Source of the DNA: Macrostomum lignano
Taxonomy: Eukaryota
NCBI GenBank assembly: GCA_002269645.1
Contig: NIVC01002947.1
Coordinates: forward strand, 1 to 64,000
Reading direction: 5' to 3'
DNA length: 64,000 nucleotides
The position numbers and the translations under genes are program-made. The notes beneath the pieces are model-generated. The model saw only the letters and a program-made list of their open reading frames with translations, ran no database searches and was not told the origin of the DNA. Of this stretch, positions 1-64,000 are shown in pieces (position 1 is the first letter of the stretch; each line of letters starts with the position of its first letter).

Positions 1-3000
1 AAAAATCATAGAAGCGTCATGTAAAAATCATAGAAGCGTCATGTAAAAATCATAGAAGCGTCATGTAAAACAATCATAGAAGCGTCATGTAAACATCATA
101 GAAGCGTCATGTAAAAATCATAGAAGCGTCATGTAAACAATTAGAAGCGTCATGTAAAAAAATCATAGAAGCGTCATGTAAACAATCATAGAAGCGTCAT
201 GTAAACAATCATAGAAGCGTCATGTAAAAATCATAGAAGCGTCATGTAAAAATCATAGAAGCGTCATGTAAAAATCATAGAAGCGTCATGTAAAAAATCA
301 TAGAAGCGTCATTGTAAAAATCATAGAAGCGTCATGTAAAAATCATAGAAGCGTCATGTAAAAATCATAGAAGCGTCATGTAAAAATCATAGAAGCGTCA
401 TGTAAAAATCATAGAAGCGTCATGTAAAAATCATAGAAGCGTCATGTAAAAATCATAGAAGCGTCATGTAAAAATCATAGAAGCGTCATGTAAAAAATCA
501 TAGAAGCGTCATGTAAACAATCATAGAAGCGTCATGTAAACAATCATAGAAGCGTCATGTAAAAATCATAGAAGCGTCATGTAAACAATCATAGAAGCGT
601 CATGTAAAAAATCATAGAAGCGTCATGTAAACAATCATAGAAGCGTCATGTAAACAATCATAGAAGCGTCATGTAAAAATCATAGAAGCGTCATGTAAAA
701 AATCATAGAAGCGTCATGTAAAAATCATAGAAGCGTCATGTAAACAATCATAGAAGCGTCATGTAAAAATCATAGAAGCGTCATGTAAAAATCATAGAAG
801 CGTCATGTAAAAATCATAGAAGCGTCATGTAAAAATCATAGAAGCGTCATGTAAACAATCATAGAAGCGTCATGTAAAAATCATAGAAGCGTCATGTAAA
901 AATCATAGAAGCGTCATGTAAACAATCATAGAAGCGTCATGTAAAAATCATAGAAGCGTCATGTAAAAATCATAGAAGCGTCATGTAAAAATCATAGAAG
1001 CGTCATGTAAACAATCATAGAAGCGTCATGTAAAAATCATAGAAGCGTCATGTAAAAATCATAGAAGCGTCATGTAAACAATCATAGAAGCGTCATGTAA
1101 ACAATCATAGAAGCGTCATGTAAACAATCATAGAAGCGTCATGTAAAAATCATAGAAGCGTCATGTAAACAATCATAGAAGCGTCATGTAAAAAATCATA
1201 GAAGCGTCATGTAAAAATCATAGAAGCGTCATGTAAACAATCATAGAAGCGTCATGTAAAAATCATAGAAGCGTCATGTAAACAATCATAGAAGCGTCAT
1301 GTAAACAATCATAGAAGCGTCATGTAAACAATCATAGAAGCGTCATGTAAAAATCATAGAAGCGTCATGTAAAAATCATAGAAGCGTCATGTAAAAATCA
1401 TAGAAGCGTCATATGTAAAAAATCATAGAAGCGTCATGTAAACAATCATAGAAGCGTCATGTAAAAATCATAGAAGCGTCATGTAAAAATCATAGAAGCG
1501 TCATGTAAAAATCATAGAAGCGTCATGTAAAAATCATAGAAGCGTCATGTAAAAATCATAGAAGCGTCATGTAAAAATCATAGAAGCGTCATGTAAACAA
1601 TCATAGAAGCGTCATGTAAACAATCATAGAAGCGTCATGTAAAAATCATAGAAGCGTCATGTAAAAATCATAGAAGCGTCATGTAAAAATCATAGAAGCG
1701 TCATGTAAACAATCATAGAAGCGTCATGTAAAAATCATAGAAGCGTCATGTAAAAATCATAGAAGCGTCATGTAAACAATCATAGAAGCGTCATGTAAAA
1801 ATCATAGAAGCGTCATGTAAAAATCATAGAAGCGTCATGTAAAAATCATAGAAGCGTCATGTAAAAATCATAGAAGCGTCATGTAAACAATCATAGAAGC
1901 GTCATGTAAAAATCATAGAAGCGTCATGTAAAAATCATAGAAGCGTCATGTAAAAAATCATAGAAGCGTCATGTAAAAATCATAGAAGCGTCATGTAAAA
2001 ATCATAGAAGCGTCATGTAAAAATCATAGAAGCGTCATGTAAAAATCATAGAAGCGTCATGTAAAAATCATAGAAGCGTCATGTAAAAATCATAGAAGCG
2101 TCATGTAAAAATCATAGAAGCGTCATGTAAAAATCATAGAAGCGTCATGTAAAAATCATAGAAGCGTCATGTAAAAATCATAGAAGCGTCATGTAAAAAT
2201 CATAGAAGCGTCATGTAAAAAATCATAGAAGCGTCATGTAAAAATCATAGAAGCGTCATGTAAACAATCATAGAAGCGTCATGTAAAAATCATAGAAGCG
2301 TCATGTAAAAATCATAGAAGCGTCATGTAAACAATCATAGAAGCGTCATGTAAACAATCATAGAAGCGTCATGTAAAAAATCATAGAAGCGTCATGTAAA
2401 AATCATAGAAGCGTCATGTAAACAATCATAGAAGCGTCATGTAAAAATCATAGAAGCGTCATGTAAAAATCATAGAAGCGTCATGTAAAAAATCATAGAA
2501 GCGTCATGTAAAAATCATAGAAGCGTCATGTAAAAATCATAGAAGCGTCATGTAAAAATCATAGAAGCGTCATGTAAAAATCATAGAAGCGTCATGTAAA
2601 AATCATAGAAGCGTCATGTAAAAATCATAGAAGCGTCATGTAAAAATCATAGAAGCGTCATGTAAAAATCATAGAAGCGTCATGTAAAAATCATAGAAGC
2701 GTCATGTAAAAATCATAGAAGCGTCATGTAAAAATCATAGAAGCGTCATGTAAAAATCATAGAAGCGTCATGTAAAAATCATAGAAGCGTCATGTAAAAA
2801 TCATAGAAGCGTCATGTAAAAATCATAGAAGCGTCATGTAAAAATCATAGAAGCGTCATGTAAACAATCATAGAAGCGTCATGTAAAAATCATAGAAGCG
2901 TCATGTAAAAATCATAGAAGCGTCATGTAAAAATCATAGAAGCGTCATGTAAAAATCATAGAAGCGTCATGTAAAAATCATAGAAGCGTCATGTAAAAAT

Positions 3001-6000
3001 CATAGAAGCGTCATGTAAACAATCATAGAAGCGTCATGTAAAAATCATAGAAGCGTCATGTAAAAATCATAGAAGCGTCATGTAAAAATCATAGAAGCGT
3101 CATGTAAAAATCATAGAAGCGTCATGTAAAAATCATAGAAGCGTCATGTAAAAATCATAGAAGCGTCATGTAAAAATCATAGAAGCGTCATGTAAAAATC
3201 ATAGAAGCGTCATGTAAAAATCATAGAAGCGTCATGTAAAAATCATAGAAGCGTCATGTAAAAATCATAGAAGCGTCATGTAAACAATCATAGAAGCGTC
3301 ATGTAAAAATCATAGAAGCGTCATGTAAAAATCATAGAAGCGTCATGTAAAAATCATAGAAGCGTCATGTAAAAATCATAGAAGCGTCATGTAAAAATCA
3401 TAGAAGCGTCATGTAAAAATCATAGAAGCGTCATGTAAACAATCATAGAAGCGTCATGTAAAAATCATAGAAGCGTCATGTAAACAATCATAGAAGCGTC
3501 ATGTAAAAATCATAGAAGCGTCATGTAAAAATCATAGAAGCGTCATGTAAAAATCATAGAAGCGTCATGTAAAAATCATAGAAGCGTCATGTAAACAATC
3601 ATAGAAGCGTCATGTAAAAATCATAGAAGCGTCATGTAAAAATCATAGAAGCGTCATGTAAAAATCATAGAAGCGTCATGTAAAAATCATAGAAGCGTCA
3701 TGTAAAAATCATAGAAGCGTCATGTAAAAATCATAGAAGCGTCATGTAAAAATCATAGAAGCGTCATGTAAAAATCATAGAAGCGTCATGTAAAAATCAT
3801 AGAAGCGTCATGTAAAAATCATAGAAGCGTCATGTAAAAATCATAGAAGCGTCATGTAAAAATCATAGAAGCGTCATGTAAAAATCATAGAAGCGTCATG
3901 TAAAAATCATAGAAGCGTCATGTAAACAATCATAGAAGCGTCATGTAAAAATCATAGAAGCGTCATGTAAAAATCATAGAAGCGTCATGTAAACAATCAT
4001 AGAAGCGTCATGTAAAAATCATAGAAGCGTCATGTAAACAATCATAGAAGCGTCATGTAAAAATCATAGAAGCGTCATGTAAAAATCATAGAAGCGTCAT
4101 GTAAAAATCATAGAAGCGTCATGTAAAAATCATAGAAGCGTCATGTAAAAATCATAGAAGCGTCATGTAAAAATCATAGAAGCGTCATGTAAAAATCATA
4201 GAAGCGTCATGTAAAAATCATAGAAGCGTCATGTAAAAATCATAGAAGCGTCATGTAAAAATCATAGAAGCGTCATGTAAAAATCATAGAAGCGTCATGT
4301 AAAAATCATAGAAGCGTCATGTAAAAATCATAGAAGCGTCATGTAAAAATCATAGAAGCGTCATGTAAAAATCATAGAAGCGTCATGTAAAAATCATAGA
4401 AGCGTCATGTAAACAATCATAGAAGCGTCATGTAAAACAATCATAGAAGCGTCATGTAAAAATCATAGAAGCGTCATGTAAAAATCATAGAAGCGTCATG
4501 TAAACAATCATAGAAGCGTCATGTAAAAATCATAGAAGCGTCATGTAAAAATCATAGAAGCGTCATGTAAAAATCATAGAAGCGTCATGTAAAAATCATA
4601 GAAGCGTCATGTAAAAATCATAGAAGCGTCATGTAAAAATCATAGAAGCGTCATGTAAAAATCATAGAAGCGTCATGTAAAAATCATAGAAGCGTCATGT
4701 AAAAATCATAGAAGCGTCATGTAAAAATCATAGAAGCGTCATGTAAAAATCATAGAAGCGTCATGTAAAAATCATAGAAGCGTCATGTAAAAATCATAGA
4801 AGCGTCATGTAAACAATCATAGAAGCGTCATGTAAAAATCATAGAAGCGTCATGTAAACAATCATAGAAGCGTCATGTAAAAATCATAGAAGCGTCATGT
4901 AAAAATCATAGAAGCGTCATGTAAAAATCATAGAAGCGTCATGTAAACAATCATAGAAGCGTCATGTAAAAATCATAGAAGCGTCATGTAAAAATCATAG
5001 AAGCGTCATGTAAACAATCATAGAAGCGTCATGTAAAAATCATAGAAGCGTCATGTAAAAATCATAGAAGCGTCATGTAAAAATCATAGAAGCGTCATGT
5101 AAAAATCATAGAAGCGTCATGTAAAAATCATAGAAGCGTCATGTAAAAATCATAGAAGCGTCATGTAAAAATCATAGAAGCGTCATGTAAAAATCATAGA
5201 AGCGTCATGTAAAAATCATAGAAGCGTCATGTAAAAATCATAGAAGCGTCATGTAAAAATCATAGAAGCGTCATGTAAAAATCATAGAAGCGTCATGTAA
5301 AAATCATAGAAGCGTCATGTAAAAATCATAGAAGCGTCATGTAAAAATCATAGAAGCGTCATGTAAAAATCATAGAAGCGTCATGTAAAAATCATAGAAG
5401 CGTCATGTAAAAATCATAGAAGCGTCATGTAAAAATCATAGAAGCGTCATGTAAAAATCATAGAAGCGTCATGTAAAAATCATAGAAGCGTCATGTAAAA
5501 ATCATAGAAGCGTCATGTAAAAATCATAGAAGCGTCATGTAAAAATCATAGAAGCGTCATGTAAAAATCATAGAAGCGTCATGTAAAAATCATAGAAGCG
5601 TCATGTAAAAATCATAGAAGCGTCATGTAAAAATCATAGAAGCGTCATGTAAACAATCATAGAAGCGTCATGTAAAAATCATAGAAGCGTCATGTAAAAA
5701 TCATAGAAGCGTCATGTAAAAATCATAGAAGCGTCATGTAAAAATCATAGAAGCGTCATGTAAAAATCATAGAAGCGTCATGTAAAAATCATAGAAGCGT
5801 CATGTAAAAATCATAGAAGCGTCATGTAAAAATCATAGAAGCGTCATGTAAAAATCATAGAAGCGTCATGTAAAAATCATAGAAGCGTCATGTAAAAATC
5901 ATAGAAGCGTCATGTAAAAATCATAGAAGCGTCATGTAAAAAATCATAGAAGCGTCATGTAAAAATCATAGAAGCGTCATGTAAAAATCATAGAAGCGTC

Positions 6001-9000
6001 ATGTAAAAATCATAGAAGCGTCATGTAAAAAATCATAGAAGCGTCATGTAAAAATCATAGAAGCGTCATGTAAAAATCATAGAAGCGTCATGTAAAAATC
6101 ATAGAAGCGTCATGTAAAAATCATAGAAGCGTCATGTAAAAATCATAGAAGCGTCATGTAAAAATCATAGAAGCGTCATGTAAAAATCATAGAAGCGTCA
6201 TGTAAAAATCATAGAAGCGTCATGTAAAAATCATAGAAGCGTCATGTAAAAATCATAGAAGCGTCATGTAAAAATCATAGAAGCGTCATGTAAAAATCAT
6301 AGAAGCGTCATGTAAAAATCATAGAAGCGTCATGTAAAAATCATAGAAGCGTCATGTAAAAATCATAGAAGCGTCATGTAAAAATCATAGAAGCGTCATG
6401 TAAAAATCATAGAAGCGTCATGTAAAAATCATAGAAGCGTCATGTAAAAATCATAGAAGCGTCATGTAAAAATCATAGAAGCGTCATGTAAAAATCATAG
6501 AAGCGTCATGTAAAAATCATAGAAGCGTCATGTAAAAATCATAGAAGCGTCATGTAAAAATCATAGAAGCGTCATGTAAAAATCATAGAAGCGTCATGTA
6601 AAAATCATAGAAGCGTCATGTAAAAATCATAGAAGCGTCATGTAAAAATCATAGAAGCGTCATGTAAAAATCATAGAAGCGTCATGTAAAAATCATAGAA
6701 GCGTCATGTAAAAATCATAGAAGCGTCATGTAAAAATCATAGAAGCGTCATGTAAAAATCATAGAAGCGTCATGTAAAAATCATAGAAGCGTCATGTAAA
6801 AATCATAGAAGCGTCATGTAAAAATCATAGAAGCGTCATGTAAAAATCATAGAAGCGTCATGTAAAAATCATAGAAGCGTCATGTAAAAATCATAGAAGC
6901 GTCATGTAAAAATCATAGAAGCGTCATGTAAAAATCATAGAAGCGTCATGTAAAAATCATAGAAGCGTCATGTAAAAATCATAGAAGCGTCATGTAAAAA
7001 TCATAGAAGCGTCATGTAAAAATCATAGAAGCGTCATGTAAAAATCATAGAAGCGTCATGTAAACAATCATAGAAGCGTCATGTAAAAATCATAGAAGCG
7101 TCATGTAAAAATCATAGAAGCGTCATGTAAAAATCATAGAAGCGTCATGTAAAAATCATAGAAGCGTCATGTAAAAATCATAGAAGCGTCATGTAAAAAT
7201 CATAGAAGCGTCATGTAAAAATCATAGAAGCGTCATGTAAAAATCATAGAAGCGTCATGTAAAAATCATAGAAGCGTCATGTAAAAATCATAGAAGCGTC
7301 ATGTAAAAATCATAGAAGCGTCATGTAAAAATCATAGAAGCGTCATGTAAAAATCATAGAAGCGTCATGTAAAAATCATAGAAGCGTCATGTAAAAATCA
7401 TAGAAGCGTCATGTAAAAATCATAGAAGCGTCATGTAAAAATCATAGAAGCGTCATGTAAAAATCATAGAAGCGTCATGTAAAAATCATAGAAGCGTCAT
7501 GTAAAAATCATAGAAGCGTCATGTAAAAATCATAGAAGCGTCATGTAAACAATCATAGAAGCGTCATGTAAAAATCATAGAAGCGTCATGTAAAAATCAT
7601 AGAAGCGTCATGTAAAAATCATAGAAGCGTCATGTAAAAATCATAGAAGCGTCATGTAAAAATCATAGAAGCGTCATGTAAAAATCATAGAAGCGTCATG
7701 TAAAAATCATAGAAGCGTCATGTAAAAATCATAGAAGCGTCATGTAAAAATCATAGAAGCGTCATGTAAAAATCATAGAAGCGTCATGTAAAAATCATAG
7801 AAGCGTCATGTAAAAATCATAGAAGCGTCATGTAAAAATCATAGAAGCGTCATGTAAAAATCATAGAAGCGTCATGTAAAAATCATAGAAGCGTCATGTA
7901 AAAATCATAGAAGCGTCATGTAAAAATCATAGAAGCGTCATGTAAAAATCATAGAAGCGTCATGTAAAAATCATAGAAGCGTCATGTAAAAATCATAGAA
8001 GCGTCATGTAAAAATCATAGAAGCGTCATGTAAAAATCATAGAAGCGTCATGTAAAAATCATAGAAGCGTCATGTAAAAATCATAGAAGCGTCATGTAAA
8101 AATCATAGAAGCGTCATGTAAAAATCATAGAAGCGTCATGTAAAAATCATAGAAGCGTCATGTAAAATCATAGAAGCGTCATGTAAAAATCATAGAAGCG
8201 TCATGTAAAAATCATAGAAGCGTCATGTAAAAATCATAGAAGCGTCATGTAAAAATCATAGAAGCGTCATGTAAAAATCATAGAAGCGTCATGTAAAAAT
8301 CATAGAAGCGTCATGTAAAAATCATAGAAGCGTCATGTAAAAATCATAGAAGCGTCATGTAAAAATCATAGAAGCGTCATGTAAAAATCATAGAAGCGTC
8401 ATGTAAAAATCATAGAAGCGTCATGTAAAAATCATAGAAGCGTCATGTAAAAATCATAGAAGCGTCATGTAAAAATCATAGAAGCGTCATGTAAAAATCA
8501 TAGAAGCGTCATGTAAAAATCATAGAAGCGTCATGTAAAAATCATAGAAGCGTCATGTAAAAATCATAGAAGCGTCATGTAAAAATCATAGAAGCGTCAT
8601 GTAAAAATCATAGAAGCGTCATGTAAAAATCATAGAAGCGTCATGTAAAAATCATAGAAGCGTCATGTAAAAATCATAGAAGCGTCATGTAAAAATCATA
8701 GAAGCGTCATGTAAAAATCATAGAAGCGTCATGTAAAAATCATAGAAGCGTCATGTAAAAATCATAGAAGCGTCATGTAAAAATCATAGAAGCGTCATGT
8801 AAAAATCATAGAAGCGTCATGTAAAAATCATAGAAGCGTCATGTAAAAATCATAGAAGCGTCATGTAAAAATCATAGAAGCGTCATGTAAAAATCATAGA
8901 AGCGTCATGTAAAAATCATAGAAGCGTCATGTAAAAATCATAGAAGCGTCATGTAAAAATCATAGAAGCGTCATGTAAAAATCATAGAAGCGTCATGTAA

Positions 9001-12000
9001 AAATCATAGAAGCGTCATGTAAAAATCATAGAAGCGTCATGTAAAAATCATAGAAGCGTCATGTAAAAATCATAGAAGCGTCATGTAAAAATCATAGAAG
9101 CGTCATGTAAAAATCATAGAAGCGTCATGTAAAAATCATAGAAGCGTCATGTAAAAATCATAGAAGCGTCATGTAAAAATCATAGAAGCGTCATGTAAAA
9201 ATCATAGAAGCGTCATGTAAAAATCATAGAAGCGTCATGTAAACAATCATAGAAGCGTCATGTAAAAATCATAGAAGCGTCATGTAAAAATCATAGAAGC
9301 GTCATGTAAAAATCATAGAAGCGTCATGTAAAAATCATAGAAGCGTCATGTAAAAATCATAGAAGCGTCATGTAAAAATCATAGAAGCGTCATGTAAACA
9401 ATCATAGAAGCGTCATGTAAAAATCATAGAAGCGTCATGTAAAAATCATAGAAGCGTCATGTAAAAATCATAGAAGCGTCATGTAAAAATCATAGAAGCG
9501 TCATGTAAAAATCATAGAAGCGTCATGTAAAAATCATAGAAGCGTCATGTAAAAATCATAGAAGCGTCATGTAAAAATCATAGAAGCGTCATGTAAAAAT
9601 CATAGAAGCGTCATGTAAAAATCATAGAAGCGTCATGTAAAAATCATAGAAGCGTCATGTAAAAATCATAGAAGCGTCATGTAAAAATCATAGAAGCGTC
9701 ATGTAAAAATCATAGAAGCGTCATGTAAAAATCATAGAAGCGTCATGTAAAAATCATAGAAGCGTCATGTAAAAATCATAGAAGCGTCATGTAAAAATCA
9801 TAGAAGCGTCATGTAAAAATCATAGAAGCGTCATGTAAAAATCATAGAAGCGTCATGTAAAAATCATAGAAGCGTCATGTAAAAATCATAGAAGCGTCAT
9901 GTAAAAATCATAGAAGCGTCATGTAAAAATCATAGAAGCGTCATGTAAAAATCATAGAAGCGTCATGTAAAAATCATAGAAGCGTCATGTAAAAATCATA
10001 GAAGCGTCATGTAAAAATCATAGAAGCGTCATGTAAAAATCATAGAAGCGTCATGTAAAAATCATAGAAGCGTCATGTAAAAATCATAGAAGCGTCATGT
10101 AAAAATCATAGAAGCGTCATGTAAAAATCATAGAAGCGTCATGTAAAAATCATAGAAGCGTCATGTAAAAATCATAGAAGCGTCATGTAAAAATCATAGA
10201 AGCGTCATGTAAAAATCATAGAAGCGTCATGTAAAAATCATAGAAGCGTCATGTAAAAATCATAGAAGCGTCATGTAAAAATCATAGAAGCGTCATGTAA
10301 AAATCATAGAAGCGTCATGTAAAAATCATAGAAGCGTCATGTAAAAATCATAGAAGCGTCATGTAAAAATCATAGAAGCGTCATGTAAAAATCATAGAAG
10401 CGTCATGTAAAAATCATAGAAGCGTCATGTAAAAATCATAGAAGCGTCATGTAAAAATCATAGAAGCGTCATGTAAAAATCATAGAAGCGTCATGTAAAA
10501 ATCATAGAAGCGTCATGTAAAAATCATAGAAGCGTCATGTAAAAATCATAGAAGCGTCATGTAAAAATCATAGAAGCGTCATGTAAAAATCATAGAAGCG
10601 TCATGTAAAAATCATAGAAGCGTCATGTAAAAATCATAGAAGCGTCATGTAAAAATCATAGAAGCGTCATGTAAAAATCATAGAAGCGTCATGTAAAAAT
10701 CATAGAAGCGTCATGTAAAAATCATAGAAGCGTCATGTAAAAATCATAGAAGCGTCATGTAAAAATCATAGAAGCGTCATGTAAAAATCATAGAAGCGTC
10801 ATGTAAAAATCATAGAAGCGTCATGTAAAAATCATAGAAGCGTCATGTAAAAATCATAGAAGCGTCATGTAAAAATCATAGAAGCGTCATGTAAAAATCA
10901 TAGAAGCGTCATGTAAAAATCATAGAAGCGTCATGTAAAAATCATAGAAGCGTCATGTAAAAATCATAGAAGCGTCATGTAAAAATCATAGAAGCGTCAT
11001 GTAAAAATCATAGAAGCGTCATGTAAAAATCATAGAAGCGTCATGTAAAAATCATAGAAGCGTCATGTAAAAATCATAGAAGCGTCATGTAAAAATCATA
11101 GAAGCGTCATGTAAAAATCATAGAAGCGTCATGTAAACAATCATAGAAGCGTCATGTAAAAATCATAGAAGCGTCATGTAAAAATCATAGAAGCGTCATG
11201 TAAAAATCATAGAAGCGTCATGTAAAAATCATAGAAGCGTCATGTAAAAATCATAGAAGCGTCATGTAAAAATCATAGAAGCGTCATGTAAAAATCATAG
11301 AAGCGTCATGTAAAAATCATAGAAGCGTCATGTAAAAATCATAGAAGCGTCATGTAAAAATCATAGAAGCGTCATGTAAAAATCATAGAAGCGTCATGTA
11401 AAAATCATAGAAGCGTCATGTAAAAATCATAGAAGCGTCATGTAAAAATCATAGAAGCGTCATGTAAAAATCATAGAAGCGTCATGTAAAAATCATAGAA
11501 GCGTCATGTAAAAATCATAGAAGCGTCATGTAAAAATCATAGAAGCGTCATGTAAAAATCATAGAAGCGTCATGTAAAAATCATAGAAGCGTCATGTAAA
11601 AATCATAGAAGCGTCATGTAAAAATCATAGAAGCGTCATGTAAAAATCATAGAAGCGTCATGTAAAAATCATAGAAGCGTCATGTAAAAATCATAGAAGC
11701 GTCATGTAAAAATCATAGAAGCGTCATGTAAAAATCATAGAAGCGTCATGTAAAAATCATAGAAGCGTCATGTAAAAATCATAGAAGCGTCATGTAAAAA
11801 TCATAGAAGCGTCATGTAAAAATCATAGAAGCGTCATGTAAAAATCATAGAAGCGTCATGTAAAAATCATAGAAGCGTCATGTAAAAATCATAGAAGCGT
11901 CATGTAAAAATCATAGAAGCGTCATGTAAAAATCATAGAAGCGTCATGTAAAAATCATAGAAGCGTCATGTAAAAATCATAGAAGCGTCATGTAAAATCA

Positions 12001-15000
12001 TAGAAGCGTCATGTAAAAATCATAGAAGCGTCATGTAAAAATCATAGAAGCGTCATGTAAAAATCATAGAAGCGTCATGTAAAAATCATAGAAGCGTCAT
12101 GTAAAAATCATAGAAGCGTCATGTAAAAATCATAGAAGCGTCATGTAAAAATCATAGAAGCGTCATGTAAAAAATCATAGAAGCGTCATGTAAAAATCAT
12201 AGAAGCGTCATGTAAAAATCATAGAAGCGTCATGTAAAAATCATAGAAGCGTCATGTAAAAATCATAGAAGCGTCATGTAAAAATCATAGAAGCGTCATG
12301 TAAAAATCATAGAAGCGTCATGTAAAAATCATAGAAGCGTCATGTAAACAATCATAGAAGCGTCATGTAAAAATCATAGAAGCGTCATGTAAAAATCATA
12401 GAAGCGTCATGTAAAAATCATAGAAGCGTCATGTAAAAATCATAGAAGCGTCATGTAAAAATCATAGAAGCGTCATGTAAAAATCATAGAAGCGTCATGT
12501 AAACAATCATAGAAGCGTCATGTAAAAATCATAGAAGCGTCATGTAAAAATCATAGAAGCGTCATGTAAAAATCATAGAAGCGTCATGTAAAAATCATAG
12601 AAGCGTCATGTAAAAATCATAGAAGCGTCATGTAAAAATCATAGAAGCGTCATGTAAAAATCATAGAAGCGTCATGTAAAAATCATAGAAGCGTCATGTA
12701 AAAATCATAGAAGCGTCATGTAAAAATCATAGAAGCGTCATGTAAAAATCATAGAAGCGTCATGTAAAAATCATAGAAGCGTCATGTAAAAATCATAGAA
12801 GCGTCATGTAAAAATCATAGAAGCGTCATGTAAAAATCATAGAAGCGTCATGTAAAAATCATAGAAGCGTCATGTAAAAATCATAGAAGCGTCATGTAAA
12901 AATCATAGAAGCGTCATGTAAAAATCATAGAAGCGTCATGTAAAAATCATAGAAGCGTCATGTAAAAATCATAGAAGCGTCATGTAAAAATCATAGAAGC
13001 GTCATGTAAAAATCATAGAAGCGTCATGTAAAAATCATAGAAGCGTCATGTAAAAATCATAGAAGCGTCATGTAAAAATCATAGAAGCGTCATGTAAAAA
13101 TCATAGAAGCGTCATGTAAAAATCATAGAAGCGTCATGTAAAAATCATAGAAGCGTCATGTAAAAATCATAGAAGCGTCATGTAAAAATCATAGAAGCGT
13201 CATGTAAAAATCATAGAAGCGTCATGTAAAAATCATAGAAGCGTCATGTAAAAATCATAGAAGCGTCATGTAAAAATCATAGAAGCGTCATGTAAAAATC
13301 ATAGAAGCGTCATGTAAAAATCATAGAAGCGTCATGTAAAAATCATAGAAGCGTCATGTAAAAATCATAGAAGCGTCATGTAAAAATCATAGAAGCGTCA
13401 TGTAAAAATCATAGAAGCGTCATGTAAAAATCATAGAAGCGTCATGTAAAAATCATAGAAGCGTCATGTAAAAATCATAGAAGCGTCATGTAAAAATCAT
13501 AGAAGCGTCATGTAAAAATCATAGAAGCGTCATGTAAAAATCATAGAAGCGTCATGTAAAAATCATAGAAGCGTCATGTAAAAATCATAGAAGCGTCATG
13601 TAAAAATCATAGAAGCGTCATGTAAAAATCATAGAAGCGTCATGTAAAAATCATAGAAGCGTCATGTAAAAATCATAGAAGCGTCATGTAAAAATCATAG
13701 AAGCGTCATGTAAAAATCATAGAAGCGTCATGTAAAAATCATAGAAGCGTCATGTAAAAATCATAGAAGCGTCATGTAAAAATCATAGAAGCGTCATGTA
13801 AAAATCATAGAAGCGTCATGTAAAAATCATAGAAGCGTCATGTAAAAATCATAGAAGCGTCATGTAAAAATCATAGAAGCGTCATGTAAAAATCATAGAA
13901 GCGTCATGTAAAAATCATAGAAGCGTCATGTAAAAATCATAGAAGCGTCATGTAAAAATCATAGAAGCGTCATGTAAAAATCATAGAAGCGTCATGTAAA
14001 AATCATAGAAGCGTCATGTAAAAATCATAGAAGCGTCATGTAAAAATCATAGAAGCGTCATGTAAAAATCATAGAAGCGTCATGTAAAAATCATAGAAGC
14101 GTCATGTAAAAATCATAGAAGCGTCATGTAAAAATCATAGAAGCGTCATGTAAAAATCATAGAAGCGTCATGTAAAAATCATAGAAGCGTCATGTAAAAA
14201 TCATAGAAGCGTCATGTAAAATCATAGAAGCGTCATGTAAAAATCATAGAAGCGTCATGTAAAAATCATAGAAGCGTCATGTAAAAATCATAGAAGCGTC
14301 ATGTAAAAATCATAGAAGCGTCATGTAAAAATCATAGAAGCGTCATGTAAAAATCATAGAAGCGTCATGTAAAAATCATAGAAGCGTCATGTAAAAATCA
14401 TAGAAGCGTCATGTAAAAATCATAGAAGCGTCATGTAAAAATCATAGAAGCGTCATGTAAAAATCATAGAAGCGTCATGTAAAAATCATAGAAGCGTCAT
14501 GTAAAAATCATAGAAGCGTCATGTAAAAATCATAGAAGCGTCATGTAAAAATCATAGAAGCGTCATGTAAAAATCATAGAAGCGTCATGTAAAAATCATA
14601 GAAGCGTCATGTAAAAATCATAGAAGCGTCATGTAAAAATCATAGAAGCGTCATGTAAAAATCATAGAAGCGTCATGTAAAAATCATAGAAGCGTCATGT
14701 AAAAATCATAGAAGCGTCATGTAAAAATCATAGAAGCGTCATGTAAAAATCATAGAAGCGTCATGTAAAAATCATAGAAGCGTCATGTAAAAATCATAGA
14801 AGCGTCATGTAAAAATCATAGAAGCGTCATGTAAAAATCATAGAAGCGTCATGTAAAAATCATAGAAGCGTCATGTAAAAATCATAGAAGCGTCATGTAA
14901 AAATCATAGAAGCGTCATGTAAAAATCATAGAAGCGTCATGTAAAAATCATAGAAGCGTCATGTAAAAATCATAGAAGCGTCATGTAAAAATCATAGAAG

Positions 15001-18000
15001 CGTCATGTAAAAATCATAGAAGCGTCATGTAAAAATCATAGAAGCGTCATGTAAAAATCATAGAAGCGTCATGTAAAAATCATAGAAGCGTCATGTAAAA
15101 ATCATAGAAGCGTCATGTAAAAATCATAGAAGCGTCATGTAAAAATCATAGAAGCGTCATGTAAAAATCATAGAAGCGTCATGTAAAAATCATAGAAGCG
15201 TCATGTAAAAATCATAGAAGCGTCATGTAAACAATCATAGAAGCGTCATGTAAAAATCATAGAAGCGTCATGTAAAAATCATAGAAGCGTCATGTAAAAA
15301 TCATAGAAGCGTCATGTAAAAATCATAGAAGCGTCATGTAAAAATCATAGAAGCGTCATGTAAAAATCATAGAAGCGTCATGTAAAAATCATAGAAGCGT
15401 CATGTAAAAATCATAGAAGCGTCATGTAAAAATCATAGAAGCGTCATGTAAAAATCATAGAAGCGTCATGTAAAAATCATAGAAGCGTCATGTAAAAATC
15501 ATAGAAGCGTCATGTAAAAATCATAGAAGCGTCATGTAAAAATCATAGAAGCGTCATGTAAAAATCATAGAAGCGTCATGTAAAAATCATAGAAGCGTCA
15601 TGTAAAAATCATAGAAGCGTCATGTAAAAATCATAGAAGCGTCATGTAAAAATCATAGAAGCGTCATGTAAAAATCATAGAAGCGTCATGTAAAAATCAT
15701 AGAAGCGTCATGTAAAAATCATAGAAGCGTCATGTAAAAATCATAGAAGCGTCATGTAAAAATCATAGAAGCGTCATGTAAAAATCATAGAAGCGTCATG
15801 TAAAAATCATAGAAGCGTCATGTAAAAATCATAGAAGCGTCATGTAAAAATCATAGAAGCGTCATGTAAAAATCATAGAAGCGTCATGTAAAAATCATAG
15901 AAGCGTCATGTAAAAATCATAGAAGCGTCATGTAAAAATCATAGAAGCGTCATGTAAAAATCATAGAAGCGTCATGTAAAAATCATAGAAGCGTCATGTA
16001 AAAATCATAGAAGCGTCATGTAAAAATCATAGAAGCGTCATGTAAAAATCATAGAAGCGTCATGTAAAAATCATAGAAGCGTCATGTAAAAATCATAGAA
16101 GCGTCATGTAAAAATCATAGAAGCGTCATGTAAAAATCATAGAAGCGTCATGTAAAAATCATAGAAGCGTCATGTAAAAATCATAGAAGCGTCATGTAAA
16201 AATCATAGAAGCGTCATGTAAAAATCATAGAAGCGTCATGTAAAAATCATAGAAGCGTCATGTAAAAATCATAGAAGCGTCATGTAAAAATCATAGAAGC
16301 GTCATGTAAAAATCATAGAAGCGTCATGTAAAAATCATAGAAGCGTCATGTAAAAATCATAGAAGCGTCATGTAAAAATCATAGAAGCGTCATGTAAAAA
16401 TCATAGAAGCGTCATGTAAAAATCATAGAAGCGTCATGTAAAAATCATAGAAGCGTCATGTAAAAATCATAGAAGCGTCATGTAAAAATCATAGAAGCGT
16501 CATGTAAAAATCATAGAAGCGTCATGTAAAAATCATAGAAGCGTCATGTAAAAATCATAGAAGCGTCATGTAAAAATCATAGAAGCGTCATGTAAAAATC
16601 ATAGAAGCGTCATGTAAAAATCATAGAAGCGTCATGTAAAAATCATAGAAGCGTCATGTAAAAATCATAGAAGCGTCATGTAAAAATCATAGAAGCGTCA
16701 TGTAAAAATCATAGAAGCGTCATGTAAAAATCATAGAAGCGTCATGTAAAAATCATAGAAGCGTCATGTAAAAATCATAGAAGCGTCATGTAAAAATCAT
16801 AGAAGCGTCATGTAAAAATCATAGAAGCGTCATGTAAAAATCATAGAAGCGTCATGTAAAAATCATAGAAGCGTCATGTAAAAATCATAGAAGCGTCATG
16901 TAAAAATCATAGAAGCGTCATGTAAAAATCATAGAAGCGTCATGTAAAAATCATAGAAGCGTCATGTAAAAATCATAGAAGCGTCATGTAAAAATCATAG
17001 AAGCGTCATGTAAAAATCATAGAAGCGTCATGTAAAAATCATAGAAGCGTCATGTAAAAATCATAGAAGCGTCATGTAAAAATCATAGAAGCGTCATGTA
17101 AAAATCATAGAAGCGTCATGTAAAAATCATAGAAGCGTCATGTAAAAATCATAGAAGCGTCATGTAAAAATCATAGAAGCGTCATGTAAAAATCATAGAA
17201 GCGTCATGTAAAAATCATAGAAGCGTCATGTAAAAATCATAGAAGCGTCATGTAAAAATCATAGAAGCGTCATGTAAAAATCATAGAAGCGTCATGTAAA
17301 AATCATAGAAGCGTCATGTAAAAATCATAGAAGCGTCATGTAAAAATCATAGAAGCGTCATGTAAAAATCATAGAAGCGTCATGTAAAAATCATAGAAGC
17401 GTCATGTAAAAATCATAGAAGCGTCATGTAAAAAATCATAGAAGCGTCATGTAAAAATCATAGAAGCGTCATGTAAAAATCATAGAAGCGTCATGTAAAA
17501 ATCATAGAAGCGTCATGTAAAAATCATAGAAGCGTCATGTAAAAATCATAGAAGCGTCATGTAAAAATCATAGAAGCGTCATGTAAAAATCATAGAAGCG
17601 TCATGTAAAAATCATAGAAGCGTCATGTAAAAATCATAGAAGCGTCATGTAAAAATCATAGAAGCGTCATGTAAAAATCATAGAAGCGTCATGTAAAAAT
17701 CATAGAAGCGTCATGTAAAAATCATAGAAGCGTCATGTAAAAATCATAGAAGCGTCATGTAAAAATCATAGAAGCGTCATGTAAAAATCATAGAAGCGTC
17801 ATGTAAAAATCATAGAAGCGTCATGTAAAAATCATAGAAGCGTCATGTAAAAATCATAGAAGCGTCATGTAAAAATCATAGAAGCGTCATGTAAAAATCA
17901 TAGAAGCGTCATGTAAAAATCATAGAAGCGTCATGTAAAAATCATAGAAGCGTCATGTAAAAATCATAGAAGCGTCATGTAAAAATCATAGAAGCGTCAT

Positions 18001-21000
18001 GTAAAAATCATAGAAGCGTCATGTAAAAATCATAGAAGCGTCATGTAAAAATCATAGAAGCGTCATGTAAAAATCATAGAAGCGTCATGTAAAAATCATA
18101 GAAGCGTCATGTAAAAATCATAGAAGCGTCATGTAAAAATCATAGAAGCGTCATGTAAAAATCATAGAAGCGTCATGTAAAAATCATAGAAGCGTCATGT
18201 AAAAATCATAGAAGCGTCATGTAAAAATCATAGAAGCGTCATGTAAAAATCATAGAAGCGTCATGTAAAAATCATAGAAGCGTCATGTAAAAATCATAGA
18301 AGCGTCATGTAAAAATCATAGAAGCGTCATGTAAAAATCATAGAAGCGTCATGTAAAAATCATAGAAGCGTCATGTAAAAATCATAGAAGCGTCATGTAA
18401 AAATCATAGAAGCGTCATGTAAAAATCATAGAAGCGTCATGTAAAAATCATAGAAGCGTCATGTAAAAATCATAGAAGCGTCATGTAAAAATCATAGAAG
18501 CGTCATGTAAAAATCATAGAAGCGTCATGTAAAAATCATAGAAGCGTCATGTAAAAATCATAGAAGCGTCATGTAAAAATCATAGAAGCGTCATGTAAAA
18601 ATCATAGAAGCGTCATGTAAAAATCATAGAAGCGTCATGTAAAAAATCATAGAAGCGTCATGTAAAAATCATAGAAGCGTCATGTAAAAATCATAGAAGC
18701 GTCATGTAAAAATCATAGAAGCGTCATGTAAAAATCATAGAAGCGTCATGTAAAAATCATAGAAGCGTCATGTAAAAATCATAGAAGCGTCATGTAAAAA
18801 TCATAGAAGCGTCATGTAAAAATCATAGAAGCGTCATGTAAAAATCATAGAAGCGTCATGTAAAAATCATAGAAGCGTCATGTAAAAATCATAGAAGCGT
18901 CATGTAAAAATCATAGAAGCGTCATGTAAAAATCATAGAAGCGTCATGTAAAAATCATAGAAGCGTCATGTAAAAATCATAGAAGCGTCATGTAAAAATC
19001 ATAGAAGCGTCATGTAAAAATCATAGAAGCGTCATGTAAAAATCATAGAAGCGTCATGTAAAATCATAGAAGCGTCATGTAAAAATCATAGAAGCGTCAT
19101 GTAAAAATCATAGAAGCGTCATGTAAAAATCATAGAAGCGTCATGTAAAAATCATAGAAGCGTCATGTAAACAATCATAGAAGCGTCATGTAAAAAATCA
19201 TAGAAGCGTCATGTAAAAATCATAGAAGCGTCATGTAAAAATCATAGAAGCGTCATGTAAAAATCATAGAAGCGTCATGTAAAAATCATAGAAGCGTCAT
19301 GTAAAAATCATAGAAGCGTCATGTAAACAATCATAGAAGCGTCATGTAAAAATCATAGAAGCGTCATGTAAAAATCATAGAAGCGTCATGTAAAAATCAT
19401 AGAAGCGTCATGTAAAAATCATAGAAGCGTCATGTAAAAATCATAGAAGCGTCATGTAAAAATCATAGAAGCGTCATGTAAACAATCATAGAAGCGTCAT
19501 GTAAAAATCATAGAAGCGTCATGTAAAAATCATAGAAGCGTCATGTAAACAATCATAGAAGCGTCATGTAAAAATCATAGAAGCGTCATGTAAAAATCAT
19601 AGAAGCGTCATGTAAAAATCATAGAAGCGTCATGTAAAAATCATAGAAGCGTCATGTAAAAATCATAGAAGCGTCATGTAAAAATCATAGAAGCGTCATG
19701 TAAAAATCATAGAAGCGTCATGTAAAAATCATAGAAGCGTCATGTAAAAATCATAGAAGCGTCATGTAAAAATCATAGAAGCGTCATGTAAAAATCATAG
19801 AAGCGTCATGTAAAAATCATAGAAGCGTCATGTAAAAATCATAGAAGCGTCATGTAAAAATCATAGAAGCGTCATGTAAAAATCATAGAAGCGTCATGTA
19901 AAAATCATAGAAGCGTCATGTAAAAATCATAGAAGCGTCATGTAAAAATCATAGAAGCGTCATGTAAAAATCATAGAAGCGTCATGTAAACAATCATAGA
20001 AGCGTCATGTAAAAATCATAGAAGCGTCATGTAAAAATCATAGAAGCGTCATGTAAAAATCATAGAAGCGTCATGTAAAAATCATAGAAGCGTCATGTAA
20101 AAATCATAGAAGCGTCATGTAAAAATCATAGAAGCGTCATGTAAAAATCATAGAAGCGTCATGTAAAAATCATAGAAGCGTCATGTAAAAATCATAGAAG
20201 CGTCATGTAAAAATCATAGAAGCGTCATGTAAAAATCATAGAAGCGTCATGTAAAAATCATAGAAGCGTCATGTAAAAATCATAGAAGCGTCATGTAAAA
20301 ATCATAGAAGCGTCATGTAAAAATCATAGAAGCGTCATGTAAAAATCATAGAAGCGTCATGTAAAAATCATAGAAGCGTCATGTAAAAATCATAGAAGCG
20401 TCATGTAAAAATCATAGAAGCGTCATGTAAAAATCATAGAAGCGTCATGTAAAAATCATAGAAGCGTCATGTAAAAATCATAGAAGCGTCATGTAAAAAT
20501 CATAGAAGCGTCATGTAAAAATCATAGAAGCGTCATGTAAACAATCATAGAAGCGTCATGTAAAAATCATAGAAGCGTCATGTAAAAATCATAGAAGCGT
20601 CATGTAAAAATCATAGAAGCGTCATGTAAAAATCATAGAAGCGTCATGTAAAAATCATAGAAGCGTCATGTAAACAATCATAGAAGCGTCATGTAAAAAT
20701 CATAGAAGCGTCATGTAAAAATCATAGAAGCGTCATGTAAAAATCATAGAAGCGTCATGTAAAAATCATAGAAGCGTCATGTAAAAATCATAGAAGCGTC
20801 ATGTAAAAATCATAGAAGCGTCATGTAAAAATCATAGAAGCGTCATGTAAAAATCATAGAAGCGTCATGTAAACAATCATAGAAGCGTCATGTAAAAATC
20901 ATAGAAGCGTCATGTAAAAATCATAGAAGCGTCATGTAAAAATCATAGAAGCGTCATGTAAAAATCATAGAAGCGTCATGTAAAAATCATAGAAGCGTCA

Positions 21001-24000
21001 TGTAAAAATCATAGAAGCGTCATGTAAAAATCATAGAAGCGTCATGTAAAAATCATAGAAGCGTCATGTAAAAATCATAGAAGCGTCATGTAAAAATCAT
21101 AGAAGCGTCATGTAAAAATCATAGAAGCGTCATGTAAAAATCATAGAAGCGTCATGTAAAAATCATAGAAGCGTCATGTAAAAATCATAGAAGCGTCATG
21201 TAAACAATCATAGAAGCGTCATGTAAAAATCATAGAAGCGTCATGTAAACAATCATAGAAGCGTCATGTAAAAATCATAGAAGCGTCATGTAAAAATCAT
21301 AGAAGCGTCATGTAAAAATCATAGAAGCGTCATGTAAAAATCATAGAAGCGTCATGTAAAAATCATAGAAGCGTCATGTAAAAATCATAGAAGCGTCATG
21401 TAAAAATCATAGAAGCGTCATGTAAAAATCATAGAAGCGTCATGTAAACAATCATAGAAGCGTCATGTAAAAATCATAGAAGCGTCATGTAAACAATCAT
21501 AGAAGCGTCATGTAAAAATCATAGAAGCGTCATGTAAAAATCATAGAAGCGTCATGTAAAAATCATAGAAGCGTCATGTAAAAATCATAGAAGCGTCATG
21601 TAAAAATCATAGAAGCGTCATGTAAAAATCATAGAAGCGTCATGTAAAAATCATAGAAGCGTCATGTAAAAATCATAGAAGCGTCATGTAAAAATCATAG
21701 AAGCGTCATGTAAAAATCATAGAAGCGTCATGTAAAAATCATAGAAGCGTCATGTAAAAATCATAGAAGCGTCATGTAAAATCATAGAAGCGTCATGTAA
21801 AAATCATAGAAGCGTCATGTAAACAATCATAGAAGCGTCATGTAAAAATCATAGAAGCGTCATGTAAACAATCATAGAAGCGTCATGTAAAAATCATAGA
21901 AGCGTCATGTAAACAATCATAGAAGCGTCATGTAAACAATCATAGAAGCGTCATGTAAAAATCATAGAAGCGTCATGTAAACAATCATAGAAGCGTCATG
22001 TAAAAATCATAGAAGCGTCATGTAAAAATCATAGAAGCGTCATGTAAAAATCATAGAAGCGTCATGTAAAAATCATAGAAGCGTCATGTAAAAATCATAG
22101 AAGCGTCATGTAAAAATCATAGAAGCGTCATGTAAACAATCATAGAAGCGTCATGTAAACAATCATAGAAGCGTCATGTAAACAATCATAGAAGCGTCAT
22201 GTAAACAATCATAGAAGCGTCATGTAAACAATCATAGAAGCGTCATGTAAAAATCATAGAAGCGTCATGTAAACAATCATAGAAGCGTCATGTAAAAATC
22301 ATAGAAGCGTCATGTAAACAATCATAGAAGCGTCATGTAAACAATCATAGAAGCGTCATGTAAAAATCATAGAAGCGTCATGTAAAAATCATAGAAGCGT
22401 CATGTAAAAATCATAGAAGCGTCATGTAAAAATCATAGAAGCGTCATGTAAAAATCATAGAAGCGTCATGTAAAAATCATAGAAGCGTCATGTAAACAAT
22501 CATAGAAGCGTCATGTAAAAATCATAGAAGCGTCATGTAAAAATCATAGAAGCGTCATGTAAAAATCATAGAAGCGTCATGTAAAAATCATAGAAGCGTC
22601 ATGTAAAAAATCATAGAAGCGTCATGTAAACAATCATAGAAGCGTCATGTAAAAATCATAGAAGCGTCATGTAAAAATCATAGAAGCGTCATGTAAAAAT
22701 CATAGAAGCGTCATGTAAACAATCATAGAAGCGTCATGTAAAAATCATAGAAGCGTCATGTAAAAATCATAGAAGCGTCATGTAAAAATCATAGAAGCGT
22801 CATCTAAAAATCATAGAAGCGTCATGTAAAAATCATAGAAGCGTCATGTAAAAATCATAGAAGCGTCATGTAAATAGAAGCGTCATGTAAAAATCATAGA
22901 AGCGTCATGTAAACAATCATAGAAGCGTCATGTAAAAATCATAGAAGCGTCATGTAAACAATCATAGAAGCGTCATGTAAACAATCATAGAAGCGTCATG
23001 TAAAAATCATAGAAGCGTCATGTAAAAATCATAGAAGCGTCATGTAAACAATCATAGAAGCGTCATGTAAAAATCATAGAAGCGTCATGTAAAAATCATA
23101 GAAGCGTCATGTAAAAATCATAGAAGCGTCATGTAAACAATCATAGAAGCGTCATGTAAAAATCATAGAAGCGTCATGTAAACAATCATAGAAGCGTCAT
23201 GTAAAAATCATAGAAGCGTCATGTAAAAATCATAGAAGCGTCATGTAAAAATCATAGAAGCGTCATGTAAACAATCATAGAAGCGTCATGTAAACAATCA
23301 TAGAAGCGTCATGTAAAAATCATAGAAGCGTCATGTAAAAATCATAGAAGCGTCATGTAAAAATCATAGAAGCGTCATGTAAAAATCATAGAAGCGTCAT
23401 GTAAACAATCATAGAAGCGTCATGTAAAAATCATAGAAGCGTCATGTAAAAATCATAGAAGCGTCATGTAAAAATCATAGAAGCGTCATGTAAAAATCAT
23501 AGAAGCGTCATGTAAAATCATAGAAGCGTCATGTAAACAATCATAGAAGCGTCATGTAAACAATCATAGAAGCGTCATGTAAACAATCATAGAAGCGTCA
23601 TGTAAAAATCATAGAAGCGTCATGTAAACAATCATAGAAGCGTCATGTAAAAATCATAGAAGCGTCATGTAAACAATCATAGAAGCGTCATGTAAACAAT
23701 CATAGAAGCGTCATGTAAAAATCATAGAAGCGTCATGTAAACAATCATAGAAGCGTCATGTAAAAATCATAGAAGCGTCATGTAAACAATCATAGAAGCG
23801 TCATGTAAAAATCATAGAAGCGTCATGTAAACAATCATAGAAGCGTCATGTAAAAATCATAGAAGCGTCATGTAAAAATCATAGAAGCGTCATGTAAACA
23901 ATCATAGAAGCGTCATGTAAAAAGTCATAGAAGCGTCATGTAAAAAATCATAGAAGCGTCATGTAAAAAATCATAGAAGCGTCATGTAAACAATCATAGA

Positions 24001-25510
24001 AGCGTCATGTAAAAATCATAGAAGCGTCATGTAAACAATCATAGAAGCGTCATGTAAACAATCATAGAAGCGTCATCTAAAAATCATAGAAGCGTCATGT
24101 AAAAATCATAGAAGCGTCATGTAAAAATCATAGAAGCGTCATGTAAACAATCATAGAAGCGTCATGTAAAAATCATAGAAGCGTCATGTAAACAATCATA
24201 GAAGCGTCATGTAAAAATCATAGAAGCGTCATGTAAAAATCATAGAAGCGTCATGTAAACAATCATAGAAGCGTCATGTAAAAATCATAGAAGCGTCATG
24301 TAAAAATCATAGAAGCGTCATGTAAAAATCATAGAAGCGTCATGTAAACAATCATAGAAGCGTCATGTAAACAATCATAGAAGCGTCATGTAAACAATCA
24401 TAGAAGCGTCATGTAAACAATCATAGAAGCGTCATGTAAACAATCATAGAAGCGTCATGTAAACAATCATAGAAGCGTCATGTAAACAATCATAGAAGCG
24501 TCATGTAAACAATCATAGAAGCGTCATGTAAACAATCATAGAAGCGTCATGTAAACAATCATAGAAGCGTCATGTAAACAATCATAGAAGCGTCATGTAA
24601 ACAATCATAGAAGCGTCATGTAAACAATCATAGAAGCGTCATGTAAACAATCATAGAAGCGTCATGTAAAAATCATAGAAGCGTCATGTAAACAATCATA
24701 GAAGCGTCATGTAAACAATCATAGAAGCGTCATGTAAAAATCATAGAAGCGTCATGTAAAAATCATAGAAGCGTCATGTAAAAATCATAGAAGCGTCATG
24801 TAAAAATCATAGAAGCGTCATGTAAACAATCATAGAAGCGTCATGTAAACAATCATAGAAGCGTCATGTAAACAATCATAGAAGCGTCATGTAAAAATCA
24901 TAGAAGCGTCATGTAAAAATCATAGAAGCGTCATGTAAAAATCATAGAAGCGTCATGTAAACAATCATAGAAGCGTCATGTAAAAATCATAGAAGCGTCA
25001 TGTAAAAATCATAGAAGCGTCATGTAAAAATCATAGAAGCGTCATGTAAAAATCATAGAAGCGTCATGTAAAAATCATAGAAGCGTCATGTAAAAATCAT
25101 AGAAGCGTCATGTAAACAATCATAGAAGCGTCATGTAAAAAATCATAGAAGCGTCATGTAAAAATCATAGAAGCGTCATGTAAACAATCATAGAAGCGTC
25201 ATGTAAAAATCATAGAAGCGTCATGTAAAAATCATAGAAGCGTCATGTAAAAATCATAGAAGCGTCATCTAAAAAGTCATAGAAGCGTCATGTAAAAATC
25301 ATAGAAGCGTCATGTAAAAATCATAGAAGCGTCATGTAAACAATCATAGAAGCGTCATGTAAAAAATCATAGAAGCGTCATGTAAAAAATCATAGAAGCG
25401 TCATGTAAAAAATCATAGGAGCGTCATGTAAACAATCATAGAAGCCTCATGTAAACAATCATCGAAGCGTCATTTAAAAAGTCGTAGAAGCGTCATCTAA
25501 AAAGTCATAG
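1..25510. repeat. Tandem satellite array, 22-bp unit AAAAATCATAGAAGCGTCATGT (23-bp variant AAACAATC...), about 1,150 copies, open at the window start
   Basis: Unit is directly visible throughout. Copy number is length divided by 22. Units decay at 25410-25510. Confidence 0.99.
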
Positions 25511-25557
25511 ACTAACTAACTAACTAACTAATTAACTAACTAACTAACTAACTAACT
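25511..25557 (+). repeat. (CTAA)n microsatellite between the satellite and a 3' splice site
   Basis: actaactaac... followed by tgccggcag acceptor at 25563-25565. Confidence 0.95.
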
Positions 25558-25565
25558 GCCGGCAG

Positions 25566-26189
25566 TGACTGCTGGACCACCGTGCAGCACAGGGTGTCCG
25601 GCTCAGTGGACTTTTACCGCAACTGGACTCAGTACCAGAGCGAGTTCGGTGACCGACTCGACGGAAACTACTGGATCGGTGAGCGGTGAATCCAAGATCT
25701 GCCTCATTCGCTTCCTTTTCGGTTGAGTCTGCTACGAGCTGTGCTCGATTTACAGGTCTGAACTCGCTTCACGAGCTCACGAGGTCTAAAAGCCGAAAAG
25801 TGAGGTTTTTGATCACTGATTGGGACCATTTGGAGACCTGGGCTGAGTACTCCAGCTTCTCAGTCGGTCCTGAGTCTCACAAGTATCGGCTGAACGTGTC
25901 CGGCTTCTCAACCGGCAGTGCCAAAGTGGGCGACAGCTTCTCGCACGGCAACGGCATGCAGTTCAGCACCAAGGACGCTGACAACGACATTTCCGGTTAC
26001 AGCTGCGCTCAGGAATATTCTGGAGCCTGGTGGTTCGCCGCCTGCTTTCTCGCCCATCCGAACGGACAGTACAAGAACTTCTCTGAGGCCATCGGAGGTC
26101 CGTACGCTCAGGGCATCATGTGGATTCATTTTTATGATGTTTACTACTCGCTGAAGGAGTTCGAGATGATGGTCTTTTTGACTGACTAA
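25566..26189 (+). CDS. Fibrinogen-related domain protein (ficolin/FReD-like), last two exons: join(25566..25678,25756..26189); 5' part not in window
   Basis: Spliced translation [26 protein letters not shown]...NYWIG|LNSLHELT...FSTKDADND...[23 protein letters not shown] matches FReD motifs. The 77-bp GT-AG intron 25679..25755 keeps frame. Confidence 0.9.
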
Positions 26190-27187
26190 GAAAATTTGGA
26201 CAAACTAGCTTGCATTGATTAACTGGAGTGCATTCTGGCGCATTGTCGAGGTCGATCAATAGTTACGAGTACAACTTAATACTGAACTTTCGAAAGCTTC
26301 ACTGACACTAAAAAGCAGAAAGCAAAGTTTTTATTGAGGATGCAAGAACTCGCTTTTGCGAGGTTCTAACGAACGAGTTATGTTTAAAACCTTTCGTCCC
26401 AGAAATGTAATCTGTAAGTCAAAATATTTGCAACTGCTTTATTGGCGTTGGTGAATGCAATAGCAACGCCTACAGTTATCTACCTTTCTTGACTATGCAG
26501 CCCCATTTCTTAAAACCTCTCGCTCTGCATGTCCCGCAAGCGGTTTGTCTTCAATTCTTGCTTTTTGGCTTCCTGTCTTGCGAAAGAACTTTCAGTCGTC
26601 AGCCAGCAGCCTTCCCGGACTTGCTTTGGCCTCCTGATGCAGCTGCAGCAGCAGACCTTTCAGCCCCTGCATTGCGTGCGCGCCGGCTCCGACGTTTGCC
26701 CATTTTCTTGCACCTCTTGCCACTCCGACCGGGATTCGATTGTGCAGTCAGGAGCGAAGTTTGGACGCGCAGGGGACGAGCTGCAATTCCGGCGGGCCGC
26801 GCTGCCCGGGGTTCGGGCGATCGAGGCCTGAACTAAGCTGCAGTATTCGAAAGGAAGGCAAAGAGAAAGGGTGGGCGACTGCATGGCTAAATGCGAAGGA
26901 TCGCTCTGACATTTCACCCCCTGGCCCACCAGAATTCTGCCTTTCGCCCGCTCTTCCTCCCACCGTCCTTGAACGGCAAGTCCCTGTCGAATACAACTGC
27001 AGCAGCCGGCACTTTCTCCCCAGGAGGCGGCGGAGCAACAGACGTCCCGGGCACCTTTTTCGCGATTTTTTGGCCCCGGCTATTTGCCTGTTTTCTATTT
27101 GAGTCTTTCCTGCCCCCGGCCGGGCCTCTCTTTATTCGGAAGGCGGATTTCGCAAACGAGCCACAGCAAAGGCGGCACTGACTGACC

Positions 27188-28419
27188 ATGGCGGTGCATC
27201 ACGTGAGCCTGCGCCGCCCGGACCCGTCCTACTCGTGGGGCTTCCGTCTGCAGGGCGGCATCGACTACCAGCTGCCGCTGAGTGTCGAGAGCGTCGCTCC
27301 GGGCACCGTGGCCGACCGTTGCGGCCTCGTACGCGGCGACTTCGTCGTTGGCATCAACGGCCAGCCAACGGACTACCTGCAGCACGAGGCCGCCAAGATG
27401 GCCATCATTCGGTCAGGCAACGAGGTGGCCCTCACTGTGCACCGCGGCAGCGGAGGCGGTGGAGGCGGGGGAGGCGGGGGAGGCGGCGTAGCTATCTACG
27501 AAGACTATGAAGGCAGCGGAGGCGGCGGTGGTGGCGGAGGCGGCGGTGGGGTGAACGTCTGGAGGCCGTCTGTGCAGTCGGTGACGCAGCTCTACCAGCA
27601 GCACCAGCAGCAGCGGCAGCAGCAGCAGCAGCAGCACCATGCCCCAGCCGCTAGACCCAGCGGTGTGGGAAGATTTCCCGCCGGCAGCGGCAGCATGTTC
27701 GCCGACCTGCCCAAGGTCAGTGAGAGCTGAATAGAAGTGGCACTTGGGTAGCAGTTAGTGCAACTGCTCATGATAATTATGAGTAGCAACCCCAAGGGCG
27801 GCCTGCCACGTAGTCAAGGTGTGAGCTCGAGCGCTCGCTCAAGGTTCAGCGGGTCGGCGCTGTTGCTTTGATTGATAAACTCGGACGAATTAAAAGTACA
27901 TTTCCTCCACATTAATTCGCGCAGGTGACGAACACGTCATTGGCGGCAAACAAAACGGACACGAACGTCCGTCACTACGACAACAACTACAACAGCAGCC
28001 CGAGGCCGTTCACTCCGCACGGCTACGCCTACGGCCCGGCTGCTGCACAGCGTCATCACCGAGGCGGCGGCGGCGGCGGCACCAGCAACAGCTTCCACCA
28101 GCAGCAGCCGCACAGCCCGCACCTGCAAGACTCCACCAACGTGGCTTCAAGCCACGGCTATCGGCAGGTCCGCCCGCCGGAGCCCGGCGTGCCCCGGCCA
28201 GCGCCCGGCGGCGGCGGCGGCGGCGGTTTGATTTGCGCCGCGTGCGGCGAACTCGTCCGCGGCGTCTTCGTCAACGTCCAGGGCCGGCTGCCGATGCACC
28301 CGGAGTGCTTGAAGTGCGCCGCCTGCGGTGTTGGCCTGCGCCACTGCGGCTATTACTGCGTAGAGAACCGCGTCTTCTGCGAGGCCCACGCCAGGGCGGC
28401 CACTGCCGGCGGTCTGTGA
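27188..28419 (+). CDS. PDZ and LIM domain protein (ALP/PDLIM type), about 340 aa: join(27188..27715,27925..28419)
   Basis: N-terminal PDZ (WGFRLQGGID...GD...ING...HEAA) and one C-terminal LIM domain (CAAC...HPECLKCAAC...CEAH). Gly/Gln-rich linker. Phase-0 intron gtcagt...gcag. Confidence 0.9.
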
Positions 28420-30057
28420 GACACATTCGACGTGTCTCGCGGAGGTGGAGGGCACTGGTTGGGGATTTGGTTGGCCGCTGACAGCTTTGAAACCTTAGAC
28501 AGCTGAATCAGGATGCGCGCTGCACTTTCAGCTGGAGAAAAATTTGGGAATTTTTTCAGTTTCTTTCGCAACAGATTTCGCGACATGTTGCCATTGACAA
28601 ATCCGCGCCAATGAAAGGCAGTAAAAAGACAGGAACAGCTGGAACTTGGTCTCTGGTTAGAATTTCATGAATAAACAGCTTAATCGATTTCCCATCGTAC
28701 TACGTTCTTAACGCATTTTTGCCTCCAATATGGTAATAAATCAAATCGAAATTCCCTCGGGCCAAGCTACAGAATATCACCAGAATGCTCGATGAAGCTT
28801 ATTTTTGAGAGAAAAACTGCTATTGGAAGAAGTTCTGGAGCGTGTTCTATCTAGTCTACTGTTGGACTGAAGGTTTTGAGTAGGCGAGTAGCGAATTTTA
28901 ACGCCAAATATCTCCATGCAGAAAGTTTCAGCTTAAATGATCAGTCTGAGCTGTCTTCTGTAGCCGTTTTTGTACTTTTAAAAATAAGCAGGCAATATGA
29001 TTATGGCTATGGAAATGTGCACCATTCTACTTAGCTGGAGTCAGTAGGTGGTTGAGCATGCGTCTTGTTATCGCCAATGCACTGGCCGGCCGAACAAAAT
29101 TTATCGGATAATGCACATTGCGTGCACAAATGTTCGCACATCCTGCCTTAGTTGAGTTGCTTTCACAAACTTCAGTTCCACCCACGCTTTTTGCCGCAAC
29201 CCAAACCGCTTTTGTTGAACTGTTGAATTGAGTTGCAGGGGCTCGATTAGATAGATTTTTACAGAAATAGTTTTCTAAGGAAAGATAAGTTGAGGAGGAA
29301 ACAAGAAAATTTTACTGTTATTGTACCGTCAGCAGTGTTTCTGAGAAACAGGGCCGATTTCCGAACTTTAAATCTGCCCCCCATATGATGAGCTAATTTG
29401 GTGTGAAATTGTCTATGGCCAAAATCTTGGCATCCAAGTTTGAAAATTGATGTAATAGCTTTAATCCAAGGTTCCTGTTCAACTCGCCCACACATTTCCT
29501 GTTCAATCTCCTGACCGTACAGATGACTGAGTCCTTCTCATTGGTTTACCCGAGACCCACTCATCTTTTCCTAAATTCTTATACATGTATTTGTTTAATT
29601 ACGAATTACATGTACTAATTCTATCCTCAGCAATCTTCACTTGCTTGTGCAACAGTTTTAATATCGCACAATTTTTATAACTTCTAGTAGAGAACAAATA
29701 ACTTATTAATCATAAATTTCAAATCTTAAAACTTCTGAAAAAACTAGACAGTTCTCAGTTGTCCTCGGCTGTGCGAGCTGTCATGACAACCTCTCCCCAA
29801 ACTTCTCTCTGCTCTGAAAAAGTTGATAATATCCTGATTTATTTTTTTTGTCTTACCCCAACAACTTCTTTGTGGCCTTTGAAACTAATCAAATAAATCT
29901 ATTGGAATCTCTGTCATTTTAGCTATTTTGAAATAGTTGAATAAATGAGAGAATTTGCTTCTCAACCGACCGCAGTTTGCTTTTCGTGTGCATCATTTTG
30001 TTTAGCCGGGACGGCGGTGGAAAATCCCGTGCTGGGCACCGATGCACTCAGCTACAA

Positions 30058-30150
30058 CACCTGCCTACACTGCCTACAGTGCTTACAGTGCCTACAGTGC
30101 CTACAGTGCCTACAGTGCCTACAGTGCCCACAGTGCCTACAGTGCCTATA
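30058..30150. repeat. 9-bp tandem repeat (CAGTGCCTA)n
   Basis: Directly visible. Confidence 0.9.
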
Positions 30151-30159
30151 TGACTAACT

Positions 30160-31065
30160 GCCCAGCTACCTACCTACCTACCTAGCTACCTACCAACCTA
30201 CCTACCTACCTACTCATAATCACCTAACTAGCTACCTACTTATCTACCTACCTACCAACCTACCTACATACCTGCCAACCTCCCTACCTACCTGCCAACC
30301 TACCTACCTACCTGCCAACCTACCTACCTACCTGCCAACCTACCTACATACCTGCCAACCTCCCTACATACCTGCCAACCTCCCTACATACCTGCAAACC
30401 TCCCTACATACCTGCCAACCTCCCTACATACCTGCCAACCTCCCTACATACCTGCAAACCTCCCTACATACCTGCCAACCTCCCTACATACCTGCAAACC
30501 TCCCTACATACCTGCCAACCTCCCTACATACCTGCCAACCTCCCTACATACCTGCAAACCTCCCTACATACCTGCCAACCTCCCTACATACCTGCCAACC
30601 TCCCTACATACCTGCCAACCTCCCTACATACCTGCAAACCTCCCTACATACCTGCCAACCTCCCTACATACCTGCAAACCTCCCTACATACCTGCCAACC
30701 TCCCTACATACCTGCAAACCTCCCTACATACCTGCCAACCTCCCTACATACCTGCCAACCTCCCTACATACCTGCCAACCTCCCTACATACCTGCCAACC
30801 TCCCTACATACCTGCAAACCTCCCTACATACCTGCCAACCTCCCTACATACCTGCAAACCTCCCTACATACCTGCCAACCTACTTACAAAGCTTACCTAC
30901 CTACTTATCTAACTAGCTACCTACCTTCCTACCTACAAACCTACCTACTTACCTGGCTACGTATCTACGTATTTATACCGGTACATGCCTACGCCTACCT
31001 AATTAACTACCTACCTACTTACAAACCTATTTACCTATTTGCCTGACTACCTACTCACCTAGCTA
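30160..31065. repeat. CCTA-derived minisatellite with 20-bp core CTCCCTACATACCTGC(C/A)AAC (about 30340-30880), grading into degenerate (CCTA)n
   Basis: Directly visible. Confidence 0.92.
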
Positions 31066-31754
31066 ACTTTATAGTTAGATGATTTTTATAGGTATAGATA
31101 AGTAGACGCTCACAAGGGGTGTACAGGGGTCCCGACATTCTCATCGTAAAGAAGCTGCGGCCCTCATAAACTGCTAGTTTAGAATTTTTTTACAGAATCG
31201 AACCCCGATGCTCTGTAGGCTAGCCAAGCCTTCTTTGGGTTGAGAGACCATTGCACCCAGGGTCGCGTGACCCCAGCCCCCACCCCTAGCGTCCCAATTT
31301 TCGTTCAAAAACAAATCGAACACGGGGAGCTCAAAAACAGGAAGCTGCACAAGTCCTTCTGGCAGCTGTGTGCCGGATCTCAGGCGCCTCAGCTGCCGCA
31401 CAGGCTACAGAGAGGCCCGAACTGCCGGAAACGCAGTTAAACCCCTCAGCCTCACCCTCCTCCTTCTCCTCCATCTCCTCCATCTCTAGCTCCTCAGCTC
31501 CCCCATTTCTTACCTCGGCCAGAGCGTGAGGAAAGAAATCCGGGGGAGGTTAAGGGGCAGAGGCCGAGGCCTGAGCCGGAGAGCAGAGACGCGCGAAGCT
31601 CTCTCGTTCGCTCGAGACGCGCGGGCAAAAGTGATGGGGGAGGGGGAGAGACGGGGGGGGGGTCGGTCGGAGTCTTCAAACCGTCAGGCCATAGCAGCCG
31701 CTGAGCAGCCGCTCCTGAGCTCACCTGCCCAACGTGAGACCTGAACTACTGGGA

Positions 31755-38951
<7,197 letters not shown>

Positions 38952-39099
38952 CTGACCAACTTACTGACCCAGTCACTGACCTCTGATCGAAGTGGATGCG
39001 CAACACTGTCAGCATTGTATTTTCACTCGCGCACAAACAAAATAAATATTTGCAGCACCGCATTCAGCATTCAGATTTCTCCGATCTGACAAGAATGAT

Positions 39100-39385
39100 G
39101 AGCAACTGACAGGAATATTTTGCAACTGACAAGAATATTGTGCAACTGACAAGAATGATGTACAACTGACATGAATGATGTGCAACTGACAAGAATATTG
39201 TACAACTGACATGAATGATGTGCAACTGACAAAAACAATGTGCAACTGACAAGAATACTGTGCAACTGACAAGAATGATATGGAACTGGCAAGAGTGATG
39301 TGAGACTGACAAGAATGGTTTGAGACTGACAAGAATGATCTGACAAGAACAGAAAAGAGTTGAGTGTAACTGACAAGAAGATTGA
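39100..39385. repeat. 20-bp degenerate tandem repeat GTGCAACTGACAAGAATATT downstream of PDE1
   Basis: Directly visible. Confidence 0.88.
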
Positions 39386-39734
39386 GCACTAAAAGCAAGA
39401 ACAGCATAAAAGATGGCATATTATGTAATTATTTGCAAAATATATTTCACTGCCAGATAGAAATTGGCAGCCACTGCGTGCAGTCTAGAAATGCAACGAA
39501 CTGAAGGCATGCTGGCAGGGGCACGCTGTGGCCACAGCAAGTTGAAATAAGAAGCTACATTACCTAGGGTATAGCAGTATATGTAACTGCAAACATTACT
39601 ACCTGCAGATACTACTTAATAAGCCCAAACAGTAGTAAGCAGAACATTTTATTAGTAAAACATTAGACAGGAGCATAAAATGCAACACATATCAACTACT
39701 TAGATTGAGTCAATAGAAAAATTACACTCGATTC

Positions 39735-40525
39735 TCAGGGCGATTCTCATGAGAGACAGTTTTCAGGGGTGATTCTCATGAGAGAGAGTCTTCAGGGGTG
39801 ATTCTCATGAGAGAGAGTTTTCAGGGGTGATTCTCATGAGAGAGAGTTTTCAGGGGTGATTCTCATGAGAGAGAGTTCTCAGGGGTGATTCTCATGAGAG
39901 AGAGTTTTCAGGGGTGATTGTCATGAGAGAGAGTTTTCAGGGGTGATTCTCATGAGAGAGAGTTTTCAGGGGTGATTCTCATGAGAGAGAGTTCTCAGGG
40001 GCGATTCTCAAGGTGAGACAGTTCTCAGGGGCGATTCCCAAGGGGAGACAGTTCTCAGGGGCGATTCCCAAGGGGAGACAGTTCTCAGGGGCGATTCCCA
40101 AGGTGAGACAGTTCTCAGGGGCGATTCCCAAGGGGAGACAGTTCTCAGGGGCGATTCCCAAGGTGAGACAGTTCTCAGGGGCGATTCCCAAGGGGAGACA
40201 GTTCTCAGGGGCGATTCCCAAGGGGAGACAGTTCTCAGGGGCGATTCCCAAGGGGAGACAGTTCTCAGGGGCGATTCCCAAGGTGAGACAGTTCTCAGGG
40301 GCGATTCCCAAGGGGAGACAGTTCTCAGGGGCGATTCCCAAGGGGAGACAGTTCTCAGGGGCGATTCCCAAGGGGAGACAGTTCTCAGGGGCGATTCCCA
40401 AGGGGAGACAGTTCTCAGGGGCGATTCCCAAGGGGAGACAGTTCTCAGGGGCGATTCCCAAGGGGAGACAGTTCTCAGTGGCGATTCCCAAGGGGAGAAA
40501 GTTCTCAGGGGCGATTATCATGAGA
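39735..40525. repeat. 30-bp minisatellite with two unit subtypes, just downstream of the NUP85 stop
   Basis: Units GAGAGTTTTCAGGGGTGATTCTCATGAGA-type and GTTCTCAGGGGCGATTCCCAAGGGGAGACA. Confidence 0.96.
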
Positions 40526-40606
40526 GAGCGGCTCGGAGGAGCAGGAGCTCTGACAAATAATTGTCCAGAAGAGTCAAGCAAAGAACCAGAGCTGGCCGCC
40601 CGCAAC

Positions 40607-42916
40607 TCATGACTGGAAATTCTCGTCAATCATGGCCCTGCGCAGGGCATCGGATAGCGAGGCCTGCACCACGCTGAGCCGCTCCGCTGGGGCGCAGTCC
40701 GCCTGCCGCAGCTCCGCCAGCGCGTGCATCAGGTCGAACAGCTGGGCGGAGGTGAACACCGCCTGGTGACGCAGCTCTAAGAGGGGCAGGCAGTCCTGCA
40801 GCAGCGACAGCCAGTACCGCCTGCGGTAAGAGATGGGCCAGTGCTGCTGGTGCCTTCTCAGCTGCTCGCCATTTCCCGTGTGTTCTTACCCTACTTTCCC
40901 CTACTGCCCTCTCACCCCTACTCTCCCTCTCTCCTTCTCACCCCTACTCCCCCTACTATTCCTCTCTCCTCTTTCCTACTCCTTTTACCCCTACTCACCC
41001 TCTTTCCCTTATTTTCCTCTCTGCCCCATTCTCCCCTACTCTCCCTCTCAACCCTACTCTCCATCTCTCCCTCTCACCCCTACTCTTCCTCTCTCCTTCT
41101 CTTCCCTACTCTCCCTCTCCCCCCTACTCTCCCTCTCACCCCTACTCTTCCTCTCTCCCCTACTCTTCCTCTCTCCTTCTCTTCCCTACTCTCCCTCTCC
41201 CCCCTACTCTCCCTCTCACCCCTACTCTCCCTCTCACCCTAGCCTTCTCTACTAACAGGTAGGTCCCTACATCGAGCTGCACAACTGCCTCACCTGGGAA
41301 TCATTCGCGAGCTGAGCAGCTGCGCGGCCACATCGGCCGCTTCGGCCAGCTGTCCGGCGGACACCCGATCGTGGAAGAGCTTGTACTGGCACAGGAAGGC
41401 CATTCGGTTGCTAAGCAGAGCGCTGGTTGCCAGGCAGTCGAGCGCATCAGCTGAAGCGGCCCTGGCCAGGCCGGCCGAGTCGCCGCCAGCTCCCAGCAGG
41501 AATTTATCCGCTATGGCCGCTACTAGACGAGGGTCGCGAGCTCGAATCGCCCAGGTAAGCGCGTTGCCTAGACAACCTTTGTCAAGGGCGCGCCTAGCAA
41601 CGGTTCTGGCCACGGTGTTGGCGGAGTCTAGAAGGCCGCGGGCATGGCAGGCGGCGAAAATCTGCTCCGCTTTGCGCTGCGACTCCGGCGGCACGCGGAC
41701 CAGCAGAGCCTCCTGCGGGGTGGCAGCGGCGGCGTGAGGGCTCGGCTGTGTAATCCTCTGGTTTACAGAGCTGCTTCCATGCTCTATCTATGGCTGCTTC
41801 CATCCTCTATTTATGGCTGCTTCCATCCTCTATTTATGACTGCTTCCATCCTCTATTTATGGCTGCTTCCATGCTCTATCTATGGCTGCTTCCATGCTCT
41901 ATTTATGGCTGCTTCCATGCTCTATTTATGGCTGCTTCCATGCTCTATCTATGGCTGCTTCCATGCTCTATTTACGGCTGCTTCCATGCTCTATCATGGC
42001 TGCTTCCATGCTCTATTTACGGCTGCTTCCATGCTTTATCTATGGCTGCTTCCATGCTCTATTTACGGCTGTTACCATGATCTGCTTAGAGCAGCTTCCA
42101 ATAAGAGTAGAACTTATACAAGAAGATATTTACAAAGACCAGCAGCAGAGCCAGTCCGCTTACCTGATAGTGCCTGCCGTAGTTGGAGCAGTAGTCCAAG
42201 TAGCTCACGGCCAGCTGCCACAGCGCGGCCCGGCCCAGCATGCTGTGCGAGTACTCCAACAGGAAGTGCTCGCGAATGGCCCCGAACCCGCCGCCGCTGC
42301 CACTGTAGCCACCGACCTCGCCGCCCAGGCAGTGGTGCAGCAGGTCGGCCAGGTGCGCCACGAACCACCAGTTGCTGCCGAGGCAGCCGGCCGCTTCGGC
42401 CAGGAACTGCCCGACCTGACCGTCGAACAGCAGGCGGACCAGCACGCCGTCCAGTAGGCCGTCACCGTCGCCGTCCCGTTGACTGGGCCGGTCTCGCTTG
42501 TACAGCGCCTCGGCTTCGGGGGCCTCGCGTCCGAGGCAGTCCAGTGAGCCGGTGGGGTTGGTGAGCAGCAGGCGCGCCAGCAGCAGCTGGTACCAGGAGT
42601 CGCACAGGCCGACAATCTCCGGCCTAGCGAAGGCGTCCTCGTCGCCAGCCAGCAGTTCAACGAGCAGCTCCAGCTGCGGGTGGGCGGCGAACAGGCCGGC
42701 CTCGAGGCGCACGCGGACGTCCTTCTGCCACAGGCAGTGGGCGACATCGAACTTGCGCACTGACTGGCTGTCGCGTACGAAGCTGTACTTTGGCATGTTG
42801 AGCAGCTCCATCGCGTCTTTGAGCTGCTGCTGACGGCCGGCCTGAGAGTGCTGAGACAGCAGGTTGCGGGCGTCCACGGTGCGGCCCTGCGGAGGGGCGG
42901 GTTTGGGATAATCTGA

Positions 42917-42980
<64 letters not shown>

Positions 42981-42987
42981 GTGTCTT

Positions 42988-43034
<47 letters not shown>

Positions 43035-43037
43035 GCC

Positions 43038-43104
<67 letters not shown>

Positions 43105-43811
43105 GTCTGTCAGTGCCCAGCTCGTACCTGCAGCACCAGCAGGTACAGTGAGTCCCAGAACCGCTGGTGCAGCTCGGGCGCATCAGTGGCGTTGGCAGAC
43201 TCCAGCAGCTCGGCAATCCAGCGGTCGGGCTGCGGGCAGTGCAGCCGGGCCCAGTCTACCAGCTCCAGCAGAATTTGAGGGGCGGCGGCGGCGCTCTGAT
43301 AGCGCGGCGCTACCCAGAGGATCTCCACCAGGTGCCACAGTATCTGGCAGGCAGCCAAAAGTTGCGACTGGTTCTCCAGGAAGGCGGCAGCTTCGGGCTC
43401 ATCGGTAGCAGCAGCAGCGGAGTCCATCAGCTCGGAGGCGCAGTCGTGCATGAGGGCGCGGTACTCCTTGCTGCAGCGGAGCAGAGCCTCGCGAGTCTCA
43501 GCGGAGCTGCCAACGGAGGCGTCGCCAAGTCGCTGGCAGGTGAGGAACACCCGGTGCGACTCGGCAGCCAGCCGGCGAAGGGTGTCGCAGTCGTGAAACT
43601 CGGTGGACCAGCGGCATTCAAGCAGGTGTCCGGAGCTGGCAGCAGCGACAGCTGGCCGAGAGCTGGCCGCGGCGGCCGCCTTGAAGACGGTGACGACCGC
43701 GCCTAGGGAGGACCAGGCGGCTCCCAGCTGACAGCCGGCTTCCACTGTCGGCAGCGGCAGCGCCACCGAGCTCTCCGGCTGCTGAGATGAGGCCGCTTCG
43801 CCTTGGAACAT
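40607..43811 (-). CDS. NUP85: Nuclear pore complex protein Nup85, about 679 aa: complement(join(40607..40820,41294..41712,42164..42886,43128..43811))
   Basis: Motifs [29 protein letters not shown]|[32 protein letters not shown]...[46 protein letters not shown]. All introns are GT-AG and the summed length of 2040 nt is in frame. Confidence 0.9.
40905..41250. repeat. CT-rich minisatellite (CCCCTACTCTCCCTCT...) in NUP85 intron 3
   Basis: Directly visible. Confidence 0.88.
41770..42075. repeat. 23-bp repeat ATGGCTGCTTCCATGCTCTATTT in NUP85 intron 2
   Basis: Directly visible. Confidence 0.93.
42917..43110. repeat. (CTGT)n microsatellite in NUP85 intron 1
   Basis: Directly visible. Confidence 0.97.
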
Positions 43812-43859
43812 CACGGCTGGGCTGCGACAGTTGCGAGTGGCAGCTTTAATCTCATGAAC

Positions 43860-44940
43860 CTCACTTGAGATGCTTTGGGAATCTCACTGAGATTCTTTGG
43901 GAATCTCACTGAGAGGCTTTGGGAATCTCTCTGAGATGCTTTGGGAATCTCACTGAGATTCTTTGGGAACCTCACTTGAGATGCTTTGGGAACCTCACTT
44001 GAGATGCTTTGGGAACCTCACTTGAGATGCTTTGGGAACCTCACTTGAGATGCTTTGGGAATCTCACTGAGATGCTTTGGGAATCTCTCTGAGATGCTTT
44101 GGGAATCTCTCTGAGATGCTTTGGGAATCTCTCTGAGATGCTTAGGGAATCTCTCTGAGATGCTTTGGGAATCTCTTTGAGATGCTTAGGGAATCTCTCT
44201 GAGATGCTTTGTGAATCTCTTTGAGATGCTTAGGGAATCTCTCTGAGATGCTTTGTGAATCTCTCTGATGCTTTGGGAATCTCTCTGAGATGCTTTGGGA
44301 ATCTCTCTGAGATGCTTAGGGAATCTCTCTGAGATGCTTTGTGAATCTCTCTGATGCTTTGGGAATCTCTCTGAGATGCTTTGGGAATCTCTCTGAGATG
44401 CTTTGGGAATCTGGGAATCTCTCTGAGATGCTGGAAGGATGATTGGAATCTCTCTGAGATGCTTTGGGAATCTCACTTAGAGGCATTGGGAATCTCACTG
44501 GAAGTAATCTGGAATCCCACTGGAAGGAATCTGGAATTTCACTGGAAGGAATCTGGAATTTCACTGGAAGGAATCTGGAATTTCACTGGAAGGAATCTGG
44601 AATTTCACTGGAAGGAATCTGGAATTTCACTGGAAGGAATCTGGAATCTCACTGGAAGTAATCTGGAATCCCACTGGAAGGAATCTGGAATCCCACTGGA
44701 GGGAATCTGGAATCTCACTGGAAGTAATCTGGAATCCCACTGGAAGGAATCTGGAGTCTCACTGGAAGGAATCTGGAGTCTCACTGGAAGGAATCTGGAG
44801 TCTCACTGGAATGAATCTGGAGTCTCACTGGGAGGAATCTGGAGTCTCACTGAAAGGAATCTGGAGTCTCACTGAAAGGAATCTGGAGTCTCACTGGAAG
44901 GAATCTGGAGTCTCATTGGGAGGAATCTGGAATCCTACTA
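43860..44940. repeat. Compound 22-bp minisatellite between UVSSA and NUP85: GGGAATCTCTCTGAGATGCTTT (43860-44480), then GGAATCTGGAATTTCACTGGAA (44480-44940)
   Basis: Directly visible. Confidence 0.95.
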
Positions 44941-45106
44941 GAAAGCATTGGGAATTAAGCAAACTCTAAACAATATCTAAAAAGTATAAAATTAAAACTA
45001 ACAGAAGCATGATAAGAATAAAAATCAGCAGGATTACAAGACCATGGTATATTTACTGCATATCTACCCCAGCATAAAATATTCCAGTTAGGAAGGCCAG
45101 GCCAGC

Positions 45107-47245
45107 TCAGTTCAGGAACTGGTACTGGAACTGGTCTCCGAATTTCTCCTGCATTTTCCTTCGCCGTCTCGCCTCCTCGTCCTCGGCCGCCCGCCTCAGC
45201 GCGGCCTTGCTGGCCACCCGGGCTGCCAGGCGGCTCCTCGGCGTGTCCACCAGCGCCCGGATGTCCACCAGGCCGCCGGTGCCGTCCGCCGTTGCGCTGT
45301 CGGCAGTCCACTGCGGCTGCTTCTTCCTCTTGACGGCCGCTTTCTTCTTAGGCGACTGAGACTGCGACTGGCTGCCGGACGGCTCTGCAGCGGAAGCAGA
45401 AGTGGCAGCAGCGGCGGTCAGCTGCCCAGCCTCATCCCTGGGCAGGATGCGGCCATGGAACGGGCACTTCAGGCGGTCCATTCGGGCGCAGACGCCGCCG
45501 CCGGGCAGCGGGTGGCGGCAGGCCCAGCGCACCGGCTCCTCGGGCTTCGAGTACACCATGGTGCGCATCGTCAGGATGTGCCGACTGCCGCTGATCTCGA
45601 AGGCTTCGTCGCCGTCCAGCGGCCGGTAGCCGAACGAGTGGCCGCCGTCGTCCATCCTGTAGCCGATGGTGGCCGAGCTGAGCTCCGCGGCCGCGTCCTT
45701 CGCGCCCCAGTGCAGCAGGTCCAGGCCGAACGGCACCGTGGGAACAGCGCTGCTCTTCGTCGACTCTGTCGCCGAAGCCGACGAAGCTGCTGCCATCGTA
45801 GTTGACGCTGAAGTCGAAGAGGCAGCCGGTCTTGAAGCTGCCGACGACGGCTTGCTGGCGCTGGCCGGAGCCTCCTCGGCCTCCGTCTCGAAGCCTTCCT
45901 TTTTTTCGACAGCCTCGAAGTCGGTCGTGGATTCGTCGTCGTCATCCGTCAGGTTGTCGCCATCGACATCGTCGCTGAGGTGCGGCTGTCGGTCTCCGGC
46001 TGGCTGCCGCAGGATCCTCAGACTGGCCGCCTGTCCGAGCAGCCGGTCGGCTCTGGCCAGCAGGTCGGCCAGCTGGGCTCGCAGCTGCTGGTCGCTGGAG
46101 GAGTCGCTGCCGTCCTGCAGGCCGCCGCAGCGATCGGCCAGGGCCAGCCAGCGGGCCAGCCGTGGCCGGAGCTTCTTGCGCAGCTGGCCGGAGCGAGTCG
46201 CCAGGGCTTCGACCAGCTCGGCGTTGTCCGGCGTCTCTCGGACAGTCGGACGGGCCAAGCGAAGTTGCAGCGTCGATGTAGAGGAGGCGGCGGAGGCGGC
46301 GGCGGCGGTGGCCGAGCAGCTGACGATGCCGTGCAGCCGGCGGCGCTCGTCCTCGGTGGCGCCGTCAAAATCGGCGTCGGTGTCGTCTTCGGCGTCGTCG
46401 ATGCTGTCGGCGTCGCCGGTCACACGGCCGGAGGTGAGCGAGTTCACGTCGAATTCCTCCGGCCGGGGCACCAGCAGCTCCAGGCAGTTGGCAACGGTTG
46501 CTAGGCAGGCGTTGAGCTCGGCCTCCTCGTCTTGAAACTGCCGCCGCGCCTCGTCCAGCAGGTCGCGCTTTTTCTCAGCCAGCCGGCGCGCCTCCGCCTG
46601 GCGCTGCTCGGCCGCCGCGGCGAGGCGGGAGCGAACCTGCGACAGGCGCGACTGGGAGGGGGAGAATCTAATCTCACTCTGAGATATCGAATCTCTTTGT
46701 GGCCTGTGAAACATTTGATCTCGATGTGAGAAAGCCGTGGAAATCCGTAGAAATCGAATCTAATCTCTGTTATTAAACATCAAATTTCTCTCTGTCAAAC
46801 ATCTAATCTCTCTGTTAGACATCAAATCTCCTTATTTGTTAGACATTTAATCTCTCCGTGAGAAGCATTTTAATTCGCAATTTCTGATAAAAAATGCATT
46901 CATGAAGATCGGATTCTCTGATAGAGAAGTCAGCTGACTTGGTGAAAAACCGAACCCCCCACAGTCATGTTCAGAAACAGATTCAATCACTAAGCCCATT
47001 GAAGTCACGAAGGGTCAATTGATGCTCACCGCGTGCGCTTGAGAAAGAAATCTGAAAGCGAACAGCAGCTTGGGCTGCTCAGCGCTGAACTGCTCATGCC
47101 AGTCGATGAAGGCTTCCAGGGCGATGTCGCCCAGCTGACGGAACACTGACACCGGCTTGGGTGGCGGCGAGCTCGCGTCATTGTCTGCGGGGTGGGATAG
47201 GATAGATAGATAGATAAATGAAGACGGACAGACAGACAGACAGGC

Positions 47246-47278
<33 letters not shown>

Positions 47279-47301
47279 GGCAGACACTAAGACAGACAGG
47301 C

Positions 47302-47354
<53 letters not shown>

Positions 47355-47370
47355 TACAGGCAGACAGACC

Positions 47371-47406
<36 letters not shown>

Positions 47407-47833
47407 GGCAGACAGACAGGCAGACAGACAGACAGGCAGACAGACAGACAGGCAGACAGGCAGACAGGCAGACAGACAGACACAGGCAGTTAAAAAACCC
47501 ACCAGTGAGCACGGAGGCCACCAGTCTTTCGAACCTGTCCAGCACCAGTTCCCGGAAGCGGCGCGACCTTCTAAACAGCAGGTCGACAATCTGGAAGGCG
47601 GACAGGCGCACCTGAGCATGGTCCTGGGCCAGGCGGTGGCACAGCAGGCTGTGCGCCAGGTCCACCAGCTGCTGGTCGGAGCGGCAGAGCCGCTTCAGCT
47701 CGGCGCTGTCCGCCGGGTCGAGGCTGGGCCGGCCGCTGCGCGTGAGCCGCTCGATGCAGCCGTGCAGGCGGTCCCGGGGGTCGGCGGCGGTGGCTGCGCC
47801 TGGACGACCGCGGCGACCCCGGGAGGCGTCCAT
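45107..47833 (-). CDS. UVSSA: UV-stimulated scaffold protein A, about 676 aa: complement(join(45107..46651,47030..47184,47503..47833)); exon 3 acceptor could alternatively be 46678
   Basis: VHS-like N-terminus ([14 protein letters not shown]...ELKRLCRS...[24 protein letters not shown]), zinc finger [30 protein letters not shown]-terminal [11 protein letters not shown]. Junctions keep frame. Confidence 0.92.
47222..47485. repeat. (GACA)n microsatellite in UVSSA intron 1
   Basis: Directly visible. Confidence 0.97.
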
Positions 47834-47929
47834 GGCGACGGAATGACTGATGGGAGCGACTGGCGCAGCGCGGGATTGTCGCGCTGGAATGCGGCAAACT
47901 CAAGCTTGGATTTGGGATCTTTGGGTTTG

Positions 47930-48480
47930 CGGACCTTTGATTGTGAGGATTCTGGGCACTGGGCTCTTTGAATGTGAGGATTCTGGGCCCTGGGACCTTT
48001 GATTGTGAGGATTCTGGGCACTGGGATATTTGAATGTGAGGATCTGAGAACTGGGATATTTGAATGTGAGGATCTGAGAACTGGGATCTTTGAATGTGAG
48101 GATCTGAGAACTGGGATCTTTGAATGTGAGGATCTGGGCACTGGGACCTTTGATTGTGAGGATCTGGGCACTGGGACCTTTGATTGTGAGGATCTGAGAA
48201 CTGGGATCTTTGATTGTGAGGATCTGAGAACTGGGATCTTTGAATGTGAGGATCTGAGAACTGGGATCTTTGAATGTGAGGATCTGAGGGATCTGACTGG
48301 GAACTGAGAACTGGGATCTTTGAATGTGAGGATCTGGGCACTGGGACTTTGAATGTGAGGATCTGGGCACTGGGATATTTGAATGTGAGGATCTGGGCAC
48401 TGGGGTCTGGGCACTTGATTGTGAGGATCTGGGCACTGGGATAGTTGAATTTGGGGATCTGGGCACTGGGATCGATCTGG
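47930..48480. repeat. 30-bp minisatellite TGAATGTGAGGATCTGAGAACTGGGATCTT in the MTG2-UVSSA spacer
   Basis: Directly visible. Confidence 0.94.
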
Positions 48481-48628
48481 GCACTCGGCGACGTGAGAAT
48501 CCAAGAAATATAAGACAGAAAACAGCTGACAGGTGGGTATCAAACAGAAATGTTTACTTCCTACCGCACTAGCAATAATCTACAGAAGCGGACGCGCACA
48601 GATCAAAAGTCAAATGCCGCTATGACAA

Positions 48629-49522
48629 TCAAGCAAAAGACTTGTAGCAGAAGAATGAGTGCAAATACTCCAGCAGCCGGTCAATATTGTGGCCAGTCTT
48701 GACCGAGATGGTCAGCACAGGGCCAGGCAGACTGTTTGCTTCTTGAAGCAGCAATTTCAGATTGTCCTCCGAGTAGCTGAGGTCGGCCTTGTTGGCAGCG
48801 ATGAGTTTGACAGACCGGGACATGCCGGCGGAGAAGTGGTCCAGCTCGTCGCACAGGGTCTCCACCTGGCCCAGGGGGTCCTGGGCGCCCAGGTCAATCA
48901 CGCAGATCAGGCAGGGGCAGCGGGCGATGTGGCTGCAGGTTGCGGTGGGGATTGGAAAAGTACTTATGCAGCAGCCAAGGATGCCGGAGAATCACGCGGG
49001 CAACTCGTGGGCATTATAAAAATCCTCGAAAATAGCGAGAAAACCTGCGCAAAATTTATAAACTCGAAACTCCACAAACTCGAATCTCCACAAACTCGAA
49101 TCTCCACAAACTCGAATCTGCACAAACTCGAAACTCCACAACTCGAATCTCCACAAACTCTAATCTCCACAAACTCGAAACTCCACAAACTCGAATCTCC
49201 ACAAACTCGAAAATTCACATCGCTAAAAAGTAACTCCCGCCATTACTAAAAACATCACAATTAGGAAGACGTGACATTTCGAGTTTATAAAAGCGACCTG
49301 GCTTACTTGCTAACCAACTGCAAACTGCAGCCTTACCGCAGAAAGTCGTGGCCCAGGCCCTGGTTGTCGTGCGCCCCCTCGATCAGGCCGGGGATGTCCG
49401 CCACGCTGACGTCCAGACTGGGGAACTTCACCACGCCAACGTGAGGCTGCAGAGTGGTGAAGGGCTGGGGTGACACCCGCGGCCGCGCCCTGCTCAGGGC
49501 CCTGAGCAGGGAGGACTTGCCA

Positions 49523-49554
<32 letters not shown>

Positions 49555-50713
49555 CAGCACGCGGAGCCGTAGCGACAGCGGCCTGCACTCGCCTTTGGCT
49601 CCGTACTCGGCCAGCTGCGGCGCTCGATTGCTGTTGCTAAGGAAGAATGCGTTGCCCTTGCCGCCGGCGCCGCCCCTGGCCGCGATGTACAGCTGGGGTT
49701 TGATGGGGTGGCTGCGATGTACAGCTGGGGTTTGAGGGGGTGGCCGCGATGTACAGCTGGGGTTTGAGGGGGTGGCTGCGATGTACAGCTGGGGTTTGAG
49801 GGGTGGCCGCGATGTACAGCTGGGGTTTGAGGGGGTGGCCGCGATGTACAGCTGGGGTTTGAGGGGGTGGCTGCGATGTACAGCTGGGGTTTGAGGGGGT
49901 GGCTGCGATGTACAGCTGGGGTTTGAGGGGGTGGCCGCGATGTACAGCTGGGGTTTGAGGGGGTGGCTGCGATGTACAGCTGGGGTTTGAGGGGGTGGCC
50001 GCGATGTACAGCTGGGGTTTGAGGGGGTGGCTGCGATGTACAGCTGGGGTTTGAGGGGGTGGCTGCGATGTACAGCTGAGGTTTGAGGGGGTGGCTGCGA
50101 TGTACAGCTGGGGTTTGAGGGGGGTGGCTGCGATGTACAGTTTGGGTTTGAGGGGGGTGGCTGCGATAAAAAAGTGCCCCTCAGCCGCAAACCGCAAACA
50201 ACTTACCTGGCCGTCCTCCTGCAGCTCGCACAGCAACTGGCCAGCCTCATCAAAAACCTGCGTGCCAGGCGGCACGTCCAGCATCCGGTGCTCGCCGTTC
50301 CGGCCGTGGCAGTTGGAGCCGCCGCCGCCGCGACCGGCCTCGGCGCGAACCTCCGGCGGGATGGCGCTGAGGTCGCGTACGGACTCGCTGCAGCGCAGCA
50401 CCACGTGGCCGCCGTGGCCTCCGTCGCCGCCGCCGGGCCCGGCCAGGGGGTTGCAGAACAGCCTGTTGAACGACACCATGCCGTCGCCGCCGCGCCCGCC
50501 CGAACACTGCAGCTGGCGCGAGTCGGCGAATCCTCGAACGTCGGCATCGCCGGCCGCCCGTCGCTTTCGGTGCAGCGGGCGAGGCGGCGACGTCGCCGCG
50601 GACGACGACGAAGCGAGGCGTCGACCAGCAAGCGACGACGACGACGGCAGCGCTCTGCCGAGAGCCAACAGCGACTGCGCCGTTCGGAGAAAAGTTGGCT
50701 GCAATATCAGGCC
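48629..50713 (-). CDS. MTG2: Mitochondrial Obg-family GTPase: complement(join(48629..48932,49337..49692,50207..50713)); no in-frame genomic ATG at the 5' end
   Basis: Obg fold ([17 protein letters not shown]...[45 protein letters not shown]), G1 [12 protein letters not shown]2 PFTT, G3 DIPG, G4 [24 protein letters not shown] fits MTG2/GTPBP5 better than GTPBP10. Basic, acid-free N-terminus resembles a presequence. Confidence 0.85.
49060..49212. repeat. 16-bp repeat AAACTCGAATCTCCAC in MTG2 intron 2
   Basis: Directly visible. Confidence 0.88.
49680..50168. repeat. 32-bp minisatellite (about 15 copies) in MTG2 intron 1; the unit contains the 3' splice site and the first bases of the next exon
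   Basis: Sense-strand unit CTCAAACCCCAG|CTGTACATCGC(A/G)GCCACCCC; real junction CCCCAG|CTGTACATCGCGGCCAGG. Confidence 0.95.
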
Positions 50714-50734
50714 CTGATTAGTACTGATGATTTC

Positions 50735-51400
50735 AAAACAAACCGGAAGCAAACAAAGACAAACCGGAAGTCTAAGAAACACAAACCGGAAGCAAAAACA
50801 CAAACAGGAAGAAAACAAAGACTCAAACCAGAAAAAAACACAAACAGGAAGAAAACAAAGACTCAAACCAGAAAAAACACAAACAGGAAGAAAACGAAGA
50901 CTCAAACCAGAAAAAACACAAACAGGAAGAAAACGAAGACTCAAACCAGAAAAAAACACAAACAGGAAGAAAACAAAGACACAAACCGGAAGCAAAAACA
51001 CTAACAGGAAGAAAACGAAGACTCAAACCAGAAAAAAACACAAACAGGAAGAAAACAAAGACACAAACCGGAAGCAAAAACACAAACAGGAAGAAAACAA
51101 AGACAAAAACCGGAAGCAAAAACACAAACAGGAAGAAAACAAAGACAAAAACCGGAAGCAAAAACACTAACAGGAAGAAAACAAAGACTCAAACCAGAAA
51201 AAAACACAAACAGGAAGAAAACAAAGACTCAAACCAGAAAAAAACACAAACAGGAAGAAAACAAAGACACAAACCGGAAGCAAAAACACAAACAGGAAGA
51301 AAACAAAGACACAAACCGGAAGCAAAAACACAAACAAGAAAGTAACAGACACAAATCTGAAGTCAAAAAGGACACAAACTGGAAGTTAAAACAAAGACTA
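50735..51400. repeat. About 40-bp A-rich minisatellite (T-rich on the gene-sense strand) in the TMEM70-MTG2 spacer
   Basis: AAACACAAACAGGAAGAAAACAAAGAC... reiterated. Confidence 0.92.
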
Positions 51401-51536
51401 AAAAATTATCAATTAAAAGCGACTGAAAGAAAGGAAGACAAAAAATTGACTGAAAATCAGACTTGCATTTGTATTTTATAGCTAAGCAATGGAGCAATGC
51501 TAATATTCTATAGCAATAAAGGAGGCGCAGAAATCG

Positions 51537-52124
51537 CTACTTGCTACTGCGGCCAGTAGTCTGTTGAAAAATTTTGGCCACAGAATCGAAGTCCAAGCTG
51601 GAGGCAGCGTCAACAAACAGTTTTGCACCGTTGCTGGGCACGCTTAAATTAGCAAACGGTATGCCAGTCTCTGTCAAGGCAACTTCGTCTGGCCGGAAAT
51701 CGATAAACCGATTGCGCAACAACACAGTCTTGGTCACGGCTCGGTAGGCGGTGCCATCCGTGTTGGCAAACAGCCAGAACACGTAGGAAGATGTGAACAG
51801 GTGCAGCAGCAGTGGGGTGGCCAGGGAGAACAGGCCCAGACCTCCAATGAGCACAGCATCCACCGCTCCGCCCCTGCCAGCCATGATAACAAAGGCCTGG
51901 CCGCACAGCCCAGCACTGCTTGTGGCCAGCGAGAAAGCTTTCACGCCTCGAACCATCGCATTCTTGGGGCCCCGGTAAACTAAACGATAGTTGGAGCCGG
52001 CAAGCTGCTCTTCTGCTTGGCTTGCCTGGCACAGGGACCTCTGGCTAGATTGACAGCTGGGTGGTAAACTCAAAAAGTTTGAATGGGTAGAAATTCTGAT
52101 GATGGCTCTTGATGCAGACAGCAT
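51537..52124 (-). CDS. TMEM70: Transmembrane protein 70 (mitochondrial ATP synthase assembly factor), single exon, 195 aa
   Basis: RLVYRG...VRGVKAFSLATS, FSLATPLLLHLFTSSYV..L, TAYRAVT..LL, F.PDEV match the family pattern. Presequence-like N-terminus MLSASRAIIRIS. Confidence 0.85.
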   Translation of the reverse strand: MLSASRAIIRISTHSNFLSLPPSCQSSQRSLCQASQAEEQLAGSNYRLVYRGPKNAMVRGVKAFSLATSSAGLCGQAFVIMAGRGGAVDAVLIGGLGLFSLATPLLLHLFTSSYVFWLFANTDGTAYRAVTKTVLLRNRFIDFRPDEVALTETGIPFANLSVPSNGAKLFVDAASSLDFDSVAKIFQQTTGRSSK

Positions 52125-53951
52125 TGCAGAAGCAATGAAGCTGAAAGTAGTCAGAAATAAAACTAAGTCGAATGGACAGTGAAATTTTAGACTTTGTGCA
52201 TATTATGCATCCATGATTTTTATACAATCTATAAGGAATAATGTAAAATGATTGAATGAGGTTCGAAACATCAACTGTGGTGATGATGAAGATTTAATAT
52301 GAAATATTACTGCACAAGAAAACTACTTAACCCTCTCGATTTTAAACTGCCAAATAAGTTTTATTCATTTTTTGGCTAAAATTAATTAGTTGATATTCTC
52401 CCTAAATCTACTTATAAATCATTGTTAACTGTCACTACTCAATTTTTTTTTATTTTGCCTTTAAAATTAACAAAACAACAAAAAAGATCTCTTTTATTGA
52501 ATGCAGAGTTTTATTTTCATAGGATTTCATACAGGAAAGATATAATCATTCTAGTCTGATTATCAAGTCCATGGAGAGAACTCAGCTTTATATCTTAAGT
52601 CAAAAGCAAGCATTTGGTATGGAATAAGCAAGTGCTAGCATAGTAATGGATCCAAATATTTGGATTTGAAATCAAAATGCATAAAATGTCTAACTTTTTT
52701 AGACATTTGAATGTTTTGAATTTAAAAATATTTCCAAATATCTGAAAATGTGCTTCTAAATATGAAAAAATTCAAGAAACCAAAAAAATGTAAAAATTAA
52801 AGAATAAAACTTTTGAAAGAAGACAGTACATTAAAAATTAAAATACTAAGTTTTATATTTTATTGTTCATTTTTACAATTGACAGTTTTTGCAATGGCAT
52901 ATATAGTTATAGTTATCAAAAATGTTATTAAACTTTGGGACCTTTTAAGGCATTAAGCCTGAAGTTGAAAAGTTTTTTAGGTAATCATTTTTAAGTGTAA
53001 TCATAACTTAGCTTTTCAAAATGCAAATGCATAGACTATACAATATATATTTATGCATTGCATTATACATGTATTGTACTTTGAAATTAATTATCTGGAT
53101 TCATCATTCATTTATGTGAGAGAGTTTACAAGAACAATTCTTAGCACAAATATAGCCATGAACATAGTACATAATAGAATACAATATAATATAATACATA
53201 ATACAATAATATATATATAGGCCAAAAGGCCTAAAATATGCAGAGGGGCCTAACATAGGCCTAGTAAACAAAGTTACCATTATTTTAAAGTGCTAGGCCT
53301 AAAATTGAGAGTTGCAATTAATAGTGATCACATTTAGGCCCTAAAGGTTCACTGATTCAATAATTGGCTAATTGATGAAGTGGGTTGAGGGCATTCCATC
53401 TTATATACTAAATCTGAAAATGTTTGTAACTTTGTTTATAAGTTTCGCATCTCCTCTTGAACCACTTGGTAGATTTTCGTCAAATTTGTTTCATTCGATG
53501 TGGAATTCTACTGGGCCCATGTGGTCTAATTTTCATTTTGATGTTGTAGTGTGAAGCCTCTGAAATTGGAGAAATACTGTACTTCGCCTATCTAATTAGT
53601 GTATTTTTCTCGCAGTCAGAGTTAAATTTTCAATTTTATATCTATGGTGGTCCGTGAAGTTGACTACGCGGCCGCAGCATCAGCAGCAGCAGCAGCGGCG
53701 GCTCGAGTCTAAATAAAGTCTTTCAATATATAAAGCTAATTATATAGTGTATTTTTCTCGCATTGATTTTATAACCTTGAAGTTCTTTAAGGTGAGTTCA
53801 ACCGGTGAGTTCAACCGTGAGTCTGTTCAACTTCGATTCATTCATATTCGTGCTGGATTGGAGTGATTTGTCTGATCTTCTGTTTGTTTGTTTGTCGGCC
53901 TGAACCGGTTGACCAGTCTCAACAATTTCATGTGAATGTGTCTCTTAGTTT

Positions 53952-54310
53952 TTGATACCTGGGCGATTAATCATTAAGGAATTGCGAAACAATATCTTAC
54001 AATGTCAAATTGCTGCTGGTCAATTCAAAGGCGAAACAGTTTTGTTGCCGCGCGTACCATTGATACCAAGTAATTTGGATCTACCTGTTAAGTTCAGAAG
54101 GCTACAATTTCCTCTACGACCCTGTTTCTGCATGACTATTCATAAAGCACAAGGCCAATCCCTTGACGTAGTTGGAATTGACCTTGCAGGTAGCTGTTTT
54201 GTGCATGGACAGCTCTACACTGCACTTTCCAGAGCAAAAAATGTTTGTAATGTTTGAGTTCGAATGTGCGGCAAAAGAACCAAAAATATCGTTTACCCAG
54301 AAGTTTTTTG
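53952..54310 (+). pseudogene. C-terminal fragment of Helitron RepHel PIF1-like helicase
   Basis: GETVLLPRVPLIPS...FRRLQFPLRPCFCMTIHKAQGQSLDVVGIDL...FVHGQLYTALSRAK, then a stop and the typical TKNIVYPEVF end. The Rep domain and most of the helicase are absent. Confidence 0.9.
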
Positions 54311-54564
54311 AATTGGACGTCTTTATTATCTATTAATAATTTTTTATAATTCAATTTAAAAAAAATATGTTGCTATTTTACTATGAGCCACAATTAAATA
54401 TTGAAAGTGCATGCTGTCACGCAAAACGTCTATGAGAAAATGTGTGTCCTGAAACTGTATTTTTCGCGGAATGCATAAGCTTGAGATGCATTTCTAGCTT
54501 AAGATGAATTTCTAGCTGCAAGTAGTAAATTCCATTAAATTTGTCTTCATCGTTATGTTAAAAG

Positions 54565-55735
54565 ATGGCAAGCAAGCTAAGCAAGTTAACGATTTCTTCT
54601 CTCTCTGTCGGTCCCATGCACGGCGTAGTCTCCGGAATTACTTTGTTAAGAACTGAGGTAAGCTTCCATAATTTGCTATTTTGCTTCATATATATACTTT
54701 TTTTAAAAAATCAATCCACTTAAACAACATCGTTTTTTACTAAACCAGATTAGGGATGGCAAGAAGAACAAATGGTTTTCGTTTTTGATGTCAGATGAGT
54801 CAGGTGAAATCAGAGTGGCAGTTTTTGGCGATGAGTTGCAAGAACACTGGAGCATTTGCGAAAACAGGCAAACAATCTCCATCTGTGAAGGAATGGTAAA
54901 GTGTGCTAATCCAAAATTCAACTGAACAAGCAATATGCATGAAGTTACTCTGTCAATCAATGAGGATAACAAGGACTCTCTCCGCCAGTGTAGCGATGCG
55001 ATAGTTCCCATAAATGGTCCGTTCAAAGCGCTCTCCGAACTACCAAGAATTGGAGTGAATGGGTAAGTCCATCCTCAAAATGTAGAATAAACAGGAAGAT
55101 ATATATACTTCACACATTTTCATTCTTCATATTTTCAGTTTTGTTGATGTTCTCGGTGTCATTGTCAAAGTGGAACAACCCGTTGACGTCAACACGCGTT
55201 CCGGAAAGTTGGTGCAGCTCGCAAAAGTCTGCATCGTAGACAAATCTGGTTTTCAGACTTTTTGCAACTTCTGGGACGCCTCTGCTACCCAGGTACATTT
55301 GTGGAGACCAGGAGACATAGTTGCTATTAGAAAAGCCAAGATTCAAGAGTACGCCGGCTCGCTTTGTCTTGGTTGCTCATCATCAACTATTTCGTATTCG
55401 CCTGTTCATGACACTGCTCAAGATCTGAAAACCTGGTACGAAGAGTCTGAGAGCAGCACCCAATTTCTACCGCTAGCTAATAGCTCAACTATGGACATTA
55501 CTGACACCGCAGCTGACGACGTGCTTGCATTTGAATTCCTAGCATCGATGCAGCCGCATATCGACCGGATGCGTCGAGTTGTTATCCGCTGTGGAGCGCA
55601 ACGGGTACTTATATATACATATGTATATTAACGGGTATGATTTGACTTTTTAATAGATTGTACTTGAAGAACACATTAATACACTTTCCATTTTAGTACG
55701 TCGGCCTGTTGAACATTTGTAACGAATTCCTATGA
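54565..55735 (+). pseudogene. RPA70-like ssDNA-binding gene (OB-folds A and B), 4 exons: join(54565..54657,54749..55062,55139..55604,55697..55735), one in-frame TGA at 54923-54925
   Basis: GVVSGITLLRTE|IRDGKKNKWFSFLMSDESGEIRVAVF aligns ungapped to RPA70 DBD-A as recalled. KCANPKFN and FVDVLGVIV...IVDKSG...NFW...VAIRKAKIQEYAG...SSSTISYSP...AQDLKTWYE fit DBD-B. GT-AG introns keep frame. Confidence 0.82.
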
Positions 55736-56994
55736 AAGATGGAAAGCTTACGGGAAACTCCCTGAAAAATACGGGAATCTGCTACAACCCCAAGTAACCG
55801 AGGATATTTTATGGTTAAATAATTATTTAGGATATGCTGCAAGTAATTTTAGGTTGCTGTTTAAGTTAATTGTTGTCGATTACGTTAAGATTCAATGCTG
55901 CTGAAAATTTCAATTTGCTAGATCAAACTTTTGTTCTCAAACTTTCAAGCAAATTAACTACTACTTAAATTTGTTCCAGAATTTTTAATCGAATAAAACT
56001 AAACTAACCCAACTAACTAAACTATACTAACTAACGAAATTCACCCGCAAAAATACAATTGTAACCTTATGCCACATGCTAAAAGTAATAATTAAAAGCG
56101 AGTCTCTGAAATAAAAAGTGATAAGTTCGCCCGCAATAACTTCAACATGTCCATGGTCGGATGCTTTTCTTACTTGTTCTGTATATCAGCATACTTTTGA
56201 GTACAAAATGGACGTCAGTTTTATTTGATTGTTAATTTAGGCCTTAAAAATCCAATGGAAGATTGCATCTAATCCAAAGAGAACTGTACAGTCTCCCCCC
56301 GAAAGGGGGGGGGGGCAAATTCTCTAGTCCAATATACTAAAGTTGAAAATGCTTGTTTATATAATCTGCATCTCCTTTTTTTAAAGTGTTTGACGTATAG
56401 ACATGGGATTTGCACCATTCGATGCAAAATTCTCCAGCAGTTGTGTATGACTAATAAAAACAGGGTGTCTAACCTTAAGAAATGGGTGAAAATGTACAAA
56501 AACCTGTTTTTTCCTATCTCTCCAATGTATTTTGACCTTGCTCCCTTGAATGATATAGTCTGTGGCAAAAACTGTGTATGTTAAAATTCTGCCAAGTAGC
56601 AACATGTATATTTTTCTATTTGTCTATTTGGGGCTAATATACTGCCTATGTTGAAATTCTACTAAACAGCTACCAGAGGTACATATTGCGCAGCTAAATA
56701 AACAATGAGAATATAGTCCGAAGCATCTAAAGAATGAGTATACAAGTGCACAATCTGACAGACAAGATGCCACGCGTGCTCATGCTGATGAACTGCAAGC
56801 TAATGAGACAGATGTAGAGCACTTGGCTAGAGTGAATGCTGTGCCTAGTTGCACTAAAAAAAGGTAAGCTGCTGAGACCAATGCTGAGCAACAGCCTCGC
56901 CTGAAATACAATAGAGTGCACAGAACTAAGGCACATTAATATTACTGGCCCAGGCGATGCTCGAGAAAGTGTTCCATTTCTGATGCAAGATAGA

Positions 56995-57400
56995 GTTCAG
57001 ATCTCTCCAATCAGGGGTGGTGGAAACTGTTTTTTCTGGGCAGTAGCTTATCAGTTTGCAGGCATGCCATTGCAAATACTCAACCATTGCAAAGTTGGAA
57101 GCTTAATGGCTACTGCTGCATCCAGACTGTTAATGGAACAGGCAGAGATTTTGTAGTCACAAGGCCTGAAAGTTGACGAGATTGTTTATGACACTCGATA
57201 AGATTGCGTTTATGTGCACAATTTTGTCGTACCTCTACTTGACAGAGTATTTGACCACAACTTGGAAATATATCAGCTAGACGAACGTAATGCTAGCAAA
57301 ATGAATCTTCTTCAAGCTTCATTATCAGCCACCAGGCCACCTCTTGCCATTGCTAGGTTGCTCTATAGTATTTCAGTACTGTTATTGTGCCTCATATGTG
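56995..57400 (+). pseudogene. Decayed OTU-like cysteine protease remnant
   Basis: ISPIRGGGNCFFWAVAYQF resembles the OTU motif GDGNCxFRA (D>G and R>W are single-base changes). Downstream sequence is interrupted by stops and frameshifts. Confidence 0.5.
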
Positions 57401-57451
57401 CTCTACTCTATGAAACCATGCCACTTTAACACCACTTTTTTACGAAACCAG

Positions 57452-58440
57452 ATACGAAATGGCACTAAGAACAAGTGGTTTTTGTTTGTGACTTCAGATG
57501 AATCAGGTGAAATCAGAGTGGCAGTTTTTGGCAATGAGTTGCAAGAACACTGGGGCATTTGTGAAAATGGACTTGCTATTTACATCCACAACGGAATGGT
57601 AAAGTGTGCCAACCCAAATTTCAATAGGACAAGCAATCCTTATGAAGTTACTCTGTCAATCACTGAGGACAACAAGGACTCTGTACCAGTGTAGCAATGC
57701 AATAGTTCCCATTGTTTGTCCATTTAAAACACTGTCTAAACTACAGGGAATCGGATTAAATAGGTAAGTTCATGCTGAAAACATTTGAATAAACAAGAGA
57801 ATTTTTTATTTCACATATCCTTCATTTCCATTCCTCACATTAACAGTGTGGTCAATGTTCTCAGTTTTATTGTCAAAGTAAAGCAACCTGTTGACGTCAA
57901 GACGCATTCTAGAAAGTTGGTGCGGCTAGCAAAAGGTCAGCATAGTGGATAAATCTGGCTATCAAACAACTTGCAACTTCTGGGAAGCTTCTGCTTTTGA
58001 AGTACAATCATGGTGAACAGGAGATGTGGTGGCTATTCAAAAAGCTAAGATCTAAGAGTATTCCGGTTTGTTGTGCCTGAGCTGTTCTTCATCAACTATT
58101 TCATATTCACTTATTGATGATATGGCTATGGCTCAGGACCTACACAGCTGGTACGAAGAGCTTGAAAGCAGCACCAAATTTGTACCACTAGCCAACAGCA
58201 CTACAATGGACAGAACTGTTGATACTGCAGCCAATGGCAAACTGGCACTGGAATTCCCCGCATCGATGCAGTTGCATTTTGACTAGATGCATCGCATAGT
58301 TATCCGATATGGAGGAAAACAGGTAATTTTTTGCCAGTATGATTTTACCTATAATTATTCTTACTTCAAAAATGCACAAATGCACTTTTCATTTTAGTAC
58401 ATGGGCCTGCTGAATGTAATGAAGGATTGAAAAGTTTTGA
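57452..58440 (+). pseudogene. Second RPA70-like copy (exons 2-4 only), multiple stops and frameshifts
   Basis: IRNGTKNKWFLFVTSDESGEIRVAVFGNELQEHW...KCANPNFNRTSNPYEVTL and CSSSTISYSL...AQDLHSWYEE. Same intron positions as copy 1. Confidence 0.8.
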
Positions 58441-58559
58441 AACACGTGAGTCTACTGCAACCCAAGCTACTGAGGATTGCTTGCTGAAGATTTGTTTGAG
58501 TTTTTAACTACTGAGTTGTTAACTGAACATGACAAAAGTTTACATAGCTATTGATGCTG

Positions 58560-58690
58560 TTTTGTTTTGTGCATGGTCAACTCTACACAGCCCTTTCCAG
58601 AGCAAAAAATGTTTTTCAAGTTCAAGTTTAGATGTTGGTTGTTGTCTAGTTAAAAAAAACGAAAACATTGTTTACCAGGAGGTCTAAATA
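58560..58690 (+). pseudogene. Second Helitron helicase tail fragment
   Basis: CFVHGQLYTALSRAKNV and a frameshifted NIVYQEV*. Confidence 0.75.
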
Positions 58691-59358
58691 AACTAAAACT
58701 CAAAGCTCAAAAACTGCCTGTCTATTGGCTTCAATGCTCAATTATCTAAATTCATGACTTTCCTTTAAGCTGTGTTCATACATGCTCTTCTTGAAAAAAT
58801 ATGACATTATTTTATTATGATGTGCGATAAAATACTGAAAGTATATATTGTCACGCCAAATTCACTCACTCCTTCTATGGGAAAAGCTTCTCCTTACACT
58901 GTTATTTGCAAGTGCATAATCTTGAGATAGTGAGAATTGCTTGCTTGCTTGCTAACTAAAAAATGGTAGCAAGCTAAGCTTTAGTTAGGCCTAGTACATT
59001 TTGACAACATATTAAAGACAAAATTCTAATAGCAAACAAGTATAAGAAATTTGTCTTTACTTCATTTTTTATAAACATAAAATACCACATTTTACTCATC
59101 AAACAGCATTGACCATTGTTACTCACATCTAGGCCAGCCTCATAGAGTCAGTTAGGCCTAGACCTAGTCAGTCTAGCAAAGGTCTAAAACATTAAACATA
59201 CTAGACAATAGATATATCTTAATTCCCCACAGAACCCCCTTGACATATTACATATATATAGGCTCTGAGGACTGAGTTGCAGATCTAGAATTCAACTTCG
59301 TCTTGACTTCTAAGTTTAACTTAATAAGAAAGGCAAAACATATCAAAATATTAGCTTT

Positions 59359-59531
59359 GGAAGTGGTTATTTTACGGCTGAGCCATAGATATAGCCAGCG
59401 AGGTAAGTAATACAGTAAGTAATACTTACGGCTCAGCCGTAATAATAACAATTTTTGACATTTCTACGGCCAGCCGTAAAAATTAGAATTTGGGCTATAT
59501 CTACGGCTCAGCCGTAAAAATAACCACTTCC
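59359..59531. mobile_element. 173-bp MITE with about 38-bp TIRs and a 9-bp target-site duplication ATTAGCTTT (Mutator-like signature)
   Basis: Arms 59359-59396 (GGAAGTGGTTATTTTACGGCTGAGCCATAGATATAGCC) and 59493-59531 are near-perfect reverse complements. ATTAGCTTT lies at 59350-59358 and 59532-59540. Confidence 0.85.
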
Positions 59532-61712
59532 ATTAGCTTTAGGTCTGCGTCTGCTTTCTATCAAAAGCAATAACAATTTTATTATGAAAAAAGTCAAAAT
59601 TTCCTATCTTCGTACTGAATTTTTCGGCAAAACAAGCCTCCTTAACTTTTTCTAAGAAGCGTAGTTTCCCATCCTTAACTTGAGTTGAGTTTAGTCTTCT
59701 AAGAGTCTGAAAGAGTTGTGACGGGGGACTTGTGGAAAACTTCATTGTTTTACTATCATTTTTACTATCAGTAGACTACTACGTAAGTGTATCATATTTT
59801 GTATGAATTCTGTGTACGAGTACATTCATTGAATCGGCTTTTATATGTCGGCAAGTGATGAATTTTTAACAAATCAATAATTTGCCCAGCGCCCATCGTA
59901 ACTCTCAGCCAATTACAATTCGCTGTATCATCTATCGTTTTATATTAACTGTTCGTTTTTCGTCGCTACTCAAAAACAAATAAAAAACTTGGCCAACTAA
60001 GCAAGCAAAATATATCAATTCAATTGAATATTGGACTGCGCTATACTTGCATTTTTCTTCGGTCTTGTTCGGTCTTGTTCTGCCAAGGACTGCCAGATTA
60101 GATTCGTCACAGAGTCTTCTTCACACGCTGTCTCTTTAAATTGGCGCCTTTCAAAAAGCTAATTGTTGACTCAAAGCCGTGACTAATCTGACACTACGTA
60201 TTAGGCCGTGGAATGATTGCTAAACCCTACACAAAAATTACCGAAGCGAAAACTAAAGTTTTTGTTACTAGCCAGCCTATGAACATATGACCTACACAAT
60301 TAAAAATGCAATATCAAGACGCATGCTTGATAAACTCGAGTATTAAGACTGTATGTTCATTCAGTGATTCTGCGTGCGAGTTAAAGTTCATGAAAATTTC
60401 GTGCCTAAATTTAGTAGCTGTTATTATGCTTTAGACCCCAATGTATGCATATACCGCTCAAACAGCAGAAAACTTAGAATTGCGCAGCATCTACGAATGA
60501 GTTCAGCTCGAAATTCGATCGTCGCGCGTTTTTGTGTAATGTATATACGTTGCACTGAACACTCGTACATTTTTTGTATTATTACAAGTAAAAATATTAC
60601 GCGTCATTTCGCCCAAAAGTAATCAAAAAATCATTCGGCATAATTATTTAAAATCTAGAGGGCAATAGCTTTTCCAGCAGTTCTAAAGTTTAAATTCAAA
60701 TTGAACGTTTCTACGATTCCTATAAGGACGTATGTTTTTTGCATAGGGATGATAGCTCTCAAATTTCAGAAGCCCATATTGATGTTGGTTTCGTGACCTT
60801 TCTAGCCCTCCAAGAAATTTAACAGTATGAAAAATTTTCTACGAGTAGTTGACAAACTCGATGCTTCATATGACAATGTCTTTTGTCCATCCAATTTTTA
60901 TCTCAAGAAAAGCAACTCATTAAAAGTCGATTCTTAAAAGCGCAATTCTCATTCATACGGCAATTCAATGTCGGACAGCTCACTGCTACATTTTAGACAA
61001 ATTAATTTAACATACAGCACAGGTATTAACTGTGTAGTTTGTGTATATTTGAACCAGTTTTAATAAGCACTCCAACAATTCTAACAAAGTATAACTTAAC
61101 TTTTTATCAATTCTCTTTACGAATTTAAAATTAGTGGAACAGAGAACTAAAGTGACAATTTACGTACTAGCAGTAGTATTGCTAATGATAATAAGTATAA
61201 CAAAGTTATAACCTGTAAATACAAACGAATAAGTATGCTTGAATCTAGAGAAAACCACTCTAATTTAACAAACAAGACGAACAGTAGCGATTGGACAGGG
61301 AGCGCGGACACTACAGGCCATGATGCGCTCAAATCTCGAACACCAGAAACAGCAAATTGGCAACTTTGTAAGCTTGCGATTCCTAGCTATTTAAGCAATT
61401 ATGGTGAGTAGATTTCCAGTCACTTCACCTCGGTCTCGAGCTAGCAGATGGGGCGGTCAATGCAGAGAGGGGAACAGAAAAGCAAAAAAGCAACAACAGC
61501 AAAATGTGGAAAGAAAACTAGAAGAGAGCAAAACCAGGGAAGATTGGAAACATTCAACAGAATTAAACAGCGATAAGAAATTTTAAACGAGAAACATCGA
61601 GTGACAATGATAGACCAACAGCCTCAGCAATATTCATCAGAGACCTGACGCTTTCTAATATAAGTTTAACGCTTTTCACTAAAACCATCAAAACTCATCA
61701 TGACTTGTCAGC

Positions 61713-63295
61713 TTACTCAATCAGCTTCTTGGCCTTGAAGTAGCGGCGCAGGTAGAGAACTTGCCAGGTGGCCAGGCCCAGCAGGCACAGCATGGAGAAC
61801 ACGGAGAAGTACAGCACTCGGGAGTGGGTGGACTCTGCGCGGGCAGTTGCGGTGACAGCAATGTTAGATTAGATCCAGTATTGAACTTCAATGAAAACGG
61901 CACATAAATGAAATCTGAATTTGAATTTAGATCTAATTAGATTCTAGATCTACAATCTCGCCTAACTAGATCTACAATCTCACATAATTAGATCTACAAT
62001 CTCGCCTAACTAGATCTACAATCTCACATAATTAGATCTACAATCTCACATAATTAGATCTAAAATCTCGCCTAACTAGATCTACAGCCTTATCTAATTA
62101 GATCTACAGATCTTACCTAAATAGATCTACAGCCTTATCTAATTAGATCTACAGATCTTACCTAAATAGATCTACAGATCTTACCTAAATAGATCTACAG
62201 ATCTTACCTAAATAGATCTACAGATCTTACCGAAATAGATCTACAGATCTTACCTAAATAGATCTATAGATCTTACCTAATTAGATGTACAGATCTTACC
62301 TAATTAGATCTACAGTCTCATCTAACTAGATTTACAGATCTTACCTAAATAGATCTATAGATCTTACCTAATTAGATGTACAGATCTTACCTAATTAGAT
62401 CTACAGATCTTACCTAATTAGATCTACAGATCTTACCTAAATAGATCTACAGTCTCATCTAACTAGATTTACAGACCTTACCTAATTATACGTACAATCT
62501 CACCTAATTAGATCTACAATCTTATCTAATTAGATCATGCTTGGGCGCAACCTTGGGATTCACTCGGCCGTTTCTATTGGCAACACACACATGTAAGTCG
62601 CTATTGGACGGAATAGTAGTCACGTGACTGCTCTCAGCCAATAGCGACTTACATGTGTGTGTTGCCAATAGAAACGGCCGGGTGATTCCCAAAGTTGCGC
62701 ATGTATGTTGATCAACAGATCTCACCTAATTATATCTACAATCTCACATTAAACAAAAATCCCATCTAATGGTGATGATATTGATTAAAACAGAAATAAT
62801 GTCTACAAGCTCATCTCATGCATTCTGCCAGTCCAACCCGCAAACTTGCAAGGAAGCTGTGCCTCTCACCGTTGGTGTCCCGCATGGCCTCCTCCCTGGA
62901 GCGCATGTAGGCGAAATCGTTAACAATGGATTCGCTCAGATCTTCCAAGCGCTTCAGTTCAACCTCCAGCGGCTTCAGCTTCTGAGCTTTGGCGATCTGC
63001 AGTTTAAGCATTGATTGAGTATTGTCAGTCTTGGCAGCTAATTATCAATATTCTGTTTACAAATTAGCAGCATCTCGTAGGGTTGAAGCTGCTCGCTCAC
63101 CTCGTCGTAGTTCTTGGCCTCGGCGCCGTGGCGCACGTCGACGTAGACCTCCAAATCGGCGCCGCGGCCGCCGCCCTCCATGTGCGATTCGAAGCAGACG
63201 TCAAACAGGTCGTACTCGTCAGAGTTGAAGGCAAATTTGCCCTCGCCTTTGGCGTTGTCCTTGTTGAAGAACACGTGCTTCTTGGAGTCGGTAAC
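61713..63295 (-). CDS. TMED10: p24-delta cargo receptor, last three exons: complement(join(61713..61834,62870..62996,63101..63295)); 5' exon(s) not identified in window
   Basis: [18 protein letters not shown]...[10 protein letters not shown]|[42 protein letters not shown]|[15 protein letters not shown]...[20 protein letters not shown]. Confidence 0.95.
61930..62535. repeat. About 23-bp AGATCT-containing minisatellite (TTACCTAAATAGATCTACAGATC) in the TMED10 last intron
   Basis: Directly visible. Confidence 0.92.
62545..62700. mobile_element. Foldback element/MITE, 63-bp inverted arms around a 30-bp core
   Basis: 62545-62607 and 62638-62700 are near-perfect reverse complements. The core contains the palindrome AGTCACGTGACT. 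No clear TSD. Confidence 0.78.
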
Positions 63296-63924
63296 CTACA
63301 TTTGAGAGATTGTTAATCATTAACATCTGGGTTTTCAAGCGTCAGAATCACAGTGCCATTTGGCATCCTTGGTCCAAATTCAGGGTGCTGGCTGGCACTA
63401 GTAGAAAAATTACAATACCTCCTACTCTACCCTGTACACTGCTGAGCCTCTCTGACCTACAGAAGCTGTGCAGGTGTTTACCCAAAATTGATAATCAATA
63501 GAAGTTTTGAAATCCGAAGAATCTTAACAATTATTAAATTATTGATACTTTAAAGAACTACGAATTACAGAAAAGATTGTTGAACTCAACTAAATTACAT
63601 CTGGCTTAGAAACAATGTATTGTTAATTCGGCATCTGGGGTATAAATTCAGGATGCCAAAACTAAAGCTTCCTATTCCTAATAAGATTAACAATTCATCC
63701 CTATAAAAAGAAGACCAAGACTTATGATATTATAGAACTAATGAAGCATATACTCATATACCTTTGTTGGAGCAAATCGAAAATTGTATATAAAAGTACT
63801 AGTATATAAGCAAAATTTGATACTAGGCAAAAAACTACACCTTTTTACCTTTGGCTTTGTATTGCTTATTGGCAACAAACATTTGTTGTGTTTTGATGTT
63901 ACTGTTTTGTTGTTTACTGTTTCT

Positions 63925-64000
63925 AGTGGCAACATACACACATGTAAGTCACTATTGGTGACTCAGAATAGTAGTCACGTGATTGCTCTCAGCCAATAGC
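63925..64000. mobile_element. Second copy of the 62545-62700 foldback element, cut by the window end
   Basis: TGGCAACA..CACATGTAAGTC.CTATTGG...AATAGTAGTCACGTGA.TGCTCTCAGCCAATAGC is shared. Confidence 0.78.

Follow-up and report, generated by a model that had tools for sequence, protein, structure and literature searches.

Operons of C. elegans are transcribed as polycistronic pre-mRNAs in which 3' end formation of the upstream message is coupled to spliced-leader (SL) addition to the downstream one, and housekeeping and mitochondrial genes are over-represented in them; those of the SL2 type were reportedly treated by Blumenthal and Gleason in 2003. The flatworm Macrostomum lignano possesses a single SL of 35 nt, which ends in ...TTGCAUG, and no dedicated SL2; 30% of its genes are trans-spliced and 15% are classed as operonic, so that trans-splicing by itself is no proof of an operon. 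The trans-splice motif is [T/C]TNCAG, and where spacers are rich in repeats, transcriptional units tend to be broken up (PMC8629364). Repeats inflate the spacers of operons in this species; once they are subtracted, the distances have their mode at ~100 bp, and 1 kb serves as the cutoff (Ustyantsev and Berezikov, 2021; PMC8629364). Published operons hold 2-9 genes, 75% of them two and 18% three (PMC5730564; PMC8629364). SL and T-fill (poly(A)) signals were used to cut a transcriptional unit built from RNA-seq into genes designated.g1,.g2 and so on, ~7% of such units being precursor mRNAs with several trans-splice sites (Wudarski, 2017; PMC5730564). Same-strand clusters resolved by SL trans-splicing are also described for parasitic flatworms, where the distance threshold is ≤300 bp and chimeric gene models are taken to point to polycistronic pre-mRNA (PMC12582326). 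In Schistosoma, >40 cDNAs are reported to require the AUG of the SL (Cheng et al., 2006, J Biol Chem 281:733, cited in PMC9851317).

The window analysed here comprises 64,000 nucleotides of contig NIVC01002947.1, part of the M. lignano Mlig_3_7 assembly (GCA_002269645.1/NIVC01). Between 40607 and 52124, a first-pass annotation made from the sequence had placed four conserved genes head-to-tail on the minus strand, and Pfam identifies all four there, a TMEM70-family gene, MTG2, UVSSA and NUP85 (Table 1). For the first gene the assignment holds at the level of family PF06979, which does not separate TMEM70 from TMEM186 and TMEM223; a homologue search with its protein returned no match besides itself. 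No other gene is called between the four, and the next gene downstream of NUP85 is a convergent plus-strand phosphodiesterase (PDE), recognised by its PDE domains. The four genes are thus adjacent, co-oriented and uninterrupted, as operon genes are defined for this species (Ustyantsev and Berezikov, 2021), and their order is identical in all three copies of the locus in the assembly.

Table 1. Coordinates of the genes, candidate acceptors, spacers and recurring array in the window
Feature	Positions	Strand	Details
Gene 1, TMEM70/TMEM186/TMEM223-family protein	ATG 52124, stop ends 51537; annotated CDS from 52139	minus	single exon; Pfam PF06979, E=3e-15
Gene 1 candidate SL trans-splice acceptor, TTTCTGACTACTTTCAG	52141..52157	minus	exactly 16 nt upstream of ATG; acceptor TTTCAG, fits published motif [T/C]TNCAG
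Spacer 1, 838 bp	50699..51536	minus	138 bp unique, 3'UTR-like; T/G-rich 42/82-bp array 50738-51398 (661 bp); 39 bp unique with two acceptors
MTG2 candidate acceptor AATCAG	50719-50714	minus	
MTG2 candidate acceptor TTGCAG	50704-50699	minus	
Gene 2, MTG2 (mitochondrial OBG GTPase), PAA54233.1, Mlig004019g2	48629..50698	minus	exons 50698-50207, 49692-49337, 48932-48629; Pfam GTP1_OBG E=8e-45, MMR_HSR1 E=6e-22
Spacer 2, 745 bp (795 bp to ATG)	47884..48628	minus	155 bp unique; 30-bp array 47931-48473 (543 bp); 47 bp unique ending ATTCCAG
UVSSA candidate acceptor ATTCCAG	47890-47884	minus	
UVSSA candidate acceptor CCCATCAG	47854-47847	minus	
Gene 3, UVSSA, PAA54232.1, Mlig004019g3	45107..47872; ATG 47833	minus	exons 47872-47503, 47184-47030, 46651-45107; Pfam UVSSA_N E=8e-30, DUF2043 E=6e-24
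Spacer 3, 1290 bp	43817..45106	minus	172 bp unique; two abutting 22-bp arrays 43866-44934 (1069 bp); 49 bp unique with GTCGCAG and CCCAG
NUP85 candidate acceptor GTCGCAG	43828-43822	minus	
NUP85 candidate acceptor CCCAG	43821-43817	minus	
Gene 4, NUP85, PAA54231.1, Mlig004019g4	40607..43811; ATG 43811; annotated partial CDS from 43805	minus	exons 43811-43128, 42886-42164, 41712-41294, 40820-40607; Pfam Nucleopor_Nup85 on three exon ORFs, E=1e-22 to 1e-37
Recurrence of one spacer 3 array family in PDE gene	36742-37401		antisense to PDE transcription

The exon models built here match the annotated product lengths of MTG2, UVSSA and NUP85 (383, 689 and 677 aa), the MTG2 and NUP85 models being recovered exactly as PAA54233.1 and PAA54231.1, and GenBank names these genes BOX15_Mlig004019g2, g3 and g4 under consecutive accessions (PAA54233, PAA54232, PAA54231). 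Gene 1 is almost certainly Mlig004019g1, a status that we infer. On the public annotation the genes therefore share one precursor, a placement in which multi-mapped repeat reads may have bridged the spacers. We regard TMEM70-MTG2-UVSSA-NUP85 as an ordinary M. lignano operon, transcriptional unit Mlig004019, with a probability of about 0.8, SL addition and spacer transcription being taken from the annotation. The locus belongs to the same species and assembly as the published operons, its members are conserved housekeeping genes, a class enriched among trans-spliced genes, and with four genes it is of a less common size (PMC5730564; PMC8629364).

The first-pass annotation had given gaps of ~820, 800 and 1300 bp, filled mostly by one array each of ~665, 550 and 1080 bp and leaving ~150-250 bp of unique DNA. 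Measured from the stop codon to the nearest candidate acceptor, with arrays called by TRF, gaps and arrays come close to these values (Table 1), and 177, 202 and 221 bp of unique DNA are left in spacers 1, 2 and 3 after removal of the arrays. All three spacers follow a common layout, in which 138-172 bp after the stop codon are followed by the array and this by 39-49 bp before the acceptor. The repeat-subtracted spacers are well within the 1 kb used to delimit operons, and the inflation by minisatellites proposed for the locus is the phenomenon already published for the species (Ustyantsev and Berezikov, 2021). At ~200 bp they lie slightly above the ~100-bp mode and otherwise differ in nothing essential from those of other M. 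lignano operons (PMC5730564; PMC8629364), and they exceed the parasitic flatworm threshold only through their arrays (PMC12582326).

That the repeats are something special to the spacers, as the first-pass annotation implied, is not supported, because every intron of MTG2, UVSSA and NUP85 carries a tandem array as well, and one of the two array families of spacer 3 recurs in the opposite-strand PDE gene. Tandem repeats make up ~35% of the interval 40607-52124. The arrays would be neutral filler in a genome with 13% tandem repeat, tolerated in spacers as in introns. We consider it very unlikely that they are not neutral, whether as intercistronic processing elements, as copy-number-variable modulators or as promoters of downstream cistrons; if true, the gene dosage of the operon would be tunable via repeat length. 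Least probable of the readings weighed is one in which the arrays themselves are processing or regulatory elements, the ~660-nt array of spacer 1 acting like the U-rich intercistronic element of C. elegans and copy number possibly tuning downstream expression. Spacer 1 is indeed strikingly U/G-rich on the sense strand, its array is nearly AG-free, and the layout is the same in all three spacers, but there is no sequence relationship among the three arrays, each intron has its own, one family recurs antisense in the PDE gene, the number of repeat units varies among copies of the locus that are otherwise 99% identical, and such arrays are regarded in the literature as neutral insertions (PMC8629364).

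The spacers also bear on whether the four genes, though SL trans-spliced, might each be driven by a weak promoter of its own, located within the spacer array or the unique 39-49 bp; the single unit would then be an artefact of read-through and multi-mapped reads. The units were assembled via STAR with 1000 multi-mappings allowed (Wudarski, 2017; PMC5730564), and as at least one of the spacer array families has dispersed members, reads could artificially bridge separate transcripts; raw gaps of 745-1290 bp are roomy enough for a compact promoter, and only half as many M. lignano genes are operonic (15%) as are trans-spliced (30%). The unique 177-221 bp per spacer, however, are mostly 3'UTR of the upstream gene, the variation of array copy number fits neutral DNA, the adjacency, orientation and repeat-adjusted distances of the genes are those of published operons, and Mlig004019 is unsplit although units tend to be split at repeat-rich spacers (PMC8629364). 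We therefore judge separate promoters unlikely.

Upstream of each gene, the acceptor-like sites proposed from the sequence are all present: TTTCTGACTACTTTCAG before the TMEM70-family ATG, AATCAG at MTG2, ATTCCAG and CCCATCAG before UVSSA, and GTCGCAG and CCCAG before NUP85; a second MTG2 site, TTGCAG, had been missed. Three acceptors (TTTCAG of the TMEM70-family gene, TTGCAG of MTG2, ATTCCAG of UVSSA) fit the published motif, which by our own rough estimate occurs by chance in ~10% of 50-nt windows, so that a match in three of four genes is suggestive and not decisive alone. The coding sequences of all four genes are annotated as 5'-partial. That of gene 1 (200 aa, P0001, beginning FIASAM...) starts 1 nt after the AG at 52141, that of MTG2 starts 0 nt after TTGCAG, and in the paralogous copy on NIVC01000827.1 the coding sequence of UVSSA opens with the first codon in frame past ATTCCAG, 2 nt downstream of it. 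In the window, UVSSA and likewise NUP85 have annotated 5' ends that do not adjoin an AG, each lying ~10 nt downstream of a candidate (ATTCCAG and CCCAG, respectively), and the NUP85 end excludes the ATG; these boundaries are therefore imprecise or of other origin.

In favour of the operon, independent UniProt models fuse MTG2 with UVSSA and UVSSA with NUP85 (A0A1I8IKX2, A0A1I8F3V2). Their introns bridge the spacers and end in these acceptor regions, that of the MTG2-UVSSA chimera at CCCATCAG; one of them also takes in antisense PDE sequence. They may be ab initio artefacts, and resemble the fusions of cistrons that predictors make in parasitic flatworms (PMC12582326).

Alternatively, the locus could consist of four neighbouring, independent and conventionally capped genes whose AG motifs are fortuitous or serve as cis-acceptors for 5' exons missing from the annotation. 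Four genes fall on one strand by chance in 1/8 of cases, CAG is a frequent motif, and the two 5' ends that do not abut an AG are in line with this; it is nevertheless extremely unlikely, as the annotated transcripts of three genes begin at AG acceptors, four of four coding sequences are 5'-partial under a shared transcriptional-unit name, SL-containing reads at the acceptors are implied by the annotation method, and the full OBG protein of MTG2 needs an upstream AUG that is absent from the genome.

This last point sets MTG2 apart. Its OBG fold, its G domain and its best named matches, animal 'mitochondrial ribosome-associated GTPase 2' proteins of ~45% identity (44-48% in molluscs, crustaceans and vertebrates), place it within MTG2, and the OBG domain begins at residue 59. 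No in-frame genomic ATG occurs anywhere in the open frame upstream of residue 74, and the 73-residue N-terminal extension is kept in frame in a contig of a related species, there too with no ATG before the conserved Met. A full OBG protein hence needs an AUG supplied from upstream. The terminal ATG of the SL is in frame with MTG2 at both candidate acceptors, TTGCAG|CCA and AATCAG|GGC, the latter being the site after which UniProt model A0A1I8IKX2 starts, and joined at either the SL AUG would be the initiator codon. Such a start would add a basic, acid-free N-terminus resembling a mitochondrial presequence. MTG2 is like the Schistosoma SL-AUG genes in that its own start codon is absent and the SL AUG is in frame, and differs from them in being read from sequence only; for the TMEM70-family gene and UVSSA the SL AUG is out of frame.

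The polycistronic unit resolved by SL trans-splicing that had been suggested for these genes is thus supported by the shared unit naming, by coding sequences that start after AG acceptors and by the need of MTG2 for an SL ATG. In the operon as we envisage it, RNA polymerase II would initiate somewhere upstream of 52141 and transcribe all four genes, through the minisatellite spacers, as one precursor; cleavage and polyadenylation of each upstream mRNA would take place in the 140-170 nt of unique DNA that follow its stop codon, and the single 35-nt SL would be joined to each mRNA at an AG that precedes the coding start by 0-50 nt. The likeness to SL2 operons of C. elegans lies in a polycistronic pre-mRNA and a short intercistronic distance once repeats are removed, but spacers there are ~100 bp with an Ur element and SL2, whereas here they are 0.75-1.3 kb (745-1290 bp) in raw length, with one SL ending in AUG and no defined Ur element. 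The locus is therefore similar in its working and not a member of that class.

No discussion of the TMEM70-MTG2-UVSSA-NUP85 locus was found in the literature searched. As the operon is already annotated as a single transcriptional unit and repeat-inflated spacers are already published for M. lignano, biologically nothing is new, and the locus serves mainly as validation that an operon and its trans-splice acceptors were recognised correctly from raw sequence without tools. It illustrates why raw intergenic distance fails as an operon detector in repeat-rich genomes, and also the reason that gene predictors produce chimeras of neighbouring cistrons. MTG2 in turn is a clear-cut case of a gene that must obtain its start codon from the SL, and with the start codon the presumed mitochondrial presequence must come from SL addition too, so that, as far as can be read from its coding frame, mitochondrial targeting of MTG2 would depend wholly on an AUG donated by the SL.

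A polycistronic unit resolved by spliced leader (SL) trans-splicing, as proposed by the first-pass annotation, is supported by a common unit name, the annotated 5' ends, the missing genomic start codon of MTG2 and spacer lengths adjusted for repeats, and we consider TMEM70-MTG2-UVSSA-NUP85 to be a true polycistronic unit with a probability of roughly 0.8. For SL addition, transcription of the spacers, the poly(A) sites and the location and uniqueness of the promoter, this reading builds on annotation and on our inference; internal promoters may be present, which would make the locus a 'hybrid operon'.

All four of the minus-strand genes claimed were confirmed by Pfam. Exon models with canonical GT/AG borders, part of whose coordinates were worked out manually on the sequence and then verified through the annotated lengths of the products and exact-sequence look-ups, yield products of 383 (MTG2), 689 (UVSSA) and 677 aa (NUP85), exactly equal to PAA54233.1, PAA54232.1 and PAA54231.1 of the public collection, while the single-exon TMEM70-like protein is present on NIVC01002947.1 (66,564 bp) and NIVC01002789.1 of GCA_002269645.1. 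Positions on NIVC01002947.1 are identical to those of the window, and the locus retrieved from this contig matches the reverse complement of window 41537-62139 exactly. The contigs are part of NIVC01000000, which is Mlig_3_7 with its annotation, from Macrostomum lignano, a free-living flatworm (Wudarski et al., 2017, PMC5730564); a flatworm had been guessed correctly in the first-pass annotation.

Features of the locus and of the region upstream of it
Feature	Position	Strand	Basis
TMEM70/TMEM186/TMEM223-family protein	52124..51537	minus	Pfam
MTG2, OBG-type GTPase		minus	Pfam; best named homologues are animal MTG2, 44-48% identity
UVSSA		minus	Pfam (UVSSA_N and DUF2043 domains)
NUP85		minus	Pfam
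Array, TMEM70-MTG2 spacer	50738-51398		Tandem Repeats Finder
Array, MTG2-UVSSA spacer	47931-48473		Tandem Repeats Finder
Array pair, UVSSA-NUP85 spacer	43866-44934		Tandem Repeats Finder
UvrD/PIF1-type helicase C-terminus, Helitron-like remnant	53952-54257
RPA OB-fold, Helitron-like remnant	55170-55631

In GenBank, the genes are named BOX15_Mlig004019g2 (MTG2), g3 (UVSSA) and g4 (NUP85), all of them 'partial'. Wudarski et al. assembled RNA-seq data into 'transcriptional units', about 7% being precursor mRNAs with several trans-splice sites, and their TBONE pipeline divides these precursors into genes, guided by the mapping of reads that contain the SL and of poly(A) reads from T-fill (PMC5730564); their Supplementary Fig. 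5a places genes.g1 and.g2 within unit Mlig030697.1. Because of the common prefix and the consecutive g-numbers under this naming, MTG2, UVSSA and NUP85 represent one annotated precursor transcript. TMEM70 is very probably g1 of Mlig004019, as it is the sole called gene upstream on the minus strand before a 9.5-kb gap and as MTG2 is 'g2' both here and in the sister contig (Mlig017907g2), and the unit ends at NUP85, since the convergent phosphodiesterase (PDE) gene comes next. The locus tags Mlig004019, Mlig017907 and Mlig020497 were found neither in the searchable literature nor in the supplements of PMC5816591.

Every AG site that had been quoted before the four genes is present at the distance claimed, and MTG2 possesses an additional, better acceptor, TTGCAG at 50704-50699, just 3' of AATCAG. 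None of the four coding sequences has a start codon at its annotated 5' end, so that each transcript model is open in frame from its very first base. The coding sequence of TMEM70 runs from 52139 and the transcript therefore from 52140, directly 3' of TTTCAG, and that of MTG2 from 50698, directly 3' of TTGCAG. UVSSA starts in the window at 47872, about 10 nt beyond ATTCCAG (47884), and in the third assembly copy, NIVC01000827.1 (Mlig020497g2, 692 aa), with the earliest in-frame codon downstream of ATTCCAG. The trans-splice acceptor motif of M. lignano, [T/C]TNCAG (PMC8629364), is matched by TTTCAG, TTGCAG and TTCCAG (3/3). The annotated start of NUP85 at 43805, about 10 nt beyond CCCAG (43817), leaves out the ATG at 43811 and is therefore an imprecise boundary; GTCGCAG and CCCAG are the candidate acceptors. 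The offsets of about 10 nt at the NUP85 and UVSSA ends, set against an identical paralogous UVSSA copy whose annotated end sits exactly at the acceptor, suggest a systematic imprecision of boundary calling at multi-copy loci. Initiation of NUP85 by the SL AUG at 43805 was ruled out, as no AG precedes this position.

The OBG domain of MTG2 extends from residue 59 of the annotated protein, the first genomic Met is residue 74, and upstream of it the frame stays open for 300 nt, reaching into the array, with no ATG along the way. As no genomic ATG precedes the OBG domain, functional MTG2 needs a start codon which is not supplied in cis. Initiation at the AUG of the SL is a known phenomenon in flatworms (Cheng et al., 2006, as cited in PMC9851317); the M. 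lignano SL, CGGTCTCTTACTGCGAAGACTCAATTTATTGCATG (PMC8629364), has the 3' end ...CAATTTATTGCATG, and its terminal ATG is in frame with MTG2 at both TTGCAG/CCA and AATCAG/GGC. The SL-extended N-terminus would be a putative mitochondrial presequence, its first 50 positions being predicted to hold nine Arg/Lys and one His with zero acidic residues. For TMEM70 and UVSSA the SL AUG would lie out of frame, as is common in flatworms.

The MTG2 on Logan contig SRR28338163_616428 (run SRR28338163), presumably derived from a related Macrostomum, is 78% identical in amino acids across the aligned 280 residues. This contig was the sole one found in the Logan search for these genes, which returned no M. lignano contig. 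It preserves the reading frame of the N-terminal extension, where indels of 1 and 3 codons occur, contains no ATG ahead of the conserved Met and is open to its first base, which is still 1-2 nt short of the SL junction expected from the homologous trans-splice site of M. lignano. Intron 1 is missing from it (absent or spliced out), yet 35 nt of intron 2 are retained; the contig may derive from RNA or from DNA. In the window, MTG2 intron 1 harbours a 32-bp minisatellite of 15 copies (49677-50167), a tandem duplication of the intron's own 3' splice site together with the 16 nt that open exon 2 (CCCCAG/CTGTACATCGCrGCCA), so that a row of 15 potential acceptors closes the intron; the annotated 383-aa protein results from the last one alone (LYIAARGG fits the conserved OBG motif).

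From stop to acceptor, the gaps measure 838 (TMEM70-MTG2), 745 (MTG2-UVSSA) and 1290 bp (UVSSA-NUP85). Each had been described as mostly one tandem repeat, which holds in that Tandem Repeats Finder detects one array or array pair per gap, so that the unique part amounts to 177, 202 and 221 bp, respectively. The three spacers have a common layout of 138-172 bp past the stop, the array, 39-49 bp and the acceptor. As a spacer-specific feature the arrays did not hold up, since every intron of MTG2, UVSSA and NUP85 carries a tandem array as well; they look like neutral filler, and tandem repeats make up 13% of the M. lignano genome (Wudarski et al., 2017, PMC5730564). One 22-bp minisatellite family of the UVSSA-NUP85 spacer (44489-44928) recurs in the same plus-strand orientation at 36742-37401 and, being there inside the plus-strand PDE gene, is antisense to the PDE transcript; the family is dispersed, with sense orientation in one of the two transcripts and antisense orientation in the other. 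As the assembly of units tolerated 1000 multi-mappings, dispersed arrays could have been bridged artificially, but according to the authors units tend, on the contrary, to be split at repeats (PMC8629364). Neither an SL-like sequence nor an Rfam family was found in the window, and the spacers are thus free of SL RNA genes and of other ncRNAs. First introns are packed with tetranucleotide microsatellites, (TGTC)47 at 42918-43104 in NUP85 and (AGAC)65 at 47222-47482 in UVSSA (plus-strand units), which are mutual reverse complements.

The assembly contains three approximately 99%-identical copies of the locus (the window, NIVC01002789.1 and NIVC01000827.1:1-16997) with the same gene order and different array copy numbers, a number of copies that is expected because the large chromosome is duplicated in line DV1. 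The MTG2-UVSSA spacer spans about 1070 bp in NIVC01000827.1 versus 745-795 bp in the window. With regard to spacer constraint, array copy-number differences are the only informative ones in the comparison with the 99%-identical NIVC01002789.1. Indels that shift the frame occur in MTG2 of both NIVC01000827.1 and NIVC01002789.1 and in NUP85 of NIVC01000827.1; they could be assembly errors or decay. Searches for TMEM70 and UVSSA homologues retrieved M. lignano proteins only, no annotated flatworm orthologue was among the best 120 matches to MTG2, and in Lottia gigantea the MTG2 neighbours are unrelated to this cluster. The four human orthologues (TMEM70, MTG2, UVSSA, NUP85) are located on different chromosomes.

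Two UniProt models from an independent annotation fuse neighbouring cistrons and lend weaker, additional support to the polycistronic unit. A0A1I8IKX2 (1065 aa) begins directly after AATCAG, passes through MTG2, exits it at a GT that precedes the stop by five codons and joins UVSSA at the CCCATCAG acceptor, and A0A1I8F3V2 joins UVSSA exon 3 and NUP85 over the spacer between them and includes an antisense stretch of the PDE gene. In parasitic flatworms, such chimeras have been taken as a signature of polycistronic pre-mRNA (PMC12582326); alternatively, both models may be ab initio artefacts. They also mislead protein clustering, where MTG2 and UVSSA end up in the same 90% cluster.

The region upstream of TMEM70 (52200-61700) is AT-rich over 9.5 kb (32-39% GC), in sharp contrast to the gene block with 55-62% GC, and contains, besides the Helitron-like remnants, an internal repeat of about 0.9 kb (76% identity); an EMP24 gene lies beyond 61713. 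No feature of this region points to a promoter at 52200-53300. On the other side, a 25.5-kb satellite (1-25511; 22-bp unit AAAAATCATAGAAGCGTCATGT, about 1150 copies, 98% identity) spans from the contig end to the first gene. Genes for a fibrinogen C-domain protein, a PDZ-LIM protein and the PDE1-like phosphodiesterase that converges on NUP85 follow on the plus strand (25686-38951), with repeat-filled introns; an (AGTT)146 microsatellite occupies 35125-35712.

In M. lignano, 30% of the genes are trans-spliced and 15% are in operons, and most genes of either class are conserved housekeeping genes (Ustyantsev and Berezikov, 2021, PMC8629364), as are those described here. Repeats contribute substantially to operon spacers, distances between trans-spliced neighbours becoming bimodal, with a main peak at about 100 bp, only once repeats are subtracted, and the adjusted spacers of this locus are well within the repeat-adjusted cutoff of 1 kb (PMC8629364), the Figure 2c of which pictures a four-gene operon as an example. 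The finding is one already known, in that the locus is one annotated transcriptional unit and operon spacers inflated by repeats have been described for M. lignano.

Follow-up and report, generated by a model that had tools for sequence, protein, structure and literature searches.

How translation of MTG2 begins in Macrostomum lignano, where the reading frame of the gene holds no genomic ATG ahead of its conserved domain, is the question raised by this locus, which lies on the minus strand of a 64,000-nt stretch of contig NIVC01002947.1 (the whole of the DNA analysed, hereafter the window). The three exons of MTG2 measure 492, 356 and 304 nt, which amounts to 1152 nt or 383 codons and a stop, and their translation matches the deposited protein PAA54233.1 exactly. 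The junction between exons 1 and 2 was confirmed by L001 (SRR28338163), a spliced transcript of a related species; the protein that it encodes is 80% identical to M. lignano MTG2. The product belongs to the Obg/MTG2 GTPase family, in which an N-terminal glycine-rich Obg fold precedes a TRAFAC G domain that carries the G1, G3 and G4 motifs, NKAD being readable in the translation. Pfam matches were obtained for GTP1_OBG (E=8.5e-45, profile positions 2-155 of 155) and MMR_HSR1 (E=6.3e-22), and the best PDB match was human MTG2 (7odt chain t, E=2.8e-85, residues 30-381 of the M. lignano protein). Human MTG2, also named GTPBP5, is an Obg-family GTPase of mitoribosome large-subunit assembly with the same Obg fold and G domain and, like the M. 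lignano protein, it has an N-terminal extension (~60-70 residues in the human protein) ahead of the Obg fold. The human gene, however, has its own ATG, and the extensions of the two proteins are without sequence similarity.

Read on the minus strand, the MTG2 frame has its nearest upstream stop at about 51001-51004, from where it stays open to the exon-1 donor, and its first ATG is at 50479-50477. When the protein is numbered from an exon start at 50713, the GTP1_OBG match covers residues 65-215, and residue 80, 15 residues into the domain, is the first genomic Met; sequence and Pfam thus agree with the preliminary description of this locus, in which the frame had been called open upstream and the first in-frame ATG had been placed inside the conserved domain. 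Residue 4 of Thermus Obg aligns at residue 65, and the alignment with human MTG2 begins still further upstream than the start of the Obg domain, at residue 30 of M. lignano MTG2. No genomic in-frame AUG is able to give the conserved MTG2 N-terminus. The openness of the frame and the absence of ATG were also considered as statistical evidence and rejected as such, since the 219 nt of the N-terminal stretch have a GC content of 72%, no frame among the three contains a stop, and frame 0 remains open in 33% of shuffles. An acceptor has a one in three chance of being in phase 0. Weight was therefore placed on the conserved residues of the Obg domain that precede the first Met rather than on ORF statistics.

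Features of the MTG2 locus and its upstream region, in window coordinates. All lie on the minus strand; ^ marks a splice junction.
Feature	Position	Strand	Details
TMEM70, upstream gene	51537..52140	minus	transcript start 52140 after TTTCAG; own ATG 52124; SL AUG out of frame
Only ATG of the TMEM70-MTG2 intercistronic region, ATGCAAGTCTGA	51466..51468	minus	ATGCAA^GTCTGA, MQV-stop
T-rich 42/82-bp tandem repeat, most of the intercistronic region (outron)	50738..51398	minus	61% T, 2.7% A
TACTAAT, branch-point-like heptamer	50717..50723	minus	read from the sequence; putative role
Alternative AG, TACTAATCAG^GGC	50714..50715	minus	AATCAG^GGC, exon start 50713; phase 0, off-motif
TTGCAG, probable SL trans-splice acceptor	50699..50704	minus	first exon base 50698 (CCA), phase 0
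MTG2/Obg gene, three exons	50698..48629	minus	
MTG2 exon 1	50207..50698	minus	donor CAG^GTAAGT, last exon base 50207
N-terminal extension, 73 codons	50480..50698	minus	no in-frame genomic ATG; presequence-like part and first 15 Obg-domain residues
Out-of-frame ATG	50545..50547	minus	first genomic AUG for ribosome scanning downstream of 50698
First in-frame genomic ATG, M of GDGMVSF	50477..50479	minus	residue 75 of SL-initiated protein, inside Obg fold
MTG2 exon 2	49337..49692	minus	acceptor CCCCAG^CTG, donor CG^GTAAGG
MTG2 exon 3	48629..48932	minus	stop codon included

A missing start codon could also reflect an assembly artefact or a decaying duplicate locus. The assembly is long-read-based and the genome partly duplicated (PMC8629364, available in part), and in the two other assembled copies of the locus short G/CG runs contain indels that shift the frame (copy L002, -1 and +2 in exon 1; copy L004, -1 in exon 3). 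The copy in the window, however, is intact over 383 codons, has canonical splice sites and aligns end to end with human MTG2, and between the repeat and 50501 the three copies do not differ from one another, with an ATG in none of them. The independent transcript L001 likewise has no upstream ATG: its sequence TTCCAG^CCG lies in phase 0, 75 codons ahead of the same internal Met, and there is no ATG in any frame between. An artefact or decayed copy as the source of the missing codon is therefore extremely improbable.

The favoured candidate source of a start codon is the spliced leader (SL). The M. lignano SL is 35 nt long, CGGTCTCTTACTGCGAAGACTCAATTTATTGCATG, and ends in ATG directly ahead of a GTAAG donor, according to the available part of PMC8629364. 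An SL with this ending had been named beforehand as something that the proposal could not do without, and it is the ending that the species has. The final ATG is also conserved in the published SLs of M. cliftonense and M. hystrix, and the Macrostomum SL ATG has already been termed a start codon in the literature. A search of the window for the M. lignano SL with up to 3 mismatches gave no matches, so the window contains neither an SL RNA gene nor SL-derived genomic sequence; Rfam, searched over the whole window at gathering thresholds, gave none either. The 3′ end of the SL shares 7 nt, TATTGCA, with the genomic sequence leading up to the acceptor; an SL origin of this genomic sequence was considered and rejected, as the shared piece consists mostly of acceptor motif and the match does not continue further upstream.

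In the M. lignano annotation, SL-read peaks and poly(A) sites served to divide transcriptional units into genes (TBONE; Wudarski et al. 2017, PMC5730564, available in part). MTG2 is g2 and UVSSA is g3 of transcriptional unit Mlig004019, TMEM70 is assumed to be g1, and in the best explanation MTG2 is the second gene of a same-strand unit TMEM70 - MTG2 - UVSSA. The TMEM70 stop and the MTG2 acceptor are separated by 838 nt, of which 661 nt are tandem repeat. The U-rich upstream tract noted earlier is evident here, with 57% T over the 838 nt, most of it in the T-rich repeat, which is without ATG because it is A-poor. After adjustment for the repeat the spacer is ~177 nt, inside the limit used to define M. 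lignano operons (same strand, repeat-adjusted distance below 1 kb; Ustyantsev and Berezikov 2021, PMC8629364, available in part), and operon spacers laden with repeats are described for this species in the same source. The MTG2 unit shares with the SL-resolved operons of M. lignano the single strand, the repeat-inflated spacer and the [T/C]TNCAG acceptor, and does not differ from them in kind. TMEM70 in this record and UVSSA in copy L002 start 0-2 nt after a [T/C]TNCAG site. Annotated boundaries are at times off acceptors, since UVSSA in the window starts 11 nt past its acceptor and the start of Nup85 does not coincide with an AG. The UVSSA ORF of the window has 100% identity with BOX15_Mlig020497g2. 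The 195-aa TMEM70 ORF had no match in an exact look-up, because the deposited product is a 200-aa 5′-partial form, and a search for Mlig gene ids in supplements of M. lignano papers also gave no match.

The published trans-splice motif of M. lignano is [T/C]TNCAG (PMC8629364, available in part), and TTGCAG at 50699 is the only match to it between the tandem repeat and the Obg-coding part. The deposited model BOX15_Mlig004019g2 (PAA54233.1, labelled 'partial', 383 aa) starts with PTFLRTAQ at CCA 50698, right after this TTGCAG, and the model for the second copy, BOX15_Mlig017907g2, has its start 3 nt further in. Since the frame is open to about 51001, a 5′-partial ORF would have been extended had the transcript model begun further upstream. 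From 50698 the SL-extended frame is in phase 0 and has no stop up to the exon-1 donor. TTGCAG^CCA, which lies 15 nt further downstream than the site at 50713 favoured in the preliminary description, is the most likely acceptor, and with it the predicted N-terminus is MPTFLRTAQ... instead of MGLILQPTF.... The transcript L001 lacks an SL and extends 11 nt beyond its putative acceptor in the upstream direction, and therefore either has a pre-mRNA-derived end or reflects the use of a different acceptor in that species.

As had been described, the AG before 50713 is present and in phase 0; it is its use that is not borne out. An older UniProt model, A0A1I8IKX2, begins with GLILQ at this same AG, and several SL sites are published for about 1% of Macrostomum genes, but A0A1I8IKX2 is a chimeric prediction of MTG2 and UVSSA and represents no transcript end. 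AATCAG^GGC is also off the [T/C]TNCAG motif, and two deposited transcript-based models start at or just after 50698 even though the frame allowed extension. The heptamer TACTAAT looks, from its sequence, like a branch site serving the 50698 acceptor, as its presumed branch A at 50718 is followed after 19 nt by the G of the 50699 acceptor and after only 4 nt by the AG of the 50713 site. An AG 4 nt after the branch A is too close for a 3′ splice site, which would weigh further against 50713. Joining of the SL at AATCAG^GGC, whether as main or as minor site, is thus unlikely, and the 50713 acceptor is a minor alternative at best.

The explanation that we consider probable is a TMEM70 - MTG2 - UVSSA unit in which the SL is joined at 50699 and its AUG starts an MTG2 protein composed of a presequence and the Obg and G domains. 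The precursor RNA would be resolved by SL trans-splicing, with the 35-nt leader (...UUAUUGCAUG) joined to the TTGCAG at 50699, and the mature mRNA would read ...UUGCAUG^CCAACU..., that is, SL-AUG^CCA ACU UUU. Apart from the terminal AUG of the SL, no in-frame AUG would then precede the Obg fold, and this terminal AUG would start a 384-aa protein, in which the first ~50-60 residues would form a mitochondrial presequence and the remainder the complete Obg fold and G domain. Full-length MTG2 would be impossible to make without trans-splicing, as the genome gives only the out-of-frame AUG 50547 and then AUG 50479 within the Obg fold. The proposal of the SL AUG as the MTG2 start codon, made in the preliminary description, stays a prediction and is strengthened by an SL that ends in ATG and by a 5′-partial deposited model that starts at a phase-0 acceptor. 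We infer use of the SL AUG on MTG2 by ribosomes and a mitochondrial targeting role for the extension. Five hypothetical MTG2 products (SL-Met followed by PTFL..., an in-frame read-through of the SL, VSYCEDSIYCM..., M followed by GLILQ..., the internal-Met form and GLILQ... alone) were looked up and had no exact match, and these look-ups revealed no recorded transcript-derived ORF that spans the SL junction.

The context of the SL AUG is weak, with U at -3 and C at +4, and that of the internal AUG 50479 is strong and Kozak-like (GGCAUGG). In addition, the SL AUG is out of frame for TMEM70 and UVSSA, so ribosomes must often bypass it, as they evidently do on these neighbouring genes, and the literature contains non-AUG starts on SL mRNAs of other taxa. 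These points would be consistent with a start at a genomic codon, either AUG 50479, yielding a truncated, non-imported protein, or a near-cognate ACG, CUG or UUG at 50683-50666. A start at 50479, however, would remove 15 Obg-domain residues, including the conserved F-x-D...GG-x-GG-x-G strand, along with the entire targeting sequence, and this AUG is preceded by the out-of-frame AUG 50547. The Met at 50479 is simply a conserved hydrophobic residue, and L001 and B. subtilis Obg likewise have M at this position. Initiation at near-cognate codons is normally much less efficient than at an in-frame AUG upstream of them. Initiation of MTG2 at any of these genomic codons is quite unlikely.

It is more improbable still that an upstream micro-exon provides the ATG by cis-splicing, for example ATGCAA^GTCTGA at 51468-51463 joined to a phase-0 acceptor. 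The ATG and the GT are present with compatible phases, and the location of this candidate, its weak donor and its proximity to the TMEM70 stop (69 nt) were correctly given in the preliminary description; its role as a start exon is what finds no support, since the exon is absent from all deposited models and from the related-species transcript L001. The ATG is the sole one on the minus strand in the 838 nt before MTG2 and likely belongs to the TMEM70 3′ UTR, and the donor GTCTGA deviates from the M. lignano motif GT[G/A]AG (PMC8629364, available in part).

With initiation at the SL AUG as the preferred reading, the character of the resulting N-terminus was investigated. SL-initiated MTG2 has no Asp or Glu in its first 51 residues (P ~0.003, with the composition of the remaining protein as reference), its first 40 residues include 4 Arg, 13 Ser/Thr and 14 Ala/Leu, and a candidate MPP-type cleavage motif, RRL^A (^ here marking cleavage), is found at residues 27-30. 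The maximum hydrophobic moment of the extension was not above that of shuffles, 19% of which reach the same value. The acid-free N-terminus therefore resembles a mitochondrial presequence in composition only; of the presequence-like character proposed earlier, the acid-free composition was recovered and an amphipathic-helix signal was not. Comparison of the extension with L001 gave a dN/dS of ~0.29, to which little weight is given because the alignment is poor and dS is saturated.

Initiation of some proteins at a flatworm SL AUG, which had been described as known, is documented in both Schistosoma mansoni and Echinococcus granulosus. S. mansoni mRNAs use the 3′-terminal AUG of the SL as initiator methionine (Cheng, Cohen, Ndegwa and Davis 2006, J Biol Chem 281:733, available in part), and papers citing that study, in their available parts, give the number of S. 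mansoni cDNAs that reportedly need it as more than 40. These mRNAs resemble M. lignano MTG2 in that the SL ends in AUG, the acceptor is in phase with the main ORF, and an N-terminus conserved in orthologues can be made only via the SL AUG. Unlike S. mansoni, M. lignano is a free-living macrostomorph, and in MTG2 the SL Met would head a long, putatively organelle-targeting extension rather than a few residues. In E. granulosus, SL-bearing cDNAs need the SL AUG for an N-terminus that matches orthologues, and this use is conserved between species (PMC3510090). Mitochondrial and cytosolic variants of E. granulosus TGR arise from trans-splicing (Agorio et al. 2003, available in part), whereas M. 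lignano MTG2 would be mitochondrial only. MTG2 would be a clean new example of the known flatworm SL-AUG initiation, a slORF as understood by Cheng et al. 2006 and slORFfinder, and no new mechanism; in the available parts of PMC8629364 and PMC5730564, no discussion of SL-AUG-dependent genes was found.

Outside the parasitic Neodermata, MTG2 would be a clear instance of a conserved, probably essential mitochondrial ribosome-assembly factor whose predicted translation and import need trans-splicing, which favours the idea that the conserved SL AUG of flatworms is an old and functional feature. As transgenesis exists for M. lignano, the case is experimentally testable. Although PAA54233.1 is labelled 'partial', addition of the SL probably makes its mRNA complete. 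The start codon is lost when the SL is trimmed, and trimming pipelines will therefore miscall such genes as truncated or as starting at an internal Met; for MTG2, a miscall at the internal Met would lose part of the Obg fold and the whole putative targeting signal.

Three consecutive AGs give candidate exon starts at 50698, 50713 and 50674, with the sequences CCAACTTTT, GGCCTGATA and TCGCTGTTG, respectively. All three are in phase 0, so the SL AUG would be in frame whichever acceptor is chosen. This arrangement may reflect selection for frame-robust trans-splicing in SL-AUG-dependent genes, and it may also give rise to N-terminal isoforms with presequences of varied length; and, because the TMEM70-MTG2 precursor lacks an MTG2 start codon, trans-splicing might be an obligatory licence for translation and so couple TMEM70 and MTG2, two factors of mitochondrial biogenesis within one unit. 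Both ideas are speculative, and we hold them to be doubtful. As a separate observation, the database entries for M. lignano MTG2 are clustered under a UVSSA representative via the chimeric A0A1I8IKX2.

The MTG2 gene, on the minus strand of the window, has a GC-rich first exon whose frame, by sequence reading and ORF listing, is open from about 51001 to the donor CAG/GTAAGT (last exon base 50207). Addition of a Met at 50713, the exon start proposed in the preliminary description, gives a conceptual protein of 389 residues, the numbering of which is followed for the domains. Pfam GTP1_OBG covers residues 65-215 (profile 2-155 of 155, E=8.5e-45) and MMR_HSR1 residues 218-318; the best solved-structure match is human MTG2 (7odt_t, E=2.8e-85), with an alignment beginning at residue 30, and Thermus Obg residue 4 pairs with residue 65. 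As had been observed in the preliminary description, there is no genomic start codon upstream of the Obg fold: the first in-frame ATG (50479-50477; residue 80, GDG-M-VSF) sits 15 residues inside the domain. The open frame itself is not beyond chance, since the N-terminal 219 nt are 72% GC with all three frames open and a third of shuffles retain open frame 0. A phase-0 acceptor has a one in three chance of occurring, and the scarcity of ATG in the TMEM70-MTG2 spacer carries no weight because its tandem repeat is almost A-free; the sole ATG there, at 51468 as previously noted, reads MQV-stop (ATGCAAGTCTGA). As read from the sequence, the substantive evidence for an upstream start is not ORF statistics but the conserved Obg residues (F-A-D...GGRGGDG) encoded before the first Met, which imply that translation must start at a more 5′ position, for which the genome supplies no ATG.

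The published M. lignano spliced leader (SL) reads CGGTCTCTTACTGCGAAGACTCAATTTATTGCATG, and in the SL RNA gene the next bases are GTAAG (PMC8629364); this bears out the expectation that the leader of this organism ends in AUG. This terminal ATG is kept in M. cliftonense and M. hystrix and was named a translation start codon by the authors (PMC10468722). No SL gene was detected within the 64-kb window by SL sequence search or Rfam search. Every AG from the TMEM70 stop to the first Met was listed with its phase and compared with the trans-acceptor motif [T/C]TNCAG (PMC8629364). The only match between the tandem repeat and the Obg-coding part was TTGCAG/CCA, and the deposited model BOX15_Mlig004019g2 (PAA54233.1, "partial", 383 aa) opens with PTFLRTAQ... 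at this CCA. Its length (492+356+304 nt) agrees exactly with the reconstructed exons, and its record shows that the window corresponds to GenBank NIVC01002947.1 with identical coordinates. Since the frame is open for another 300 nt 5′ of 50698, a 5′-partial ORF would extend into it had the transcript model begun further 5′, and the model mRNA thus starts at 50698. For this annotation, the TBONE pipeline split transcriptional units into genes at SL-read peaks and poly(A) sites (PMC5730564); within unit Mlig004019, MTG2 is g2 and UVSSA is g3. As calibration, the TMEM70 model begins one base past TTTCAG/C (52140), the UVSSA model of another copy two bases past TTCCAG/ (47883) and that of NIVC01002947.1 11 nt past its acceptor, while the Nup85 model does not start at any AG, indicating that annotated gene boundaries are good, not infallible. 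TACTAAT (50723-50717), previously taken as part of the acceptor, resembles, by the usual rules of splicing, the branch site; its presumed branch A lies 19 nt from the G at 50699 and only 4 nt from the AG originally proposed. The core idea of initiation at the SL AUG is retained, with the acceptor at 50713 and the N-terminus MGLILQ... corrected to 50698 and MPTF..., and we consider it likely that an SL AUG joined at 50698 starts MTG2.

Features of the window and candidate trans-splice acceptors of MTG2
Feature	Position	Strand	Remark
Fibrinogen C-terminal domain exon	25686-26189	plus	
PDZ-LIM-like protein	27188-28419	plus	
3′5′-cyclic nucleotide phosphodiesterase catalytic exon	33549-34484	plus	
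MTG2 gene, deposited (PAA54233.1)	NIVC01002947.1 50698..48629	minus	GenBank
MTG2 exon 3	48932..48629	minus	reconstruction
MTG2 exon 2	49692..49337	minus	reconstruction
MTG2 exon 1	50713 or 50698..50207	minus	reconstruction
Third AG	exon start 50674	minus	phase 0
TTGCAG/CCA	exon start 50698	minus	phase 0, perfect fit to [T/C]TNCAG
AATCAG/GGC (preliminary description)	exon start 50713	minus	phase 0, off [T/C]TNCAG motif
42/82-bp T-rich tandem repeat	50738-51398	minus	61% T, 2.7% A
TMEM70	52124..51537	minus	Pfam PF06979

The closest relative outside M. lignano (P0001, 80% identity) is encoded on L001, a spliced RNA-derived Logan contig (SRR28338163) that confirms the exon 1-exon 2 junction. L001 has TTCCAG/CCG in phase 0, 75 codons 5′ of the same internal Met; between the two, no frame contains an ATG. 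Both ends of L001 are probably precursor-derived, since 11 nt precede this AG, the SL is missing and the other end is an unspliced intron. Two other copies from M. lignano (L002 and L004, ∼98% identical) do not differ from the window between the repeat and 50501, and both lack an ATG. MTG2 is intact in one of the three assembled copies, that of the window. In L002 (L002:1084-1576), for which no MTG2 model is deposited, exon 1 has lost 1 nt at one place and gained 2 nt at another; in L004 (L004:11656-11867) exon 3 has lost 1 nt, giving the frameshifted PAA55199.1. Each of these frameshifting indels falls within a short G/CG run and may therefore reflect either an assembly error or a decaying duplicate.

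The minus strand carries TMEM70, MTG2, UVSSA and Nup85 in head-to-tail order. The U-rich upstream tract noted previously is a tandem repeat that makes up 661 of the 838 nt between TMEM70 and MTG2. Operons of M. lignano have repeat-inflated spacers, with a repeat-adjusted criterion of 1 kb (PMC8629364), and the ∼177 nt remaining here fit both that description and the criterion. A UVSSA ORF (45107-46714) shares 100% identity with the Macrostomum lignano protein BOX15_Mlig020497g2. An older UniProt entry, A0A1I8IKX2 (1065-aa "OBG-type G domain-containing protein"), is an MTG2-UVSSA chimera lacking an initiator Met, which maps to 50713..45107 (minus) and in which ...HSFFCY runs into the UVSSA 5′ region. 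A polycistronic precursor would be expected to provoke such a fusion, and because of it the real MTG2 entries are clustered under a UVSSA representative. The deposited Nup85 CDS (677 aa) has CAA 43805 (minus) as its first codon; its 5′ end looks clipped, since the start is not at an AG and an in-frame genomic ATG lies two codons 5′ (43811, ATGTTC/CAA).

Joining SL-AUG to CCA ACU UUU would yield a predicted MTG2 of 384 aa. Acidic residues first appear at position 52, the first 40 residues include 4 Arg, 13 Ser/Thr and 14 Ala/Leu, and residues 27-30 (RRL/A) are similar to an R-3 MPP site. The presequence likeness suggested earlier holds for this composition, which would fit a matrix presequence, as expected of MTG2; it does not extend to the helical hydrophobic moment of the putative presequence, which showed no excess over shuffles. 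An out-of-frame ATG in exon 1 (50545-50547, minus) opens MPTFEDSP..., the first four residues of which are those of SL-initiated MPTFLRTA.... This match is probably a coincidence, given that the ATG is missing from L001.

The context of the SL AUG is weak (U at -3). On TMEM70 (transcript start 52140, minus) the SL AUG would be out of frame and open a 32-codon uORF overlapping the real start codon, and on UVSSA (47883, minus) it would open, also out of frame, a 63-codon ORF that does the same, so ribosomes must often scan past it. This implies either frequent bypass or translational damping of both genes. Judging from the MTG2 sequence, ribosomes bypassing the SL AUG would reach the out-of-frame AUG at 50547 and then the strong-context internal AUG. 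Exact protein look-ups gave no match to hypothetical SL-extended MTG2 products.

Every reported flatworm SL terminates in AUG; in S. mansoni 28% of trans-spliced mRNAs are reported to have this AUG in frame and >40 cDNAs to require it (Cheng et al. 2006, as cited in later work), in E. granulosus several cDNAs require it, with usage conserved across Neodermata, and tapeworm genome papers make the same statement. No discussion of genes dependent on the SL ATG was found in the Macrostomum literature searched. MTG2 would share with the Schistosoma and Echinococcus cases a dependence on the SL AUG for its start. Such starts are already known in flatworms, and specialists would find the case unsurprising; its use lies in annotation and in offering an example that can be tested in a transgenic model.

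Several tandem repeats of the gene cluster hold open long spurious ORFs. MTG2 intron 1 contains 15 copies of a 32-bp repeat (49677-50167, minus), each unit copying the exon-2 acceptor and the 15 nt with which exon 2 opens (CAG/CTGTACATCGCRGCC), so that a run of near-identical decoy acceptors precedes the true acceptor at 49693, where a shift in register by 32 nt would disrupt the reading frame. A 16-bp repeat (x9.6) lies in intron 2 (49060-49219), the MTG2-UVSSA spacer holds a 30-bp repeat (x18; 47931-48473), and (AGAC)n (x65; 47222-47482) lies inside UVSSA. The first 40% of the window (1-25511) is a 22-bp satellite, AAAAATCATAGAAGCGTCATGT, with ∼1152 copies at 98% identity, GC 0.32 and a strong A skew. 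In the AT-rich region past TMEM70, fragments with an RPA OB-fold and the C-terminal domain of a UvrD-like helicase (53952-54257 and 55170-55631, plus) look like what is left of a Helitron-type element.
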